Shown piece after piece: positions 1 to 64,000 of a stretch of DNA of 64,000 bases; position 1 is the first letter of the stretch, and each line of letters starts with the position of its first letter. The stretch is from NCBI GenBank assembly GCA_017478725.1, contig JAFVDD010000006.1, positions 1,169-65,168 on the forward strand, in the 5' to 3' direction. A model generated the notes under the pieces. It had not been told where the DNA came from. It saw nothing but the letters and a program-made list of their open reading frames with translations, and made no database searches. The stretch comes from Paludibacteraceae bacterium. Lineage in GTDB: Bacteria > Bacteroidota > Bacteroidia > Bacteroidales > Paludibacteraceae. The position numbers and the translations under genes were made by a program.

Positions 1-156
1 TATTCCTAGGTCGGTTTGCAATGCCAGATGGTCATTAAAAAATGTTTTATAACTACCGCCATATAAAGTACCAACAATCGGACCAACAGCGTGTTTGTAC
101 TGTGCGCTAACGGAAAGAGCGCAGATGGCAAAAGCCAAAGTGAGTAATTTTTTCAT
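1..156 (-). CDS. small outer-membrane beta-barrel-like protein, N-terminal fragment (gene runs off the window start)
   Basis: Own translation of the minus strand from ATG 154-156 gives MKKLLTLAFAICALSVSAQYKHAVGPIVGTLYGG... This is a Sec signal peptide followed by Gly/aromatic-rich sequence. It is absent from the ORF track because it is truncated. Confidence 0.4.
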   Translation of the reverse strand, partial: MKKLLTLAFAICALSVSAQYKHAVGPIVGTLYGGSYKTFFNDHLALQTDLGI

Positions 157-189
157 AATGATAAAAATTTAAGTGATTAATGAATGTAG

Positions 190-654
190 TTAATAATAAG
201 AGAAAATAATTCTTCTGGTGATATTGGATCCATTTTGTTTGCGTCCATTCCAACGGCTTAAATGCAGTTCTGTAGCAGAAACGGATTCGATGGTATAAAC
301 AACTTCAGAGCCGTTTAATTCGCCATAAGAGAGATTGTTTCCGCGGATAGTCAATTGGTTGCCAGACACGCTCCAACGGAGAAGACGGCGTCCTCCCGTT
401 CCCAGGAATCCGTTTTCGTAGCAGGTGCCATCCGAATAGAACTGAATCCAGTAAGAACTATTCCTGATAACATCATATGCCTGAGAGTTGACCACATTGT
501 AGGCTTGTTGGAACTGCCAACGCTTAACCAGCATTTGCGACAAGGAGTTTGTATTTTCCGTTTTTGTGGAGGAAGTTGATGGCCGGAGAATAAAACAACC
601 GGCAGATCCTATACATATGAATGTAAGGACAAGGAATTTGATAAGGTTTTTCAT
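190..654 (-). CDS. lipocalin-like lipoprotein (hypothetical)
   Basis: 154-aa ORF with a signal peptide and lipobox Cys (IGSAGC). The W/G-rich pattern resembles the lipocalin-like domain. Its ATG overlaps the stop of the upstream gene (ATGA at 651-654). Confidence 0.6.
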   Translation of the reverse strand: MKNLIKFLVLTFICIGSAGCFILRPSTSSTKTENTNSLSQMLVKRWQFQQAYNVVNSQAYDVIRNSSYWIQFYSDGTCYENGFLGTGGRRLLRWSVSGNQLTIRGNNLSYGELNGSEVVYTIESVSATELHLSRWNGRKQNGSNITRRIIFSYY

Positions 655-1250
655 TTTGCTTTACGAGTAACATTACACATTTGACCTACAACTTGTATAT
701 ATGCTGACCACAGACGAAAAGCTTCGGTCAACTCACCTTCTCCTTTGATCTGGTTGACTTTATAGGTTGTCAATTTCTCTCCCGTGGTAGGGGCGATAAC
801 ATCTATATCTCCTATTACAGAGACGCCTCCTGTTTTACCATAACCAAAATATGAAGCAGCACCATTTCCCAAATCCAATCCTCTTACGTGGAAAATAATT
901 TTGTAATCAGGATTCTCTTCTTCGCGAACAAGCGTAGTCCATTTTCTAAAAACGACATTCCAATAGTTGAAAAATCTGTCATATACAAATTCTTGCGTTT
1001 GTCCCCATTCTTCTTGTCCCTTTTCTCCGCGTTCGGTTAGGATTTGCGCTAATGGTTTAGCTCCATCTTTTAGGGTGCCTTTGGATATTTGCCCGACATA
1101 GCAACTATCGTAGTCAAAGGTGAAAGATGCTTTTTTAGTTGCATCTTTGAGTATTGTCCCGGAACCGGAAGTTACTTCTACGCTCTTTTGTCCGGCAAAG
1201 GTGAGTGTTGACAGCATTGCGACAACACAGAAAGTAAGTAATTTTTTCAT
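651..1250 (-). CDS. secreted hypothetical protein
   Basis: 199-aa ORF with an N-terminal Sec signal (MKKLLTFCVVAMLSTLTFAGQ). I recognise no family. It is in an operon with the flanking lipoproteins. Confidence 0.55.
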   Translation of the reverse strand: MKKLLTFCVVAMLSTLTFAGQKSVEVTSGSGTILKDATKKASFTFDYDSCYVGQISKGTLKDGAKPLAQILTERGEKGQEEWGQTQEFVYDRFFNYWNVVFRKWTTLVREEENPDYKIIFHVRGLDLGNGAASYFGYGKTGGVSVIGDIDVIAPTTGEKLTTYKVNQIKGEGELTEAFRLWSAYIQVVGQMCNVTRKAK

Positions 1251-1273
1251 AATGTGAGTAAGTTATATTGATA

Positions 1274-1741
1274 CTATTGTTTTTTAGCGGGAAGGCCGGC
1301 GGTTCCTCCTTGGGGTGAAGATGGTGTTTCCGGTTCTTTGTATTTTGAGAAGGTTAATTCCATCCAATAATCGTTAGTAGAACCTGTAAAGAGTTTCATA
1401 GAAGAAGAATTGATGCTCTTCACTTGATATGTATCCAATAAAGCAGTGTTATAGCGATATCCATTAGTTTCATAGATATAAAGCATTTCTTTCTCTTCAT
1501 CGACCTTCCATGTTCCTTGCCAAAGTCCGTTCGGCCTTTCTTCGACTCCGGAGATAGTTAGTTTGCCGGAGGAGTAGAAGTTCCAGATTCCTCCGTCATT
1601 ATAGATATACCCATTACTATTTTTTATTTGGTTGCACTGCCAGACTCCTTTTATTTGATCTTTCAAAGAGCGATCCCATGGGCAAGCTTGCAGTGTTAAT
1701 ACAACGATTAGCAGAGTTAAACATTTCAATAGATTTTTCAT
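1274..1741 (-). CDS. lipocalin-like lipoprotein (paralogue-like of 190..654)
   Basis: 155-aa ORF with lipobox LTLQAC. It has the same size and GxW..F.S.G.L.I pattern as 190..654. Confidence 0.6.
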   Translation of the reverse strand: MKNLLKCLTLLIVVLTLQACPWDRSLKDQIKGVWQCNQIKNSNGYIYNDGGIWNFYSSGKLTISGVEERPNGLWQGTWKVDEEKEMLYIYETNGYRYNTALLDTYQVKSINSSSMKLFTGSTNDYWMELTFSKYKEPETPSSPQGGTAGLPAKKQ

Positions 1742-2124
1742 AAGTAAATAAGTTTTAAGTGGTGCCTACTCTTTGTCGGATTTTCGGCTTGCTCCGCAAT
1801 AAGGAGACATAAAAGAAAGCGGGACTGCATATTGCTGTTCCGCTTCATAGGGCTCTGGTATTGCCTTCACATCCGAACAAGCAACACGAGTCCACGCTGA
1901 ATATGTATCAGATACACGCCTATACCCAATGCTCCTGCTATGGATAAACAAGGAGCAAGCGTGAGAATACACACCCTCGGGACGCCTTGTGTTGCGATGT
2001 TTTGGATGTTGATGAATTTACCAGATTCTATGAAGCCAAAACAAAGCGTGTAAGACGCCTTTCATTATGTCTTGGATTTGTTCACCCTATAGTGGACCTA
2101 TAGCGATGAAATCAAATACGAGTG

Positions 2125-2132
2125 CAAAATTA
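2125..2132 (-). promoter_or_regulatory. candidate Bacteroidetes -7 box (TAATTTTG on minus strand) facing the lipoprotein operon
   Basis: The plus strand reads CAAAATTA, which matches TAnnTTTG on the minus strand. An A-run lies upstream. A second candidate box is at 2153-2160. The box sits about 385 nt upstream of the ATG at 1741. Confidence 0.35.
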
Positions 2133-2409
2133 CATAAAAAAAACGACACTTGCAAATTTATGTGTCATTTTTGTTGATTTTTAATATAAAGGCGAATGAG
2201 AGAAGGGGGAAAGGCGAAATGGAGAGGCGGATCCTCGCGCAAGTATGCGCGAGAAATGCAAGATGAAAATAACGGCGCGGTCAGTGACCGAGACGGTTTG
2301 GCGAACGGCGAAAGGTAAATGGTGAATGAATGCTGTATGGAATGGTAGATTAATAAATGAAAAAATGAGAAAAATTGCGCGGGCGCTTGCGTATGTGCGA
2401 AAAAATGCG

Positions 2410-2417
2410 TATCTTTG
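2410..2417 (+). promoter_or_regulatory. Bacteroidetes -7 promoter box TATCTTTG
   Basis: Exact TAnnTTTG match 37 nt upstream of the ATG at 2454. Confidence 0.6.
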
Positions 2418-2453
2418 CACGCTAAATCAGTAAATCATTAAATTGTAAATCAT

Positions 2454-2909
2454 ATGATACTTGACAAACTGGAGAACGCCGACAGGTACTTCGATTGCGT
2501 ACCGGGCTTTGAACAATTCATGAAATTCTACAACGAGAACGACCTTGAGGAACTGCCGGCGTGCAAGATTTATCTGGACGGCAAGAACCTGTTCGTAAAC
2601 ATCAACGATTTCAAGGGCAAAGAAGAAGCCAAATGCCGTATGGAGGCTCACCGCGACTATCTGGATATCCAGATTCCGCTGGGCGACGACGAGGTAATGG
2701 GCTGGAAGGCTCAGGTGGATTGTCAGGAGGTGACCCAGGAATACGACGAGGGTAAGGACGTAGAGTTTTACGCCGACAAAGCGGTTGCCAAATTCACCGT
2801 GCCGGCAGGCCACTTTGCCGTTTTCTTCCCTGAGGATGCGCACCAGCCGGGTATAGCTCCGGGCAAGGAGTACAGGAAGCTGATAGTGAAGACCCGCGTA
2901 AATCAATAA
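2454..2909 (+). CDS. YhcH/YjgK/YiaL (DUF386) family protein
   Basis: 151 aa. The motif EAHRDYLDIQIPLGDDEVMGW and the C-terminal FFPEDAHQPG are typical of the family. Confidence 0.75.
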   Translation: MILDKLENADRYFDCVPGFEQFMKFYNENDLEELPACKIYLDGKNLFVNINDFKGKEEAKCRMEAHRDYLDIQIPLGDDEVMGWKAQVDCQEVTQEYDEGKDVEFYADKAVAKFTVPAGHFAVFFPEDAHQPGIAPGKEYRKLIVKTRVNQ

Positions 2910-2910
2910 C

Positions 2911-2950
2911 CGAAATATCGACATGTCGACATACCGACAAATCGACAGAC
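2911..2950. repeat. period-8 degenerate tandem array, CGACATGN family (5 units)
   Basis: The units read cgaaatat cgacatgt cgacatac cgacaaat cgacagac. The array is intergenic between the yhcH-like gene and glgB. Confidence 0.9.
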
Positions 2951-2971
2951 CATCTAAAACACACAATAATT

Positions 2972-5101
2972 ATGGCAACGAAGAAAGTTAAACATCTGCC
3001 GATCGTGGCTCGGGATCCGTATCTGGAGCCATATGAGGGCGCATTGCAAGGCAGAGCCGATTACGCTGTACGCAAGGAGCAGGAGATCACCAGCGGTGCC
3101 AAACTCGCCGACTGGGCATCAGGATACCTCTATTTTGGGCTTCACCATAAAAAGCCTTACACGGATGCGAAAGGCAAGAAAGTAGCGGGCGAATGGATCC
3201 TCCGTGAGTGGGCTCCCAATGCCACGGCGATATATATCAAAGGCGACATGAACGGCTGGCAGAAAGACGAGAGATACCGTCTGCAGCCAGTCGGCAACGG
3301 TGTATGGGAGGCCAAACTGCCGGAGGATGCTATCCAGCATGAACAGCTGTATAAACTGCTGGTGGAATGGCAAGGCGGGTACGGCGAACGTATTCCGAGT
3401 TATGCGCGCCGCGTGGTGCAGGACGAGCAGACCAAGATTTTCTCCGCACAAGTGTGGGACGAGGAGGAGTATGTTTGGCGGAATAGAAAGCCGTCAGAAG
3501 TCAGCCGTCAGAAGTCAGCCGTCAGAAGTCAGCTGAAGGCAGAAAGCCCCCTCTTTATCTACGAGTGCCATATAGGCATGTCGAGCGAGCAGGAGAAAGT
3601 GAACAGTTATGAGGAGTTCCGCCGCGACGTGCTGCCGCGCATAGCCGAGTTGGGTTACAACTGCATCCAGATCATGGCCATTCAGGAGCACCCCTATTAC
3701 GGCAGTTTCGGGTATCACGTGAGCAATTTCTTTGCCGCGAGCAGCCGTTTCGGTACGCCGAACGAGTTGAAAGCATTGATAGACGATGCGCACGGAAGAG
3801 GCATGAAAGTGATCATGGACCTGGTACACAGCCACGCGGTGAAGAACGAGCTGGAGGGCTTGGGCAATTTTGACGGCACGGGCTATCAGTATTTCCACGA
3901 TGGTGCGCGGCGAGAGCACCCGGCCTGGGACAGTCTCTGCTTCAACTACGGCAAGAACGAAGTGCTGCATTTTTTGCTGAGCAACTGCAAGTTCTGGATT
4001 GACGAATATGACTTCGACGGGTTCCGCTTTGACGGCGTGACCTCGATGATTTACCTCAGCCATGGTCTGGGAGAAGATTTCAACGGCTACGGCAGCTATT
4101 TCAACGGCAACGAAGACGGCGATGCGATCATGTATCTGACGCTGGCGAACAAAGTGATTCACCAAGTCAAACCTGACGCCATCACGATAGCGGAAGAGAT
4201 GAGCGGCATGCCTGGTCTGGCCGCAAAGATAGAAGACGGCGGCGTAGGATTCGACTACCGTCTGGCGATGGGTATTCCGGATTTCTGGATCAAGTATATC
4301 AAAGAAGTGAAGGACGAGGACTGGAAAGCCGGACATATATTGTATGAAATGACCAACAGGCGTGAGGACGAGAAGACCATCAGTTATGCCGAGAGCCATG
4401 ACCAGGCGCTGGTAGGCGACAAGACAATCATCTTCCGGCTGGTAGATGCCGACATGTACTGGCATTTCGAGCACGGTCATGCCAACTATATGGTGGACCG
4501 CGGCATTGCGCTGCACAAGATGATACGTCTTGTGACGGCGAGCACCATCAACGGCGGCTACCTGACCTTCATGGGCAACGAGTTCGGCCATCCCGAATGG
4601 ATTGATTTTCCGCGTGAGGGCAACGGCTGGAGCTACAAATACGCCCGCAGACAATGGAGCCTTGTCGATAATCCGAACTATTTCTTCTCGGACCTCAACC
4701 GTTTTGACGAGGCGATGATTCACCTGCTGAGGGAGAACCTGTTTGTAGAGAAACCTACCGCCGCGGAGAAGAAATACGGCATCGGCAACCACCTGCCGTG
4801 GGTAATGAAATGTTGCGACAACGAGGGTGACCAAGTGGTGGCTTATACGCGCGGCGATCTGGTGTTCATCTTCAACTGGAACGGCCAGCGGTCGTTTGCC
4901 GATTACGGCATCCTGGTGCCAGAAGGCAAATACCAAGTGGTACTGAACACCGATGCGAAAGAGTTCGCCGGCTTCGGGCTGAGCGACGACAGCGTGGAGC
5001 ATTTCACGCAGCACGACGAGCTTTATGCGAAGGACGGGAAGGGCTGGCTGAAGATGTACCTGCCCGCAAGAAGCGCCGTGGTGCTGAAAAGGGGTAAATG
5101 A
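2972..5101 (+). CDS. glgB: 1,4-alpha-glucan branching enzyme (GH13, eukaryote-like type)
   Basis: 709 aa with the GH13 conserved regions DLVHSH, GFRFDGVTSM, AEEMSG and SHDQ, preceded by an N-terminal CBM48-like segment. Confidence 0.9.
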   Translation: MATKKVKHLPIVARDPYLEPYEGALQGRADYAVRKEQEITSGAKLADWASGYLYFGLHHKKPYTDAKGKKVAGEWILREWAPNATAIYIKGDMNGWQKDERYRLQPVGNGVWEAKLPEDAIQHEQLYKLLVEWQGGYGERIPSYARRVVQDEQTKIFSAQVWDEEEYVWRNRKPSEVSRQKSAVRSQLKAESPLFIYECHIGMSSEQEKVNSYEEFRRDVLPRIAELGYNCIQIMAIQEHPYYGSFGYHVSNFFAASSRFGTPNELKALIDDAHGRGMKVIMDLVHSHAVKNELEGLGNFDGTGYQYFHDGARREHPAWDSLCFNYGKNEVLHFLLSNCKFWIDEYDFDGFRFDGVTSMIYLSHGLGEDFNGYGSYFNGNEDGDAIMYLTLANKVIHQVKPDAITIAEEMSGMPGLAAKIEDGGVGFDYRLAMGIPDFWIKYIKEVKDEDWKAGHILYEMTNRREDEKTISYAESHDQALVGDKTIIFRLVDADMYWHFEHGHANYMVDRGIALHKMIRLVTASTINGGYLTFMGNEFGHPEWIDFPREGNGWSYKYARRQWSLVDNPNYFFSDLNRFDEAMIHLLRENLFVEKPTAAEKKYGIGNHLPWVMKCCDNEGDQVVAYTRGDLVFIFNWNGQRSFADYGILVPEGKYQVVLNTDAKEFAGFGLSDDSVEHFTQHDELYAKDGKGWLKMYLPARSAVVLKRGK
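3491..3534. repeat. 3 x 14-nt tandem repeat inside glgB (in frame)
   Basis: The unit ccgtcagaagtcag occurs exactly three times (3491-3532) and is translated as PSEVSRQKSAVRSQ. Confidence 0.95.
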
Positions 5102-5131
5102 ATCCGGATTTCCAGATTTCCGGATCTCTAG
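5101..5131. repeat. period-8 degenerate array, ATTTCCGG family
   Basis: The units read aatccgg atttccag atttccgg atctctag. The array starts at the last base of the glgB stop codon. Confidence 0.85.
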
Positions 5132-5156
5132 AAATATAGTCAAAAACAATATAGAG

Positions 5157-5939
5157 ATGAAAAAGATTATTTTCCAAGCATTGGCACTATGCACATTGGT
5201 ACTGTGTACGATGTTCACGGGTTGCCAGAAGAAAGCGAATTTGAAAGCCGAGTGGGAGGGCGTTTATCAACGTGCCACGTCTGCTTTCGAGCAAGTCTCT
5301 ACGCCTGACGAGGCCGAGTTGATCATGCAAAACCTCATTGACAGCGCGTATATACTGCTGGATGAAAATATGGGTGCGGAATACTCCGACAGTCTGTTTG
5401 CCGAGATGTATTATATGTTCTCGCCCGAGCAGAAAGAGGCACTCTTCGGCCGTATGGACCGTAAGATGACAGAGTCGGAGTTGATAGCCCCGATTCACAA
5501 GGTTTTCCTGCTGGAGCAAGCCACCTCCGCCAACAACCCTTACACCGATATTCTGGCACTAACGCCGGAAGGTAACGAGTTGTCGCTGAGTTCGCTGGTA
5601 GGCGAAAGCGACTACGTGCTGCTGGATTTCTGGGCCAGCTGGTGCGGTCCCTGCCGCCGTTTGATACCGGTATTGAAAGAGATTTACGCGGGCCAGCCGG
5701 CAGGACATTTCCAGATTTTGAGTTGCTCGGTTGACCGTGACGAGGACGCCTGGCGCAAAGCACTGGAGGAAGAGCAGATGCCATGGCCTCAGGTGCATGA
5801 GGAGGAAGGCATCTACGAGTGCTCCGACCTATACGGCGTACGGGCTATCCCCACCACCATCCTGATCAACCGCGAGGGTATCATCATCGCCCGCAATCCC
5901 GATGAGGCGCAACTGGAGGAGTTGCTTTTCGCAGAATAA
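5157..5939 (+). CDS. TlpA-like thioredoxin-fold thiol:disulfide oxidoreductase lipoprotein
   Basis: 260 aa with lipobox FTGC and the redox motif WASWCGPC. Confidence 0.8.
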   Translation: MKKIIFQALALCTLVLCTMFTGCQKKANLKAEWEGVYQRATSAFEQVSTPDEAELIMQNLIDSAYILLDENMGAEYSDSLFAEMYYMFSPEQKEALFGRMDRKMTESELIAPIHKVFLLEQATSANNPYTDILALTPEGNELSLSSLVGESDYVLLDFWASWCGPCRRLIPVLKEIYAGQPAGHFQILSCSVDRDEDAWRKALEEEQMPWPQVHEEEGIYECSDLYGVRAIPTTILINREGIIIARNPDEAQLEELLFAE

Positions 5940-5970
5940 ATGTATATATAATTAAATTGTAAATATCATT

Positions 5971-6780
5971 ATGCGTGTAATTATTGAACCTTCGTATGAC
6001 CTGCTGAGCCAGTGGGCTGCGAATTATGTAGCAAGACGAATCAATGAGTTTGAGCCGAAAGAGGGCAAGCCGTTTGTGCTGGGTCTGCCGACAGGCAGTT
6101 CGCCGCTGGGCATGTACAAAGCGCTGATAGAGCTCAACAAAGCCGGCAAAGTGTCGTTCAGAAACGTAGTGACCTTTAATATGGACGAGTATGTAGGTCT
6201 GCCGGAAGAGCACCCCGAGAGCTATCACAGCTTTATGTGGAACAATTTCTTCAGCCATATAGATATCCGCAAGGAGAATGTGAATATCCTGAACGGCAAC
6301 GCCGCCGATTTGGAGGCCGAGTGTGCCCGTTATGAGGAGAAAATCAAGAATATCGGCGGTATTCATCTGTTCCTGGGCGGTATCGGTCCTGACGGACACA
6401 TCGCATTCAACGAGCCGGGTTCGTCGCTGAGCAGCCGTACGCGCAAGAAAGAGCTGACCACCGACACTATTATCGCCAACAGCCGTTTCTTTGACAACGA
6501 CGTGAACAAAGTGCCGAAGACGGCGCTGACCGTAGGCGTAGGCACAGTGATGGACGCCAAGGAGGTGCTGATCATGGTAAACGGCCATAACAAAGCCCGC
6601 GCTTTGCAGCACGCTATCGAGGAGCCGATCAGCCATATGTGGACCGTCAGTGAGTTGCAGCGCCACCAGCATGGCATCATTGTCTGCGACGAGGCTGCCT
6701 GCGAGGAACTGAAACTCGGTACGTTCAAGTATTTCAAGGACATCGAGAAAAACAACCTTGACCCCAAGACGTTGTTGTAA
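5971..6780 (+). CDS. nagB: glucosamine-6-phosphate deaminase
   Basis: 269 aa. [22 protein letters not shown] and [16 protein letters not shown] are hallmark NagB motifs. Confidence 0.93.
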
Positions 6781-6801
6781 ATTAAAAATTACAAATTACG
6801 A

Positions 6802-8265
6802 ATGTTGGAAATCTATAATTCGTTAACACGATTCAAAGAGACGTTCAAGCCGCTGCACGAAGGGCATGTGGGCATGTATGTGTGCGGGCCGACCGTTTAT
6901 GGCGACGCGCATTTAGGACATGCCCGTCCGGCTATCACATTTGATGTGCTGTACCGGTATCTGCAGTATTTAGGATACAAGGTGCGCTATGTACGCAATA
7001 TAACGGATGTAGGCCATCTGGAGCACGACGCGGACGAGGGTGAGGACAAGATAGCCAAGAAAGCGCGGCTGGAGCAGTTGGAGCCGATGGAGGTGGTGCA
7101 ATACTACACCAACAGATATCACCGCGACATGGCGGCGCTGAATGTGCTGCCGCCTTCCATCGAGCCTCATGCGAGCGGCCATATCATCGAGCAGATTGCC
7201 TTTGTGCAGAAGATCCTTGACCGCGGCTACGCCTACGTAGCGAACGGATCGGTGTATATGGACGTAGAGAAATACGCCAAGGACTACCCGTACGGCAAAC
7301 TGAGCGGAAGGAACCTACATGATATTATCGCCGAGACGCGTGAACTGGACGGACAGAGCGAGAAGAAACACAGCTATGATTTCGCCCTTTGGAAAAAAGC
7401 AGCGCCCGAACATATCATGCACTGGCCGAGCCCGTGGAGCGAAGGTTTCCCCGGCTGGCATATGGAGTGCTCGACGATGGGCACCAAGTATCTGGGTGAG
7501 CAGTTTGATATCCACGGTGGCGGTCTGGACCTCATTTTCCCTCACCACGAGGCGGAGATAGCACAGAGTTGCGCCGCGCTGGGCAAGGAGAGCGTGCACT
7601 ATTGGATGCACAACAACATGATCACCATCGCCGGCAAGAAAATGGGTAAGAGTTACAACAATTTCATTACGTTGGAGCAGTTCTTCAGCGGCAATCACCC
7701 GTTGCTGAGCAAAGCTTTCGGCCCGATGGTCATAAGGTTCTTTATCTTGCAGGCTCATTACCGCTCGACGGTTGATTTCTCGTCGGAGGCGTTAGAGGCA
7801 GCAGAAAAAGGATTGCAGCGGTTGCAGGAAGCGTATGCGAGACTACAGAAGATCCAGCCTTCAGCCGTCAGCAGTCAGCCGTCTGATCTGCGTCAGCGTT
7901 GCCAAGAGGCCATGGATGACGATCTGAACACGCCGTTTGTGATTGCGGCGCTGTTTGACAGCGTGAAGGCTATCAATACCGTATGGGACGGCAAAGGCGC
8001 TATCAGCGAAGCCGACCTGAATGAACTGCGCGAGGTATGGAAGACTTACGCCATAGACATTCTTGGACTGCGGCTTGAAGAAACAGGCAACGGCGATGAC
8101 AGCCAGCAGAAAGCCTTCCACGGCGCCATTGATCTGCTATTAGGCATCCGTCTGCAGGCCAAGCAGAACAAGGACTGGGCGACCTCCGACAAGATACGCA
8201 ACGAACTGACCGCCCTCGGCTTCCAGATCAAAGATACCAAAGACGGATTCGAATGGAGTATCTAA
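6802..8265 (+). CDS. cysS: cysteine--tRNA ligase
   Basis: 487 aa with a class I HIGH-type motif (AHLGHARP), KMGKS (the KMSKS equivalent), and [16 protein letters not shown]. Confidence 0.95.
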
Positions 8266-8981
8266 GAGAGTTGATTCAGCAATGCAAAGCGCACAAAACG
8301 GTGACTGTCATCGCTTTGTGCGCTTTTGTGCTGGTGATAGCTGGTGTGGTCAGATGTTCCTGCCGCGTCGGGAATGCCCCGCAAGAGAGGCAGGAGATTG
8401 TGGAGGATCACATGGTCAAATATCCCGGCCGGACATTCAGCTACAAGGAGAAATTCAATGATTTGCAGTCGCGTCAATACGCCGTAGCTTCGCAGATCGG
8501 TTTGCCCCGTCCGCCCAAAGACCGTGCGGATGCGGCAAGCATGAAGAAGAAACTGCAACTGGTCACCAGCACAGAGAACTATATAGTGGACAGTTTGACG
8601 CACTCGGTGCCGTATCTGATACCGTCAGCAGCACGTGAGTTGGACGAGATAGGCGCTGAATGGGCGGATATATTAGCCCGTAACGGTCTGCCGCATTACC
8701 GTTTCCGCGTGACCTCTATTCTGCGTACCGAAGAAGATATCCGCGCCCTGCAGCGCAGCGGGAATATCAACTCCGTCACGCAGAGCTGCCACTGTTTCGG
8801 CACGACCTTCGACCTGGCATATATGCATTATGATAAGGTAACGCGCACGCGCGACTACGTGCATGAGGATAACCTCAAGCTGGTGCTCGGCCAAGTATTG
8901 CTGAACCATCAGCGGGCAGGCAAGATATACGTGAAATACGAATGGAAGCAGAGTTGCTTCCACATAACGGTAAGGCAATAG
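8253..8981 (+). CDS. membrane-anchored hypothetical protein, LAS/peptidase-M15-like core (possibly DUF5715)
   Basis: 242 aa with one N-terminal TM helix. [10 protein letters not shown] resembles the SxHxxGxAxD metal site of VanY/M15-type peptidases. It overlaps the cysS end by 13 nt. Confidence 0.45.
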
Positions 8982-9010
8982 GCTATATCAGCAGGTATAA
9001 TACATAAAAA

Positions 9011-9034
9011 GTCCACTCAAAGGAGTGGACTTTT
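9011..9034 (+). terminator. rho-independent terminator
   Basis: An 8-bp stem (gtccactc aaag gagtggac) is followed by TTTT, 30 nt after the stop at 8981. Confidence 0.75.
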
Positions 9035-9037
9035 CGG

Positions 9038-9111
9038 TAGCGGGACCCAGGATTGAACTGGGGACCTCATGATTATGAATCATGCGCTCTAACCAGCTGA
9101 GCTATCCCGCC
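9038..9111 (-). tRNA. tRNA with CAT anticodon (Met; a lysidine-modified Ile2 cannot be excluded)
   Basis: The manual cloverleaf is: acceptor GGCGGGA/TCCCGCT, D arm GCTC-AGCTGGTTA-GAGC, anticodon stem CATGA/TCATG with loop TTCATAA, T arm CCCAG-TTCAATC-CTGGG. Total 74 nt. Confidence 0.9.
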
Positions 9112-9139
9112 ATCGCGTTCGTTGTAACGAAAGCGGCTG

Positions 9140-9147
9140 CAAAGGTA
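9140..9147 (-). promoter_or_regulatory. -7 box TACCTTTG for the tRNA gene
   Basis: The plus strand reads CAAAGGTA, 29 nt upstream of the tRNA 5' end, with an A/T run further upstream. Confidence 0.55.
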
Positions 9148-9213
9148 CTGCTTTTTTTTGACATACGCAAATTATTTGCGCATTTTTTTGCGATTTTAGG
9201 CAATTATTGTATG

Positions 9214-9621
9214 TCAAGCTTTCTCAATAGCCTCCGCAATCGAGTTGGCAATGAACGCCATTTCTTCCGCAGGGAGACTGAGTTTGGGGTTGGTAAAGAG
9301 CATATCTTTCTCCGAGTTCATCGGCACAAGATGGATATGCACATGGTTGACCTCCATTCCCAGAACCGCCACGCCTACACGTTTGCAGCCTGTGGCAGCC
9401 TTGATACCCTTGGCAACTTGTTTGGCAAAAACCATCAGGTTTTGGAGCTGCTCGTCGGTAAGGTCGAAGATGTAATCAGCCTCCGGTTCTGCGAGTTTAG
9501 GTATGACCAGTGTATGGCCTTTCACTATCGGATTGATATCCAGAAAGGCATAGCATTTGTCGTTTTCGGCTACTTTGTAGCTCGGGATTTCACCTTTGAT
9601 AATACGCGTGAAGATAGTCAT
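9214..9621 (-). CDS. HIT (histidine triad) family protein
   Basis: 135 aa with the HVHIHLVP histidine triad. Confidence 0.9.
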   Translation of the reverse strand: MTIFTRIIKGEIPSYKVAENDKCYAFLDINPIVKGHTLVIPKLAEPEADYIFDLTDEQLQNLMVFAKQVAKGIKAATGCKRVGVAVLGMEVNHVHIHLVPMNSEKDMLFTNPKLSLPAEEMAFIANSIAEAIEKA

Positions 9622-9651
9622 GATAATGTACGATTTACGATGTACGATTTA

Positions 9652-10119
9652 TTAGAGGCTGATTTCCAGGACCTCGAACTCCATCAGTCCGGCGGGCACT
9701 TGCACTTTTGCAATCTCGCCCACTTTCTTGCCCAGCAGGCCTTTAGCGATAGGTGTAGTGACGGCTATCTTGCCTTCGGCGGAGTTTGCCTCGCCTTCTG
9801 TCACGATCTGGTAGGTTTTCTCGGCTCCGGTTTTCACCATACGGATGCGTACTTTGGTCAATATTTGCACCTCATTGGTGTTGATGTCGGCAGTATCTAA
9901 AACGCGTGCTTCCATGAGTTTGGCTTTGATATGCGCAATTTTGCTTTCCAGAATGCCTTGTTCCTCTTTCGCGGCGTCATACTCCGCGTTCTCGCTCAAA
10001 TCGCCTTTGTCCCGTGCCTCCGCAATAGCGGCAATGACACGCGGGCGCTCTACTGTCTCCAGATGACGGAGCTCCTCTTTCAGTTTTTGCAGACCTTCTT
10101 CGGTCATGTAGGTTGCCAT
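9652..10119 (-). CDS. greA: transcription elongation factor GreA
   Basis: 155 aa. The N-terminal coiled coil has the DLSENAEYDAAKEEQ motif, followed by a C-terminal FKBP-like domain. Confidence 0.93.
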   Translation of the reverse strand: MATYMTEEGLQKLKEELRHLETVERPRVIAAIAEARDKGDLSENAEYDAAKEEQGILESKIAHIKAKLMEARVLDTADINTNEVQILTKVRIRMVKTGAEKTYQIVTEGEANSAEGKIAVTTPIAKGLLGKKVGEIAKVQVPAGLMEFEVLEISL

Positions 10120-10304
10120 TAGCTTTATAATAGTTTAAGTGTTAATATTTGCGTGTTAAAATCTCGTTCGCAATAATCGCTTTGCGAACCTCCTCCATCT
10201 CCGTCAAATCGGGAACAGGAGCAGCGTTGTTTTTTGTCTCTTCCATTTTTTATTAAAAAAAGCACCCCAAACGGGGATTAACCGGGTTATTCTTGTTTTT
10301 TTGT

Positions 10305-10339
10305 AAAAAGTAATAGGAAACTTCACAGCCTCCTATTAC
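10305..10339 (-). terminator. rho-independent terminator downstream of miaB
   Basis: On the minus strand, gtaatagga-ggctgtgaagtt-tcctattac forms a perfect 9-bp stem followed by TTTTT. Confidence 0.65.
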
Positions 10340-10453
10340 CGTTAAACCTAAACCTTAACTATGAAAATTTATTTGTTTTCAATGCAAAAGTACTGCTTTT
10401 ATTTGAAATAGCCAAATTTTTCTGCAACTTTTTGCATTTTTTGTCATTTTTTC

Positions 10454-11803
10454 TTAAAATTCGGCTATTTTCCCCCTTAAAGTAGCCGCAGAAGCGTCCG
10501 TAACCGTGACATAAACCATATCACCGATTTTCTGGTCAGTACGCGGGAAGACGACCGTTTTGTACTGTTCGGTTCGTCCGTACATGTCGTCATGGCTGCG
10601 TTTGGAGAAACCCTCCACGAGCACCTCCACCGTTTTTCCTATTTCGCGTTGGTTGGAGGCGAGTGACAGTTGGTTTTGCAGGGCGATGATTTCGTTCAGT
10701 CGGCGCACTTTCTCTTCTTCCGGCACATTATCCGGCAGGTGTTTGTGGGCGTATGTGCCCGGACGCTCCGAGTATTTGAACATGAAAGCAGTGTCGAATC
10801 CCACTTCGCGCATGAGGCTGAGCGTTAGGGCATGATCCTCCAGTGTCTCGTCGTGGAAGCCGCAGAAGATATCCGTACCGATAGCCGCCTCGGGCAATAT
10901 ACGCCGGATAGCAGCAATGCGGTCGAGGTACCACTCGCGCGTGTATTTGCGGTTCATCAGTTTGAGGATGTGGTTGGAGCCTGACTGTACCGCAAGGTGG
11001 ATGAATTTGCACAGGTTCTTGTGACGGCTGATAGCTTCCAGGGTTTTGTCGGACATGTCTTTTGGGTGTGAGGTAGTGAACCGGATGCGCATTTGCGGTA
11101 CGGCCTCCGCTACCAACTCCAGCAGATCGGCAAAATCGATGACGGCGCCGTCCTCACGCCGGAAACAGTAGGAATTGACATTTTGCCCGAGCAGCGTGAC
11201 CTCTTTGTATCCGCGCGAGTACAGATCGCGCACCTCATTCAGAATGGATTCCACATCGCGGCTTCGTTCGCGTCCGCGTGTATAGGGCACTACGCAGTAG
11301 GAGCAGAAATTGTTGCACCCGCGCATGATACTCACAAACCCGCTGATAGACCTGCCTATACGCGCCGGAATAATCTGACGGTAGGTCTCCGTGGTGCTAA
11401 GCTCTACATTCATCGCTTTGTGGCCTTTTTCGCACTGCGCCAGCAGGTTAGGGATATCCAGATAGGCGTCCGGTCCGGCCACGAAATCCACGCCGTACTC
11501 ATCAATCAGTTCTTTGCCCATGCGCTCCGCCATACAACCGATGACACCGATGATTTTGCGGTCATTGCCGTACGCTTTCCGCCATTCGCTTTTCGCCATC
11601 AGTCCTTTCAGTTCGCGCAACCGGGCTCCTACTTTTTGCTCGGCGTTGTCGCGGATGGAGCATGTGTTCAGCAAAACGATATCTGAATCTTCCCATCGGT
11701 CGGTCATAGCGGCGTCAGTAGTTTGCATGATAGCCGCTACCACTTCGCTGTCCGCCACGTTCATTTGGCATCCGTAGGTCTCAATATAGAATTTTTTTTG
11801 CAT
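10454..11803 (-). CDS. miaB: tRNA-2-methylthio-N6-dimethylallyladenosine synthase (radical SAM MTTase)
   Basis: The track ORF was trimmed to the ATG at 11801-11803. The product starts MQKKFYIETYGCQMN and contains the radical-SAM CNNFCSYCVVP motif and a C-terminal TRAM domain. The upstream 96 codons of the track ORF run through the tRNA-Pro gene. Confidence 0.9.
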   Translation of the reverse strand: MQKKFYIETYGCQMNVADSEVVAAIMQTTDAAMTDRWEDSDIVLLNTCSIRDNAEQKVGARLRELKGLMAKSEWRKAYGNDRKIIGVIGCMAERMGKELIDEYGVDFVAGPDAYLDIPNLLAQCEKGHKAMNVELSTTETYRQIIPARIGRSISGFVSIMRGCNNFCSYCVVPYTRGRERSRDVESILNEVRDLYSRGYKEVTLLGQNVNSYCFRREDGAVIDFADLLELVAEAVPQMRIRFTTSHPKDMSDKTLEAISRHKNLCKFIHLAVQSGSNHILKLMNRKYTREWYLDRIAAIRRILPEAAIGTDIFCGFHDETLEDHALTLSLMREVGFDTAFMFKYSERPGTYAHKHLPDNVPEEEKVRRLNEIIALQNQLSLASNQREIGKTVEVLVEGFSKRSHDDMYGRTEQYKTVVFPRTDQKIGDMVYVTVTDASAATLRGKIAEF

Positions 11804-11842
11804 AAAAATCGCATTAAATTTGCATATATCAAAAAAAAGCAG

Positions 11843-11850
11843 TAATTTTG
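11843..11850 (+). promoter_or_regulatory. -7 box TAATTTTG for tRNA-Pro
   Basis: TAnnTTTG match 28 nt upstream of the tRNA 5' end, preceded by an A-run. Confidence 0.55.
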
Positions 11851-11877
11851 CACCCGCTTTCGTGAAAACGGATGCGG

Positions 11878-11951
11878 CGGGGAGTGGCGCAGCCCGGTAG
11901 CGCAACGGTCTGGGGGACCGGAGGTCGCGTGTTCGAATCACGTCTCCCCGA
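11878..11951 (+). tRNA. tRNA-Pro (GGG)
   Basis: The manual cloverleaf is: acceptor CGGGGAG/CTCCCCG, D arm GCGC-AGCCCGGTA-GCGC, anticodon loop CTGGGGG (anticodon GGG, G37), T arm GCGTG-TTCGAAT-CACGT. Total 74 nt. Confidence 0.9.
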
Positions 11952-11953
11952 CA

Positions 11954-11986
11954 AAACGGAATCCTTTGTGGTTCCGTTTTTGTTTT
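11954..11986. terminator. bidirectional hairpin terminator between tRNA-Pro and the convergent TPR gene
   Basis: The stem aaacggaa ... ttccgttt is followed by TTGTTTT and preceded by an A-run on the other side. Confidence 0.6.
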
Positions 11987-11988
11987 AT

Positions 11989-14664
11989 TTATTTCACCAG
12001 TGGCAGGTTCACCTCTGCCACGGCTTGCACCTCTACGCCGATGAGTGCTTTTTGCATCCCGGTATCTTTGCGTACCAGTCCGATCCACCACTCGGCTTCA
12101 TCCATCTCTCCAAAACCGCTTACGCGCAGCGCGCAGCCTTCGCCCAGTACGGGCATTTTCTGCAAATCGAAGTCCCGAATAAGGAACTGCGAGAAATTGA
12201 ACAACGCCACTTGGTAGAGCAGTTCGTTGAGCGCGTTGTCGTCCATCTTGGGCAGCCTCAGCAGAACAACGGAAGGCTGTTTGCGGTCGTCGCTCCATTG
12301 TTGTGCGGCAACCGTGTCGGCCGCAGGAGCGGAGAGTTCGCCGCGTTTGTCAGCCAGGCTGCCGGTAGAGCCGCCTTGCTTGCTCTCCATTCCTTGTCCA
12401 AGCATAGCCAGCATATCTTTGGCCATAGCTCCCAGTTCACTCTCCGGATAACGGGCTACCAGATCCTGCAGTTCGCCGGTAAACGCCTGTTGCCCCTCCG
12501 TACGCGCTACCGCCACAGCGTTCAGGAACAAGAACCGGGGCATCAGAGGGCTGAGCGGGAACTCTGTTTCTGCGTACTTTTTGTCGGCTTTCACCTGTTG
12601 GTACCGGCCTTTGGTGTAGGCGGTATAGGTCTGTGCGTATAGTGAATCCTGCTCCTGCGCCATTCGTTGCAGACGGGCAAAATAGCCGGGCTGGCTGACT
12701 ATCCTGGCCTGGGTGGATTGCGGATAATGCTGTATGATTTTGTTGCGCCAGACGGCAGCCTCGTCGGTGTCGTTGGTGCGGAGTGCTTCCAGATAATAGG
12801 AATAGTAAATATCCAGTAGTGAGGGGTGACCTTCCGCACGTTCTTCCAATTGGCGCAGTGTCTCTGCGGCCTGCGTCAGGTCGTGCAGGTCGTCGCGGTA
12901 GATATAAACCATCTCCACCATCGCTTCGCGCCACAGGCTGTCGCTGGCGGCCAGATCCTGTTCGGAATGAGGTATCTGCTGCAGGTAATACTCGGGTTTG
13001 TGGTTGTCTGTCTCGCGTGCTACGGGAGCCGGTGCCGCAGAGTCAGAGGCCATGGTGAGGGAATCATTCAGTTCGACCAATAGTTCGTCTTCTTCGGGCA
13101 TCGAGGCTGTCACTTGTTTGTTCATACGCCTCCAGTTGTCCTCCAGCGTACGGTTGCCCCATCGCCGACGCCATTCCTGTGCGCCCTGACGCAACAGTTG
13201 CGGATTGTAGAAATACCACTCGCCTTTCTGGGCTCCTCCCCCCAGCATATTAGCGGTGTTCACACTTCGCGGCAGGTTATCGCCTCTGGCTGCATCACGG
13301 GCGTTTTGTGCCAGTTGTGCCGAGTCGGCTTTCTCCCGGGCTATCAGGCCGGCGATAATCTTGTCCACTACCGCGCGCTGCTCGGTTTCGCTCAGTAGGC
13401 TCAGGTTTTGCAGCGAGTCCTGCAATTGTGCTTGGTTGTAATACACAATCAGTTGGTCCAGCACCTCCGAGCGTTGGCGGATACGCTCATAGCGTTCGTC
13501 GCCGGCCGTCAGGATAGTAGCCGCCTCGCGGTAGCAAGGCTGCGCATCCACATAATCATGACGGTCGTAATAGATGTCACCTGCGCGCACCAGTATATCC
13601 GCTTTGGCGCTACCGGCTTGCGTAGCCTCGGTGATGGCTTTGGCGTACATCTCCAATGCCTTGGCGGTGTCGCCCTGAAGGAGATAGATATTACCCATGG
13701 AGCCGTAGATGCGGTCCAGACGGTCTTTGTTTTTGGATTGCTTGCTCATGGTGCGTAACCGGCGCAGTGAGTTTTTGCCGCCCAGCTCAGCGATACGGAT
13801 ACGGGCATTGAAATCCATCTCATTGCTTGGAGCCATCCGGATAACGGATTTATAGGCATGGATGGCGTCGTCCTTGTCGCCCTCCATTTCGTATAACTGC
13901 CCCATCACATACGCAAACCGCGGGCGGTAGATCTTGCGTTTCTCATAGGGAGTGGCTATTTTGACGAATGGCAACGCGGCGTGGTATTGACCGCTATGCA
14001 GCAATATATCCGCTTTGACCGCCGAATAGAAACGCGCATCCTTGCGGCTCAAGGCATCCACCTGAACGCGGTTGAGTATATCTTCCGCCTCGTATTGCCA
14101 GCCCATCTCGGAATACGCCCGCGCAATCCACAACTGGCATTGCGCTACTATATTCGGATCGTTGGCATAATGGCGGGCTACATAATTGAATGTACTGACC
14201 GCCCCGAGGAAATCGCCTTTGTGAAACTCCGCCTCGCCCAGTCGCAGCCAGGCGCGGTACATCTCTGCGTTAAACTCTTCCGACTCCAGCCATAGTTTGT
14301 ATTTGGGGTCTTTGGCACGCTTGGGATCACGTTTGGGTTTGGATTTGATAGAATGAAGTTTGATGCACTTGCGGCATTTCTCAATGGTTTTGTCCATTTG
14401 TGAGGCTGAGGCCTCGGCGGCTTTGTGATTGCTCACAGGATACAGATTGAGCACACGGCTGTAGTCATCCTCGTTGGCGTCACGGATGGCTTTCAAGCCT
14501 TCCTCGTAGGCAATGTTGCCGTTGTAAAGAATGTTATATTTGACTTTGGTTTGGTGGAACGAACGGGTAGCCCACGTATTTTTCTGCGTAGAGCACGACA
14601 TCATTGCCAGACTCATTAAGCCTGTTATGATTCCAATCCCTATAATCCTGCAATCTTTCATCAT
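11989..14664 (-). CDS. porW: TPR lipoprotein, SprE/PorW-like (type IX secretion component)
   Basis: 891 aa with lipobox AMMSC, followed by STQKNTWATRSFHQTKVKYNILYNGN, which matches my memory of SprE/PorW N-termini. Multiple TPR units follow. The family assignment is from memory only. Confidence 0.55.
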   Translation of the reverse strand: MMKDCRIIGIGIITGLMSLAMMSCSTQKNTWATRSFHQTKVKYNILYNGNIAYEEGLKAIRDANEDDYSRVLNLYPVSNHKAAEASASQMDKTIEKCRKCIKLHSIKSKPKRDPKRAKDPKYKLWLESEEFNAEMYRAWLRLGEAEFHKGDFLGAVSTFNYVARHYANDPNIVAQCQLWIARAYSEMGWQYEAEDILNRVQVDALSRKDARFYSAVKADILLHSGQYHAALPFVKIATPYEKRKIYRPRFAYVMGQLYEMEGDKDDAIHAYKSVIRMAPSNEMDFNARIRIAELGGKNSLRRLRTMSKQSKNKDRLDRIYGSMGNIYLLQGDTAKALEMYAKAITEATQAGSAKADILVRAGDIYYDRHDYVDAQPCYREAATILTAGDERYERIRQRSEVLDQLIVYYNQAQLQDSLQNLSLLSETEQRAVVDKIIAGLIAREKADSAQLAQNARDAARGDNLPRSVNTANMLGGGAQKGEWYFYNPQLLRQGAQEWRRRWGNRTLEDNWRRMNKQVTASMPEEDELLVELNDSLTMASDSAAPAPVARETDNHKPEYYLQQIPHSEQDLAASDSLWREAMVEMVYIYRDDLHDLTQAAETLRQLEERAEGHPSLLDIYYSYYLEALRTNDTDEAAVWRNKIIQHYPQSTQARIVSQPGYFARLQRMAQEQDSLYAQTYTAYTKGRYQQVKADKKYAETEFPLSPLMPRFLFLNAVAVARTEGQQAFTGELQDLVARYPESELGAMAKDMLAMLGQGMESKQGGSTGSLADKRGELSAPAADTVAAQQWSDDRKQPSVVLLRLPKMDDNALNELLYQVALFNFSQFLIRDFDLQKMPVLGEGCALRVSGFGEMDEAEWWIGLVRKDTGMQKALIGVEVQAVAEVNLPLVK

Positions 14665-15389
14665 TACAGCAATCCCTTCACATGGCTTTGTGCTGCGACA
14701 AACTCTTTCAGATAGAACGGCTCGTAATAGGCTATCTTATCCATCGGCAGAGCTTCGCCTTGCTTGAGCCTTTGTTCCGCCAAAATGCCCATGTATTGCG
14801 CTTCCGGCACTATTTCCGGAATAAAACGGTAATTCGGGGAATCCAATATCGTTTGGCATTTGGCTGCTCCGTCGCCGAAATAACACACCTCCTCCTTATC
14901 GCTTAATTGTTCTTTTGCGTTCTCGTCCATGATCGCTGCCCGAACGTCGGTCTTTGGCACCAAATTCGTATCGTACACCGCTGTATAAACCTCCATCCGG
15001 CGTGCATCAATCATCGGCAGCAGCAGAGTCCGCCCATTGATATCAGGGTTTTGCGCCTTGGCAGCACTGCAGAGTATTTCCAAGGTGGGAATAGCAATCA
15101 GCGGTACATTCATTCCATAGCAAAGCCCTTTGGCAGTACTGGTACCGATGCGCAATCCCGTGTAACTGCCCGGCCCTTCGCTTATTGCTAAGGCATCGAT
15201 GGTTTCTCGGGGTTTTATCGGGGTTTTATCGGGGTTTTCCCGATGCATTAACAATTGTTCGATATATCGGGGTAGCAGTTTGGCGTGGTTGCCGCCTTCG
15301 CGACTGATCAGTTGTTCCACCACCGCACCGTCTTTCCAGAGGGCTGCCGAACAAACAGAAGTACTCGTTTCTATACAAAGGATGGTCAT
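14664..15389 (-). CDS. tsaB: tRNA threonylcarbamoyladenosine biosynthesis protein TsaB
   Basis: 241 aa with MTILCIETSTSVCSAAL and GPGSYTGLRIG motifs. Confidence 0.9.
   Translation of the reverse strand: MTILCIETSTSVCSAALWKDGAVVEQLISREGGNHAKLLPRYIEQLLMHRENPDKTPIKPRETIDALAISEGPGSYTGLRIGTSTAKGLCYGMNVPLIAIPTLEILCSAAKAQNPDINGRTLLLPMIDARRMEVYTAVYDTNLVPKTDVRAAIMDENAKEQLSDKEEVCYFGDGAAKCQTILDSPNYRFIPEIVPEAQYMGILAEQRLKQGEALPMDKIAYYEPFYLKEFVAAQSHVKGLL
15207..15239. repeat. 3 x 11-nt tandem repeat inside tsaB (in frame)
   Basis: The units read tcggggtttta tcggggtttta tcggggttttc. On the coding strand they encode ENPDKTPIKPR. Confidence 0.95.
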
Positions 15390-15417
15390 CTCTTACTTTT
15401 TAAGCCAAAAATCGGTG

Positions 15418-15425
15418 CAAAGGTA
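15418..15425 (-). promoter_or_regulatory. -7 box TACCTTTG for tsaB
   Basis: The plus strand reads CAAAGGTA, 29 nt upstream of the ATG at 15389. Confidence 0.55.
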
Positions 15426-15433
15426 CAAAAAAT

Positions 15434-15465
15434 AATTGATAATTGAAAATTGATAATTGAAAATT
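15434..15465. repeat. period-7 degenerate array (AATTGAT/AATTGAA x4.5) between divergent promoters
   Basis: The units read aattgat aattgaa aattgat aattgaa aatt. Confidence 0.9.
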
Positions 15466-15488
15466 TTGCATATTCGGTATTTTTTTGT

Positions 15489-15496
15489 ATCTTTGC
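15489..15496 (+). promoter_or_regulatory. -7 box TATCTTTG for cobB
   Basis: TAnnTTTG match 35 nt upstream of the ATG at 15531, with a T-run upstream. Confidence 0.6.
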
Positions 15497-15530
15497 ACCA
15501 TCAAAACCAACTCCAAATCTCTAATCACCA

Positions 15531-16223
15531 ATGAAAATCGTTGTTTTTACAGGAGCCGGCGTCAGTGCCGAGAGCGGTTTGGGTACTTTCCGTGACAGCG
15601 ACGGGCTATGGGAGCATTACCGCGTAGAGGATGTATGCACGCATGACGCCTGGCTGACCAATCCGCAGTTGTGTGTCAAGTTCTATAACGACCGTCGCCG
15701 CGACACGCTGGCAGCGAAACCCAATGCCGCACATTTTGCCATCACGCGTTTGCAACAGTTTTTCCCGGAAACACAGATTATTACGCAGAATATAGATGAT
15801 CTGCATGAGCGTGCCGGTGCCAGGAATGTAGTGCATCTGCACGGTGAAATCACCAAACTGCGTTCTTCCCTTAATGAGACGGCCACGGTGCCGTTGGAGG
15901 GCTGGGAGCAGCACTACGGAGACAGGCATCCGGACGGGTCGCTGCTGAGGCCGTATATTGTTTTCTTTGGCGAAGGAGTGCCGTATTTCGATGAGGCCTG
16001 CCGTATTGTGGCTACAGCAGATATCATGCTGGTGGTAGGTACCAGCCTGAATGTCTATCCGGCGGCTTCGCTTCTCCATTATACCCGCCCGGGAATACCT
16101 ATCTATTTCGTGGATCCCGGTATGCCGGAGTTCGGTGTTTGGGCGGACCATATCACCCATATTCGCAAACCTGCCACCCAGGGAGTGCCGGAGGTGGTGG
16201 AAAAACTGATTGCCAATGGATAA
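15531..16223 (+). CDS. cobB: NAD-dependent protein deacylase (Sir2 family)
   Basis: 230 aa with GAGVSAESGLGTFRD, QNIDDLHERAG and HLHGE motifs. Confidence 0.9.
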   Translation: MKIVVFTGAGVSAESGLGTFRDSDGLWEHYRVEDVCTHDAWLTNPQLCVKFYNDRRRDTLAAKPNAAHFAITRLQQFFPETQIITQNIDDLHERAGARNVVHLHGEITKLRSSLNETATVPLEGWEQHYGDRHPDGSLLRPYIVFFGEGVPYFDEACRIVATADIMLVVGTSLNVYPAASLLHYTRPGIPIYFVDPGMPEFGVWADHITHIRKPATQGVPEVVEKLIANG

Positions 16224-17091
16224 GCCGCTTGTTCGTTTGCTGGTATGGTTGGCGTTGATGGCAGTATGTACATTGACGGCAATGGGCATCTGGCTCCTTG
16301 TTTTTGATGGCAGTCAGACTACCGAAGGGCTCAAATGGCTGCAATTCCTGCAAACTATCGGTACTTTTCTTTTGCCTGCCATTTTAGGCGCATGGCTATG
16401 GTCGCGTGAGCACAAGCCTTTTGCATGGCTGCGGCTTGATTGTGGTTTTTCCTGGCAGGTAGGGCTTTTGGCGGTGGCAGCAATGATTTGCGCAGTGCCC
16501 GGAATCAACCTGCTGGCGGATCTGAACAGCCGTGTTGATCTGCCGGAAAACCTCGATTTCATCGAACAAATCTTGCGTCAACAGGAAGATGCTGCTTCCG
16601 CACTTACCGAGCGTTTCTTGCACGCCGATAATGCAGGAGTGCTATTGGTCAATGTCGGATTGCTTGCCCTGCTTCCGGCGTTGGCAGAGGAAATCTCTTT
16701 CCGCGGTACGCTCCAGCAGATTATCTCCAACAGCGATGCCTCCATAGCCAGGCGCCGAAGGCTTACCGCGGCAGCTATCTGGCTCACGGCATTCATTTTC
16801 TCCGCCATTCATATGCAGTTCTACGGTTTTATACCGCGTATGCTCATGGGAGCCATGTTCGGGTATGTTTTCGTGTGGACAGGCAGCCTTTGGGTGCCGG
16901 TTCTCATGCATGCAACCAACAACGGTCTGGCAGTCATTGCTTACTACCTGTTGGGAGGCGAGGCGGATGACAAAACATGGGCGGACACCATCGGTACAGG
17001 TGCGATGTGGTGGCTGGGCATAATCAGTATTATTGTTACTGTTCTTTTGTTATATACTCTTTATCAACACACTCAAAAACAACAATCATGA
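16216..17091 (+). CDS. CPBP family intramembrane glutamic endopeptidase (CAAX protease-like)
   Basis: The track ORF begins at a TTG at 16210. The first ATG is at 16216 and overlaps the cobB stop. The product is polytopic with the EEISFRG and FSAIH ... HATNN motifs. Confidence 0.8.
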   Translation: MDKPLVRLLVWLALMAVCTLTAMGIWLLVFDGSQTTEGLKWLQFLQTIGTFLLPAILGAWLWSREHKPFAWLRLDCGFSWQVGLLAVAAMICAVPGINLLADLNSRVDLPENLDFIEQILRQQEDAASALTERFLHADNAGVLLVNVGLLALLPALAEEISFRGTLQQIISNSDASIARRRRLTAAAIWLTAFIFSAIHMQFYGFIPRMLMGAMFGYVFVWTGSLWVPVLMHATNNGLAVIAYYLLGGEADDKTWADTIGTGAMWWLGIISIIVTVLLLYTLYQHTQKQQS

Positions 17092-18968
17092 AACACAACC
17101 AATTTGTCTTGACTCTGATTGCAGCTACGGTGATTTCCCTGCCGGCAATCAGCGCTATCAGAGTGCACACTATCGGTGATTCCACCATGGCAGATTACGA
17201 CGAGTCCACTACGGACAAACGCGGTTGGTGCACCTATCTCGGCTCGTTTTTTGACCCGGAGTCTGTTACGGTCAACAACCGTGGCAAATCAGGAGCCGAT
17301 ACCCGCCAGTTCTACACCTCTGGTAACCTGTGGGCTTCCACCAAGAGCCAGATGTCGGCCGGCGATTACCTTCTCATCCAGTTTGCTCATAACGATGAGG
17401 GTACCGTAACTTATGGTATGGATAATGAGGAGTATGCGGCCTATTGCACAGCCAACGGGCAGCCTGCACCTACCGATGCACGCGGCACCAATCCGCAGAC
17501 TACCTATCGTGATTTCCTCCGCAAATTCATCCGGGAGGCACGTGAATTGGGGGTCAATCCCGTGCTGGTAGGACCTATATGCCGCAAGTATTTCTCCGGC
17601 AATGATATCCGTCGCAACGGCCGTCATGATTTAGGGGACAGTTTCTCCAAAATAGAGGGTGGCAAGCTTCTGGAGAAGCAGTCGCTGCCTGCTGACGACC
17701 ACACGATGGATTATGTGTATGCCATGAGCGTGGTGGCAGAGGAAGAGAATGTGCCGTTTGTCAACCTCACCGAAGCAACGCGTGAGTTGTATCTTCAATA
17801 CGGCGAAGCCCAATGCACCCAGTTGCTGTTCTGCAGCGGCGACAACACACATACAGCCACTCTGGGTGCGAACCTTATTGCACGCCGGGCAGCACAGTTG
17901 CTCAAAGATGCAGGTATTCTGGCTGACTATATTGATATTCCTACCTCCATTACTGCTACACCGGCTGTGCTGGAAATAGGCGAAGTGTATAGCGGTGTGC
18001 AGGTCAACAAAGAGATTCTGCTTACAGGATTCGGTCTTTCACCCGAAGCCGGAAAGGTTACTATTACCACTACCGGCAGCAATTTTACATTGTCGGTGGA
18101 TAATGCGAATTTTGCATCTTCTGTCGAGGCGGAATATGCCGGTGCTACACTCTTCCAGCGTGTATATATACGCGCTAACTATGCCGGCAAAGGATCTGTA
18201 GTTGAGAACATAGTGATCACCAGTGGCGAAACAGAGATCACCGTGCCGGTTTCTGCTTCCATTATCTCTTTGGAAGGCGGCGCAACAGTCAAAGCTACCT
18301 GGGCTATTGATGCCAAACCCATTCCCGAGGCTGTGGCTGAAGGTCCTATTGCCACTTCCCTCACGCTTGCCCATATGGTAGCAACGGACACCAAGGCTGA
18401 ATTTACTTATGGTGACAACACGGCATTTGAGATGGTGCGTATCCACAACGCGGATGACGAAGGTCAGAAAGCCAATTGGCCTGCTGGTGAGATTGATGAG
18501 AATGTTACACGATACATAGATTTTGCTGTCACTGCTCCTGCCACAATGGAAGTCCGTATAACGGGTATATCCATGTTAATGTCGGCGCACAGTACAAGTT
18601 CTATGTGCTGTCACATTAATACAGGTTTTGGTGATGAATTTACCGGTGTGAAAACAATCTATGAGCGCAAAAATATTCCTAACAAAACAGTAGAGAAAGT
18701 AGAAATCACACCGACGCTGACGATTCCTGCCGGTGAGACATTGCATGTACGTATTCTACCTTGGCATGATCTGGGAGATGCTAAAAACGGCAAGTATATC
18801 TGTCTTAAGGATGTAGAGATCAAGGGTATGGCTTTCGAACCGCAGCAGGAAGCGATTGAGCAAACCGGTGCACAGACACGCAGCGCCAAAGTGTTTGAAA
18901 ACGGTATTCTGTATATTGTCCGTCCGGATGGTACTCGCTATACAATAGACGGAAACCAAGTCCGTTAA
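17088..18968 (+). CDS. secreted SGNH/GDSL esterase (CE12 rhamnogalacturonan acetylesterase-like) with C-terminal beta-sandwich domains and a short conserved tail
   Basis: The start was trimmed to the ATG at 17088 (ATGA overlap with the upstream stop). After the signal peptide come the IGDSTMADY, NRGKSG, AHNDEG and GDNTHT blocks, about 250 aa of extra domains, and the tail KVFENGILYIVRPDGTRYTIDGNQVR. Confidence 0.75.
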   Translation: MKHNQFVLTLIAATVISLPAISAIRVHTIGDSTMADYDESTTDKRGWCTYLGSFFDPESVTVNNRGKSGADTRQFYTSGNLWASTKSQMSAGDYLLIQFAHNDEGTVTYGMDNEEYAAYCTANGQPAPTDARGTNPQTTYRDFLRKFIREARELGVNPVLVGPICRKYFSGNDIRRNGRHDLGDSFSKIEGGKLLEKQSLPADDHTMDYVYAMSVVAEEENVPFVNLTEATRELYLQYGEAQCTQLLFCSGDNTHTATLGANLIARRAAQLLKDAGILADYIDIPTSITATPAVLEIGEVYSGVQVNKEILLTGFGLSPEAGKVTITTTGSNFTLSVDNANFASSVEAEYAGATLFQRVYIRANYAGKGSVVENIVITSGETEITVPVSASIISLEGGATVKATWAIDAKPIPEAVAEGPIATSLTLAHMVATDTKAEFTYGDNTAFEMVRIHNADDEGQKANWPAGEIDENVTRYIDFAVTAPATMEVRITGISMLMSAHSTSSMCCHINTGFGDEFTGVKTIYERKNIPNKTVEKVEITPTLTIPAGETLHVRILPWHDLGDAKNGKYICLKDVEIKGMAFEPQQEAIEQTGAQTRSAKVFENGILYIVRPDGTRYTIDGNQVR

Positions 18969-18987
18969 TCAACTGACATACGCCTTC

Positions 18988-19025
18988 AAAAATAGCATCC
19001 GCAAAACCGCGGATGCTATTTTTTG
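18988..19025. terminator. bidirectional rho-independent terminator
   Basis: The 12-bp stem aatagcatccgc / gcggatgctatt is flanked by an A-run and a T-run and lies between convergent genes. Confidence 0.8.
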
Positions 19026-19036
19026 TCCATACACCA

Positions 19037-19651
19037 TTACAACTCACCTGCTTCCACCAGATTGATGACCCGTTCGATTATCTTATCCTTGTCACTGGCA
19101 TCGTATTCCTCTTTCAGGTCATTCTTGAAAAGTTTCGCTACAAACTGCCAGAAATTGGCGGACGCTTTGCCTCTGTATTGCTTGATCAGTTCGTAGCTCG
19201 TTTTGTCCGTTTCGCGGTCCATCAGCAACATCAGCATCCGGCCCTGACTGGCGTACATACCGCGGAAATCTTTCTCGTATTTTCTGAATAACTGTTTTTC
19301 ATACGCATGCCACCATTTTTTCCGGGCTTTCTTGTCCGGAAGTTTGGCCAGTTCGGCATCCGCATAGGCCATATCCCGCGTGATCTCTTTGGCGTAAGGC
19401 AGACATTTCTTGACATCCCGCACGGTGCGCCAATAGAAGCGCTCCTGTTTCTTGTTCTTGAACCGCATAGGCGGATAGACGTACATCTCATGCAGCCATG
19501 CCAGGTACATGGTATCGCCGTTGTCGATACGCAGCATACAGGAGTCGATGTAGTGGTTTTTTCTCTCTATCGGACGGCTGATTATAGTATTGGCAGCGAA
19601 CAAATCCATGCTCACTGCCAATACAATCAATATGTGCAGTAGTCGTTTCAT
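19037..19651 (-). CDS. DUF4294-like secreted protein
   Basis: The track ORF starts at a TTG; the first ATG (19649-19651) gives MKRLLHILIVLAVSMDLFA. The conserved block is YVYPPMRFKNKKQERFYWRTVRDVKKCLPYAKEI. The family name is from memory. Confidence 0.6.
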   Translation of the reverse strand: MKRLLHILIVLAVSMDLFAANTIISRPIERKNHYIDSCMLRIDNGDTMYLAWLHEMYVYPPMRFKNKKQERFYWRTVRDVKKCLPYAKEITRDMAYADAELAKLPDKKARKKWWHAYEKQLFRKYEKDFRGMYASQGRMLMLLMDRETDKTSYELIKQYRGKASANFWQFVAKLFKNDLKEEYDASDKDKIIERVINLVEAGEL

Positions 19652-19681
19652 TCCAATGGCTAACTGCAAAGAATGTGCCAA

Positions 19682-21172
19682 TTAGTAATTCAGCGCAAAA
19701 ACGACGCGACCTGCTGACGGTTTGCCGGTCAGGATGCACTTGCCCGGCTCGTTCTTATGACCGGGGAGGTCTGCCAGAGGAATACAGCGGATAGTGGCTT
19801 TCGTTTCATCTTTGATGCGCTGCTCGGTCTCGGCGGTGCCGTCCCAATGTGCCAGCAGGAAGCCGCCTTTCTTCAACTCCTCTTTGAACTCCTCATAGCT
19901 GTTCACTTCGCGGGTGTTGGCAATACGGAAATCCAGAGCTTTTTTCAGCAGGTTCTTCTGAATCTCTTCCAGCAGATTCTTCACAATATCTACGATTCCA
20001 TCGATAGAAATGGTCTCTTTGGTCTGCGTGTCACGACGGGCAATCTCAATAGTGCCGTTCTCCAGATCGCGGCCGCCCATAGCCAGACGAACAGGCACAC
20101 CTTTCAACTCATAATCGGCGAACTTGTACCCCGGTGTATATTTCTCGTCGGTATCTACCTTGACGCGGATACCCAAAGCCTTGAGTTCATCGGCAATAGG
20201 ATTCAGTTTGACCATCAGTTTCTCCAAATCCTCTTGTTTCTTGAAGATAGGCACGATAACTACCTGTATCGGTGCCAGGTGGGGCGGGAGAACAAGGCCG
20301 TTGTCATCGGAGTGCGTCATGATCAGCGCACCCATCAGACGGGTGGAAACACCCCAAGACGTTGCCCATACATATTCGTATTTGTTCTCTTTGCTCAGGA
20401 ACTGTACGTCAAAACTCTTGGCAAAATTCTGCCCCAGGAAATGGCTTGTGCCGGCCTGCAATGCTTTGCCGTCCTGCATCATTGCTTCGATACAGTAGGT
20501 GTTCAGGGCCCCAGCAAAACGCTCGTTGGGCGATTTGACACCTTTGACAACAGGGATTGCCATCACGTTCTCCGCAAAATCAGCATATACATCCAGCATC
20601 TGACGGGCGTAATCCTCCGCTTCTTCTTTGGTTGCATGCGCCGTGTGGCCTTCCTGCCAGAGGAACTCAGCCGTACGCAGGAACAGACGCGTACGCATCT
20701 CCCAGCGCATTACATTGCACCACTGGTTGCAAAGAATAGGCAGGTCGCGGTAAGAGGAAATCCAGTTCTTGTATGTGCTCCAGATAATTGTTTCGGACGT
20801 CGGCCGGATAATCATCTCTTCCTCCAGTTTGGAGTTAGGATCCACGACAACTCCTTTCCCGTTCGGGTCTTTCATCAGACGATGGTGGGTGACGATAGCG
20901 CTCTCTTTGGCAAAACCTTCTACGTGTTCTGCCTCGCGGCTGAAGAATGATTTGGGGATGAGGAGCGGGAAATAGGCGTTCTTTACACCGCGCTCTTTGA
21001 ACCGGCGGTCCAATTCAGCCTGAATAGTTTCCCATATAGCATAGCCATAAGGTTTGATTACCATACAGCCACGTACGGCACTTTGTTCGGCGAGATCGGC
21101 TTTGACAACCAATTCGTTATACCATTTGGAGTAATCCTCGCTGCGAGGAGTCAGTTTTTGATAATTTGCCAT
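19682..21172 (-). CDS. proS: proline--tRNA ligase (archaeal/eukaryote-like type)
   Basis: 496 aa with class II aaRS motifs and the typical N-terminus [22 protein letters not shown]. Confidence 0.93.
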
Positions 21173-21183
21173 AATTATATGTA

Positions 21184-22431
21184 TTAAACTGCCTGTTGGA
21201 GTCGGTAGAGGTCAGCTTTGTCTATTTTTTCTTGTGCGTAAGCGCGTGTGACTACGAACGACTGAGTGATACCGAGTTTCTTTTTGCCGGGCATCTCAAA
21301 CATCATATCGGTCATCACAGTCTCCATCAGTCCGCGCAATCCACGGGCGCCTAATTTATACTCCAGCGCCTTGTCCACAATATAATCCAATGCTTCATCG
21401 GTAAAACTGAGCGTAATACCGTCCATTGCCATCAGTTTTCTGTACTGCTTGGTCAGCGCATTCTTGGGCTCGGTCAGAATATTACGCAACGCCGTGCGGT
21501 CAAGAGGCTGCAGATAGGTCAGCACCGGCAGACGGCCTATAATCTCCGGTATCAGACCGAACGACTTGAGATCCTGAGGAGCTATGTATTGCAGCAAATC
21601 GTTTTTGTCCACCCGTGCTGCTTTCTGCTGGGCGTCAAATCCCACAACCTGCGTGTTCATTCGCTGGGCTATCTTGCGCTCTATCCCGTCAAAAGCACCG
21701 CCGCAGATGAATAGGATATTTTTGGTATCTACGTGAATATACTCTTGGTCCGGATGTTTGCGTCCGCCTTGGGGAGGTACATTCACAATCGACCCTTCCA
21801 GTAGTTTCAGCAATCCCTGTTGTACACCCTCTCCGCTGACGTCACGAGTGATGGACGGATTCTCGCTCTTGCGTGCAATTTTGTCGATTTCATCGATAAA
21901 AACGATACCTCGCTGAGCTTTCTGTACATCATATTCGGCATCCTGCAGCAGGCGTACCAGCAGCGACTCTACATCCTCGCCTACATAGCCGGCTTCCGTC
22001 AGTGTGGTGGCGTCCACAATAGCGAACGGCACTTTCAGCATTTTGGCTATTGTGCGGGCCAGAAGCGTCTTGCCCGTTCCGGTAGAACCTACCAGAAGGA
22101 TGTTGCTTTTCTCGATCTCTACATCATCATTGCTTTTTTCCTGCAACACACGTTTATAGTGGTTATATACCGCAACCGACAGAAAACGTTTGGCGTTCTC
22201 CTGACCGATTACGTATTGATCGAGAAAATCTTTGATTTGTTGGGGAGTAGGCAGTTCGCTCATTGTGAGTGACAGCGGCTCGGAGGTGGGTTTGGTAGCG
22301 GTTAGAAGCATCGTATGCCCCGCCTCTATACACTCGTTGCATATCAGGCTGCCGTCCATGCCGCTGAACATCTCCGGCATCTCGCGACCGCAGAAACTGC
22401 ATACTTCCGGTTGTGGTTGTTTTCTTGCCAT
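21184..22431 (-). CDS. clpX: ATP-dependent Clp protease ATP-binding subunit ClpX
   Basis: 415 aa with an N-terminal C4 zinc finger (CSFCG ... CNEC), Walker A GSTGTGKT and the IVFIDEIDK motif. Confidence 0.95.
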
Positions 22432-22452
22432 GCGCGCGCGTACCTAAAATTA

Positions 22453-23142
22453 TTAGTTGTTTTTGCGTGTGTACACGCGGTCAATCATTCCGTACTCCAA
22501 CGCTTCCTTGGCGGTCATCCAGTGGTCGCGGTCTGCGTCCTGACGTATCTGGTCAATGGATTTGCCGGAGTGGTCGGAAATAATCTGATAGAGTTCGTCC
22601 TTCAGTTTAAGAATCTCTTTGGCGGTAATCTCTATATCAGATGCCTGACCCTGAATACCTCCCAGCGGCTGATGGATCATCACGCGGCTGTGCGGCAGAG
22701 CGGCACGCATGCCTTTCTCGCCGGCTACCAGCAGTACGGCACCCATCGAGGCGGCCAGACCGGTACAGATAGTGGCTACTTTGGCACCCACAAACTGCAT
22801 CGTGTCGTAGATGCCCAATCCGGCATATACCGATCCGCCTGGAGTATTGAGATACAGATGAATGTCACGCTCGCTATCTACCGAATCCAGATATAGTAAC
22901 TGGGCCTGGATCACATTGGCGGTGTAGTCATTAACCTCGGTTCCGAGAAAAATGACACGGTCCATCATCAAGCGGCTGAACACATCCATCTGCGTCACAT
23001 TCAGCTGGCGCTCCTCAAGAATAGTGGGGGAGATATATCCGCCGGAGGCGAGCACGGTGTTCGCGCTCTGCGACAAGACCTTCTCCACATGCATGGAGTT
23101 AAGGCCTTGCGCAGCGGCGTATTTCAAAAAATCATTCTTCAT
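22453..23142 (-). CDS. clpP: ATP-dependent Clp protease proteolytic subunit ClpP
   Basis: The track start is a TTG; the first ATG is at 23140-23142. The product shows the GLAASMGAVLL (Ser) and MIHQPLGG (His) motifs. Confidence 0.93.
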   Translation of the reverse strand: MKNDFLKYAAAQGLNSMHVEKVLSQSANTVLASGGYISPTILEERQLNVTQMDVFSRLMMDRVIFLGTEVNDYTANVIQAQLLYLDSVDSERDIHLYLNTPGGSVYAGLGIYDTMQFVGAKVATICTGLAASMGAVLLVAGEKGMRAALPHSRVMIHQPLGGIQGQASDIEITAKEILKLKDELYQIISDHSGKSIDQIRQDADRDHWMTAKEALEYGMIDRVYTRKNN

Positions 23143-23174
23143 GTACAATGTGCGAATGTGCGATGTACAACTTG

Positions 23175-26100
23175 TTATTTTTTGGCAGAGGCTTTCGCTT
23201 CTGCTTTTTTGGCACGTGCCATCTGGATATCATAGGCTATCGGCGATGCGATGAACATGGACGACCATGTACCTACAATCACACCTACAAGCAGTGCAAA
23301 TACAAAGCCCTGAATCGTTTCGCCACCGAATACAAAGATTGCCAACAGCACTACGAATGTACTCATTGAGGTGGAGAACGTACGGCTGAGGGTATTGTTC
23401 AACGCATCGTTGATGTTCTGCTTGCGGTCACGTTTCGGATAGAGCTTGTTGTACTCGCGTACGCGGTCGAAGATAACCACGGTATCGTTGATCGAGTAAC
23501 CGATAACGGTCAGGATAGCAGCGATAAACGCTTGGTCGATCTCCATGGAGAAAGGCATGATCTTCCAAAGGATGGCATATAGACCCAGTACAATCACTGT
23601 ATCGTGTGCCAAGGCTGCCAATGCACCTACTGAGAAGGCAAAATTGCGGAAACGCAGCAGGATATAGAGGAAGATACCGAGCAGCGCAGCCACGACAGCC
23701 CAAACGGCGCTGGTGGTGATATCGTCTGCGATAGCCGGTCCTACTTTCTGGCTCGACATGATTCCTACGTTCGCGTTAGACTCGGTAGAGTGGAAATCCT
23801 CGAAGGTTATTTCATCGCCCAGGAACGGCTTGCAGCCTTCGAACAACAGACCCTCGATATACTCGTCTGCCTCAGCGTTATCTTCATGGATGCGGTAGTT
23901 GGTGGAGATACGTACCTGATTGGCGTCATTACCATAGGTGATAACGTTCAGACCAAAGGTCTCGCCGTCTTCCAGTGTGGCGCGTAAGGTGTTATCAAGC
24001 GACTCACGGACATCCTGGGTGTTGATGTTCCGGTCGAAACGAACGACATAGTTGCGTCCACCGGAGAAATCAATACCCAGATTCAGTTTGCCGAAGATAT
24101 GCGGTTCCAGACCCAGAATAGCGAAGATCACCAATGCGCCAGACAGGCAGTAAGCCCACTTGCGTGCGTTGATGAAATCGAAATGCATGTTCTGCAGGAA
24201 GTTCTGCATCAGCTTGGTGGTGAAACTCAGTTCCTTGGCGTTGTCCTTGGATGCATAATCCTCCAGAAGCAGACGGGTGATGAACACGGCTGTCAGGAAC
24301 GAAGAGATGATACCGATCATGTAGGTTACAGCGAAGCCCTTGATAGGACCGGTACCAAAGATAGCCAGAATAGCACCCGTCAGGAACGAGGTCACGTTGG
24401 CATCTACAATCGCGGTGATGGCACCCTTGAAACCGTCCTCGATAGCTTTGCGCATACCCTTGCCGCCGCGAAGCTCCTCACGTATACGCTCGTAAATCAG
24501 CACGTTGGCATCCACTGCCGTACCCATCGTCAGCACGATACCGGCAATACCCGGCAGGGTCAGCACGGCGGAGAACGAAGCTAAAATACCTAACAGCAGG
24601 AACACGTTGCATAGTAATGCAAAGTCCGCAATCAGACCCGGTATCCAGCCGTAATAGAAAATCATATAAATCAGGATAAGGCAGAAGCCCAGAGCGAATG
24701 ACCACAAACCGGACTGAATAGCCTCACGACCCAGCGACGGACCTACCACGCTCTCCTCGATGATGCGGGCGGGAGCCGGCATCTTACCGGATTTCAGAGT
24801 GTTGGCCAAGTCTTTGGCTTCTTCTACGGTGAAGTTACCGGTAATCTGGCTGTTGCCGCCGGCTATCTCGTTCTGCACCGTCGGGAAACTATATACAAAG
24901 CCGTCCAGTACGATGGCTACCGATTTGCCGATGTTGTCTTTGGTCAGACGCTGCCAGGTCTTTGCGCCCTCGGCGTTCATCGACATGGACACATTGGCAT
25001 ATGCGCTCAGCTGCGAGAAATCCGCACGGGCGTCGGTGATCACATCGCCTTCCAGCGAAGCACGACCGTCACGCTGTGCCTTCAGTGCTACCAACTGATA
25101 GTAACTGCCGGCCTCATCGATGGCTTTTACTGTCCAATAGAAACGTGCGTCACGAGGCAGAACGGCTTTTGCAATCTGCGAGTTCAGCATGGCGTTCACC
25201 TTGGCGGTGTCCGTGTAATGAACGGTACCTACTACCGGACCGCGGAAGGCCTGACCGGCCTGGTTGACCTGGGGATTCAGAATACCGAACAAGGGGTTCT
25301 GGCGTTTGTATTCAGCCAACTGTGCCTCTTGGTCGGCCTCAAGCGCTGCGCTGTCGCTGGCGAGGTTATCTACCAGTTCTGCCAACTCATCGCTCTCTGC
25401 CTTGGCGCTTTGTACATCGTTCTTTTGTACTTCTTTTGTGCTTTGTACTTCCTCGCTTTGTACATTGCTTGCGGCATACTCGCGGTTGATCTGAGCCAGC
25501 AACGGGAGGATCTCACTGTTCTCATAGGTCTCCCAGAACTCAAGGTTGGCGCTTCCCTGCAGAAGTTTACGGACACGCTCAGGCTCTTTGATACCCGGCA
25601 ACTCAATCAATATACGGCCCGGCTGTGTCAGCTTCTGGATGTTCGGCTGAACAACACCGAAACGGTCGATACGCGTACGGAGCACGTTGAAAGAGTTGTT
25701 GATGGCGCCGTCAACCTCCTCGCGGATAACACGCTCTACCTGATCGTTGGTTGAGTTCAGCGTTACTTTGTCTTTCAACTCGAAAGTGGAGAAAATAGAT
25801 GCCAACTGGGCATCCGGATCCACCTCTTTGTAGGATTCGATGAAAAGGGTAACGAAGTCTGCTCCGCTCGTTTTCTGCTTCTGGCGGGCACGAGCCATCG
25901 CCTCTTTGTAATTCGGCGTCTCGTTATGACCGCTCAAAGCGTCCAGAATGTCCGGAACAGACACTTCCATCGTTACGTTCATACCACCCTTGAGGTCAAG
26001 ACCAAGGTTGATCTCTTTCTCACGGCACTCTTTCAAAGTGTAGCCGAACCACACTTTCTTGGTCGCGATGGAATCAAGATACTGATACTCCTTGACTGCA

Positions 26101-26225
26101 TCGCCGGAGGCGTACTCTTTCGCTTTGTTGTCATAATGACTCGTTACGAGAGAGAACGACAGATAGAAGGCGCATACCAATGCAAGGCATACTGCCAAAA
26201 ATCGTACAAGTCCTTTGTTTTGCAT
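23175..26225 (-). CDS. secDF: protein translocase subunit SecDF (fused)
   Basis: 1016-aa fusion typical of Bacteroidota. It has a large periplasmic domain followed by two 6-TM bundles (GLDLKGG, LTLPGIAGIVLTMGTAVDANVLIYERI). Confidence 0.93.
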   Translation of the reverse strand: MQNKGLVRFLAVCLALVCAFYLSFSLVTSHYDNKAKEYASGDAVKEYQYLDSIATKKVWFGYTLKECREKEINLGLDLKGGMNVTMEVSVPDILDALSGHNETPNYKEAMARARQKQKTSGADFVTLFIESYKEVDPDAQLASIFSTFELKDKVTLNSTNDQVERVIREEVDGAINNSFNVLRTRIDRFGVVQPNIQKLTQPGRILIELPGIKEPERVRKLLQGSANLEFWETYENSEILPLLAQINREYAASNVQSEEVQSTKEVQKNDVQSAKAESDELAELVDNLASDSAALEADQEAQLAEYKRQNPLFGILNPQVNQAGQAFRGPVVGTVHYTDTAKVNAMLNSQIAKAVLPRDARFYWTVKAIDEAGSYYQLVALKAQRDGRASLEGDVITDARADFSQLSAYANVSMSMNAEGAKTWQRLTKDNIGKSVAIVLDGFVYSFPTVQNEIAGGNSQITGNFTVEEAKDLANTLKSGKMPAPARIIEESVVGPSLGREAIQSGLWSFALGFCLILIYMIFYYGWIPGLIADFALLCNVFLLLGILASFSAVLTLPGIAGIVLTMGTAVDANVLIYERIREELRGGKGMRKAIEDGFKGAITAIVDANVTSFLTGAILAIFGTGPIKGFAVTYMIGIISSFLTAVFITRLLLEDYASKDNAKELSFTTKLMQNFLQNMHFDFINARKWAYCLSGALVIFAILGLEPHIFGKLNLGIDFSGGRNYVVRFDRNINTQDVRESLDNTLRATLEDGETFGLNVITYGNDANQVRISTNYRIHEDNAEADEYIEGLLFEGCKPFLGDEITFEDFHSTESNANVGIMSSQKVGPAIADDITTSAVWAVVAALLGIFLYILLRFRNFAFSVGALAALAHDTVIVLGLYAILWKIMPFSMEIDQAFIAAILTVIGYSINDTVVIFDRVREYNKLYPKRDRKQNINDALNNTLSRTFSTSMSTFVVLLAIFVFGGETIQGFVFALLVGVIVGTWSSMFIASPIAYDIQMARAKKAEAKASAKK

Positions 26226-26302
26226 AGTTTGTATTTGTTTTTTAGTTTGATATTTTTCGTCCTTCAGCGCGTGTACGAAGGGTGCGCACGCGAAAAAGCG
26301 TG

Positions 26303-26310
26303 CAAAGTTA
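26303..26310 (-). promoter_or_regulatory. -7 box TAACTTTG for secDF
   Basis: The plus strand reads CAAAGTTA, 78 nt upstream of the ATG at 26225, with an A/T run upstream. Confidence 0.5.
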
Positions 26311-26367
26311 CAACTTTTTTTTCATTTATGCAAATAAAAACGGAATTTTTTGGCGCTTTGAGCGTCA

Positions 26368-27000
26368 TTATGAGCGAATTGCGGATAGAATAGCCTGTAA
26401 TTCTTCTATATCGGCGCAACTTTGCCACCCGCAATAACGCGTCGCAGCTGAACGGTTGGCTTCCAAATCATCTACAAAAATGACGGGCACCTGACATTCT
26501 CCATTCGCCATTACCACCTCCGCCGCACGCTCGAAAATCTCTCTGCCGGGCTTTGAGCAATGCATCTCGTGCGAGAGAAAACATTTCTCAAACAGCGATG
26601 AAAACCCCGGATACTCCCCGGTTGTATGCTGCCAGTGAAGCTCGTTGTTGTTCGACAATAAATACAACCGATAACCCTCTTTGCGCAGTTCTTTCAAATA
26701 CGCAATTCTCTCTGGCGGGATGCCCGCGTGCATCCGGTTCCACGAGTTAATGACATCCAACGGACGAATTTCATGCGTCGCCATAGAGCAGATTTTATCG
26801 ATGAAATCGGTACTTTTTATTTCTCCGCGCTCGTATCGGGCCATGAGCGAGTCTGACTGGCCTTCTCCGTTGGTGCCTAAGCCTAATTCGCGCTGCATAG
26901 CCTCACGCCCGATCAAGGCCTCGAACGCTCCTATGCAGCCGGGCATGTTGTGTTTCATCAACACGCCGCCCAAATCAAGCACGATGATCGTTGGCTTCAT
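26368..27000 (-). CDS. HAD-superfamily hydrolase (subfamily IA-like)
   Basis: 210 aa with motif I VLDLGGVL and a late FVDD motif. Confidence 0.75.
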   Translation of the reverse strand: MKPTIIVLDLGGVLMKHNMPGCIGAFEALIGREAMQRELGLGTNGEGQSDSLMARYERGEIKSTDFIDKICSMATHEIRPLDVINSWNRMHAGIPPERIAYLKELRKEGYRLYLLSNNNELHWQHTTGEYPGFSSLFEKCFLSHEMHCSKPGREIFERAAEVVMANGECQVPVIFVDDLEANRSAATRYCGWQSCADIEELQAILSAIRS

Positions 27001-27021
27001 AGCTCATTCTTGTTTTTCGCC

Positions 27022-28785
27022 TTATTCCTCACTGAAATGTACCAGCACATGCCGGTAGGAATTGAATATCTTGGATTTGCTCACGAAGCCGAGATAGCGG
27101 CGCTCGTCATCCACCACAGGCAGGTTCCATGCACCGGTGTCTTCAAATATCTCCATCACTTTTTCCATGGGCAAATCATGTTGCAGCACGGCCGGAGGAG
27201 AGGTCATCAGTTGCCCTACGGTAAACCGTTTGTACAGCCGTGGCTGGAACATAATATTGCGCACCTCATCCAAGAGAAGGACTCCTCTCAAACGCCCGTC
27301 ATGGTCAATGACCGGGAATATGTTACGCCGGCTCTCGCTGATTATTTTTACCAGTTCGCCTAAGGTCATCTCAGGGAAAATGGTCTTGAGGTCGGTCTCC
27401 AGCACATTGTCCATCTTCAGGAGCGTGAGCACATTCCTGTCTTTGTTGTGCGTCAGCAGTTCGCCTTTCTGGGCCAGACGCATCGCATACAACGAGTGAG
27501 GCTCAAACAGCATAATCGTCAGATACGAAACCACGCTTACTATCATCAGCGGCATAAACAGATGGTAGCCGCCTGTCAGTTCGGCAATCAGGAAAATACC
27601 TGTCAGCGGCGCGTGCATTACGCCGGACATCAGTCCAGCCATGCCCACTAACGCAAAATTGGCTTCGGGTATAGCCAGACCGCTCATATTCATGATACGT
27701 GCCGTCAAAAAACCCGTAATAGCGCCCATGAATAGCGAGGGCGCAAAAATTCCTCCTACGCCGCCGGCGCCATTGGTAGCCACAGAGGCTACAATCTTGA
27801 ATAATAAAATGGACCCGAAATAGGTCAGTAGCAGCCAATAGCCGTTGCGGGCTGCCCATTCATTGTGCTCCAGCGGACTGTTTTCCAAGGCGGACATGCA
27901 ATCGCCGTTAATCAGTTGGCGGATCACATCATAGCCTTCGCCGTATAATGGAGGGAAAATAAAGATCAGGAGACTCAGTGTCGCGCCGCCTACCAGCAGT
28001 TTGACCCACATGTTGGTTATCGTGTGCTTGAACCAACGCTCCAGTTTGTTCATGCCGCGGGTGAAATACAGGCTGACGAAACCGCATACCAGACCCAATA
28101 CCAGATACCACGGGATACGGCTTACTACAAAATCCTCATAGTTGTTCAGCGGGAACATAGGTTCCATGCCCGTCAGGATGTACGAAATAGCGGTTGCTGT
28201 GACCGATGAAATCAGTAGCGGCGCCACCGAAGTCATCGTCAGATCCATCAACAATACCTCCAGCGTGAAAACCAATCCGGCTATAGGAGCTTTGAAGATT
28301 CCTCCTACCGCGCCTGCGGCGCCGCAACCAATCATCAGCATCATTGTTTTCTGGTCCAGACGAAAGGCCTTGGCCATGTTCGAACCGATAGCCGCACCTG
28401 TCAGCACAATAGGTGCCTCGGCTCCTACCGAACCGCCGAAACCGATGGTCAGGCCCGAACCGATGATCGAGCTCCACATATTATGCGCCTTGATAATCGA
28501 CTTGCGCTGGCTGATGGCATAGAGAATCTTGGTGATACCGTGGCTGATGTCGTCGCACACTACAAATTTGACAAACAGTGCCGCCAGCGTGATACCTATA
28601 AAAGGAGTGATCAGATACCACCATGTGTTGCCCTCGCCTATCAGCTGCTCCTCCACCAGCCATTGTATCAGGTGGATCAAGGATTTCAGCAATGTGGCCG
28701 CTAAAGCGGAGAGCGCACCTACGAAGAACGAGAGAAGCAACACCAATTGCTTCTCGCTGATGTGACGCTCGCGCCACTCAATCAT
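27022..28785 (-). CDS. ClC family voltage-gated chloride channel/antiporter with a C-terminal CBS pair
   Basis: 587 aa with GSGLTIGFGGSVGAEAP, GIFKAPIAG and GIFAPSLFMG selectivity-type motifs, plus a CBS region. Confidence 0.85.
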   Translation of the reverse strand: MIEWRERHISEKQLVLLLSFFVGALSALAATLLKSLIHLIQWLVEEQLIGEGNTWWYLITPFIGITLAALFVKFVVCDDISHGITKILYAISQRKSIIKAHNMWSSIIGSGLTIGFGGSVGAEAPIVLTGAAIGSNMAKAFRLDQKTMMLMIGCGAAGAVGGIFKAPIAGLVFTLEVLLMDLTMTSVAPLLISSVTATAISYILTGMEPMFPLNNYEDFVVSRIPWYLVLGLVCGFVSLYFTRGMNKLERWFKHTITNMWVKLLVGGATLSLLIFIFPPLYGEGYDVIRQLINGDCMSALENSPLEHNEWAARNGYWLLLTYFGSILLFKIVASVATNGAGGVGGIFAPSLFMGAITGFLTARIMNMSGLAIPEANFALVGMAGLMSGVMHAPLTGIFLIAELTGGYHLFMPLMIVSVVSYLTIMLFEPHSLYAMRLAQKGELLTHNKDRNVLTLLKMDNVLETDLKTIFPEMTLGELVKIISESRRNIFPVIDHDGRLRGVLLLDEVRNIMFQPRLYKRFTVGQLMTSPPAVLQHDLPMEKVMEIFEDTGAWNLPVVDDERRYLGFVSKSKIFNSYRHVLVHFSEE

Positions 28786-28829
28786 CCTATCGTAGAACTT
28801 GTAATTCGTATTCTCTGATTTTTAATGAT

Positions 28830-30005
28830 CTACTCGTCCCAGCCGATGCCTTTGTATTTGTCGAGATCCCACTCTTCCTCTACCTCATTGAGGTAAATAG
28901 TGTGCTCTTCTTCATCTGATTGCTGAGGACCGTCATCTGAAGGCTCTATCGCTGTGACATCTATCGGCGCATGGCTGATTTCGATGACCTGGTTCTGCTC
29001 CTTGTTGAGTTCCACCCACAGCGCATCTTTGAGCGCGTCGATACCCTCGCCGGATACCGATGAAATCGGGAGAACCGGAATGTCCAGTTCCTTGCTCAAC
29101 CGCTGGCAATCTATCTCAGGAAGCGGATGCCCCTCATCATCTACGCGCGGGATATCTGTCTTGCTGATGGCTAAAATACGTGCCTTGGTGAGCAGTTCCG
29201 GGTTGTATTGCTCCAGTTCGTGCAGCAGGATAGTGTATTCCTTCCGGATATCTTCGCTCGTTGCCGGCACCATAAACAGCAGCACCGCGTTCCGCTCAAT
29301 GTGCCTGAGGAACCGCAGGCCTAAACCCTTGCCTTCGCTGGCACCCTCTATGATTCCCGGAATGTCCGCCATGCAGAAGGAACGGCCGTCGCGATAAGAG
29401 ACAATACCCAACTGCGGCGTCAGCGTAGTGAACGGATAGTCGGCTATCTCAGGCTTGGCGGCGGATACCACACTCAGCAGAGTCGATTTGCCGGCATTCG
29501 GGAAACCTACCAGTCCTACGTCGGCCAATACTTTGAGCTGCATGATTACTGTCCGCTCTTGTGCCGGTTCACCCGGTTGGGCATAACGCGGAGCCTGATT
29601 GGTTGCTGTACGGAAATGCCAGTTGCCCAAGCCTCCGCGGCCGCCCTTGAGCAGTACCACGCGCTCGTCGTGCTCCTTCACCTCGCAGATATATTCGCCC
29701 GTCTCGCCGTCGTAAACCACTGTACCGCAAGGTACTTCGATAATCTTGTCCTCGCCGTCTTTTCCGAACGAACGGCTCTGACCGCCTTTGCCGCCATCGG
29801 TAGCCATAATGTGTTTCTGGTACTTCAGGTGCAGCAGCGTCCATAGGTTGCGGTTGCCATGCAGGATGATCGACCCGCCTTTGCCTCCGTCGCCGCCGTC
29901 AGGACCGCCTTTGGGCAGATACTTGGCGCGATGAAGGTGCATACAACCTGCGCCGCCCTTGCCCGAGCGGCAGTAGATCTTCACGTAGTCGATGAAATTG
30001 GTCAT
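28830..30005 (-). CDS. obg: GTPase Obg
   Basis: The start was trimmed to the ATG at 30003-30005 ([11 protein letters not shown]...). The product has a Gly-rich Obg fold ([14 protein letters not shown]) and G1 GFPNAGKST. Confidence 0.9.
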
Positions 30006-30033
30006 GGAGATGTACGATTTGACGATGTGCGGT

Positions 30034-30600
30034 TTATTTATCCAGAATGCGCTCGATCTGCAGGAACACATCTTCCACTCCGTGGTTGCCGTTTACAGCC
30101 ACGTAGTTGCCATGGTGCAGATAATAATGGGCGATAGGTTCTGTTTGGTTGTGATAGACGGCTATGCGGTGACGGATGGTATTCAGATTGTCATCTGCGC
30201 GACCGCTCACTTTGCCGCGCTCTATCAGTCGCTGAATAAGCAACTGCTCATCTACCAGCAGGTCAATCATCACGGCGTCCATGCCGTATTTTTTGAGCAA
30301 CTCAGTAAGTGATTCGGCTTGCGCCACCGTACGGGGATAACCGTCAAAAATAGTTCCCTTGCAGTCTCCGGGTAGCGAGGAGATATAGTTCTCTATCACG
30401 CCGTACATCATATCATCCGGCACCAGGTTGCCCTGCGAAATCAGGGCGTCGATCTGTTTGCCCAGTTCGCTGCCTTTGGCTATTTCCGCACGCAGCACAT
30501 CACCCGTCGAGAGGTGTTGCAAACCATACTTTTTTACAATCAGTTCCGATTGGGTGCCTTTGCCGCTTCCCGGCGCACCGCACAAAATAATATTCAGCAT
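30034..30600 (-). CDS. adk: adenylate kinase
   Basis: 188 aa with the P-loop [10 protein letters not shown]. Confidence 0.93.
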
Positions 30601-30684
30601 ATGTTAATGTACATAGGGACGATGTACCATGTACGAAGAATGTCCCAATTTAAAATAAACAGACTTATAAAATCAACAGACGCA

Positions 30685-30718
30685 AAACGAGTTGCCCGTT
30701 TTGCAGAGCAACTCGTTT
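30685..30718 (-). terminator. hairpin terminator downstream of hup
   Basis: The 11-bp stem is aaacgagttgc / gcaactcgttt. The T-tract on the minus strand is only moderate. Confidence 0.5.
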
Positions 30719-30737
30719 GTGAAGCTACATTGCCTGA

Positions 30738-31001
30738 TTAGAGAGCAAGTTTAGCACCTACTTTAGCCTTAACGACCTTCTTTGCAGGTACGTTTACAAC
30801 CTCACCGGTACGCGGGTTTTTAGCCTTGCGGGCCGGACGCTGTGCCGGAGCGAGGGTCAGATAACCAACGAGCTGTACGCTCTCACCTTTCTTAACTGCC
30901 TCAACTGCTGCCTCAAGAGCTGCGTCAAGAACCTTAGCTGCCTCAGCTTTGCTAACCTGAGCCTTAGCTGCTACTGCTTCAATAAGACCTTGTTTGTTCA
31001 T
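30738..31001 (-). CDS. hup: HU family DNA-binding protein
   Basis: 87 aa. It begins MNKQGLIEAVA and has the beta-arm RPARKAKNPRTGEVVNVPAKKV. Confidence 0.9.
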   Translation of the reverse strand: MNKQGLIEAVAAKAQVSKAEAAKVLDAALEAAVEAVKKGESVQLVGYLTLAPAQRPARKAKNPRTGEVVNVPAKKVVKAKVGAKLAL

Positions 31002-31066
31002 AATCCTAAGATGTTTTGAAATTATTAATAATAATGATTGATTGGTTTCAATCCCAAAATCGACGA

Positions 31067-31074
31067 CAAAGTTA
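31067..31074 (-). promoter_or_regulatory. -7 box TAACTTTG for hup
   Basis: The plus strand reads CAAAGTTA, 66 nt upstream of the ATG at 31001. Confidence 0.5.
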
Positions 31075-31190
31075 CAAAATTTTATTTAATCTGCAAATAT
31101 TTTTTTCAAAAAAATGCGCTTTTTACTGAAAAATACTGTATTTTTGGTTAAAATGTACACTTTTTGTTCGCTTATATCAAAGAAAAGTAG

Positions 31191-31198
31191 TACTTTTG
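31191..31198 (+). promoter_or_regulatory. -7 box TACTTTTG, implying a near-leaderless rhomboid mRNA
   Basis: TAnnTTTG match ending 9 nt before the ATG at 31207. Confidence 0.45.
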
Positions 31199-31206
31199 CA
31201 CCTGTT

Positions 31207-31977
31207 ATGAGAAATTTACCTCCGGTTACACGCTATCTCTTGATAGCCAATTTTGTGATTTATTTGCTGGCTGATATATTTCAGCGTTATGGCGTTGATC
31301 TGAACTTCCTGTGCGGTCTGCATTTCGTTTCTGCGCCTACGTTTCATTGGTGGCAGCCGTTCACCTATATGTTTTTGCATGCCAATCTCGGCCATATTTT
31401 CTGCAACATGTTTGCTGTATGGATGTTCGGACCGATGATAGAGAACGAATGGGGTCAGCGCCGTTATCTGATTTACTATCTGGTCTGCGGTCTCGGAGCC
31501 GCGATAGTGCAGGAGGCGGTATGGTCGTTGATGCTGACGGAAATGGGTACGCACTATAGTGCTGCGGCCTTGGAGCAATACGCGGCGGCGCTGAACACAA
31601 TCGGTGCTTCCGGAGCCGTATTCGGTATCCTGTTTGCTTTCGGGTGGCTCTATCCGGATGTGCCGCTGTATATACTCTTTATTCCTGTTCCTATTCGCGC
31701 ACGCGTGTTCGTTATATTGTATGCAGCGTTCGAACTCTTTGCCGGTCTGGGCTCGGTTGCAGGCTTTGCGGCAGACAATGTGGCGCATTTTGCCCATCTG
31801 GGAGGAATGCTGTTCGGCTGGCTGCTCATCCTGTGGTGGCGCAAGCATGACTGGCGGGAGCCGCGGCTGCCGGAGTGGCTGGTACGCCTGTTCAAAGGCA
31901 AAGACAACCACACGCGTCTTGACAGCACCGGCAACAACCGTTTCGGCGGATACCACTATCATAAAGGGGAAAGGTGA
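31207..31977 (+). CDS. rhomboid family intramembrane serine protease
   Basis: The start was trimmed to the ATG at 31207 because the promoter box lies inside the longer track ORF. The motifs are HANLGH, GASGAVFG (catalytic Ser) and HFAHLGGMLFG (His). Confidence 0.85.
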   Translation: MRNLPPVTRYLLIANFVIYLLADIFQRYGVDLNFLCGLHFVSAPTFHWWQPFTYMFLHANLGHIFCNMFAVWMFGPMIENEWGQRRYLIYYLVCGLGAAIVQEAVWSLMLTEMGTHYSAAALEQYAAALNTIGASGAVFGILFAFGWLYPDVPLYILFIPVPIRARVFVILYAAFELFAGLGSVAGFAADNVAHFAHLGGMLFGWLLILWWRKHDWREPRLPEWLVRLFKGKDNHTRLDSTGNNRFGGYHYHKGER

Positions 31978-32010
31978 GAAGAAGTACGAAGGTACGATGT
32001 GCGAAAGGCA

Positions 32011-32931
32011 TTACCACACTAATGTGGCTGCTACCGGCCGGTGATCCGAGCCGGTAGCTTCTTTTATGATCCTGCAATCGGCAGGAACAAGGCTCTTGGA
32101 ACAGAGAATATAATCGATGTGTACGCCCAAGCCGCGTTTCTTGCAGGTCGTGCCCCACTGTCCCCAGGAGGTCTCTGCCCAGGCGTCACGCAGACCGTGG
32201 CTCAGCTTGAGATAGGTGTAACTCATAGGTGTGGAATTGAAATCTCCCACTACAATCACGGGGTAAGGGCTGGCGTCTATCTCTTTGCGTACGATGCGTG
32301 CCTGCTCGCGTCGCAAAGGGCGCGCGCGTTTCCATTTCTTCTCCAGTTTCTGTGCCGACGAGCGCACGCCTTCGTAATTGCGCATCTGTTCCGCTTCGGC
32401 TATATCCTCCGCTTTGAAACTGTATGACTCCAAGTGGTTGTTGAAGAGGCGGAGAGTGTCGGTTCCTACCACTATGTCGCAGCGGTTGGAGAGGTTGCCG
32501 CGGGTAGCGTAATGGATGGACTGTTTGTGGATAAGCGGGTATTTGCTCCACACCATTGTGCCGAACTGGTGCCGGCTGTCGTATTGCGAGAAATCCAGGT
32601 AGGAATACTTGTATTGGCGGCTCATGATCTCTCTGACCTCCGCCAGAGTCAGCCAGCGCGGATTCTTATATACATCCACTTCCTGCAAACATACGACATC
32701 CGCATCCTGTGCAGCCAGGTATTTCAGCACATCATTCTCCGCCGGCTTTTTATAGCGGCTCATGGCGTTGGTGTTCCACGTCAGTACCGTCAGCTGGTGC
32801 GGTTTGTCGGCCAGCTCTGCCTCGGTAGGGGTACTGCCGTGGCTGAACATCAGCCATACGCATCCGCCTACTGCCGCCAGCAGCAGCAAATGGACCACAC
32901 GCCGGAATATATGTCCTCTATTCCCTTTCAC
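32011..32931 (-). CDS. endonuclease/exonuclease/phosphatase (EEP) family protein, membrane-anchored
   Basis: 306 aa. The start codon at 32929-32931 is GTG. The product has an N-terminal TM helix, LTVLTWN, CLQEV and a terminal GSDHRPV motif. Confidence 0.75.
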   Translation of the reverse strand: MKGNRGHIFRRVVHLLLLAAVGGCVWLMFSHGSTPTEAELADKPHQLTVLTWNTNAMSRYKKPAENDVLKYLAAQDADVVCLQEVDVYKNPRWLTLAEVREIMSRQYKYSYLDFSQYDSRHQFGTMVWSKYPLIHKQSIHYATRGNLSNRCDIVVGTDTLRLFNNHLESYSFKAEDIAEAEQMRNYEGVRSSAQKLEKKWKRARPLRREQARIVRKEIDASPYPVIVVGDFNSTPMSYTYLKLSHGLRDAWAETSWGQWGTTCKKRGLGVHIDYILCSKSLVPADCRIIKEATGSDHRPVAATLVW

Positions 32932-32948
32932 CTTTCACTTTTCACCTT

Positions 32949-34532
32949 TCAGTTCCCTTTCGGCACCATAGTGACCAGAGGAATCACCATTTCCTCCAGC
33001 GATATACCGCCGTGCTGGAAAGTGTTGCGGTAGTATTGCGCATAGTAATTGAACTGGTTGGGGTAGGCGAAGAAATCGCTGCCGGTGCAGAACATATAAC
33101 TGCTGCTCACGTTCGGGCAGGGCAGTCCTACGCGTTTCGGCTGCTCGACAGTCATCACGCTTTTGCTGTTGCAGTTGAGCGCTTTGCCTACCTTGTAGCG
33201 GATATTGGTGTTGGTGTTTTTGTCGGCGATGATTTGTACGGCATTCTTCACGCGGGTGGTGCCGTGGTCGGTGGTCAGCACCAGTGTGTAGCCCGACTCG
33301 GCGGCGCGTTTCAGCAGGTTGTAGGTGGGCGAGTGTCTGAACCAGCTCAGTGTCAGACTGCGGTAGGCCGCTTCATCGTTAGCCAGCTCGCGCATCATCT
33401 TGCTCTCCGTCCGCGAGTGGGAAAGCATGTCGATGAAATTGAGCACGACGATATTGAGCGGAGTCTTGGTGCCTTTGAGTTGCGCAATGACGCGTTCGCA
33501 GAAATCGCTTTCGTTGACTTTCCAATAGGTGAAGGTCTCGCGCCGGCGGTAGCGGTCCAGAAGTGTTTGTACGAGTTCTTTTTCGTATTGGTTCTTGCTC
33601 TCCTCATCGCCTTCCTCCACCCAGTATTGCGGATACATCTCCTGTATCTGCAGCGGCAGCAGACCCGAGAAAATAGCGTTACGGGCATATTGTGTGGCGG
33701 TAGGCAGGATGGACATATACTGTTCTTCCTGACGGATGGTATAAAACTCGCTCAGCAGCGGCTGGATGGTTTTCCACTGGTCGTAACGGAAATTGTCAAT
33801 CACGCACAGCAGCACTTTCTCCCCTTTGTCGAGAAGAGGGAATACCGAGTGCTTCATCACGTTGTGCGACAGGATGATGTCGCCGGAATTATCCCCTTTC
33901 GGCTTTGGGTTTTCCACCAAGGAGACATAGTTTTTCTGCACCCATTTGCCGAAGGCGGCATTGGCCTGTGCGCGCTGGTCTTCCAGCATGGACCGCATGG
34001 GTGAGTTCTCCAACTCGATATCCCAGTGGCTGAGTGTCCGCTCTACGGCTTTCCATTCGTCAAACGTGGCGGCGGTGTCTATCATATACGATATATCGCT
34101 CCATTCCTGGCGGTAGTTGTCGCGTGCGTGCTCGCTCACAATGGCCTGCTGATGGATATGTTTTTTCAGGCACAGCAGTATCTGGTTGGGATTGACGGGC
34201 TTGATCAGGTAATCGGCTATTTTCTCGCCGATAGCCTCCTCCATGATATGCTCTTCCTCGCTCTTGGTGATCATCACAACCGGCACTTCCGGCCGCAGTC
34301 GCTTGATCTCCTGCAGTGTCTCCAGACCCGTGAGACCGGGCATGTTCTCGTCCAGAAAAACGATGTCTATCGCATCGCTCTCTCCGTGTGGCTCCCCTGC
34401 TCCGGTTCGGAAACGGTCCAGAGCATCGCGGCCGTTGGTGGCGGTCACCACTTCATAACCTTTGTTGTTCAGATAAATGATGTATGGTTGCAACAAATCT
34501 ATTTCGTCATCAACCCAAAGTATTTGGCTCAT
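32949..34532 (-). CDS. porX: response regulator with a PglZ/alkaline-phosphatase-like domain (PorX family)
   Basis: 527 aa with a receiver domain (ILWVDDE ... FLDENMPGLTG ... KP) fused to a PglZ-type domain (LNFIDMLSH, TTDHGT). The family name is from memory. Confidence 0.7.
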   Translation of the reverse strand: MSQILWVDDEIDLLQPYIIYLNNKGYEVVTATNGRDALDRFRTGAGEPHGESDAIDIVFLDENMPGLTGLETLQEIKRLRPEVPVVMITKSEEEHIMEEAIGEKIADYLIKPVNPNQILLCLKKHIHQQAIVSEHARDNYRQEWSDISYMIDTAATFDEWKAVERTLSHWDIELENSPMRSMLEDQRAQANAAFGKWVQKNYVSLVENPKPKGDNSGDIILSHNVMKHSVFPLLDKGEKVLLCVIDNFRYDQWKTIQPLLSEFYTIRQEEQYMSILPTATQYARNAIFSGLLPLQIQEMYPQYWVEEGDEESKNQYEKELVQTLLDRYRRRETFTYWKVNESDFCERVIAQLKGTKTPLNIVVLNFIDMLSHSRTESKMMRELANDEAAYRSLTLSWFRHSPTYNLLKRAAESGYTLVLTTDHGTTRVKNAVQIIADKNTNTNIRYKVGKALNCNSKSVMTVEQPKRVGLPCPNVSSSYMFCTGSDFFAYPNQFNYYAQYYRNTFQHGGISLEEMVIPLVTMVPKGN

Positions 34533-35589
34533 AGTTTCTCCATTTGTTTATCAGGTTAGCCATGTCTTCCGGCCATTCGCTGTCAAAAAACATGCGTTCG
34601 CCGGTGCGCGGATGGGTGAACCCCAATGTGCGTGCGTGCAACACCTGGCGCGGACACAGCGCAAAACAGTTTTCTATGTATTGTTTGTATTTCTGGGTGC
34701 GCAGACCTTTCAGTATCTCCATTCCTCCGTATTTCTCATCGGCAAAGAGGGGATGCCCGATATGTTTCATATGTACACGGATCTGGTGGGTCCGTCCGGT
34801 CTCCAGCTTGCACTCCACAAGCGTCACGTACGGGAAACGCTCCAGCACCCGCCAGTGGGTCACCGCCTCTTTGGCCTGCGGACATTCCTCGGGATCCCAG
34901 ACGCGGTAGATGGTGCGGTCGCGGTTGTCGCGGGCCAAAGCACCTACAATCGTGCCGCTGTCCTCCTTGAATGTCCCCCAGACCAGAGCGTTGTAAGTCC
35001 GCTCGGTGGTGTGGTCGAAGAACTGTTTGCCCAGGTTGGCTTTCGCCTCCGGCGTTTTGGCGATCAGCAGCAGTCCGCTGGTGTCCTTGTCAATGCGGTG
35101 AACAAGACCTATGGACGGATCATTCATGTCAATCTGACTACTGAAGGCGGATGGCTGAGAGCTCTCTTTTTCAAAATGCCATGCGAGCGCGTGCAGCAAG
35201 GTGTGCTCGTAATTGCCGTGACCGGGGTGAACCACCAAGCCTGCGTTTTTGTTGACTACCAGCAGGTCCTCGTCCTCGTAAACGATATGGAGCGGTATGT
35301 TCTCCGGCGTGATGGTGTAGTCGTGCGGTTCGTGGTCCAGCAGCACCTGGACTACATCGCCGGGCTTGACTTTGTAGCTGGCGGCTACGGGTTTGCCGTT
35401 CACCCACACATTGCCGGCGTCCGCAGCCGTCTGGATACGGTTGCGGCTGGTGTTGGTCATATGCTCGGCAAGGTATTTGTCAACCCGCACTTTGCCCTGA
35501 CCCTTATCTACCTCACACCGCCAGCGCTCCCATATGTCTTCATTCGTCCATTCGTCCATTAGAACATTCGCCTTTCGCCGTTCGTCCAT
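34510..35589 (-). CDS. rluD: RluA-family 23S rRNA pseudouridine synthase (RluD-like)
   Basis: The track start is a TTG; the first ATG is at 35587-35589, in a TAATG overlap with the upstream stop. The product has an S4 domain and the catalytic HRIDKDTSGLLL motif. Confidence 0.85.
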   Translation of the reverse strand: MDERRKANVLMDEWTNEDIWERWRCEVDKGQGKVRVDKYLAEHMTNTSRNRIQTAADAGNVWVNGKPVAASYKVKPGDVVQVLLDHEPHDYTITPENIPLHIVYEDEDLLVVNKNAGLVVHPGHGNYEHTLLHALAWHFEKESSQPSAFSSQIDMNDPSIGLVHRIDKDTSGLLLIAKTPEAKANLGKQFFDHTTERTYNALVWGTFKEDSGTIVGALARDNRDRTIYRVWDPEECPQAKEAVTHWRVLERFPYVTLVECKLETGRTHQIRVHMKHIGHPLFADEKYGGMEILKGLRTQKYKQYIENCFALCPRQVLHARTLGFTHPRTGERMFFDSEWPEDMANLINKWRNYEPNTLG

Positions 35590-35590
35590 T
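35541..35590. repeat. period-8 degenerate array (6 units) forming the 5' end of rluD
   Basis: The units read cattcgtc cattcgtc cattagaa cattcgcc tttcgccg ttcgtcca. They are translated as MDERRKANVLMDEWTNE. Confidence 0.85.
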
Positions 35591-36407
35591 AAAACCAACT
35601 GTCATCTTCGTTGCTGCTGCCGGAGGTGGCTGTTTTCTCAATGTCGGTAGAGAGATAGAGTGTTACGGTCTCGCCTTCGGTCAGTTGTTCTCCTGTTTCG
35701 GGCACCTGGTTATACACATAGGCGGGTATGCTGTCCTGACGCGGTTCGTCGTAATGGGTGGCGCCTACGGTCAGCCGTCTGCTCAGCAGCAAACTTCTGG
35801 CATCCTGCAGTGTCAATCCTACCACATTGGGTACAATCACTTTGTTGGTTCCCTTGCCAAAACCTATTACCAGCCGCACTTTGGTGCCCAGTTCCACCAT
35901 CTCGCCCGGCTGAACACTCTGGCCGTTGGCTTTGACATCGAGTACCAGATCGCGGTAGGCGGAGGGTTCGTATTCATATACGCTGTCCACTCTCAGTCCC
36001 ATTCCGCGGAGGGTGGTCTCCGCCTGACGGTAACTCATGTCCTGCAAGTTCGGCATAGCCACTTTGGGCCGGCCGCTGGCGTTGATGGTTAGATACACCA
36101 CCCGCCCTGCCTTGGCATGACTGTTGCCCTGCGGATCCTGGTCAACAATCGTGCCAAACGGCACTTTGCTGGAATACGTACTGTCCACTATCTGCGTATT
36201 CAGACCCTGGTCATGCAAAATCAGCTCCGCCTGCTCGCGTGTGAGACCTTTTACATCCGCTACCGTAACCTCCACTCCGTGCTGTGTGTAGCCGCGCAGC
36301 CAGATAATCAGGCAGGTCAGTACAATGCCGGCTACTATCACCGCGGCGGCGATATTGGCGATAACAAAATAGGTGTCTTGTTTATCCCAAAATTTCTTTT
36401 TGTCCAT
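35589..36407 (-). CDS. PASTA domain-containing membrane protein
   Basis: 272 aa with an N-terminal TM helix and three PASTA-like repeats (V.V.DV.GLT...A...L). Confidence 0.75.
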   Translation of the reverse strand: MDKKKFWDKQDTYFVIANIAAAVIVAGIVLTCLIIWLRGYTQHGVEVTVADVKGLTREQAELILHDQGLNTQIVDSTYSSKVPFGTIVDQDPQGNSHAKAGRVVYLTINASGRPKVAMPNLQDMSYRQAETTLRGMGLRVDSVYEYEPSAYRDLVLDVKANGQSVQPGEMVELGTKVRLVIGFGKGTNKVIVPNVVGLTLQDARSLLLSRRLTVGATHYDEPRQDSIPAYVYNQVPETGEQLTEGETVTLYLSTDIEKTATSGSSNEDDSWF

Positions 36408-36427
36408 GAATTGTAAAATTTAGTGTG

Positions 36428-36435
36428 CAAAATTA
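36428..36435 (-). promoter_or_regulatory. -7 box TAATTTTG for the PASTA-rluD operon
   Basis: The plus strand reads CAAAATTA, 21 nt upstream of the ATG at 36407, with an A-run upstream on the minus strand. Confidence 0.55.
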
Positions 36436-36467
36436 CTATTTTTTTTGGACATGTGCAAAAAAGTTCG

Positions 36468-36475
36468 TACTTTTG
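36468..36475 (+). promoter_or_regulatory. -7 box TACTTTTG for the Cys-rich lipoprotein gene
   Basis: TAnnTTTG match 64 nt upstream of the ATG at 36539. Confidence 0.55.
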
Positions 36476-36538
36476 CAGTCGATTTTCGCATAAAGGCGGA
36501 GATTTAACGTTTTTAAAGCTTTAAAATGTTTTTTTAGT

Positions 36539-36730
36539 ATGAAGAAAATGCTTCTTATCGTAGCAGTTGCATTCGCTGCAATCAGCTGCTGCGGCAACAA
36601 GGGCGAGCAGAAATGTGCAGAGAAACAGTGCTGCAAAGACAGCGCTGCTGTATGCTGCCAGGCTGACAGTGCTAAATGTTGCGCTGACAGCGTAAAGGCT
36701 TGCTGTGCTGACACTACTCTGGCTGAGTAA
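36539..36730 (+). CDS. 63-aa cysteine-rich small lipoprotein (12 Cys, five CC pairs)
   Basis: It has its own promoter box, a signal peptide with lipobox AISC, and the periodic pattern CC-x6-8-CC. A strong terminator follows directly. The overlapping antisense ORF 36436..36744 has no such signals. Confidence 0.7.
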   Translation: MKKMLLIVAVAFAAISCCGNKGEQKCAEKQCCKDSAAVCCQADSAKCCADSVKACCADTTLAE

Positions 36731-36765
36731 TCCCTGTTGCTCAAATTTTAAGGTACAGAACCTGA

Positions 36766-36797
36766 AAGAAGCGACCCGTTCGGGCCGCTTCTTTTTG
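36766..36797 (+). terminator. rho-independent terminator
   Basis: The stem agaagcgaccc / gggccgcttct has one mismatch and is followed by TTTTT. Confidence 0.75.
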
Positions 36798-36801
36798 TAT
36801 T

Positions 36802-36841
36802 ACTAGTCAGCTAGTCAACTAGTCGGCTAGTCAACTAGTCC
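36802..36841. repeat. period-8 CTAG array (5 x CTAGTCNN)
   Basis: CTAG occurs at 36803, 36811, 36819, 36827 and 36835. The last unit supplies the gpmI stop codon. Confidence 0.95.
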
Positions 36842-38370
36842 TTGATCAGACACCGCCCCGTCATCTCTTCGGGCTGCTCGATACCCATGATATGGCAGAG
36901 CGAGGGTGCCACATCGGCGAGGATGCCGTTCTCCACCCGGGCGTTCTTATGATCGCGGCTGATATAGATGAACGGTACGGGGTTGAGCGAGTGCGCGGTG
37001 TTGGGTGTGCCGTCGGGGTTGATGGCATAGTCGCAGTTGCCGTGGTCGGCGATGACGATAATCTCATAGCCGTTCTCCAGTGCCGCCTCAATCACTTTGT
37101 GCGAGCATTCGTCAATCGTGCGCACAGCCTGCTCGATAGCCGTATAAACGCCGGTGTGCCCTACCATGTCGCCGTTGGCGAAATTGAGGGTGATATAGTC
37201 GAATTTCTGCGTTTGGATAGCCGCTACCAGTGCTTCGGTCACCTCGGGAGCGGACATCTCCGGCTTGAGGTCGTACGTAGGCACTTTGGGGCTGGGGATG
37301 AGGATGCGCTCCTCGCCCGGATACTCAGCCTCGCGGCCGCCGTTGAAGAAGAAAGTCACGTGGGCGAATTTCTCGGTCTCGGCGATGCGCAGCTGTTTCA
37401 TACCCAGACGGCTGACCACTTCGCCCAGCGTGTTCTCTACGTTCTCTTTGGGGAAGAGGATATGCAGGCCGGTGAACGAACTGTCGTACGGCGTCATGCA
37501 GCAGTAGTGCAAGCCCGGGATAGTGTGCATCCCTTGCTCGGGCATGTCTTGTTGCGTGAGTGCGATAGTAATCTCCTTGGCGCGGTCGTTGCGGTAGTTG
37601 AAGAAGATCACTACGTCGCCTTCGGCTATCCGTCCGTCGCAGGTGGCGTTGATGAGCGGCTCCATGAACTCGTCGGTGTCTTTATGCTCCTCGGTGTGGC
37701 GGTCGTAGCAGCCCTGTACGGCGGCTACCATGTCGGTCTCCTGACGTCCTGCGCCGTTCACCAGTTGGTCGTACGCCACTTTGATGCGCTCCCAGCGTTT
37801 GTCACGGTCCATGGCGTAGAATCGTCCGATGATAGAGGCTATGTGTGCGCCGTTGGCGTTGCATACCTGCTGCAGGTCGTTCACAAAACCCTTGCCGCTG
37901 CGCGGATCCGTGTCACGGCCGTCCATGAAACAATGGACGAACGTCCTGTCGGCTATGCCGTACTCTTTGGCGATCTCTACGAGTTTGAACAGATGATCAA
38001 GCGAACTGTGTACGCCGCCGGTGGAGCAGAGCCCCATCAGATGCAGTTTCTTGCCCTGAGCCTGCGCAGCCCGGTAGGCGGCGACAATCTCCGGGTTTTG
38101 CATGATCGAGTTGTCGCGAATCGAGCGGTTGATCTTCACCAGGTCCTGATACACCACGCGGCCGGCACCGATGTTCAGGTGTCCCACTTCGGAGTTGCCC
38201 ATCTGGCCGTCCGGCAGACCTACGTTCTCGCCGCTGGCTTGCAGTTGCGAGTGCGGATATGTCGCCAGCAGCGCGTCCCAATGGGGCGTAGGCGTGCAAT
38301 AAATCACATCCGCTTTGGTTTTATTTCCGATTCCCCATCCGTCGAGAATCATCAGTAATGCTTTACTCAT
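36835..38370 (-). CDS. gpmI: 2,3-bisphosphoglycerate-independent phosphoglycerate mutase
   Basis: 511 aa with the [19 protein letters not shown] and ADHGN motifs. Confidence 0.95.
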
Positions 38371-38432
38371 ATCTATAAATCTTAACAGTTTAACTATTTA
38401 ACGTTTCGATGTATCGAAACCATTTTAACTCT

Positions 38433-38894
38433 TTAACGCGCAAGTTTCATCACTTGCGCTATGGTGCGCGGGTCGTCCGCTTCGCGGAGCGACTGGCGTT
38501 TGTCGTAGCTGTGCTTGCCCTGGCAGAGCGCAATCTCCATCTTGGCGAGACCCTTCTCGTTGATGTAGAGCAGCAGCGGCACAATCGTTTTGCCGGTGTC
38601 CTTGGTGGCTTTTTCCAGTTTGCGTATCTCGCGGCGCTGCAGCAGCAGTTTGCGGTCGCGCTTGGCCTCGTGGTTGGCGTAGGAACCGAAACGGTACTCG
38701 GCTATATGCATCTGCTTGACGTACATCTCGCCGTGCTCCACCTGACACCAGCTGTCCACCAGCGAGGCTTTGCCCTCACGGATGGATTTGATCTCTGTGC
38801 CGAAGAGCTGGATTCCGGCGGTGTAGCGGTCCAGAATGATATATTCAAACCTCGCCTTGCGGTTTTCTATCCGTATGTTGCTCTTCTGTCTCAT
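38433..38894 (-). CDS. smpB: SsrA-binding protein SmpB
   Basis: 153 aa with NRKARFEY ... GTEIKSIR ... and a basic C-terminal tail. Confidence 0.93.
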   Translation of the reverse strand: MRQKSNIRIENRKARFEYIILDRYTAGIQLFGTEIKSIREGKASLVDSWCQVEHGEMYVKQMHIAEYRFGSYANHEAKRDRKLLLQRREIRKLEKATKDTGKTIVPLLLYINEKGLAKMEIALCQGKHSYDKRQSLREADDPRTIAQVMKLAR

Positions 38895-40011
38895 TATTAC
38901 TATACTCTTCCTTGCTTTGACCGTCGGCTGACTGTCGGCTGACCGTCGGGGTGGCCGCGGTGTTGACCGCCACGCGTTTATACTTCTTCTGTCTCTGCTC
39001 CCATCGCTCGCGGGCGTATTGCTGCATGTCGATCACAGTGTCGTTCTCGTCAATGATCTCCAGGCCGAAAATCGTCTCGATGATATCCTCCAGCGTCAGG
39101 ATGCCTACGAAACAGCCGTACTCGTCTATCACCTGCGCTATCTGGCTCTTTTGTTTGAGCATACTGTCAAAGATAGTGCCGAGCGTGAGATCCTGGTCGA
39201 AAGCCGGCAGCGGACGTTTGATGGAGCCGAGCGTTTTGCGGAAATGGTCTTCGGTCAGATCCTCCAGCGCGTCGTTGCGCAGAACATAGCCGGTGATGTA
39301 TTCCGGCGAGGCGGGGCTGTATAGCGGAATACGCGAGAAATGGTCGTATTCGTCGCTGTCGTAATAGGCGCGGAGGGTCATGTTCTCCGGCGCAATCTTG
39401 GCCACCACGCGCGGCGTCATCACATCGTAGGCATGGATGGTGTCGAGACGCATGAGGTTCGTGAAAATCTTGTTCTCATCCTCATCTACCACGCCTTCTT
39501 CTTCGCCTACATTGACCATCGCCAGCACTTCCTCGCGGCTGACCGACGGATCGTCTTCGTCGGTTGGGAAAGCCTTGGTAATCAGCTCGATGACCCATAC
39601 CAGCGGGTAGAGCACAACAATCAGCAGGCGTATCATGCGTGCGGCAAAACCCATCAGTTCGCGCCAATAGGTAGTGCCGATCATCTTGGGTATGATCTCC
39701 GAGAAGATAAGTATCAGGATTGTAGTGAGGGCGGAAACGAGTCCGAACCATTTCGAGCCGAAAAGGATAGTAGCCTGTGCGCCCACACCGGCGGCACCGA
39801 TAGTGTTGGCGATGGTGTTGAGGGAGAGGATGGCGGCAAGAGGCCGGCCGGTGTCCTCCTTGTAACTCTCCATCAGTTTGGCGGGCGCGTAGCCCTCCTC
39901 GAGCCGCAGATTGATATAACTGATCGACGTGGACATCAACACCGACTCCAGCACGGAGCACAGGAAACTGACACCCATCGCCAGCAGCAAATACAATAAA
40001 AGTAATCCCAT
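38845..40011 (-). CDS. CNNM/DUF21 + CBS-pair hemolysin-family (CorC/HlyC-like) membrane protein
   Basis: 388 aa with an N-terminal DUF21 4-TM domain and a CBS pair. Its low-complexity C-terminal tail overlaps smpB by 50 nt. Confidence 0.8.
   Translation of the reverse strand: MGLLLLYLLLAMGVSFLCSVLESVLMSTSISYINLRLEEGYAPAKLMESYKEDTGRPLAAILSLNTIANTIGAAGVGAQATILFGSKWFGLVSALTTILILIFSEIIPKMIGTTYWRELMGFAARMIRLLIVVLYPLVWVIELITKAFPTDEDDPSVSREEVLAMVNVGEEEGVVDEDENKIFTNLMRLDTIHAYDVMTPRVVAKIAPENMTLRAYYDSDEYDHFSRIPLYSPASPEYITGYVLRNDALEDLTEDHFRKTLGSIKRPLPAFDQDLTLGTIFDSMLKQKSQIAQVIDEYGCFVGILTLEDIIETIFGLEIIDENDTVIDMQQYARERWEQRQKKYKRVAVNTAATPTVSRQSADGQSKEEYSNNETEEQHTDRKPQGEV
38918..38950. repeat. 3 x 11-nt tandem repeat in the C-terminal tail of the CNNM gene
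   Basis: The units read tgaccgtcggc tgactgtcggc tgaccgtcggg. Confidence 0.9.
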
Positions 40012-40028
40012 AATGTTAAAAAATCATG

Positions 40029-40036
40029 CAAAGATA
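40029..40036 (-). promoter_or_regulatory. -7 box TATCTTTG for the CNNM-smpB operon
   Basis: The plus strand reads CAAAGATA, 18 nt upstream of the ATG at 40011. Confidence 0.55.
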
Positions 40037-40068
40037 CACTTTTTTTTGCATATATCCAAAAAAAGTAG

Positions 40069-40076
40069 TACTTTTG
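40069..40076 (+). promoter_or_regulatory. -7 box TACTTTTG for the 40128 gene
   Basis: TAnnTTTG match 52 nt upstream of the ATG. It is divergent from the previous promoter. Confidence 0.55.
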
Positions 40077-40127
40077 TAGCCGATTTCGTAAAATTGAACG
40101 GTGAAAACTGAAAACTGAGAACTGAAA

Positions 40128-40553
40128 ATGACAAAGTTATCGGAAATATTAGCTATAACCGGCAAGCCCGGTTTGTACAAACTGGTCAGCCGCGGCAACA
40201 ACATGCTGATTGTGGAGAGTCTGGTGGACGGCAAACGTACGCCTACCTATGCCCGCGACAAGATTGTGGCGCTGAGCGATGTGTCGATGTTCACCAACGC
40301 CGATGATGTGCGCCTGAGCGAGGTGCTCACCTCCGCCGGCAAGAAAGAGGGGTTGCAGCCCGTGGCGATGGATCCCAAGAAAGCCGCCAACGCGGAGCTG
40401 CAGGCATGGTTTGACGAGGTGCTGCCCGACTGGGACCGCGACCGGGTCTATCCTTCGGATATCCGCAAACTGATCTCGTGGTACAACATCCTCGTGAAGG
40501 CCGGTATCACCGATTTCAGCCTGGAGGAAGAGCCCGCCGAAGAGGAAAAATAA
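40128..40553 (+). CDS. conserved hypothetical protein (DUF5606-like)
   Basis: 141 aa. The N-terminus ILAITGKPGLYKLVSRGNNMLIVESLVDGKRTPTYA matches my memory of this Bacteroidota family. Confidence 0.55.
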   Translation: MTKLSEILAITGKPGLYKLVSRGNNMLIVESLVDGKRTPTYARDKIVALSDVSMFTNADDVRLSEVLTSAGKKEGLQPVAMDPKKAANAELQAWFDEVLPDWDRDRVYPSDIRKLISWYNILVKAGITDFSLEEEPAEEEK

Positions 40554-40598
40554 CTAGTCAGCTAGTCAACTAGTAAACTAGTCGCCTAGTCAGCTAAA
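40553..40598. repeat. period-8 CTAG array (5 x CTAG + CTAA)
   Basis: CTAG occurs at 40554, 40562, 40570, 40578 and 40586, and CTAA at 40594. Confidence 0.95.
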
Positions 40599-40607
40599 AG
40601 AATACGT

Positions 40608-41540
40608 GTGCTCGTACGAGCAATCATTGATATCATAGAATCTGTAGCGCCACGGAGTGCCCAGGAGGAATGGGATAACTCGGGAATGCAGGTAGGTGAC
40701 ACGGGACAGGAGGTGAACTCCGTCCTCTTGACCACAGACGTTACGCCGGCTGTGGTCGATGAAGCCGTTAGGCTTGGTTGCCAACTTATCATCAGCCATC
40801 ATCCGCTTTTGTTCCACGGACTCAAACAGGTCTGCGGCCAGAGTGCGCAGGCGCAAGCGGTGGAGGCTTGTATCCGCCACGGCATAGCCGTCTATTCCGC
40901 CCATACCTCGCTCGACAGCGTCTGGGGCGGCATCAACACCCGTCTGGCTGACCTTCTCGGCATAACCGATTACCGCATCTTAGTGCCAAAACCGGGGGCC
41001 CCGCGAAACGCTAACGAAGCGATGTTTCGTGGGGAGAGCGGAGGCACAAGTTGCTTTAATGACCGCGCGGCGGTCAGTCCTTGCAACCTTGTTGCCGAAC
41101 GCGAAGGTCTCGGTATCATCGGCTCTTTACCCGCCCCCATGGATTTTCACTCCTTTTTAGTACACGTGCGCGACACGCTCGGTGCCACGTACGTGCGCTA
41201 CACACTCCCAACTCCTTTAAGGGAGGGGTCTATGGTAGGCTTTCTCCCCTCCTTGCAGGGAGGGGGCGGGGGTAGGCTTGTTACCACCGTCGCCCTCTGC
41301 GGAGGCAGCGGAGCGGAGTTTATAGGCGAGGCAATAGCCCAAGGCGCGGATGTCTATATTACCGCCGATTGCAAGTACCATGAGTTTCAGGACGCCGGCG
41401 GCAAAATAGCTCTCGTTGATATTGACCACTGGGTGAGCGAGAGGCATTGCCGCGAGATCTTCCGCGATTTGCTGACGCCCCACGGCATCGACTGCCGCAT
41501 CAGCCAAGCCGACCAAACACCGATACAAGTATTACAATAA
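40608..41540 (+). CDS. Nif3-like dinuclear metal centre protein (YbgI/GTP cyclohydrolase 1 type 2 family)
   Basis: 310 aa with a GTG start at 40608. The motifs are EEWDNSG, ISHHPLLF, ALCGGSG, TADCKYHEF and DHWVSE. Confidence 0.8.
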   Translation: MLVRAIIDIIESVAPRSAQEEWDNSGMQVGDTGQEVNSVLLTTDVTPAVVDEAVRLGCQLIISHHPLLFHGLKQVCGQSAQAQAVEACIRHGIAVYSAHTSLDSVWGGINTRLADLLGITDYRILVPKPGAPRNANEAMFRGESGGTSCFNDRAAVSPCNLVAEREGLGIIGSLPAPMDFHSFLVHVRDTLGATYVRYTLPTPLREGSMVGFLPSLQGGGGGRLVTTVALCGGSGAEFIGEAIAQGADVYITADCKYHEFQDAGGKIALVDIDHWVSERHCREIFRDLLTPHGIDCRISQADQTPIQVLQ

Positions 41541-41705
41541 CAAATCATAAATAACCATTATCCCCTCTCTGAACTAAGAGGCGTTCTCGTAAATCGAGAC
41601 GCAAACCGAAGCCGAAGGCTGTTTGCGGATCGAAGAGCGGGAACATGGCGAAAGATCTTATGAGCGACATCGTCGCGAATCGTTCTGAGCCATAGTTCAC
41701 GCGAC

Positions 41706-42437
41706 ATGGCAACAAAAGAAATGACAGTAGAGGAGCGTTTGCGTACGCTCTACCAGTTGCAGCAGGTCAATTCGAAGATTGACTCGCTCCGCACCCTCGC
41801 GGGCGAACTGCCGCAGGAAGTGAAAGACATGGCAGACGAGGTGGAGGGCTTGAAAACCCGTCTCGCCAATATCGAGAACGATATCAAGGAGTGCGAGACG
41901 CAGATCTCCGACCACCGCGTGCGTACCGAGAACGCCAATGCCTCTATCTCGCGCTACAAAGAGCAGCAGAACAACGTCCGCAACAACCGTGAGTTCGACA
42001 ACCTGAACAAGGAAATCGAGTATCAGGAGCTGGAGATCGAGGCTTCGCAGCGCAAGATCAAACACTACAACGCCGAGTTGGAGCAGCGTCTGCAGGACAA
42101 AGCTGCCACCACCAAAACGATCGAAGAGCGTACGGTGGATCTCAACCAGAAACGTTCCGAACTGGATCAGATCCTGGCGGAGACCAAGGCGGAGACCGAA
42201 GCCCTGGTGCTCAAATCCGGCGAACTGGAGAAGAAGATCGACGAGCGTCTGCTCTCCGCTTTCAAACGTATCCGCAAGAACGCCCACAACGGTCTGGCGG
42301 TCGTTAAGATCGAGCGCGACAGCTGCGGCGGTTGCCATGCCAAGATCCCTGCACAGCGTCAGTTGGATATCCGTACCCGCAAGAAAATCATCGTTTGCGA
42401 GTTCTGCGGTCGTATCCTCGTTGACCCGGAGATGTAA
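41706..42437 (+). CDS. coiled-coil C4 zinc-ribbon protein (COG1579/DUF164 type), the usual Nif3 neighbour
   Basis: 243 aa with a long coiled coil and C-terminal CGGCH ... CEFCGRIL. Confidence 0.8.
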   Translation: MATKEMTVEERLRTLYQLQQVNSKIDSLRTLAGELPQEVKDMADEVEGLKTRLANIENDIKECETQISDHRVRTENANASISRYKEQQNNVRNNREFDNLNKEIEYQELEIEASQRKIKHYNAELEQRLQDKAATTKTIEERTVDLNQKRSELDQILAETKAETEALVLKSGELEKKIDERLLSAFKRIRKNAHNGLAVVKIERDSCGGCHAKIPAQRQLDIRTRKKIIVCEFCGRILVDPEM

Positions 42438-42608
42438 GACCGCTTTTCTTCGTCTCCGAGCCGGATTTCCCACATTTTTTTACCTCTGTACCTGATTCGT
42501 TTTCAGCCGATTACAAGATGCTTATCGGGGGCATCTCAGAGTCATCTCGTGAGCGCATCGGAAGCAAGTCGGAGTCAAATAGTTTTTTTACCATCCCAAT
42601 TTTCATCA

Positions 42609-42638
42609 AAGAGACCTTCATTCGAGGGTCTCTTTTTT
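42609..42638 (+). terminator. rho-independent terminator
   Basis: An 8-bp stem (aagagacc ... ggtctctt) is followed by a T-run. It lies 170 nt after the stop at 42437. Confidence 0.7.
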
Positions 42639-42724
42639 ATCCCCGCATACCCATTTTGCAAAGTGAATATAGCAAAATAGATGATTTCCGTCAATTTTTA
42701 CACATAAGTCTCAAAAAAATAATG

Positions 42725-42732
42725 TATCTTTG
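42725..42732 (+). promoter_or_regulatory. -7 box TATCTTTG for the giant surface-protein gene
   Basis: TAnnTTTG match with an A-run upstream, 110 nt before the first ATG at 42842. Confidence 0.6.
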
Positions 42733-42763
42733 CACGCTATTTTTGATATGCGCGCCCAAAATT

Positions 42764-42808
42764 ACTAGTCAGCTAGCAAGCTAGAAACCTAGTCAGCTAG
42801 TCAACTAC
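42764..42808. repeat. period-8 CTAG array in the 5' leader of the giant gene
   Basis: CTAG occurs at 42765, 42773, 42781, 42789 and 42797, then CTAC at 42805. Confidence 0.95.
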
Positions 42809-42841
42809 CCGAGATAATAAATCACAACAATACCTGATACG

Positions 42842-45800
42842 ATGAAAAACAATTTACTTGATTGGAACGAAGAGCCCTTAAATTTACAGGGGGGGGTATT
42901 CGCAAAGAAAAACACAATGCGAGGTGAAACAAGCATGGGAGTTTCCGCAGTCTGCGCAACCTCTGCGCAACCTCTGCTGAAATACGCGGCATGCCTGTTG
43001 GCTGTGCTATGCCTCGGAGTAGGACAGGTTTGGGGACAGACGCTGGTGGAAACAGACAATATGGAGACTTCTTCTGGAACAGGTACGTCAATGACTGTAA
43101 GTGGCTTTAATCGCAATAGCAGTTGTGACCAGATTTCTCAATCTACAGAGGCAAGAACTGGTACTTACTCAATGAAGACAGAGAAAAATGGAAACGGTGA
43201 GGTCAATGTAAAAACCTCGAACGCTTCTATATCTGTAGCAAAAAGTGAGTATTTATATTGTATAGGCTGGGCGAAAATGGAAAGTAGCGATGTACCCACC
43301 ACTCCTAATGCCAATATTTATGCCCAAGCAAATAGTTATATAGGGGGGAATGGAAAAGGAGACTCAGTCCGTTTAAATAATAGTACATGGCGTCGTTTTA
43401 CATCAAGCAAGAAAGCAAGTAATGCAGTATCGAATGCATCTGTTTTGCTATTGCGTAAACACGGAAGCAAATTGGCAATTCTTTTTGACGATGTTGTAAT
43501 CTATACATCCTCCAATGCTTCTGTTGATATAACTGCTCCTACAGCCGCTTCATCTGCAAGTGCAACGACAAGTAGTATAGATTGGACTTGTGGTTCGGAT
43601 GATAATACAGGTATTCAAAATACATTGATTTGGAGACGCACAAGTAGTTCTGCAGATGATCTTACATTAAATGACCAGGGTGTATATGCTGCAAGTGCTA
43701 CCGACCAAAGCGGTCACTGGACTTGCGTGAGTGCTACGGTAGGAGCAGCAGCAACGAGTTATGCAGGCACATTCTCTTCTGGCGACCGCTATGCCATTGT
43801 TCACAGAGACTTGGCTTACAACTATTCATCGCCAACTTATGTGTCTATCCCTGCCGCTGCTCCTTCAAATACGTATTACTATCGCGGGACGGATAACTCT
43901 TGGGGGGCAACGGCGATGACACCAAGCGAGGGAGGAACATATGAGTATATTGCCTCAACAGCTACAACCAACCAGTTTAAAATAGCACTTTCTGAGTCGG
44001 GATGGGATTACAATCATAATTACAATTGGTCCGGCTTCTTTATGACAGACCAGAATATTAATTTGGGCGACTATAATAGTGACGACTGTTATATTTGGGA
44101 TGCACCATCGAGTTACTATATCATAGTATTCAAACCAAGCACAGCGGTTAATAGTTCGTCTAATCCGCATATCTGCGTATCGAGAACCTTACCGGACGAC
44201 AGCCCTTCCGGTTTGGCAGAAACCAAGACGGTTTATCTGGATCCAGACGTATGGGAAGCAGGTGGTGCGAAATATGCTGTATGCTATGTAGAGCATAATG
44301 GTGAATGGTCCGGTTTTATGACTGCCAGTCCGTGCTTTGACGGCGTGTACCAAACCACTATTCCGGTATGGGTTAGTAATGTGGAGATTGTTCGTTTCAA
44401 CTCAACAGCCACAGAAAGTGAAATCAGTTATGATGGCGGCAAATGTTGGAACTATTCCGGTCACCTCAGTTCGATGCCTTCGGGTGCCGCACGATTTACC
44501 GTTGCTCAAACCGGCGGAACATGGAATGACTTGAATACCTCTAACTGGTCAACGCCCTCCATTCCGACCTACACAATCAATTATGCGAAAGGAACAGTGC
44601 CTTCCGGCGGTGGTTCCATCAGTGGCAGCAAGAGCGATGAGAGCAAGACTTGCGGCGTGGATTTCACTTTGCCTAATAGTACCGTTTTCACCATTACCGG
44701 TTACACACAAACCGGTTGGGCAACATCATCCGGCGGAAGCAAGGCATATGAGCTTGGCGGCAGTTATACAGGAAATGCCAACCAAACGTTCTATCCGTTT
44801 TGGACGGCCAACAATTATACCTTGACATGGATAACGGACGGCGATGCGTTGACCGGCAGTTATACAACAGGCACGGTAGCTTTCGGTACTGCAATCACCG
44901 CACCAAACACCCCGACCAAGACAGGATATAATTTTGCGGGTTGGGATGTAACACCGGCTTCGACCATGCCTGCGGATAATACAACCTATACGGCTACTTG
45001 GACTGCCAAGACCACATCGCTCACGCTCAACCCGAACACCGATAATCACGGAACTGGTAGCAACGTAGCCGTTACAGCCACCTACGCGGCTGTACTGCCG
45101 TCCTTCACCAAAGCCACACCGGCTGAAGGCTATGTGTTGGAGGGTTATTACACCACCGCTTCGGGCGAAGGCACAAAGATTATCAATGCCGACGGAACAC
45201 TCGTTGCCAGTACTGACTATACCTCTGACGATAGCAAGTGGAACAGCGAAATAGCTTCACTCACCTTGCATGCACGATATGATGAAATTGCGTATTGTAC
45301 AACCCTTAATCCTGCTACTTCCGGTTCTTCTCCTACGGCTAAATACGATGAGATAAACATGCAAACCGGCAGCACAGGAGGATCGATTGTTACTGCCGGA
45401 GCAAAGAGCTCTTATAGCGAATCATTTTCTTACACGACGAACGGTCTTAAGTTTAATAAAGGTGGAGCCGACTCAGTCCGTGTTATTCTGGAGAACAATA
45501 TGCGGGCAGGAACCGTGCTCACGTTTGTCATAAACAATGAAACTGGTAGCAAAAGCCAAGGTTTGTACTTAAAGAACTTGAGCAAGACTACAAAAAAGGA
45601 TATGATTCGTCCCGGAACCGGAACGGGAGATACCACCTATGTCTATACTGTAGTGGCAGAGGACGGCTTAGCCGGAACTAACCAATTCATTCTAAGCCGA
45701 GCCTCCTCTTCTGCAGCTCTCAAATCGCTTAAGGTGCATAACTGCGGTAGTGCAGCAACAACCTACAATGTGACGCACACACTGAGTCACGTAACAAAGA

Positions 45801-48800
45801 ATAGTGGTGCTACTTCTGCGCTTGTAGGTGCCAATTACACAGCGGTTTTTACCGATGACATGGGCTTCGATTTGCCTTCAACTATCACAGTAGAGGTGAA
45901 TGGAGAGGAGAAGACGGTTAATACTCACTACACATGGAATCAAGAAACAGGAACAGTAGTCATCTATGGCGCATATGTGACGGATGATATCGAAATCACC
46001 ATCACCGGAGTGGATGAGGGCTATACCATCACCAACGGCAGTCCTTCCGGTGGTAGCATTGCTATCACCTTTAATGATGAAGCGGTCACTAAAGCACAGG
46101 AAAATGACCAAGTGAATATTGTGGCCACACCAAGTACCGGCTATAGTTTCAGCAGCTGGAGTATCTACAAAACAGGCGATGCCGGTACAACTGTGTCGCC
46201 TAACGCATCAACGGCTTCTACCTATTTCACCATGCCTGCCTATGGCGTGACGGTGGATGCAACGTTTACCGCCATCAACTACGCCATTACACACGCCGCT
46301 GCCGACAACGGCACCTATACTGTCCAAGTGGCGAGCGGCGACCCTGTATCCGAAGGAACAGGCGTGAACGCCAATTATGGTCAGACAATCACGCTGGCTG
46401 CTACACCGGGAAGCGGCTATGTGCTTGATCACTGGACAGTGACAGAGACCGTAAGCGGCGATCCCATATCGGTCACCAACGCCACGCTGGAGACTGCTAC
46501 GTTCACCATGCCGGCTGTGGCTGTAACGATAGTGCCGACATTCAAAGCCACGCCTAACATTTATTACTACAAGGATGCGACACGCTATGTCTCTTCCACG
46601 TATAAGAATCCGGAAGGAGGCACCGCGGGCAGTGGCGACAACAAAAACCTGACTACTCCGTGGAAGATGTGCGATGCCTGCGTCGCAGGTGTGGACAGCG
46701 TGGTTGTGACGAATGGTCAGTATGACGGCAAGGGCAATTACATGGACGCCTATATCAAACTGGGTATAGGTGGCAATGCTACAAGCAAGAACATCATCTT
46801 TGGAATCAAGAACGGTTATACGGCTTCTTCAATCAACCTCAAGATAGGCGGCTATAGTGCTAACCCGACAGTGACACTGAAAAAACTGACAAGCGGAAGC
46901 TTGGGCGATGCAATCGCTTATACCGGCACGATAGGTGGAGTGGCTACGAAAGAGAATGACTTCAGCGCTATTACATGGAGCAATCAAGCAGCCGGTGTGT
47001 ATGTACTCAATGTAAGTTCCAAGAACTCCTATATCTCAGAAATAGATATCCAAACCACGCCGCTCAACTACACCGTCACCCTCAACGCCAACGATGGTAC
47101 AATCAACGCCGGCAATGTGACGAGTTACACGTACGGCACGGGCGCAACCCTGCCGACCGATGTGACGAAGGATAATTACACCTTCGGCGGCTGGTACGAG
47201 GCAAGCGATTTCAGCGGAAGCGCGGTCACTACTATCTCTACCACCGACTACGGCAATAAGACCTATTACGCCAAATGGTATGCCAGTGACTACTCCTATA
47301 CTCCTACTCAGTCGAGCGGCACGCTGGCAGAGGGAGAAGTGGCTGTCACTTCTACGAACGGCGTACTGAAATATACGCCGTCAGCAGGAGCCGGCTCTCC
47401 GTCTATGTACTACGAAAGTTTCGGTAGTCCTTCACGCAACGGTTTGCGCTTCAACGGAAGCGGGCAATGTATGGCTACTATCTATCTGCAAAAGAACATG
47501 CAGGCGGGAACCATCATTACCGCTACTATTGCATCTGTAAGTAGTGATAAGGAATGCGGATTAGAACTCTGCACTACCGGTAGTGAGACAGTGACCACAT
47601 GGTCATGGACGCCGGTTGAGAATGCAGAGGAACATACGTTCACATATACCGTGACGGCAGAGGATGATTTGGCAGGAACTAATGTGTTCCGGTTGAAACG
47701 TCACAATGCAGATATACGTATCATTTCCCTCATCGTTGCCAACTGCAGCAACACGGAGGCTACTTGTACAGTGACCTACCACAGCAATGGCGCTACGTCG
47801 GGCAGCGCACCGGATGCTGCCAACTACCTCACGGGCACCGATGTGATAGTGAAGGACAACACCGGTCTGCTGCAAGCGGACGGTAATCTGGTCTTTGCCG
47901 GTTGGGCGACATCGCTTGACCGCGCCAATGCCGGTACGGTGGACTACAATCCTGCTGCCGGCGCAACGATAGAGACCATAACGGCAGATGTCAACCTCTA
48001 TCCGGTTTGGAAGACAGGATACTACTTTATTTCGCTGGCAGGTTATAGCGCAAACGGCACACTGAATACAACGGATTTTACCACCCCCAAATCCATCATA
48101 ACGGACAAAAGACGTACCGTGAACGAAGTAACGTTTAGCACCAGTGTGTTTAGAATGAGTAAAACGCCTAATGACGGTAATGTAGAGCAGACATTTGCAG
48201 GAACAAACCTGGCGGATGGTAAGAGTTGCTTCATATACGATACCAAGACTACCCAAACAGATATTTCTATCTATGTGTATAACGACGATGAGTCCAATGC
48301 GATACCTATCTGCTACCGCGTATTGAAAGAAGGAGATATTCAGGATGTAGTCCAGGTGGACATCCCAGCTAATAGCGGCATGGTGGTGAATATCCCTACT
48401 ATCACGCATACCAAAGGAACGCGTGTGCTCTTTGGTGCCGGTACAAGGAATGGTTCCGACTACGGAAAAATCAATTTCACTCAAGTCAGAGCCATCGAAA
48501 CAGGTATCGCTGTGCCACAAGCGGGTGAGGCTGGTTTCGAACTGGCCGTACCCGGACGTTTTACGGCTTCAAAAGATGCAGCAAGTTCGATTGACGGCTT
48601 GACGTGTATTCCTAATGATAATGTACATATCATTGACGGTAAGAAAAATACGATTCCGTTGACCGGCGCACAGGATGTAGAGGCAACGCAATACATCAGT
48701 TTCACTACATCCGGTTCTGTACAATTGCAAGTTACGCCAAAGAATGCGCAAGACCGCGTCACATTCTATGTGAAGAAAGACAGCCGTACGTTTACTTCGT

Positions 48801-51800
48801 CAGACACCCCGTATGGTAAGCGAAATACCATTACTTCCGTCAATCTTCCTGAAGCAGGCACATGGTATATCCTATCCGGTGAAAGTGCTTCGACGAAAGA
48901 TATAGTCATTACCAAGATAGCCTTTGTAGCCGCGCCGGTGATTACGTACGACGCCAACGGCGGTACGGGCGAAATGAGCACAAGTACCTGTAATGCTGCG
49001 GCAAATAGTTTCACACCGCCGACCGGCTATTCGTTCGCCGGTTGGAACACGGCGGCCGACGGAAGCGGCACGGCTTATGCCGTCGGCGACGAGACACTCA
49101 CCGACCTCACCCTCTATGCCCAATGGAGTGTGAACTCCTACACTATCACCCTCGACAAGAACGGCGGCAGTACAGACGGAACGGCAACGGTGAGTTACGG
49201 TGGCGCACGTGCTACGGTGAGCGCAGCACCGACCTATAGCGGCTATGAAGTGACAGGCTATTTCACGGAAGCTGCGGGAGGCATAAAAGTGCTGAATGCA
49301 GACGGTTCGTCCGCCGATAATAACGTAACAGGTTATTTCACAGACAGCGTATGGACCAAGACGGCGGATTGCACATTATTTGCGCATTGGGGTGTGACAC
49401 CTACCGCTGAGTACCTCTATCGTGCAAAGAGCAATTTATCGGGATGGGAAAGTACGACATATCCTTTATCCTCTGCAACAGCGGAAACGTGGCAGTTTGA
49501 GTGTAAATGGCCAAGCCGGATGTTCGCCATCGAACAGTTTGAGGTGCCCGACTTCGCGACTGCGAAGACGTTGACGCTGACCCTGACGCTGACGACCAAA
49601 GGTGCGAACGGAAAAATGGGTGTATGGTGTTATCCGCATGAGATACCTACCAGCTATTCGGACGACTATGCTTCGTTCTTCACACAGGTAGAAGAAGTGA
49701 CGGGCGTAGCCGTCAACAGCACGAGCGGAGCGTTCGCGCATCAGTTGGCGGTGAGCGACTGTAGTAATGCCACAGGTCGCACATGGACACTCACGATGAA
49801 TGCCGGTTCTATCACACCGGTGGGCTACAAACCCGACGGAACAACGGCTATCGTGCAGTTGCTGGTATCGTCCTACACCCCTGCTATGGAAACACAGATG
49901 AAGTTCTATACCAACAACTCCGCCAACACGATGGCTACGCGTCCGAAACTGTCGGTAGCGTATTACAGCGGTGATGTTGCGTATCCGAAGGCAGAGATCA
50001 ACTATCGCACGAATACAGGAGGTACCAAATGGAGTTTTGTGAAAGAGAACGATGACTATGACAACTTCGAAACCAACGCCGACGCGCAGATATTCACGGT
50101 AGAGCAGTTTGTGATAGAAAACTATAGTCCTGACCGCAAATATACGCTGACGTTAAGCAAGCACGCCGACCCTGTGCAGACGATTGCTGTATGGGACTTC
50201 CCGTACGTGTTGCCTATAAGCACAGAGGTGGGATGCAGTAGTCTGGTAGCGGATATAGAGAGCGTGACGGGAGTAGATTTGTCCGCAGGCTCCTATACCT
50301 ATTCGGGTCAGATAGCTGCCGTCGCCTGTACGGACAACAAGTGGACTTTCACCGTTCCGGGCTATAAGCTGACACCTGTTTCCAAAGACGGGAATAACAC
50401 TGCGGTGGTGAACCTGTTGTTGACCAGTAGCAGCAAGGCAACGTATAAGACCAACCATACGGACAATGCCGACGGCGTGAAACCAACGCTCGCTTATACA
50501 AGCACCTATCCTGTGCGTATTGACGGCGGAGATTACTACTACGACCTCAAGACTGCTTATGATGCGGCAGCGGCGAACGATGTCATCTATATCTGTCAAG
50601 ATTTCGAGCAAACGGGTGAAGGTTCTGGGACTCTGATTACGATAGAGAAAGCGCTGACGATAGCCGGTGAGAATGGTGTGAAAACCATTACGCGCGGATA
50701 TAGGAAAGACCAACAGCTCATTCAGGTGAAGAGCAACTGTACATTCCGCGACCTGATCTTCGAAGGCAAAGAGGCTGATAGATCAGGTGGCCGTGACGTG
50801 ATAGAGGTATATAATAAAAGTACCAACACCGATGTGACGTTTGACAACGTGACCTTCAGCAAGTTCAAGAATGATGCTACCAACCGCGGTATTGTTTCTG
50901 TGAACAACCATGCAAAAGTGACATTCAACGATGTGATGTTTGTAGGCTGCGTCGTGCCCGATACTTGCGGTGATATAGGTGTGCTCGGAAGTTCACGCAA
51001 TATAGTAGTAACAGGAACGCTCAATGCACCGGAAGGCGTATATCTGGAGAAGGACAAACGGGTAGAAAATAGCAGCGCAACCTATAGTGTAATAACGCCG
51101 ATACATGTGTCGTATGACTACAGGCATGGCTATTCTGCCATACTGACGGTAGGAGATGAAGCGACATACAACCGGTTCTCGGTAGCCAACACAGGATGGT
51201 ATAAGATGTTCGTTCATCCCGGAGGCAAGAACGAACTGGCTGTCAAGCATGGTACCTATATCACGTTCGACAAGAACGGCGGTGACGCTGATGGTAGTGC
51301 TGAAGTTGCAGCAGATAGCACGGACACCTACGTGACACCTATCACTCATGTTACGCGCGTCGGTTACAACCTCACGGGCTATTACACGGCTCCCTCTGCC
51401 GGCACCAAGGTGCTGAACGCGGACGGTACGTATGCCGCCACCAATGTGACAGGGTATATCACCGACGGCAAGTGGACGCATGCCAATGTGACCCTGACCC
51501 TCTATGCCCAATGGACACCAGGCGAATTGACCTTCACCGGCGAAACGGACGCTCACTGGAGCACCGCCTCCAACTGGTCGCCGGCTATGCTGCCGACGAT
51601 AGAGCACGACGTAGTGATAGAGGCACCGGTGACGGTGGATATACCCGATGCCCGGGCTGCTTCTATTGCGCTCACCGGCTCTGCCACCATGACCGTCCAA
51701 GCCAACCAAGCTCTGGTGGTAGCAGGTACCATCACCAAGAGCGGTGCAGCTCCTACGGCGACGGATCTTCTGCTGGAGTCATCCGCGGCGGGCAACGCCA

Positions 51801-53035
51801 CGCTGATATTTGACAACTCCAACTCGGCTGCCGCCACCGTGGAGATGTACAGCAAGGCCTCGGCGGCTACTACACCCTGGTCGTGGCAGTATATAGGAGT
51901 GCCGTTCACCAGCGCCAATGCTGAACAGACCTACTATGGCGGATATATGTACGGCTGGAAAACCGATGGCTCGGGTTGGGAGACAGTTACCAGATCCACT
52001 ACCCTCAATGCCTTCACCGGTTATAGTATCTCTTATCCTGCCACCAGCCATACCTATTCAATGACCGGCACGCTGGCTCAGACGACGAGCAAGGACATCG
52101 CCGTCCCGGCAGGCAAGGATATGGTGGTAGGCAACAGCTGGACGGCGCCGATACAGATCAAGCAACTGCGTGACGATGACTTCACCAACCTGCTCAAGAA
52201 CATCTATCTCTACAACACCGGCATGGACTCCACGGGTACCGGCATTGAGGCAAGCAGCCGCTATGAGGCAGGCACCTACCTGACCATACCTATCTACTCA
52301 TCGCCCTACACAGGCGATAGTGTGATCAGTTCGTTGCAGGGCTTCTTCGTGACCAACACTTACGGCAGTGACGGTTCGCTGCACCTCAGCTATGACGACC
52401 ATGTGCGTCCGGCTGCCGGCAATAGCGTAGTAGCCGGACCGATGCATGCGCCCAGACGTATGCCTGCGGCGGAAGAGGCAAGTCCGGCAATCGTGAAACT
52501 CATCGCCGGCGGCAGCCGCTACGACGACCGTCTGGTGCTGCTGGAGCGTGGTGATTTCACCACCGGCTATGATGACGGTTGGGACGGCGAGAAATGGCCC
52601 GGAGGAGAAAACTCGCCTGCCCTCTACGCCACCCGTGCGGACGGTACGGCCGATGCGGTAAGCGCTATTCCCGAACTGGAAGGAACACCTCTCACCTTCC
52701 GCGCAGGCGAGGATGATGTATATACACTGCGTATGGAGTACAAGGCACGGGATGCGGAACCGCTCTACCTCTATGACACCTATATGAACGCGTACACACG
52801 CGTAGAGGACGGGGCAACCTATTCGTTCCTGACCTACGACAAGGATACGCATACACGCTTTATCCTCACGCGCTACAGGTCACCGCAAGTGGCTACCGGA
52901 GACGAAGCCGCCTCCGATGCCTCACGGAAGGGAAGAGCTACTAAGCTGATCATCGATCAGAAGCTTTATATCCTGCGCAACGGTGTCTTGTATGACGCTA
53001 CAGGCAAATGTGTGAAACAAGGGTTGAACCGGTAA
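42842..53035 (+). CDS. giant (3397-aa) secreted multidomain surface protein with CBM-like modules, Listeria-Bacteroides (InlB B-type) repeats, DNRLRE-like modules, a right-handed beta-helix and a conserved C-terminal tail
   Basis: Single uninterrupted 10.2-kb ORF. The signal-peptide h-region LLKYAACLLAVLCLGVGQVWG suggests the true start may be the ATG at 42917 or 42935. Repeated GY.F.GW....G......LYA.W modules occur at about 44570-45285, 47060-47280, 47760-48010, 48935-49395 and 51250-51525. A beta-helix-like segment lies at about 50510-51250. Domain names rest on motif recognition only. Confidence 0.85.
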   Translation: MKNNLLDWNEEPLNLQGGVFAKKNTMRGETSMGVSAVCATSAQPLLKYAACLLAVLCLGVGQVWGQTLVETDNMETSSGTGTSMTVSGFNRNSSCDQISQSTEARTGTYSMKTEKNGNGEVNVKTSNASISVAKSEYLYCIGWAKMESSDVPTTPNANIYAQANSYIGGNGKGDSVRLNNSTWRRFTSSKKASNAVSNASVLLLRKHGSKLAILFDDVVIYTSSNASVDITAPTAASSASATTSSIDWTCGSDDNTGIQNTLIWRRTSSSADDLTLNDQGVYAASATDQSGHWTCVSATVGAAATSYAGTFSSGDRYAIVHRDLAYNYSSPTYVSIPAAAPSNTYYYRGTDNSWGATAMTPSEGGTYEYIASTATTNQFKIALSESGWDYNHNYNWSGFFMTDQNINLGDYNSDDCYIWDAPSSYYIIVFKPSTAVNSSSNPHICVSRTLPDDSPSGLAETKTVYLDPDVWEAGGAKYAVCYVEHNGEWSGFMTASPCFDGVYQTTIPVWVSNVEIVRFNSTATESEISYDGGKCWNYSGHLSSMPSGAARFTVAQTGGTWNDLNTSNWSTPSIPTYTINYAKGTVPSGGGSISGSKSDESKTCGVDFTLPNSTVFTITGYTQTGWATSSGGSKAYELGGSYTGNANQTFYPFWTANNYTLTWITDGDALTGSYTTGTVAFGTAITAPNTPTKTGYNFAGWDVTPASTMPADNTTYTATWTAKTTSLTLNPNTDNHGTGSNVAVTATYAAVLPSFTKATPAEGYVLEGYYTTASGEGTKIINADGTLVASTDYTSDDSKWNSEIASLTLHARYDEIAYCTTLNPATSGSSPTAKYDEINMQTGSTGGSIVTAGAKSSYSESFSYTTNGLKFNKGGADSVRVILENNMRAGTVLTFVINNETGSKSQGLYLKNLSKTTKKDMIRPGTGTGDTTYVYTVVAEDGLAGTNQFILSRASSSAALKSLKVHNCGSAATTYNVTHTLSHVTKNSGATSALVGANYTAVFTDDMGFDLPSTITVEVNGEEKTVNTHYTWNQETGTVVIYGAYVTDDIEITITGVDEGYTITNGSPSGGSIAITFNDEAVTKAQENDQVNIVATPSTGYSFSSWSIYKTGDAGTTVSPNASTASTYFTMPAYGVTVDATFTAINYAITHAAADNGTYTVQVASGDPVSEGTGVNANYGQTITLAATPGSGYVLDHWTVTETVSGDPISVTNATLETATFTMPAVAVTIVPTFKATPNIYYYKDATRYVSSTYKNPEGGTAGSGDNKNLTTPWKMCDACVAGVDSVVVTNGQYDGKGNYMDAYIKLGIGGNATSKNIIFGIKNGYTASSINLKIGGYSANPTVTLKKLTSGSLGDAIAYTGTIGGVATKENDFSAITWSNQAAGVYVLNVSSKNSYISEIDIQTTPLNYTVTLNANDGTINAGNVTSYTYGTGATLPTDVTKDNYTFGGWYEASDFSGSAVTTISTTDYGNKTYYAKWYASDYSYTPTQSSGTLAEGEVAVTSTNGVLKYTPSAGAGSPSMYYESFGSPSRNGLRFNGSGQCMATIYLQKNMQAGTIITATIASVSSDKECGLELCTTGSETVTTWSWTPVENAEEHTFTYTVTAEDDLAGTNVFRLKRHNADIRIISLIVANCSNTEATCTVTYHSNGATSGSAPDAANYLTGTDVIVKDNTGLLQADGNLVFAGWATSLDRANAGTVDYNPAAGATIETITADVNLYPVWKTGYYFISLAGYSANGTLNTTDFTTPKSIITDKRRTVNEVTFSTSVFRMSKTPNDGNVEQTFAGTNLADGKSCFIYDTKTTQTDISIYVYNDDESNAIPICYRVLKEGDIQDVVQVDIPANSGMVVNIPTITHTKGTRVLFGAGTRNGSDYGKINFTQVRAIETGIAVPQAGEAGFELAVPGRFTASKDAASSIDGLTCIPNDNVHIIDGKKNTIPLTGAQDVEATQYISFTTSGSVQLQVTPKNAQDRVTFYVKKDSRTFTSSDTPYGKRNTITSVNLPEAGTWYILSGESASTKDIVITKIAFVAAPVITYDANGGTGEMSTSTCNAAANSFTPPTGYSFAGWNTAADGSGTAYAVGDETLTDLTLYAQWSVNSYTITLDKNGGSTDGTATVSYGGARATVSAAPTYSGYEVTGYFTEAAGGIKVLNADGSSADNNVTGYFTDSVWTKTADCTLFAHWGVTPTAEYLYRAKSNLSGWESTTYPLSSATAETWQFECKWPSRMFAIEQFEVPDFATAKTLTLTLTLTTKGANGKMGVWCYPHEIPTSYSDDYASFFTQVEEVTGVAVNSTSGAFAHQLAVSDCSNATGRTWTLTMNAGSITPVGYKPDGTTAIVQLLVSSYTPAMETQMKFYTNNSANTMATRPKLSVAYYSGDVAYPKAEINYRTNTGGTKWSFVKENDDYDNFETNADAQIFTVEQFVIENYSPDRKYTLTLSKHADPVQTIAVWDFPYVLPISTEVGCSSLVADIESVTGVDLSAGSYTYSGQIAAVACTDNKWTFTVPGYKLTPVSKDGNNTAVVNLLLTSSSKATYKTNHTDNADGVKPTLAYTSTYPVRIDGGDYYYDLKTAYDAAAANDVIYICQDFEQTGEGSGTLITIEKALTIAGENGVKTITRGYRKDQQLIQVKSNCTFRDLIFEGKEADRSGGRDVIEVYNKSTNTDVTFDNVTFSKFKNDATNRGIVSVNNHAKVTFNDVMFVGCVVPDTCGDIGVLGSSRNIVVTGTLNAPEGVYLEKDKRVENSSATYSVITPIHVSYDYRHGYSAILTVGDEATYNRFSVANTGWYKMFVHPGGKNELAVKHGTYITFDKNGGDADGSAEVAADSTDTYVTPITHVTRVGYNLTGYYTAPSAGTKVLNADGTYAATNVTGYITDGKWTHANVTLTLYAQWTPGELTFTGETDAHWSTASNWSPAMLPTIEHDVVIEAPVTVDIPDARAASIALTGSATMTVQANQALVVAGTITKSGAAPTATDLLLESSAAGNATLIFDNSNSAAATVEMYSKASAATTPWSWQYIGVPFTSANAEQTYYGGYMYGWKTDGSGWETVTRSTTLNAFTGYSISYPATSHTYSMTGTLAQTTSKDIAVPAGKDMVVGNSWTAPIQIKQLRDDDFTNLLKNIYLYNTGMDSTGTGIEASSRYEAGTYLTIPIYSSPYTGDSVISSLQGFFVTNTYGSDGSLHLSYDDHVRPAAGNSVVAGPMHAPRRMPAAEEASPAIVKLIAGGSRYDDRLVLLERGDFTTGYDDGWDGEKWPGGENSPALYATRADGTADAVSAIPELEGTPLTFRAGEDDVYTLRMEYKARDAEPLYLYDTYMNAYTRVEDGATYSFLTYDKDTHTRFILTRYRSPQVATGDEAASDASRKGRATKLIIDQKLYILRNGVLYDATGKCVKQGLNR

Positions 53036-53051
53036 TAGAAAGGGCAAGACA

Positions 53052-53654
53052 ATGAAGACTACTATCAAAAACATATTACTGGTCATCAGCGCAACTCTTT
53101 GTCTCAATGCAGAGTCTGCCACCAAACCGCACTACGATTTCTATTCCACCAGTATGCTCTCGCCCAACAAGCAGTCCAACTACGCTCCCTCGCATATCAA
53201 CCAGAGCGGGAAAGTGAAGGTGCAGAGCAATACTGCCGAACTCAGGAGTTTCAACCGGCGTATGGCCGGAGGCACTCCGGGCGAGGTGTTCAGTGCCGAT
53301 CTGTTCCACCGTGCCGCTGCAGCACAAACTATCGGAGGAGGCGGCGAATCGTTCACTCCGGCATCGTCCAGCAATACGCACCATAGCGGCAGCCGCGGAG
53401 TCAACTATACCAATCAACTACCATCCGTATCGCTCTCGGCGCTCAAGATCTCCCGCCAGAACACGGAGAACATCACCGTGGCGGCAGCTACGGCCGATGA
53501 GGCGGGACGTCCCTCGCATAACCGTTTTCCGGGTACGCCGGGTTCGGAGGGCGAACAGCTGCCTCTGGGCGATGCAGTGCTGCCGCTCATGCTGATGGCG
53601 ATACTATATACGGGGGTGCGTCTGATGCGCAGAAAACCAGCAAAACTACTGTGA
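53052..53654 (+). CDS. 200-aa secreted low-complexity protein with a C-terminal motif-TM-basic tail (sorting-signal-like)
   Basis: It starts 16 nt after the giant gene. It has an N-terminal signal peptide, a Ser/Gly/Ala-rich body, and the ending LPLGDAVLPLMLMAILYTGVRLMRRKPAKLL. Confidence 0.65.
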   Translation: MKTTIKNILLVISATLCLNAESATKPHYDFYSTSMLSPNKQSNYAPSHINQSGKVKVQSNTAELRSFNRRMAGGTPGEVFSADLFHRAAAAQTIGGGGESFTPASSSNTHHSGSRGVNYTNQLPSVSLSALKISRQNTENITVAAATADEAGRPSHNRFPGTPGSEGEQLPLGDAVLPLMLMAILYTGVRLMRRKPAKLL

Positions 53655-53661
53655 TTGAATA

Positions 53662-55152
53662 ATGAAGCGATTATTTATCCTGCTGCCTTTGGCGTGTCTG
53701 CTGTTCGCCTCCTGCAGCCCTTACCAGCCTGCGCGGTGCTATAGCCGCGAGATGATCAACGCCCGCATGACCGCGTGGTACAACAAGGACAACTGCGTAG
53801 GCTTTCCCAACGCCAACAGCACCAACGGTATCACCCTTCCCGAGAACGCTGCTACGTGGGACTATGTCTCCGGCGTGGTGGCCAAAGGTATATTGGATGT
53901 GTGGCAGTACTATCAGGATAGCGCATGGGCGGACGCGTGGTATATAGGTATCGCCCGGTGGGCGGACAGCCTGAATGAGGACGAACTGAACGAACTGGTG
54001 CGCGGCGGCATACTCGATGACCTCAACTGCGCCAAGGTCTTCATGGGCCTGTACGAGGGCGCCAAACCCGGCGGCAGGTTTGAGAACGCCGAACGGGCTG
54101 CGTATTACATGCAGCAGATGCAGCGAGCGGCACAGGGGTTGGCGGAGCACAAAGCCAAATACTCGATTCAACTACCCGCTACCGCGGATGGTGACGAGCC
54201 GGAGGTGAACGGCGGATGGATGCACAAGGCTACCGATAATCCCGAGAAAAGTTATTGGGGACAGATGTGGTGCGACGGAGCATACATGGGTCCCGCACTT
54301 TTGGCACAATTATTGCAATATGGTACATGTGAAGGCACGGGGCTGGGATGGAATGATGTAGTGAAACAGTTTACAGCCTCGTGGCCTTACCTTTGGGACG
54401 AAGAGAAACAACTCCCCTATCACGTCCTTTTCACCGATATTACTACCAATAGGAACGCGCGCACTATATACGAGTGCGGGCACGCATATCCGTGTCAACG
54501 GTCAACTGTCAACTGCCAACCATCAACTATTTACCACTCCGAGGAGTATTGGGGACGGGCGGCTGGATGGTATATCCTGGCGATGGTGGATGTGATGGAA
54601 GCGTATATGGATAATTGGAAGGCGCATGGCGAATGGACAAATGGCGAAAGCCTGCCTGAGAAGGCGGATTTCAATACGCTGCATGGGTATTTCACCAAAC
54701 TGGCTAACGGTCTGGTAGCCCGTCAGGACAAAGAGACCGGCTGCTGGTACCAGTTGTTGCAGTACGGTCCCGAGAAATGCGCCACGCAGGGGGTGGATGA
54801 CACCGGCTCGGAGAAATATACCAATGTAGCCGAAGGCGGCACGCAGTGCAACTATTTGGAGTCCTCGGCTACGTGCCTTATCACCGCCGCGCTGCTGAAG
54901 GCTACGCGTCTCGGATTGGGCGACTACGCCGAAGCAGGCAGACGCGGCTTTGAAGGCATACAGCGCACGTTTGTGCGCAACAACCTGACCATCACCTCCT
55001 CGTGCCAGTCGGCCGGCCTCAGCCATGACCGCAACGGCACCGCGGCGTATTACCTGATCGGCAAGGATGTGCCAATCCAGGACAACACCGAAGGCAAAGT
55101 CCTCGGCACCTATCTGATGGCCGCCGTGGAATATGAAAGAGCCTGCCACTGA
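53662..55152 (+). CDS. GH105/GH88-type unsaturated (rhamno)galacturonyl/glucuronyl hydrolase lipoprotein
   Basis: 496 aa with lipobox LLFASC. The motifs QMWCDGAYMG (the WxDGxYM type) and WGRAAGWY are hallmarks of the family. Confidence 0.75.
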   Translation: MKRLFILLPLACLLFASCSPYQPARCYSREMINARMTAWYNKDNCVGFPNANSTNGITLPENAATWDYVSGVVAKGILDVWQYYQDSAWADAWYIGIARWADSLNEDELNELVRGGILDDLNCAKVFMGLYEGAKPGGRFENAERAAYYMQQMQRAAQGLAEHKAKYSIQLPATADGDEPEVNGGWMHKATDNPEKSYWGQMWCDGAYMGPALLAQLLQYGTCEGTGLGWNDVVKQFTASWPYLWDEEKQLPYHVLFTDITTNRNARTIYECGHAYPCQRSTVNCQPSTIYHSEEYWGRAAGWYILAMVDVMEAYMDNWKAHGEWTNGESLPEKADFNTLHGYFTKLANGLVARQDKETGCWYQLLQYGPEKCATQGVDDTGSEKYTNVAEGGTQCNYLESSATCLITAALLKATRLGLGDYAEAGRRGFEGIQRTFVRNNLTITSSCQSAGLSHDRNGTAAYYLIGKDVPIQDNTEGKVLGTYLMAAVEYERACH

Positions 55153-55202
55153 GACAGGCACACCCGCTAAAACGACAAAGCTCGCCCGCTAAAACGAAAA
55201 GA

Positions 55203-55227
55203 CTCGCCTCAACGGGCGAGCCTTTTC
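55203..55227 (+). terminator. rho-independent terminator after the GH105 gene
   Basis: The stem ctcgcc-tcaacg-ggcgag is followed by CCTTTTC. Confidence 0.6.
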
Positions 55228-55230
55228 ATT

Positions 55231-55251
55231 ACTAGTCAGCTAGTCAACTAA
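55231..55251. repeat. short period-8 CTAG array (CTAG, CTAG, CTAA)
   Basis: CTAG occurs at 55232 and 55240, and CTAA at 55248. The last unit is the stop codon of the minus-strand OMP gene. Confidence 0.9.
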
Positions 55252-57215
55252 AACCTGAACGTTGCTCCCACCAGGAAATTGATACCCTGGGAGGTGTAGC
55301 CGTAATAGATGTCGTTCTTGTAGTGAATGAAATTGTTCACTTGGGCAAAGAGCGTCAGGTTGGGCTTGGGCTCCGGGCGGAGCGGTAACTCCCCGCCCTC
55401 TGAGTGCTGATGGCTTACAGCTGAACGCTTACCTCCTACCCACATGTTATACTGCATGCCGAGATCCAACTCTACGGTAGGTTTGAGCAAGTGCTCGCCA
55501 TCCGTCGCCAGCGCCAGACGGCTGCCGGCAAAATGGTTGTCGGAATAGAGCGACCAGTGCTTGTCTATCTTCCCGTCCACGCGCAGGCCTAACTGCCAGT
55601 TGGCATGGTCATATACAGTGCGGCTGTTGTTGGCAAGAACATCGGTGAGTTCCGTGCAAGTGGAGGCGTACTGATAGCCGTTGTTCTCATAGCGCAGGGC
55701 ACGCCAGAAATAGTAGTCCCCGTACAGGTTGACGCGTACGATATCACGATAGTGGTAGTTGAACTGGGCTCCCACCTTTCCGCGGCTGTAGTCGCAATAG
55801 GTATAACTGAAATCGCCGGCATGCACAAAAGCATTGAACGCCGCTGGCATATAGCGTGCGCTGTCGGTCACGGCAATGAGGGTGGTGGTGTTCAGATAGA
55901 GAGCGTAGCCTCCGTGGAGCTCGATGAGCAGGTCGCGGTAGGGCCGTATATGGAAGCCCAGTTCGGCATCCACCGGCGTATGCGGCGCTGCGTGGTGGGA
56001 GATGATACCTGCATGGATAACACGGTAGCGGTTCTGCTCCATGAACGCCTGCAACGTACCCATGGCGTGGGAGCCGGTGGCGTCGGCATAGAGCGTGAGC
56101 CATTTCTTGGCTATCTGCGCCTCCAGATGCACATGAGGCGACGGGGCAAAACTGAGGTTGTTGACGCCGGAGAGGCTGTTCTGGCCGCGACCTATGTTCA
56201 TATCCAGATTGACGCCCACGTGGAGCTGCACGCGACGGCTGTTGTAGGCATAATAGGGTTCCAGACGGATATTATGGCGGCTGTTGTACATCGTGGAGGG
56301 AATAGTTGCCGCCAGATTGCCGTTCAGGCTGAGGAAATTGTTCTGCACATAGAGTACGGCTCCTACGTGGTGGAAATCACGGCTCCAGTCGAACGACGCA
56401 TGTGTACGTATCTGGTGCTCGGCTACGGCATTGGGTTTGGCAAAGAGCATATAGCCTGTCTGCACGCGGTACTGCACCTCCTGTTTGGCGTTGGAGCGGA
56501 CACCTATATAGGCCTCTGCGGTCCAGAGGGAGGTCTGGTCGGCAGGGGTGATAGTGCGCGGCTCGGGATAGAGCGTTTTGGTGCGATCCCATGCGCCGGC
56601 ACTGCCTTGTGCGTAGTCGTAGAAACGGCCGTATTTGTTGTAGAACACATTGCCGCCGTTGATGCCGAAATAGACGCTGCAAGCGGAGAACGGGTGGGAG
56701 AAATCAAAACCGAGCTTGGTTTTGCTGAGTGCTCTGAGTCCCCATTGGGCACGATGATGGGCATACACGTCCAGTATGGAGCGTTTGCCGTCGTCCAGAC
56801 GGTAGCCGAAATCAAAGAGCGTGTTCGTGTGTCCCAGTCCGCCGCGTACGTAGCCGTTGTAGGACTGGCCTTCGCCGAATCGTGTGGGCTGAGAGAGCAG
56901 TGGCTGCAAGCCGGTTTCTGTTTTCACCTCTACGGCATAGTTGGAATAGCTGACCTCAACCGGCTCAATAGTTGTTTCCACGATAGCGGGTTTGGTAGCC
57001 ACCTTGCCGGCTGCCCGGATGACAGGCTGGAAATCACGCTCTACCGTCACGGAGCGGTTGAGTGCACTGTCGCTCTGCGCCGAAGCAGGAGTAAGGAATA
57101 AGGACAATGGAATAAGGACAAAAATGTATCGGCTGATAGTATTCGCTCTTTTGTCTTTCAGCGAAGCGGTCTTTATTCTTTCAGCGAAGCGGTCTGTATT
57201 ACTCGTCATCATCAT
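55248..57215 (-). CDS. large outer-membrane beta-barrel protein (putative porin-like; no TonB plug recognised)
   Basis: 655 aa with a signal peptide ending PASAQS, alternating aromatic/Gly-rich strands throughout, and the C-terminal OMP signature GATFRF. It overlaps the upstream TPR gene by 17 nt. Confidence 0.65.
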   Translation of the reverse strand: MMMTSNTDRFAERIKTASLKDKRANTISRYIFVLIPLSLFLTPASAQSDSALNRSVTVERDFQPVIRAAGKVATKPAIVETTIEPVEVSYSNYAVEVKTETGLQPLLSQPTRFGEGQSYNGYVRGGLGHTNTLFDFGYRLDDGKRSILDVYAHHRAQWGLRALSKTKLGFDFSHPFSACSVYFGINGGNVFYNKYGRFYDYAQGSAGAWDRTKTLYPEPRTITPADQTSLWTAEAYIGVRSNAKQEVQYRVQTGYMLFAKPNAVAEHQIRTHASFDWSRDFHHVGAVLYVQNNFLSLNGNLAATIPSTMYNSRHNIRLEPYYAYNSRRVQLHVGVNLDMNIGRGQNSLSGVNNLSFAPSPHVHLEAQIAKKWLTLYADATGSHAMGTLQAFMEQNRYRVIHAGIISHHAAPHTPVDAELGFHIRPYRDLLIELHGGYALYLNTTTLIAVTDSARYMPAAFNAFVHAGDFSYTYCDYSRGKVGAQFNYHYRDIVRVNLYGDYYFWRALRYENNGYQYASTCTELTDVLANNSRTVYDHANWQLGLRVDGKIDKHWSLYSDNHFAGSRLALATDGEHLLKPTVELDLGMQYNMWVGGKRSAVSHQHSEGGELPLRPEPKPNLTLFAQVNNFIHYKNDIYYGYTSQGINFLVGATFRF

Positions 57216-60174
57216 TTACCTCCTTTTCTGCGGGTTGTTCTATCTTGTCCAGTTTGGCGAGACGGTCGCTGATGAGTGCGGGTATATCATCGCCGGTGAT
57301 GGTGTAGTTCTGCTGTAGTGCGAGCAGGTACTGGCGCGCCTGGAATGTCTCGCCGCGGCGGGTGTATATATCGCTCAGCAGGATGAGTGCGCGTGCGAGC
57401 CAGTATTGCTGGCTGGTGCTCATGCCGGTGAACGACATCACCTCTGCTTCCGCCTCGTCAAGCTGACCTGACTCAAACCGGCTTTGTGCCAGCAGGTATT
57501 TGGCTTCGGCGCCCTGCGCTGTGCGTACCTCGCTGGACAGCTGTTTGAGGTCCGGCTGGGCTTTCTCCCATTCGCCTTGAGCCGTATAGGCTTTGGCGCG
57601 GCAGTAGAGCGCTTCGTTGCGCACTGCCTCGTCCGGCTGGTCGTTCAGCAGTTGGCCGGCTATGTCGATAGTAGCCGTATGGCGTCCCAGCAGTGATGAG
57701 CAGCGCAGGATACCTACGCGGGCCACGATACTGTTCTCGCGGGTGGACGCCAGTGCGTTCATGCGATAGAAAGCCTCCAGCGCCGCTGCGTAGTCTCCGC
57801 GGTCGTAGTAGATCTCTGCCATACGTGTGGCTGCTTCCTCCTGATAGGGATTGGCTGCGAGATCAGCCAGCTGGCTGTATTGCTCCAATGCTTCCGCATT
57901 TCTGCCCAGGCGGTAATACGAGTCGGCAAGATAGTAGAGAGCCGTGGTGCAGTATCTGCCTCCGGCACAGTAACGCCGTATATATTCGCTCAGCGGCTCC
58001 GTGGCTTTCTGATATGCCGCCTGCATATACTGCATCTCTGCGGCGGCAAAGAGCAGGCTGTCCTCGCGTGTAGTGACGGTCATATTCAGTTTGGCGAGAT
58101 TCTTGGTATAGGCGAGGTACTCGTCTATACGGTTTTGCTCCACATACAGGGCCTGCAGGGTCTCCAGCGCCGTGTAGGCCTCCTCTGTAGCCGGATATTT
58201 CTCTATGGTCTGGCGGTAGGCGGCTATAGCCTGGTCGGTCTGGTTGAGGTTGCGGTAGAGCATTGCGCGCTCCAGCGAGGCCTTGCGGGCAAGGGCGGAG
58301 TGGGGATAGGTGTTGAGCAGTTGCTCATAGGTGGTGATAGCTCCGCGCTCGTCGTTGAGCTGAAGTTGCGCACGCGCTGTCTCATACATACCGTCGTCGG
58401 CATAGTCGGATTTGGGATAACGGGTGGTCAGGGTGCGCAGCGCTGCTATCTTGTCGTTGTATTGGCGCAGCAGACCCAGTGCATAGCCGCGCTGGAAGAG
58501 CGCATAGTCGGCTCCTACGGCCTGGAGGTTGCTTACCTGGGTGTAATAGCTGATAGCCTGTTTGAAATCACGGGCGTTGAAATAGCAATCGCCTATACGG
58601 TTGAGCGCATCGGCATAAGTGGCATCGCCCGTATCGGCTCCGTCTATATAGGTGGTGAAAGCTGTGCGTGCCTGATCGTAATGGTTTTGCGAGAAAGCGC
58701 AGTAGCCTTCCAGGTAGCGCGCTATCCGGTAGTTGGCCGATTGCTTGGCGTCATGGCGGGCGAAGAAGGACTGCAGGTCGCTCTCGCATGCGCTGTAGTC
58801 ACGCAGACGGTATTCCGCTTCGGCACGTATATAGAGTGCCTCGGTGGTGTAGCGGTCGCTCTCGTTACGGTGGCTGACCACTTCGCCTGCGCGGTCAATA
58901 GCCTGCTGCATCTTGCCTTGCAGAAATCCGTCGGCTGCCAGTTGGTAGCGCAGATACTGCTTGGTCTCCAGCATCTTGGGAGTGGGGTCGGAGATACTGT
59001 CCAGCGTGGCAATGGCTGCAGCGTAGTTCTTGCTTTGCATCAGCGCCGAACTCAGCAACTGGTAGATATTGCTCTCGTATTTGGAATCAGGAAAAGCATG
59101 CAGGAAATCATTGAACGCCTTGACCGACTCGCCCAAAGCCGACGAAGAACGATAGGAGCAGAGGGTGTAGTTGTAGGCAGCCTCCTCGGTGATAGCAGGC
59201 GTGAGGCGGTAGCTGGCGGCAGCCTGATACCACAGCTGTGCCTGCTCGGGTTGGTTCATATGGATATAGGCATGACCGATGGTCAGGCAGGCCGACTCGC
59301 TCAGCGTGTCCGGCTGCTGTTTGATCAGTTTCAAATGGCGGATGGCGTCCGGATAGCGGTTCAGTCTGTACTCGGCATGACCGAGCAGGTACAGGTCCTC
59401 GCGCCGCAACTCCTCCTTGCGCTCCTGAGCGTCCTGTTCGTATTGCTGCAACTGCTCAGCCGCCTCTTCGTAGCGCCCGTCGCGATAGCGTATCTCGCCC
59501 AGCATACGGTGCAGCTCGCCGGATAAATCATTGTCCGGCTGGGTGCGCAGCAGCATGACAATACGCTCCTCCGCCTCATCATAGCGTCCCTGGATATAGT
59601 CGGTCTGCGCGATGAAATAGGGCACAGTCTTGGCGTATTCGGGCATCTGCTCCAGACGCTTGAGTGAAGGCAAAGCCTTGTCGTACTCGCCCGTTTTGTA
59701 CATACAATAGGCGTAGTAATAGTCGGCGCGGGTGGAATAGCGGTTGTCGGATTTGGACAGATGACCGAAATAGATAGCCGCCCGCCCGTAGTCCTGCAGC
59801 ATCAGATAGGAGTAGCCGCGATAGAAGGAATAGTCGTGCTGGTGAGCCCGTCCGAGTGCGCTGATGTCAATAGGCTCCAGTACCTTGAGGGCTTGTTTGT
59901 AATGACCGCGCTCTACCTGCAGTATTCCCTGCATCAGATTGACTTCGTCGGCAAACGTGGTGTAGGGAAACTCCTGCATATAGGCCTTCAAATCGCGCTG
60001 GAGCACCGAGGTGTTGCCGCTACGGCTGTCAAAACGCTCTGCCAGTGCGTTGTAGCGCACTTCCATCTCCGTCGTCTGCGCGAAAGCTCCGCTTAATGGC
60101 AAAAGATAAAAGACAATCGACAGGACGATATGACGACATGTCGATATGTCGAAAAACTTAGTTAGTAATGTCAT
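57199..60174 (-). CDS. 991-aa secreted multi-TPR protein (YbgF/CpoB-like repeats)
   Basis: A signal peptide is followed by TPR-type A..Y.....Y..A periodicity along the whole length. Its ATG overlaps the potD stop (ATGA at 60171-60174). Confidence 0.7.
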   Translation of the reverse strand: MTLLTKFFDISTCRHIVLSIVFYLLPLSGAFAQTTEMEVRYNALAERFDSRSGNTSVLQRDLKAYMQEFPYTTFADEVNLMQGILQVERGHYKQALKVLEPIDISALGRAHQHDYSFYRGYSYLMLQDYGRAAIYFGHLSKSDNRYSTRADYYYAYCMYKTGEYDKALPSLKRLEQMPEYAKTVPYFIAQTDYIQGRYDEAEERIVMLLRTQPDNDLSGELHRMLGEIRYRDGRYEEAAEQLQQYEQDAQERKEELRREDLYLLGHAEYRLNRYPDAIRHLKLIKQQPDTLSESACLTIGHAYIHMNQPEQAQLWYQAAASYRLTPAITEEAAYNYTLCSYRSSSALGESVKAFNDFLHAFPDSKYESNIYQLLSSALMQSKNYAAAIATLDSISDPTPKMLETKQYLRYQLAADGFLQGKMQQAIDRAGEVVSHRNESDRYTTEALYIRAEAEYRLRDYSACESDLQSFFARHDAKQSANYRIARYLEGYCAFSQNHYDQARTAFTTYIDGADTGDATYADALNRIGDCYFNARDFKQAISYYTQVSNLQAVGADYALFQRGYALGLLRQYNDKIAALRTLTTRYPKSDYADDGMYETARAQLQLNDERGAITTYEQLLNTYPHSALARKASLERAMLYRNLNQTDQAIAAYRQTIEKYPATEEAYTALETLQALYVEQNRIDEYLAYTKNLAKLNMTVTTREDSLLFAAAEMQYMQAAYQKATEPLSEYIRRYCAGGRYCTTALYYLADSYYRLGRNAEALEQYSQLADLAANPYQEEAATRMAEIYYDRGDYAAALEAFYRMNALASTRENSIVARVGILRCSSLLGRHTATIDIAGQLLNDQPDEAVRNEALYCRAKAYTAQGEWEKAQPDLKQLSSEVRTAQGAEAKYLLAQSRFESGQLDEAEAEVMSFTGMSTSQQYWLARALILLSDIYTRRGETFQARQYLLALQQNYTITGDDIPALISDRLAKLDKIEQPAEKEVNDDDE
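60118..60157. repeat. period-8 array, CGACATGN family (5 units), inside the 5' end of the TPR gene
   Basis: The units read cgacagga cgatatga cgacatgt cgatatgt cgaaaaac. They are translated as FFDISTCRHIVLS. Confidence 0.9.
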
Positions 60175-61418
60175 CTTGCAAGTTTGATTTCATTCCACAT
60201 CTCCAGCAGCATCTCCTGGCTCTCGCCGGCGTCGTGCATGAGGGCGCAGCGGTCAATAGTGCTCTTGTCGGCATAATAGACCGGATTGAGGTGCAGCGCA
60301 TGCGGATCAAGCATCTCTCCCTCTACCTCAATCGGCTCCTCGCCGAAGAAATAGCTGGCATCCACACTCTCCGGCCACTCCTCCTCGTCGTTTTGCTCCT
60401 CCAGAATAGTAGCGGCGGCATTGACACCTCCGGCGCAGGAAACATAGCCGATCTCGTTCATGTTAGCCAATGCGTTGTCGGCGCGGCACATATAGTCGAT
60501 GAAATAGGTGGCGGCTTTGGTGTTCTTCGCATATTTGGGAATTACCCAGCCGTCAAACCACACGTTAGAACCCTCCTCAGGTACGATGTAATCGAGCAGC
60601 ACGCCTACTTCGGCAGCCTCTTCAATCGCAAACTGTGCGTCGCCCGACCAGCTCAGGTTCATCCATGCCTTGCCTTTGGTCATCTCCTCTTTGCCAAAGT
60701 CAACCTCCCATCCGCATATCTGTTTCTTGGCTTTCAGGAGCACTTGTTTCACAGCCTCGACGCGCTCGGGAGTGATGTCGCGCACCAGTTCCTCGCGGGT
60801 CACTTTGCCTGCGGCAATCTGGTCTTTGAACGTATAGAGAACAAGCACCGAATACACATCGCGGAAAGCGTCCTTCATGAGTACGCGGTTCTCAAACTTG
60901 GGATTGAGAATAGCTCCCCATGTTCGCAGGTCCTCGCGGTTGACGTACTGCGGGTTGTAGATAAAACCTGTGGTGCCCCACATATAGCCGGCAGTGTAGT
61001 CCTTCACTTGGATGTCAGCGCTCGGCGCCATCTGCTGGAACTGATTTACTACATACGGCGCGATGTTGTCGAAATACCAAATGCTGTCGGGAATCAGGTC
61101 TTTCCGGATGGGTTGGATAAGGCCTTTTTTCAGCATACGCTCGATGATGTACTCCGACGGGCAGAATACGTCGTAGTCCTCATGACCGATCTCAATCTTG
61201 GTAAGGGCGGTCTCGTTGATATCAAAAGTCTCATAAACGAGTTGCACTTTCTCGCCTGTTTGGTCGAAATACCATGATTCGAAGTTCTCCTTGACGTCCT
61301 CGTCTATATAGTCCGCCCAGTTGAGCACTTTGAGTTGGTGTGCACGGTCAGCACCGCCGCAGGAAATCATGAGAAATACAAAGGTTGAAAGTACAAAGTA
61401 CAAAGAGATTTTTTTCAT
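60171..61418 (-). CDS. potD: spermidine/putrescine ABC transporter substrate-binding lipoprotein
   Basis: 415 aa with lipobox MISC and a PotD/PotF-type solute-binding fold (LKVLNWADYID, FCPSEY). Confidence 0.8.
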   Translation of the reverse strand: MKKISLYFVLSTFVFLMISCGGADRAHQLKVLNWADYIDEDVKENFESWYFDQTGEKVQLVYETFDINETALTKIEIGHEDYDVFCPSEYIIERMLKKGLIQPIRKDLIPDSIWYFDNIAPYVVNQFQQMAPSADIQVKDYTAGYMWGTTGFIYNPQYVNREDLRTWGAILNPKFENRVLMKDAFRDVYSVLVLYTFKDQIAAGKVTREELVRDITPERVEAVKQVLLKAKKQICGWEVDFGKEEMTKGKAWMNLSWSGDAQFAIEEAAEVGVLLDYIVPEEGSNVWFDGWVIPKYAKNTKAATYFIDYMCRADNALANMNEIGYVSCAGGVNAAATILEEQNDEEEWPESVDASYFFGEEPIEVEGEMLDPHALHLNPVYYADKSTIDRCALMHDAGESQEMLLEMWNEIKLAR

Positions 61419-61450
61419 TGCAGTAAATTATTTATTGTTTTTGTTTTGTT

Positions 61451-61497
61451 TTATCTGTTATCTGGTTATCCGGAATTCTGGAAATCCGGCATTCTAA
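61451..61497. repeat. period-8 array, ATTTCCGG family (6 units)
   Basis: The units read ttatctg ttatctgg ttatccgg aattctgg aaatccgg cattctaa. The last unit contains the potC stop codon (61494-61496). Confidence 0.85.
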
Positions 61498-62849
61498 TTC
61501 TTCTTATCCTTGTCTGCTCTTATATTGATGACGATGAGCACGGTCAGCATAACGAGCAGAATGATGGTGAATAGCGGCCTCAGTTCGGGCGTCAGACCTC
61601 CCTTGCGGGCATCGGAATAGATGAAGGTACTCAGCGTCTCCAGTCCGCCGCTGCCTTTGGTGAAGAAGGTCACGCCGAAATCATCTACCGAGAGTGTCAG
61701 TGCGAGTATGAATCCTGATAGCATACCCGGCCACAACTCCGGCAGCATCACCATCCTGAGCGCTTGCGCAGGTGTGGCGCCGAGGTCCAGTGCCGCCTCG
61801 TAGGTATTGGGGTTCATCTTGCTGAGCCGCGGCAGTACGCTGAGTACAACGTACGGCGTACAGAATACCACATGCGCAATACATACGGTCGCCAATCCCT
61901 GGCTCATACCCAATGCTACGAATAGCAGGAAGAGTGATATACCCGTAATGATATCCGGATTGATCATCGGCACGGAGTTGAGGAAACTGACTACTTTGCG
62001 CTGACGGGCACGCATGTTATAGATGCCTATCGCCGCCAATGTACCCAAGAGGGTGGAGCAGACCGCCGCAATGAGGGCGATGACTACGGTGTACCAGATG
62101 GCACTGTTGAGACCCGCACCGGCATGACCGGTAAAGAGATTGGCATACAGGTTCATGGAAAATCCTGTCCAGTTGCCCAGCACCTTGCTTTCCGTGAACG
62201 AGAATACGGCAATCAGGGCGATAGGTGCGTACAGCACAATGAGCAGCAGCCATAGATACAGCTGCGAACCTATATGTCTCCGGTTGCCCATCCGCTTGCG
62301 TCGTAGTGTCTCCTGTTCTACGGCCGGCAACTCACGCTCTTTCCTGCGACGGCGGACCACCATGCCAGCATACACGATACCCGTTGCCAGCAGCAGGCCG
62401 GAGAACACAAACCATATCCAGCCGTAGCTGCGGCTGACGGATGTCTGTTCGCGGACGTACTGCTCAAACACGTCATAGGCGTTCTGTACCAAAACGCGCT
62501 TCGTACGGTTGCGAGGGATGGCATTTGTCCTCCATACTACCCATTCGCAGTTGTTCTCGTCGGTGTAACTATAGATACTGTCGCACCATGTACCCAACTC
62601 GTCTATGGGCCTGTTGGCAAATACATAGTCCAGCGAGTCCTGAAAGCGGAAAGCCGATTGCTGAATGCGGATATTCACTTTCTCCGCCGCATATGTATCG
62701 GGAAACTCGTCCAGCAATGTGACGGTCCCCGTTGCAGCTACCTTCAGTTCGTACGTCAGGTTCGACTGGGCAGAAGCACTCAAGCTGAGCAATATTACTA
62801 TCGACATGACGACATGACGACATGACGATATGTCGAAAAATCTTTTCAT
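61494..62849 (-). CDS. potC: ABC transporter permease PotC fused to a 186-aa N-terminal signal-peptide + extracytoplasmic domain + TM segment
   Basis: 451-aa ORF. Residues 187-451 (ATG at 62289-62291) form a normal-length PotC with a binding-protein-dependent permease core. Residues 1-186 have no stop separating them from PotC. The ATG at 62847-62849 overlaps the potB stop (ATGA). Confidence 0.75.
   Translation of the reverse strand: MKRFFDISSCRHVVMSIVILLSLSASAQSNLTYELKVAATGTVTLLDEFPDTYAAEKVNIRIQQSAFRFQDSLDYVFANRPIDELGTWCDSIYSYTDENNCEWVVWRTNAIPRNRTKRVLVQNAYDVFEQYVREQTSVSRSYGWIWFVFSGLLLATGIVYAGMVVRRRRKERELPAVEQETLRRKRMGNRRHIGSQLYLWLLLIVLYAPIALIAVFSFTESKVLGNWTGFSMNLYANLFTGHAGAGLNSAIWYTVVIALIAAVCSTLLGTLAAIGIYNMRARQRKVVSFLNSVPMINPDIITGISLFLLFVALGMSQGLATVCIAHVVFCTPYVVLSVLPRLSKMNPNTYEAALDLGATPAQALRMVMLPELWPGMLSGFILALTLSVDDFGVTFFTKGSGGLETLSTFIYSDARKGGLTPELRPLFTIILLVMLTVLIVINIRADKDKKN
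62802..62841. repeat. period-8 array, CGACATGN family (5 units), inside the 5' end of the potC fusion ORF
   Basis: The units read cgacatga cgacatga cgacatga cgatatgt cgaaaaat. They are translated as FFDISSCRHVVMS. Confidence 0.9.
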
Positions 62850-63640
62850 ACCAGTCCTCCTTTCTCTCCTCCTGAGTCGTGGTCGCCGAAGAACGACGTC
62901 AGACCGATAATCACGAGCAGTACGAGGCTGAGCACAGCTCCGTAGTTGAGCAGGTCGGTCGTGGTGATGTAGTCCTGAATGAGCGAGCCGAACAGTTTGA
63001 TGTTGTTATGCGTCAGCAGTTCGGCTATAGCGAATGTGCTGACGGTAGGCATGAATACCATAACAATGCCGCTGTAAATACCCGGCATCGAGAGAGGGAC
63101 AATCACTTTCCAAAAACTCTGTGCGCGGTTGGCGCCCAGATCCTGGGCCGCCTCGATGAGCGAGGTGTCCATTTTTTGGAGGGTGTTGTAGATAGGATAA
63201 ATCATAAACGGCAGGTAGTCGTAGCAAAGGCCGAAAAGCAGTGCGCCTTCGCCAAGCGGCAAGCCGAACATATTGAAAAGTTCTACCGTAGCTACCGTGC
63301 GGAGCAGAAAATTGATCCACATCGGCAGAATAAAGAGCATCGCCATCACCTTGGGCGTACGGAAATCCTCCATCGCCATGATATAGGCGGCGGGATAACC
63401 GATCAGCAGACAGATGAGGGTGTTGAATACAGCTATCATGACCGAGTAGAGAAAGGTCTGGATAGCTTCGCTATGGGTGAAGAACTTCGCGAAATTGCGG
63501 AGCGTGAAGGTGCCGTTGATATCCGTCAGGGCATAGTAGCCCACCAATATCAGCGGCAGCACGACAAATAGCAGCATGAACAGGATATACGGCCATGCCC
63601 ATGTCCGCCGCGAAGATACTATTTGAATCAACTTACTCAT
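62846..63640 (-). CDS. potB: spermidine/putrescine ABC transporter permease PotB
   Basis: 264 aa with 6 TM helices and an EAA-type loop (IEAAQDLGANRAQSFWKVIVP). Confidence 0.85.
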   Translation of the reverse strand: MSKLIQIVSSRRTWAWPYILFMLLFVVLPLILVGYYALTDINGTFTLRNFAKFFTHSEAIQTFLYSVMIAVFNTLICLLIGYPAAYIMAMEDFRTPKVMAMLFILPMWINFLLRTVATVELFNMFGLPLGEGALLFGLCYDYLPFMIYPIYNTLQKMDTSLIEAAQDLGANRAQSFWKVIVPLSMPGIYSGIVMVFMPTVSTFAIAELLTHNNIKLFGSLIQDYITTTDLLNYGAVLSLVLLVIIGLTSFFGDHDSGGEKGGLV

Positions 63641-63654
63641 TGTTGTTCTGGTTT

Positions 63655-63684
63655 TCTAGTTGACTAATTGGCTAGTCGGCTAGT
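63655..63684. repeat. period-8 CTAG array (CTAG, CTAA, CTAG, CTAG)
   Basis: CTAG occurs at 63656, 63672 and 63680, and CTAA at 63664. The CTAG at 63672 supplies the potA stop, so PotA ends ...KLAD encoded by the array. Confidence 0.9.
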
Positions 63685-64000
63685 TTGTTGATTAGTATCT
63701 CCTTCGGTGGAATGACTATACCTACGCGGTCGCCGTCGTCCCATACATCGTTGGTGTTGACATACAGGTCGTGGCCTTCGTCCGTACGGATGGTCAGTTG
63801 GTAGTGATTGCCCTTGTATAGGATGAAATGTACCTCGCCGGACAGTTTGCCTTCTTCCTCGTAGTCCTGCAGGTCAATCGAGCGGAAGGGAACACGCACT
63901 TGCACTTTCTCGCCTGCCTCCATACCTTCTGTCTGTTTCGGCATCACTTCCCATTCGGCATCTATAAACCGCACTTTGCCGTTTTTGAGCACTTCTCCCT
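63672..64000 (-). CDS. potA: spermidine/putrescine ABC transporter ATPase PotA, C-terminal (TOBE-like) part; gene continues past the window end
   Basis: The reading frame stays open to position 64000, and the track's M is an internal GTG. The beta-rich regulatory domain sits upstream of potB, potC and potD in the canonical order. Confidence 0.7.
   Translation of the reverse strand, partial: GEVLKNGKVRFIDAEWEVMPKQTEGMEAGEKVQVRVPFRSIDLQDYEEEGKLSGEVHFILYKGNHYQLTIRTDEGHDLYVNTNDVWDDGDRVGIVIPPKEILINKLAD

Follow-up and report, generated by a model that had tools for sequence, protein, structure and literature searches.

Two tail carriers and the T9SS genes of one window

[quoted passage not shown] Coordinates, strand and basis of each feature are as follows.

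42842..53035, plus strand: giant surface protein, 3397 aa, first tail carrier (ORF and translation; Listeria-Bacteroides/InlB B repeats)
42917..43039, plus strand: region of the giant protein that is probably its signal peptide, ending …LLKYAACLLAVLCLGVGQVWG before Q (by eye from the sequence)
51527..52882, plus strand: module of ~450 aa in the C-terminal body of the giant protein, matching no Pfam family
52883..52942, plus strand: giant protein's linker, PQVATGDEAASDASRKGRAT, where a cleavage-site-like motif occurs in degenerate form, A-T-G-D-E (AlphaFold2, AF2)
52943..53017, plus strand: giant protein's tail core, KLIIDQKLYILRNGVLYDATGKCVK (24.5 bits with the leave-out HMM, E 9.4e-7; AF2)
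53018..53035, plus strand: QGLNR, five residues beyond the conserved core, followed by the stop codon
17088..18968, plus strand: SGNH/GDSL esterase, 626 aa, second tail carrier (Pfam Lipase_GDSL_2; partial PaeY match)
17088..17156, plus strand: signal peptide of the esterase, MKHNQFVLTLIAATVISLPAISA (by eye from the sequence; AF2 helix 2-16)
18837..18887, plus strand: linker of the esterase, EPQQEAIEQTGAQTRSA, with a cleavage-site-like motif, E-A-I-E (AF2)
18888..18965, plus strand: tail core of the esterase, KVFENGILYIVRPDGTRYTIDGNQVR (leave-out HMM 28.7 bits, E 4.7e-8; AF2)
11989..14664, minus strand: PorW/SprE, T9SS periplasmic lipoprotein (NF052312, 641.7 bits vs cutoff 250)
32949..34532, minus strand: PorX, T9SS response regulator (NF052313, 740.2 bits vs cutoff 300)

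The original prediction of PorW-like and PorX-like components holds with a correction: the true PorW/SprE and PorX are the last two genes listed, and PorW/SprE shows that the organism has a T9SS. A 991-aa TPR protein (57199-60174, minus strand) was rejected as PorW, scoring 55.9 bits against the cutoff of 250.

The giant protein matches the Pfam families Flg_new (1.4e-39) and Flg_new_2; it may start at either M1 or M26. Its body module is common to about 20 other proteins, which terminate with the tail or else with a canonical T9SS C-terminal domain (CTD), and is collinear with one of them, P0378, at 43% identity as far as …RFILTRYRSPQVATG (BLASTP). In a 697-aa segment modelled by AF2, the linker falls below pLDDT 50 at residues 648-661, and the core forms strands at 666-671, 674-679, 682-685 and 690-693. 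Most carriers end 0-3 residues past the core, while the giant protein instead has its five extra residues. The ORF downstream of it (53052-53654) matched no family.

The esterase is rhamnogalacturonan/pectin acetylesterase-like. Its start at 17088 also appears in the gene calls of loci L001-L003, and 119 of its 120 best homologues have the same end motif. The linker is modelled with pLDDT <50 at residues 587-596, and the core with strands at 600-604, 607-611 and 617-619 (pLDDT 80-86). A functional link with the upstream Rce1-like/CPBP gene was rejected, as the two genes are not adjacent in loci L007 and L008.

The translated ends are RATKLIIDQKLYILRNGVLYDATGKCVKQGLNR for the giant protein (52934-53035) and RSAKVFENGILYIVRPDGTRYTIDGNQVR for the esterase (18879-18968), each followed by its stop codon. 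Both translations are identical to those quoted in the original prediction, whose claim of a shared ~25-aa tail behind a linker was borne out, AF2 placing a disordered linker (pLDDT <50) ahead of 3-4 short strands in both proteins. The proposed length, however, holds for the core only: the conserved unit is ~38-41 aa and comprises a cleavage-like motif, the linker and the 25-residue core, with the core consensus K-h-h-x-[DN]-G-x-L-[YFL]-I-x-[RK]-x-G-x-x-Y-[NDT]-x-x-G-x-x-[VIL]-[KR]. Invariant in the 25-residue core are K1, G6, I10, Y17 and G21. A six-frame regex scan of the window placed the motif at two sites only, each the end of an ORF. A 41-position HMM, built leaving out relatives of both proteins (146 carriers unrelated to either), ranked the two ends first among the window's 1,135 ORFs in six frames, with the third reaching only 3.0 bits; its alignment to the esterase begins at position 2 and so includes the E-A-I-E motif. 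The likeness of the two tails is real and far above chance. The tail was found neither in solved structures (PDB sequence search), nor on plasmids or phages (tblastn), nor described in the literature (full-text searches).

Distribution and carriers of the tail

Restriction of the motif to the two window proteins, one way in which the original prediction might have failed, is excluded: a profile of the 25-position core matched 10,048 cluster representatives (50%-identity clusters) at E<=1e-3 among 1.84 billion. The few matches with taxon labels are from Paludibacteraceae and Paraprevotella MAGs. The best 150 of the 10,048 matches all stop 0-3 residues short of the C-terminus, the proteins being 24-1592 aa long, and no genuine internal copy occurred in 391 proteins; the motif is thus not an internal one. 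Nor does it appear to belong to cytoplasmic proteins, since a signal-peptide-like N-terminus was recognised in 56 of the 66 carriers that are 250 aa or longer, and the remaining 10 seem to be fragmentary or to have wrongly called starts. Pfam families found on 49 carriers include LRR_5 of the BspA type (16 carriers) and LRR_8 (13), as well as DUF285, fn3, Big_2 and Flg_new_2, a domain content that makes the full-length carriers typical of predicted surface proteins (BspA-type LRR, DUF285, fn3, Big_2).

Comparison and exchange with known T9SS signals

The tail is undetected by every Pfam and NCBIfam model. TIGR04183, TIGR04131, NF033708 and PF18962 all failed to match it; a score like that of an ordinary T9SS CTD, another way in which the original prediction might have failed, is thus excluded. 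The type A models (TIGR04183/PF18962 Por_Secre_tail) gave no match at E<=1-10 to either window tail, nor any to 49 carriers and 34 isolated modules, while long-CTD controls were picked up (P0389, 29.3 bits). These missing matches weigh little either way, because published short CTDs are also missed by both libraries. The type A CTD is a seven-stranded beta-sandwich of 70-100 aa, whereas the tail core comprises 25 aa and 3-4 short strands (AF2). Like the type A CTD, the tail lies at the extreme C-terminus of signal-peptide proteins, in a genome with a T9SS (PorW and PorX above cutoff).

Other C-terminal T9SS signals outside type A, namely type B (TIGR04131) and type C or ChiA-type (NF033708), offer a precedent for several classes. 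For type B, there was no TIGR04131 match and no PorP/SprF-like gene after either carrier; for type C, NF033708 gave no match at E<=10. DUF6383 (PF19910), which PMC9722745 calls a putative domain for T9SS targeting, was rejected, as its sole match is sub-threshold and internal (esterase aa 369-403, 17 bits vs 23.7) and none of 49 carriers matched.

In Prevotella intermedia, short CTDs reportedly extend over 40-55 aa between cleavage site and C-terminus (Veith et al. 2013; Ye et al. 2025, PMC11969387), against 38-41 aa for the tail module. Both lie C-terminally behind a disordered linker and share a [T]/[G]-I motif at the cleavage site, a total of ~40 aa, a predicted small three-stranded sheet and cargo classes, those of the tail carriers being among the ones that PMC11969387 lists for P. 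intermedia T9SS cargo. The tail differs in being slightly shorter, in carrying a motif-B-like turn at its end and in lacking collinear D/E motifs. In P. intermedia short CTDs, motifs B, D and E retain their canonical order. An example is our short-CTD reference, a Prevotella falsenii protein orthologous to a P. intermedia cargo whose cleavage is experimentally supported; its end, GINGINNNETEVKTVYDLQGRRLPAEAATKKGVYIINGKKVVVK, is a compressed B-D-E arrangement, VYDLQGRRL…GVYIINGKKVVVK. Compared with this reference by HMM and hhalign, the tail contains no B-D-E motifs in order. In two separate comparisons which share the tail profile (A6), one with short CTDs (A7) and one with long CTDs (A9), only the last hairpin aligned, to motif B, and weakly so (hhalign probability <5%, P about 0.009; HMM scores <2 bits). 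The motif-B match is insignificant, and we therefore claim neither homology to CTDs nor circular permutation.

Homologues of both window proteins exchange the tail for a canonical CTD at the same junction. In P0088, an esterase homologue (67% identity), a short B-D-E CTD replaces the tail. The tail ends 14 other homologues of the giant protein's C-terminal module, while P0389 terminates in a TIGR04183 match of 29.3 bits (cutoff 23), P0378 and P0390 reach 22.4 and 18.9 bits with the same model, and P0391 carries a short B-D-E CTD. The junction is the same in P0389, P0378 and P0390, and the alignment of the giant protein with P0378 reaches the same ...ATG junction (BLASTP). Both types of signal also lie side by side on single contigs. 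At L007, three adjacent tail carriers adjoin a pectate lyase whose end is type-A-CTD-like by eye (TIGR04183 13.8 bits vs cutoff 23), and at L008 a tail-bearing LRR protein adjoins P0088. This arrangement parallels P. intermedia, for which PMC11969387 reports long as well as short CTDs in one genome.

Upstream of the core by ~12-14 residues sits a [T/A]-[G/A]-[I/V]-[E/D] motif, with the positional consensus T(-14) G/A(-13) I/V(-12) E/D(-11). It is present in 48% of -20..-7 windows and in 5% of control windows, about a tenfold difference, and falls within the AF2-disordered linker; published cleavage sites of P. intermedia short CTDs are likewise placed in a disordered linker (PMC11969387). The motif matches the PorU cleavage motif of P. 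intermedia T9SS cargo, given as 'PT/GI' with a conserved Ile in the same source. The giant protein's own linker is degenerate, with T-G-D-E in place of T-G-I-E.

A candidate sorting signal and its alternatives

Taken with PorW and PorX, the PorU-type motif, the exchange with CTDs and the presence of both signals on single contigs support the original suggestion of a minimal, T9SS-linked secretion signal. The tail is probably a mini-CTD, an ultra-short form of the C-terminal signal by which the T9SS sorts its cargo. Recognition, export, cleavage and attachment are inferred. Sec would take the protein into the periplasm via its N-terminal signal peptide, after which the tail, a beta-meander of 25 residues held on a disordered tether, would be recognised by the translocon of the T9SS and by the shuttle PorV. 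The turn at its end, Y-[ND]-x-x-G-x-x-V-[KR], weakly resembles CTD motif B, the loop which sits deepest in PorV according to published models. The PorU sortase would then cut in the linker between [T/A] and [G/A]-[I/V]-[E/D], ~12-14 residues before the core, and the new C-terminus would be coupled to a surface glycolipid, or released. The tail would accordingly be cut off and not itself be the anchor.

Several observations count against a mini-CTD: the lack of collinear B-D-E motifs, the statistical weakness of the likeness to motif B, the T-G-D-E of the giant protein, and the reported indispensability of motifs D and E, the last two strands, in P. gingivalis mutagenesis (cited in PMC11969387). 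It is an even call, in our judgement, whether the tail represents a distinct, unmodelled class of T9SS signal, a hairpin of ~25 residues with a motif-B-like turn and no D/E strands, distributed over more than 10,000 gut/rumen Bacteroidales clusters.

The same shortness and beta-hairpin-like prediction (AF2), the lack of motifs D and E and the absence of matches to T9SS models could instead describe an uncleaved, T9SS-independent hairpin retained for surface anchoring or docking, for example by binding LPS, peptidoglycan or, through strand complementation, an outer-membrane barrel; exchange with CTDs could then reflect alternative localisation routes rather than one route. We consider this unlikely. 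The upstream motif fits a PorU site in a disordered tether, the carriers share cargo classes with the T9SS, and a passenger of up to 3397 aa needs an outer-membrane translocon, for which the window shows the T9SS as the organism's route.

The G-hydrophobic strand-turn-aromatic-G pattern of the tail recalls choline-binding or CW_binding_1 hairpins. This likeness, to which no tool match corresponds, might suggest a small module for ligand binding or oligomerisation that plays no part in sorting, such as a single cell-wall-binding or glucan-binding hairpin-like unit. Such a role is very improbable, given that the tail is always single-copy and at the extreme C-terminus (best 150 of the 10,048 matches; 391 proteins), follows a disordered linker on unrelated proteins, matches no Pfam repeat family and is replaced by secretion CTDs in homologues.

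We give still less credence to a divergent but ordinary type A CTD, or a published P. intermedia short CTD. Position and cleavage-like motif are the same, overall length is near (38-41 vs 40-55 aa) and the small predicted sheet is similar, but the tail profile is not collinear with the compressed B-D-E of the P. falsenii reference. Chance or composition as the source of the resemblance between the two tails has next to no probability and is refuted by leave-out E-values of 4.7e-8 and 9.4e-7, against 3 bits for the next-best ORF, and by the 10,048 carrier clusters.

Current prediction of T9SS cargo relies on TIGR04183/PF18962-type models, which are blind to the tail and to the experimentally supported short CTD alike. 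Should the tail be a T9SS signal, surface and secreted proteomes would be under-called in many gut and rumen Bacteroidales, the overlooked cargo including adhesin-like LRR proteins, giant repeat proteins and pectin-degrading enzymes. Recognition by PorV and the translocon would then require far less than a CTD fold, with a functional core of 25 residues as its new lower bound, and the tail would constitute a compact export tag for engineering. The 41-position tail HMM could join annotation pipelines.

The shared tail and its distribution

Two proteins in the window carry the tail at their C-terminal ends:

42842-53035, + strand: giant protein ORF, 3397 aa, ending …RATKLIIDQKLYILRNGVLYDATGKCVKQGLNR
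17088-18968, + strand: esterase, 626 aa, ending …RSAKVFENGILYIVRPDGTRYTIDGNQVR

Outside the tail they are unrelated, the giant protein containing Listeria-Bacteroides/InlB B repeats and the esterase having a GDSL/SGNH fold and partly matching pectin acetylesterase PaeY. Their likeness across the tail is real, and chance is ruled out. When the 1,135 six-frame ORFs of the window were scored with a leave-out HMM (41 positions; 146 carriers, none from either protein's family; consensus EATAIENVQSSSVKAQKVLRNGQLFIIRDGKTYNAQGAEVK), the esterase end reached 28.7 bits (E 4.7e-8) and that of the giant protein 24.5 bits (E 9.4e-7), against 3.0 bits for the third-ranked ORF; the shared tail of the original prediction is thereby borne out. 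A six-frame regex scan found no further copies of the motif in the 64 kb. The source organism is a gut metagenome bacterium whose closest named relatives, judged by the esterase, are Paludibacteraceae and Paraprevotella MAGs.

The motif is neither confined to these two proteins nor found internally. Among the 120 esterase homologues that matched best, at 61-72% identity, 119 have the terminus K-[IV]-[IL]-R-[DN]-G-Q-L-[LFY]-I-x-R-[DN]-G-K-x-Y-N-A-x-G-x-x-[VIL]-[KR], and 10,048 proteins among 1.84 billion cluster representatives match a profile of the 25-position core at E<=1e-3. The match stops 0-3 residues short of the C-terminus in all of the 150 best matches (protein lengths 24-1592 aa). A local search of 391 retrieved proteins yielded 373 copies at the C-terminus and none that is genuinely internal, the sole positional exceptions being four proteins with a 10-residue extension beyond the tail. 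These four are esterase homologues (P0021, P0022, P0024, P0030), extended by AGRTAHVERH or similar, which may reflect read-through, a frameshift or an extension that the tail tolerates. A further subgroup of esterase homologues (P0003-P0009, P0013, P0025-P0027, and others) is about 810 aa long, with some 190 additional residues N-terminal to the SGNH domain, which in P0003 begins near residue 203.

A signal-peptide-like N-terminus was present in 56 of the 66 carriers measuring 250 aa or more; the remaining ten resemble fragments or miscalled starts. Pfam domains in 49 full-length carriers included BspA-type LRR_5 (16 proteins) and LRR_8 (13), as well as DUF285, fn3, Big_2, and Flg_new_2, while Por_Secre_tail was absent from all 49. 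These architectures are those published for Prevotella intermedia T9SS cargo (PMC11969387). Source records name carriers as 'hypothetical protein' or after an enzyme domain, and never mention T9SS. No PDB chain and no plasmid or phage record was found with the tail, nor did a full-text literature search return a description of the motif, although subscription journals fell outside its scope and may hold an earlier account.

Anatomy of the tail and comparison with known CTDs

The two proteins look alike at this end in AlphaFold2 models built with homologue alignments. The esterase model (mean pLDDT 87) drops below 50 at residues 587-596, and the stretch 600-626 then forms strands at 600-604, 607-611, and 617-619 (pLDDT 80-86). 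In the last 697 aa of the giant protein (mean pLDDT 62), residues 648-661 fall below 50 and four short strands follow at 666-693. Aligning 228 carriers at the first core lysine revealed another conserved stretch, ahead of the core: T(-14), G/A(-13), I/V(-12), E/D(-11), D/N(-10), V/I(-9), Q(-8). In relaxed form it is present in 48% of the upstream windows (104 of 217), compared with 5% of control windows drawn from those proteins (23 of 485); the esterase has E-A-I-E and the giant protein a weaker A-T-G-D-E. The conserved unit thus spans some 38-41 residues, in which a variable linker of roughly 10 aa joins a cleavage-like motif to the 25-aa core.

Further upstream, the giant protein has a C-terminal body module of about 450 aa (window about 51527-52882, + strand; …HWSTASNWSP…YDDRLVLLERGDFTTGYDDGWDGEKW…), which belongs to no Pfam family, is modelled with only moderate confidence, and directly precedes a sorting signal in about 20 proteins.

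The tail did not score like an ordinary T9SS CTD: at permissive thresholds no Pfam or NCBIfam model matched it, including TIGR04183, TIGR04131, NF033708 (type C), PF18962, and DUF6383. A sub-threshold DUF6383 match elsewhere in the esterase (residues 369-403; 17 bits against 23.7) lies within a beta-sandwich domain, away from the tail, and is probably spurious. The lack of model matches to the tail means little, because short CTDs with motifs B, D, and E are likewise missed by TIGR04183 and PF18962. Such CTDs end P0391, P0088, and a Prevotella falsenii protein (contig L004, 3923-7075, - strand) orthologous to a P. intermedia cargo whose cleavage is experimentally supported. Short CTDs in general thus escape the standard models.

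The P. falsenii protein, found by back-translating a glycopeptide of the cleaved cargo A0A1P8JF82, served as our reference short CTD. Past the cleavage point it reads GINGINNNETEVKTVYDLQGRRLPAEAATKKGVYIINGKKVVVK, with the canonical order compressed: B (VYDLQGRRL), D (GVYII), and E (KKVVVK). The tail differs in having nothing that matches D or E downstream of its B-like end. When it was compared, by HMM and profile against profile, with three short and four long CTDs, it aligned only through its final 9-12 residues (tYNaqGqev), which paired with motif B, and BLASTP extension of the giant protein's module against its homologue P0378 gave the same pairing. Lacking collinear B-D-E, the tail was rejected as a published short CTD. 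As the motif B match is weak (hhalign probability <5%, P about 0.009), we record the resemblance and claim neither homology nor any permutation or truncation.

Association with the T9SS

Two T9SS genes of the window scored above their model cutoffs:

11989-14664, - strand: PorW/SprE, 641.7 bits (cutoff 250)
32949-34532, - strand: PorX, 740.2 bits (cutoff 300)

The T9SS components anticipated for the window are therefore present, but the 991-aa TPR protein at 57199-60174 (- strand) is not PorW, its PorW/SprE score of 55.9 bits falling short of the cutoff of 250. It resembles YbgF/BamD-type TPR proteins.

Canonical CTDs and the tail interchange at one junction among homologues of both window proteins. 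The tail ends 14 homologues of the giant protein's module, while P0389 carries a terminal TIGR04183 match (29.3 bits, above the cutoff of 23), P0378 and P0390 fall just under it (22.4 and 18.9), and P0391 ends …VWYDLSGHKLQSKPTAKGIYIMNGKKVIIK. By BLASTP, the giant protein's module and P0378 are collinear at 43% identity as far as …RFILTRYRSPQVATG and …RFLLTRNNGNQTATG, respectively, beyond which one has the tail and the other a long CTD. In the esterase homologue P0088 the C-terminus is …VRYYSVDGKHLSQPAKGIIIISSLMSNGDTITEKILAK, with the motifs in B-D-E order. Both signal types also coexist on single contigs. For example, in a pectin-utilisation cluster (L007, 2923-11862) three consecutive tail carriers (esterase P0045 and ORFs 8511-9890 and 9955-11862) adjoin a pectate lyase whose end appears type-A-CTD-like by eye (…IRIYAISGAC…GTYIAVTTDGALRFNKF), with only 13.8 bits on TIGR04183 against the cutoff of 23. 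On L008, P0088 adjoins a tail-bearing LRR_5 protein. The L007 cluster also encodes one GDSL esterase with neither signal.

According to Ye et al. 2025 (PMC11969387), P. intermedia T9SS cargo bears long (69-82 aa) or short (40-55 aa) CTDs, both cut within a flexible linker at a PT/GI consensus in which Ile is most conserved, and the C-terminus exposed by the cut becomes glycosylated. The motif upstream of the tail core agrees with this site in sequence, spacing, and disorder.

The best-supported reading is that the tail is probably an ultra-short T9SS-type sorting signal, which favours the minimal secretion or attachment signal first proposed. Carriers would be exported by Sec, the translocon and PorV would recognise the tethered hairpin, and cleavage by PorU at the motif in the linker would leave the cargo either surface-attached or released. 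Its chief competitor, a retained anchoring hairpin independent of the T9SS, draws on the missing motifs D and E; we consider it unlikely. A sorting signal of this kind would be of interest to those who study the T9SS or annotate genomes, and would overturn the T9SS model only if the missing motifs prove functionally dispensable.

Neighbouring genes

Two further genes flank the carriers:

16210-17091, + strand: Rce1-like/CPBP intramembrane protease, overlapping the esterase start by 4 nt
53052-53654, + strand: 200-aa ORF, beginning 17 nt past the giant gene

The protease gene adjoins the esterase in the same-species contigs L001-L003 and not in L007 or L008, and is thus probably unrelated to the tail. 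The 200-aa ORF matched no family; its N-terminal signal peptide is followed by a low-complexity middle, and its end, …QLPLGDAVLPLMLMAILYTGVRLMRRKPAKLL, with a short motif, hydrophobic helix, and basic cluster, resembles a tail anchor or a signal of the LPXTG/PEP-CTERM kind. This ORF and its end are kept in L005 and L006 (81% identity), as is the gene order: giant homologue, 200-aa ORF, GH88, 638-aa ORF, and TPR protein.

Follow-up and report, generated by a model that had tools for sequence, protein, structure and literature searches.

Degenerate octamer arrays inside the predicted signal peptides of two unrelated genes in a Paludibacteraceae operon

Two unrelated proteins encoded in a pot-TPR operon of a Paludibacteraceae bacterium, a potC fusion and a predicted secreted TPR protein, have an N-terminal peptide in common because both genes carry copies of one short tandem-repeat array. 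Both genes lie in the window, the whole 64-kb stretch of DNA analyzed here. The arrays are probably dispersed repeat DNA which has landed in the tolerant signal-peptide region, is read through where it is free of stop codons, and is copied among neighboring gene starts. The earlier note on this DNA had claimed three 40-nt arrays of five octamers each, and direct reading of the sequence places them exactly at 2911-2950 (A1), 60118-60157 (A2) and 62802-62841 (A3). The features of interest are the following.

2911-2950, plus strand: array A1, untranslated, in the 62-nt spacer ahead of a glgB-like gene.
57074-57195, minus strand: hairpin-forming repeat cassette of ~122 nt in the leader of the third gene (55248-57215), DRFAERIKTASLKDKR...IFVLIPLSLFLTP.
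57199-60174, minus strand: ORF of the predicted secreted TPR protein, 991 aa.
60079-60174, minus strand: predicted signal-peptide region of the TPR protein, 32 codons, ending ...SGAFA/Q.
60118-60157, minus strand: array A2, five 8-nt units, residues 7-19 (FFDISTCRHIVLS) of the TPR protein.
61388-61405, minus strand: array of 7-nt units within the lipoprotein signal peptide of potD, GTACTTT in mRNA sense.
61494-62849, minus strand: potC-fusion ORF, 451 aa, with a predicted signal peptide, a ~130-aa domain without an assigned family, one TM helix and an ABC permease domain (residues 266-443).
62637-62666, minus strand: weak, decayed 7-nt periodicity (ATTCAGC AATCGGC TTTCCGC TTTCAGG), read by eye and not reported by TRF.
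62769-62849, minus strand: predicted signal-peptide region of the potC fusion, 27 codons, MKRFFDISSCRHVVMSIVILLSLSASA/Q.
62802-62841, minus strand: array A3, five 8-nt units, [T/A]CATRTCG in mRNA sense, residues 4-16 (FFDISSCRHVVMS) of the potC-fusion protein.
63648-63683, minus strand: CTAGYYRR octamer array (ACTAGTCN family) across the potA stop codon and the potB leader.

The units of A1 are cgaaatat cgacatgt cgacatac cgacaaat cgacagac, those of A2 are cgacagga cgatatga cgacatgt cgatatgt cgaaaaac, and A3 is composed of three copies of cgacatga followed by cgatatgt and cgaaaaat; their consensus is CGAYATRN. A2 has no identical adjacent units and A3 has three, all perfect TCATGTCG units. TRF calls a period of 8 for each array, with a match of 92% for A3 and 84% for A2. 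At up to two mismatches, CGAYATGNCGAYATG is matched 20 times in the window, 16 of them within A1, A2 and A3, against an expectation of 1.78 and a maximum of 5 in 100 shuffles. A2 and A3 are 91% identical across 44 nt (family D2), with their variant units in a common order and in equal orientation. A1 is indeed intergenic, between a DUF386 gene (2454-2909) and the glgB-like gene (2972-5101), and has the 5′-leader position and orientation usual for the CGAYATRN family. A2 and A3, which had been placed just inside the 5′ ends of their ORFs, occupy codons 7-19 of the TPR ORF and codons 4-16 of the potC fusion, and both minus-strand N-terminal translations quoted earlier are exact. In the plus orientation A3 is stopped in all three frames, while the orientation used is open in all three. 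Antisense pairing between A1 and A2 was considered, but their 80% complementarity is accounted for by the palindromic octamer unit. An assembly artefact was ruled out because independent ENA and Logan assemblies agree.

Both coding arrays are flanked by an A-x-A/Q cleavage site on one side and, on the other, by a start codon that shares the letters ATGA with the stop codon of the preceding gene. The potC ATG (62847-62849) overlaps the potB stop (62846-62848), and the TPR ATG (60172-60174) overlaps the potD stop (60171-60173). Signal peptides were assigned by inspection and by conservation among orthologues. Each protein has a positive n-region (MKR...R11 in potC; K6 and R14 in TPR), in which R11 and R14 are array-encoded, followed by a hydrophobic h-region and small residues at -3 and -1 (VVMSIVILLSLSA with ASA/Q and IVLSIVFYLLPL with AFA/Q). 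The arrays had been proposed to form the n-region and the start of the h-region of both predicted signals, and they do encode the last n-region residues (..S.CRH) and the opening of the h-region (VVMSIV or IVLSIV). Comparison among genomes suggests that the array-containing leaders are translated and the proteins secreted. Across the 5′ ends of 820 gene pairs in the window, potC and TPR form the only outlier, with a nucleotide score of 69 against 26 for the next pair and a BLOSUM score of 78 against 40. Together with the comparative evidence below, this upholds the earlier proposal that two unrelated proteins came to have one N-terminal peptide through a common array.

Orthologues of potC-N (19) and TPR (19) were recovered from other genomes. 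A signal peptide ending at the cleavage site is found in 19/19 potC-N proteins (..AQ/SNLTYEL) and 17/19 TPR proteins (..AQ/TTEME; also ..AQ/T[TS]EME). The potC-N set begins M[KR], and the ATGA overlap is kept in those examined. In both sets the segment between start and cleavage site is internally repetitive and differs from genome to genome, with arrays that include TCCTAGGN, TTAAAAA, TTTGTCA and TACAATG. For instance, locus L118 has TTCCTAGGN x4 in potC and NTCCTAGGN x4 in TPR, L122 has TTAAAAA in potC and a TTACGTTA-type array in TPR and the third gene, and L123 has a TTTGTCA-type array in potC and the third gene; L160 carries TACAATG and L161 TTGGTCA. In L162, which is 83% identical to the window at the nucleotide level, the potC array keeps its five-unit length while its units are homogenized differently. 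Neighboring genes of one genome have an array family in common, and non-orthologous start regions align only within one genome (scores of 54-69 against a median of 17). The TTAAAAA array of L122 is translated in potC (MRELKIKNLKFK) yet forms the 5′UTR in the TPR gene, and the element is therefore defined at the level of the nucleic acid and not by its peptide. Related genomes have wholly different units, for which reason a conserved regulator-binding site was rejected.

The earlier note had advised aligning orthologues that lack the array; L123 TPR, P0023 and P0033 carry none. The same peptide encoded without repeats at the DNA level was not encountered: in L121, which has a similar peptide (IFDISTYRYIGISIV), the DNA contains octamer repeats as well. 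Five further assemblies, from different samples (L115-L117, L163, L164), match the window at 100% identity over the shared stretch, including the potC start; this is uninformative on slippage, and they may all represent one strain. The suggestion that arrays generate or remodel secretion signals stands in its second half, in that different arrays occupy the predicted signals while the start and cleavage site are kept. Its first half is not supported, as every orthologue that reaches the N-terminus already bears a signal; what is seen is the remodeling of existing signals.

Arrays with short units are abundant throughout the window, which contains 25 of them as compared to 0-3 in shuffled sequence. 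Thirteen of the 25 fall at -80 to +120 of a start, a zone covering 12.7% of the DNA. Over seven loci the figure is 32/55 against 11% of the DNA, a count in which six of the seven loci are the pot-TPR operon; the enrichment is due in part to the arrays favoring non-coding DNA. Each internal junction (potA/B, potB/C, potD/TPR, TPR/third) of the operon bears an array, and does so in several genomes. Within the 64 kb, CGAYATRN occurs at 3 loci, the ACTAGTCN family at 5 and GTCAGCCG-type units at 3. Arrays likewise occur in 3′UTRs, ahead of promoters, in internal loops of proteins and in the ORFs of housekeeping genes. Among the matches listed, CGAYATRN relatives in Prevotellaceae and Paludibacteraceae lie in 5′UTRs and decay to an A-rich tract ahead of the ATG. 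A Prevotella lipoprotein gene (L045) contains a further translated array, again past an ATGA overlap. Copies of this dispersed family thus occur both outside ORFs (A1, the Prevotellaceae 5′UTRs) and inside them (A2, A3, the Prevotella lipoprotein).

A scan of genome contigs for CGAYATGN x3 gave matches of which those listed are mostly perfect octamer microsatellites of unrelated phyla (Streptomyces, Veillonella, planctomycetes), with ~20 informative Bacteroidales loci among them. The six-frame ORF test on the scanned loci is noisy in high-GC genomes, and L045 and L114 alone were usable, after inspection. With a pattern specific to A2 and A3, metagenome contigs yielded 35 loci, mostly intergenic or in 5′UTRs, which included neither further N-termini of the potC/TPR type nor copy-number variants of the window loci. 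The arrays are mainly untranslated, genome-wide repeat DNA whose translation looks incidental and not selected for the peptide. A full-text literature search turned up no report of arrays like these from Prevotella or any other Bacteroidales.

The operon also harbors a larger repeat, the cassette at 57074-57195, which folds into a hairpin of -30 kcal/mol. It also heads the TPR gene in L120 and L162, and the L162 TPR copy is 78% identical over 122 nt to the third-gene cassette of the window. In L121 part of the cassette is present and translated in the opposite orientation.

Several known repeat systems resemble these arrays in part. The opa genes of Neisseria have CTCTT coding repeats in the leader-peptide region, long perfect tracts with a slippage rate of ~1e-3 per generation, by which surface antigens are switched on and off (PMC3960869). 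Here, too, a tandem repeat with a unit length that is not a multiple of three lies inside a signal-peptide coding region, where it would be translated with the leader. Unlike in opa, the genes do not encode antigens, the arrays consist of degenerate units and showed no variation in length, and elsewhere most copies of the family go untranslated. Another example is provided by Rickettsia palindromic elements (RPEs), which are ~150 bp long and occur in-frame in unrelated ORFs, mostly metabolic genes (PMC10969869). Like RPEs, the arrays are a dispersed repeat read in frame which gives unrelated proteins one repeat-encoded peptide at tolerant positions; however, what is inserted at the signal peptides is 40 nt of tandem octamers and not a palindrome of 100-150 bp. 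The element closer to an RPE is the ~122-nt hairpin cassette, which alone fits the size of a palindromic element.

Dispersed heptamer arrays (GGGAATC / GGGGAYT) have been described in Xanthomonas and Nostoc (PMC4692102). They likewise have one short unit in tandem at many loci, vary in length and sequence among close relatives, and prefer ORF boundaries (~50 bp, co-directional genes), a preference seen in the window as well. They differ in being reported as under-represented in coding regions and as G-rich or quadruplex-forming, whereas the arrays of Bacteroidales fall into several families with units of 7-9 nt, frequently built on a palindromic core, and have entered ORFs repeatedly. The STRR sequences of cyanobacteria, reportedly described by Vioque in 1997, are dispersed heptamer arrays; in contrast to STRR and other heptamer families, A1-A3 have an octamer unit and a Paludibacteraceae host that is neither cyanobacterial nor xanthomonad. 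Small repeats of the REP/BIME and MITE types also collect at gene boundaries and are able to fold into hairpins (PMC10969869). The octamer arrays resemble them as small, non-autonomous repeats with both of these properties, but no terminal inverted repeats, target-site duplications or transposase were identified for them.

The arrays might instead be untranslated intercistronic leaders, open by chance, with the real starts downstream (M15 in potC; TTG codon 25 or a non-canonical codon in TPR). Gene calls do disagree: potC is called at 451 aa or at 437 aa (P0040, start M15, on DNA identical to the window), and TPR at 991 aa or at 967 aa (NCBI MBR1877577.1, start TTG at codon 25, past the array). 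The last array unit of potC provides an in-frame ATG, and the CGAYATRN family normally resides in 5′UTRs. However, the TPR ORF has no in-frame ATG or GTG ahead of its cleavage site, and the TTG, its sole alternative start, gives MPLSGAFAQ, which lacks a hydrophobic core; without the array TPR has no signal peptide, whereas 17 of 19 orthologues have a full one with an identical cleavage site. From M15, potC would be left with a signal of 13 residues that lacks a positive n-region. The potC orthologues examined conserve the upstream ATGA and M[KR], the frame is open through the octamer arrays in every genome examined, and L122 potC and L121 TPR have no further in-frame ATG, GTG or TTG downstream, ahead of the cleavage site. 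Downstream starts are on this evidence rather improbable. Phase variation, by which slipped-strand gain or loss of 8 nt would shift the frame and turn potC or TPR off, is very unlikely. It would suit a unit not divisible by three in an opa-like position (PMC3960869), the three perfect TCATGTCG units of A3, and Veillonella, where perfect CGATATGG arrays of 3 to 10 copies occur at one locus among the matches listed. Yet neither window array is a homogeneous tract, the potC start region is identical in the five overlapping assemblies (possibly one strain), the five-unit length is kept in L162, and neither gene product is a surface antigen (one is a polyamine-type ABC permease, the other a periplasmic TPR protein). 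Selection for the common peptide itself, e.g. as a recognition motif routing both proteins to one export or assembly factor, could account for leaders held in common by neighboring proteins within each genome and for the conservative differences between the A2 and A3 proteins (S/T, V/I, M/L). It is extremely unlikely, since the peptide is wholly different between related genomes, one L122 array serves as UTR in one gene and as coding sequence in its neighbor, one cassette read in both orientations gives unrelated peptides, and the predicted cleavage would remove the signal peptide.

Bacteroidota rely little on Shine-Dalgarno pairing. The arrays could be cis-acting RNA or DNA elements, either hairpins or unstructured tracts, that set initiation or coupling at internal cistrons, with translation as a by-product. 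Their clustering at start codons (13/25 and 32/55, against 11-13% of the DNA), the array at each internal junction in several genomes and the dual use of the L122 array agree with such a role. Isolated arrays fold as hairpins of -16.1 kcal/mol (z -3.7) and -11.8 kcal/mol (z -2.5), which start 15-24 nt past an unpaired AUG. In their 86-96-nt context, however, the z-scores are -0.6 and -1.8 and not significant, and no Rfam family reaches the gathering score at an array, the sole matches being two tRNAs and a DUF805b motif elsewhere. Units from different genomes are unrelated in sequence and opposite in character (TTAAAAA is AU-rich and unstructured, whereas CCTAGG and others are GC palindromes), some orthologues (L123 TPR, P0023, P0033) do without arrays, and arrays also occur in the 3′UTRs, promoter-upstream DNA, protein loops and housekeeping ORFs noted above. 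An initiation element is thus unlikely, and would, if real, constitute a new class of start-region element in a phylum with poorly defined initiation signals. In a broader reading, which as a whole is doubtful, arrays and hairpin cassette would be interchangeable start modules, actively copied by a dedicated start-targeted process (template switching or a site-preferring insertion mechanism) and retained for tuning initiation or coupling. The signal peptides of the lineage would then be built largely of mobile repeat DNA, with the Lys/Arg-rich n-region encoded on one strand of a palindrome and the Leu/Phe/Val-rich core on the complementary strand.

In the favored reading, that of repeat DNA read through in tolerant leaders, A2 and A3 are two copies of one degenerate octamer array, which belongs to a pool of repeats common to the lineage: tandem arrays of 7-9-nt units and small palindromic cassettes, dispersed through the genomes of rumen Bacteroidales. 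The normal home of this DNA would be the untranslated leaders and spacers that adjoin gene boundaries. The pot-TPR operon has no such spacers because its start codons overlap the upstream stop codons, and the array there lies within the first codons of the ORF, after the initiator and ahead of the hydrophobic core and cleavage site of a predicted Sec-type signal. Such a signal requires little beyond a positive N-end and a hydrophobic stretch, so that the insert would be tolerated and read through, supplying the last n-region and first h-region residues. Survivors would be restricted to the stop-free orientation and to in-frame lengths. Local copying, perhaps by gene conversion or template switching, would explain one array in neighboring genes, and leaders turn over fast between related genomes. 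The arrays may be neutral; pure neutrality does not easily explain their persistent occupation of operon junctions in most genomes, nor the recurrence of one unit family at several loci.

These arrays mark a concrete and repeatedly observed path from non-coding repeat DNA to protein sequence. Signal peptides would serve as landing pads in which nearly any stop-free insert is tolerated, and leaders turn over unusually fast, with concerted evolution between neighboring genes. Gene callers place the starts of potC and TPR inconsistently, and this will carry over into secretome predictions for rumen Bacteroidales MAGs.

Other short repeats are present in the same operon. The 7-nt array of the potD lipoprotein signal peptide is clearer in the relative L162 (TTTGTAC x3). 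The decayed 7-nt periodicity at 62637-62666 falls in a mid-domain loop of the potC N-domain, and the corresponding loops of orthologues carry clear arrays.

Direct reading of the sequence bore out the coordinates that the earlier note had given for three 40-nt arrays, each composed of five 8-nt units of the family CGAYATRN. The arrays and the genes concerned are as follows:

A1, 2911-2950: cgaaatat cgacatgt cgacatac cgacaaat cgacagac
A2, 60118-60157: cgacagga cgatatga cgacatgt cgatatgt cgaaaaac
A3, 62802-62841: cgacatga x3, cgatatgt, cgaaaaat
potC, 61494-62849, minus strand: 451-aa potC-fusion ORF, ABC permease domain at residues 266-443
TPR, 57199-60174, minus strand: 991-aa TPR protein ORF

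A two-unit pattern with at most two mismatches has 20 matches against 1.78 expected, and none of 100 shuffles attains 20. Sixteen of these fall inside A1, A2 and A3, at each of which TRF finds period 8. Rfam has no match at any of the arrays; the Rfam matches in the window, a DUF805b cis-regulatory motif (41.7 bits) and two tRNAs (1763-1797, minus; 9038-9111; 11878-11951), are all unrelated to them. Over 44 nt the identity between A2 and A3 is 91%, and in the mRNA sense both read TTTTTCG ACATATCG WCATGTCG TCATRTCG TCMTGTCG AT.GT. Their derived unit variants are shared and follow one another in identical order, which speaks for copying and against independent growth. Both stand in the reverse orientation, which is free of stops. 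Read in the plus orientation, A3 meets stop codons in every frame; in the orientation in use it is open in all three. In the usual 5′UTR orientation, CGACATGA units make overlapping minimal ORFs (ATG ACG ACA TGA, the stop overlapping the next ATG), located at window 62802-62825 (plus sense) and at three loci elsewhere (L081, L010 and L019).

The potC and TPR start codons overlap the upstream potB and potD stops as ATGA (62846-62849 and 60171-60174, respectively). A3 encodes potC residues 4-16 and A2 encodes TPR residues 7-19. In both predicted signal peptides (potC MKRFFDISSCRHVVMSIVILLSLSASA/Q; TPR MTLLTKFFDISTCRHIVLSIVFYLLPLSGAFA/Q) the array accounts for the Arg that ends the n-region and for the opening residues of the hydrophobic core. 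Of the 820 pairs of genes in the window, only this one has similar 5′ ends (score 69; next 26). In orthologues, the segment between start and cleavage site varies from genome to genome and is built from other arrays.

Arrays between start and cleavage site in orthologues (L numbers denote loci of other genomes or assemblies; the third gene is the one next after TPR)
L118: potC, TTCCTAGGN x4 (FLGFLGFLGLL); TPR, NTCCTAGGN x4 (LGILGLLGFLGIL)
L122: potC, TTAAAAA x4 (MRELKIKNLKFK); TPR and third gene, TTACGTTA-type
L123: potC and third gene, TTTGTCA-type
L160: TACAATG
L161: TTGGTCA
L121: TPR, CGACATAT / CGGTATAT (IFDISTYRYIGISIV)
L120: third gene, CGGTATAT

Array-free orthologues with plain signals also occur (L123 TPR and proteins P0023 and P0033). 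Start regions of non-orthologous genes align only within one genome (scores 54-69 against a median of 17). Given these other arrays and the confinement of start-region alignments to the same genome, the shared potC/TPR N-terminus is, judged from sequence, a single case of a recurring pattern. The comparison supports the earlier claim that two unrelated proteins would owe a common N-terminal peptide to a shared array; in the orthologue alignment, a check set beforehand, the same peptide without repeat DNA was not encountered. A second hot spot is the mid-domain loop of the potC N-domain (L160 4440-4883; L161 252-581; window 62637-62666). L160 carries TACAATG both there and at the N-terminus, L161 has GTTACGG x9 giving VTGYGLQ x3, and the window retains only a decayed trace.

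Turnover is visible in L162, whose operon shares 83% identity with that of the window. Its potC array has five units as in the window, but these are homogenised differently (GTATTTCG; window, TCATGTCG), and its third gene retains a decayed array, MKKNSFDIPGFRG. Its TPR gene starts with a cassette of ~122 nt, 78% identical to the leader of the third gene in the window. Copies of the cassette are found at these sites:

Window, 57074-57195, minus strand: leads the third gene
L120, 1227-1360: leads the TPR gene
L162, 4855-4976: leads the TPR gene
L121, about 1120-1170: 44 nt, inverted, likewise within the putatively translated region of TPR

The cassette forms a hairpin of about -30 kcal/mol, whose A-rich arm encodes DRFAERIKTASLKDKR (a Lys/Arg-rich n-region) and whose complementary T-rich arm encodes the hydrophobic core IFVLIPLSLFL.

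The array element is best read as a nucleic-acid-level entity. The array TTAAAAATTAAAAATT.A.AATTCAAAATT of L122 is coding in potC, yet for the TPR gene it falls in the 5′UTR. Among the matches listed, Prevotellaceae and Paludibacteraceae loci carry the CGAYATRN family mostly in 5′ leaders, where it decays via CGAAAAAN to an A-rich tract 5′ of the ATG; A1 has the leader position and orientation typical of the family. The majority of metagenome matches are intergenic or in 5′UTRs, and a Prevotella lipoprotein (L045), in which an ATGA overlap is followed by three such arrays, is probably another translated case. Also among the matches listed, one conserved locus of Veillonella (L011, L027, L039, L062, L075, L076, L104, L109, L110) bears a perfect CGATATGG array, which ranges from 3 to 10 copies between genomes. 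This is a classic variable simple-sequence repeat, whereas the window arrays are degenerate.

We consider it rather probable that dispersed repeat DNA would insert in the signal-peptide region, where sequence change is tolerated, be read through as part of the ORF and be copied locally from one gene start to its neighbour. The earlier interpretation, in which a shared array yields a shared N-terminus and may remodel secretion signals, is in keeping with this. Alternative gene calls would leave the arrays untranslated, which is quite unlikely: potC starts at M15 (437 rather than 451 aa) in another call on identical DNA, and the NCBI TPR protein MBR1877577.1 at a TTG at codon 25 (967 rather than 991 aa), but the upstream starts are conserved and a downstream start would cost the signal peptide. 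All 19 potC N-domain homologues begin M[KR] and end ..AQ/SNLTYEL; a signal peptide ending ..AQ/T[TS]EME is found in 17 of 19 TPR homologues, the other two being gene calls that start past the cleavage site. L118, L122, L123 and L162 all retain the potB/potC ATGA overlap. Between potD and TPR, L118, L123 and L162 have an ATGA overlap, L120 and L121 overlap as TAATG, and L122 and L124 have a spacer. Started at codon 25, TPR would begin MPLSGAFAQ, without a hydrophobic core, and no in-frame ATG, GTG or TTG follows the array in L122 potC or L121 TPR. Comparison of homologues thus favours the upstream starts, and hence translated arrays. Because pipelines annotate start codons inconsistently, secretion predictions for these MAG proteins vary with the gene caller.

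An action of the arrays as RNA in initiation or coupling is unlikely. Arrays cluster near starts and, in isolation, form hairpins (z -3.7 and -2.5); however, the folding is not significant in longer context, the units are unrelated from genome to genome and some orthologues are array-free. TRF arrays (score 40 or more) number 25 in the window, against 0-3 in ten shuffles, with 7 and 8 the commonest periods. Within -80 to +120 of a start codon lie 13 of these 25, and 32 of 55 over seven loci, for a DNA share of 11-13%, an enrichment confounded by the arrays' non-coding preference; six of the seven loci are one and the same operon. Phase variation of the opa type is very unlikely, as the units are degenerate and assemblies identical, and selection on the shared peptide itself is hardly credible given that the peptide differs wholly between genomes.

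Cyanobacterial STRR sequences, reportedly treated by Vioque in 1997, are counted among dispersed heptamer arrays. The closest known cases include such arrays in Xanthomonas and Nostoc (PMC4692102), the CTCTT repeats in the opa leader (PMC3960869) and Rickettsia palindromic elements inserted in frame (PMC10969869). Each of these systems, STRR included, lacks the full combination found in the window operon: degenerate dispersed arrays of 7-9 nt that are apparently read in frame as signal peptide and are common to neighbouring genes. Full-text literature searches turned up no account of such arrays from Bacteroidales. The window arrays are real, and are a novel form of already known repeat kinds.

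A Shine-Dalgarno-like AAGGAGG lies 7-13 nt 5′ of the potC ATG (62856-62862, minus), inside potB C-terminal codons (EKGG), and is conserved at the L118, L122, L123 and L045 equivalents. Shine-Dalgarno pairing is seldom used by Bacteroidota, and the motif is unexpected there. Metagenome contigs L118/L119, L120, L122, L123, L160 and L161 have potC or TPR broken into two ORFs through frameshifts or a stop (such as TGG to TAG in L161), which could be assembly error or true pseudogenisation. A second dispersed octamer family, ACTAGTCN / GCTAGTCN with palindromic core GACTAGTC, is found at five window loci (36802-36840, 40552-40596, 42765-42807, 55231-55250 and 63648-63683), in settings that include a 5′UTR right after a TAnnTTTG-type promoter, 3′UTRs 5′ of terminators, and a position spanning the potA stop and potB leader. 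A GTCAGCCG-type unit occurs in three ORFs. The 7-nt family AGCCGTC / AGAAGTC lies in frame within larger ORFs (3485-3548, 7855-7886 and 38918-38949), namely in the linker of a glgB-like enzyme (KPSEVSRQKSAVRSQ), a 487-aa ORF (6802-8265) and the C-terminus of ORF 38845-40011.
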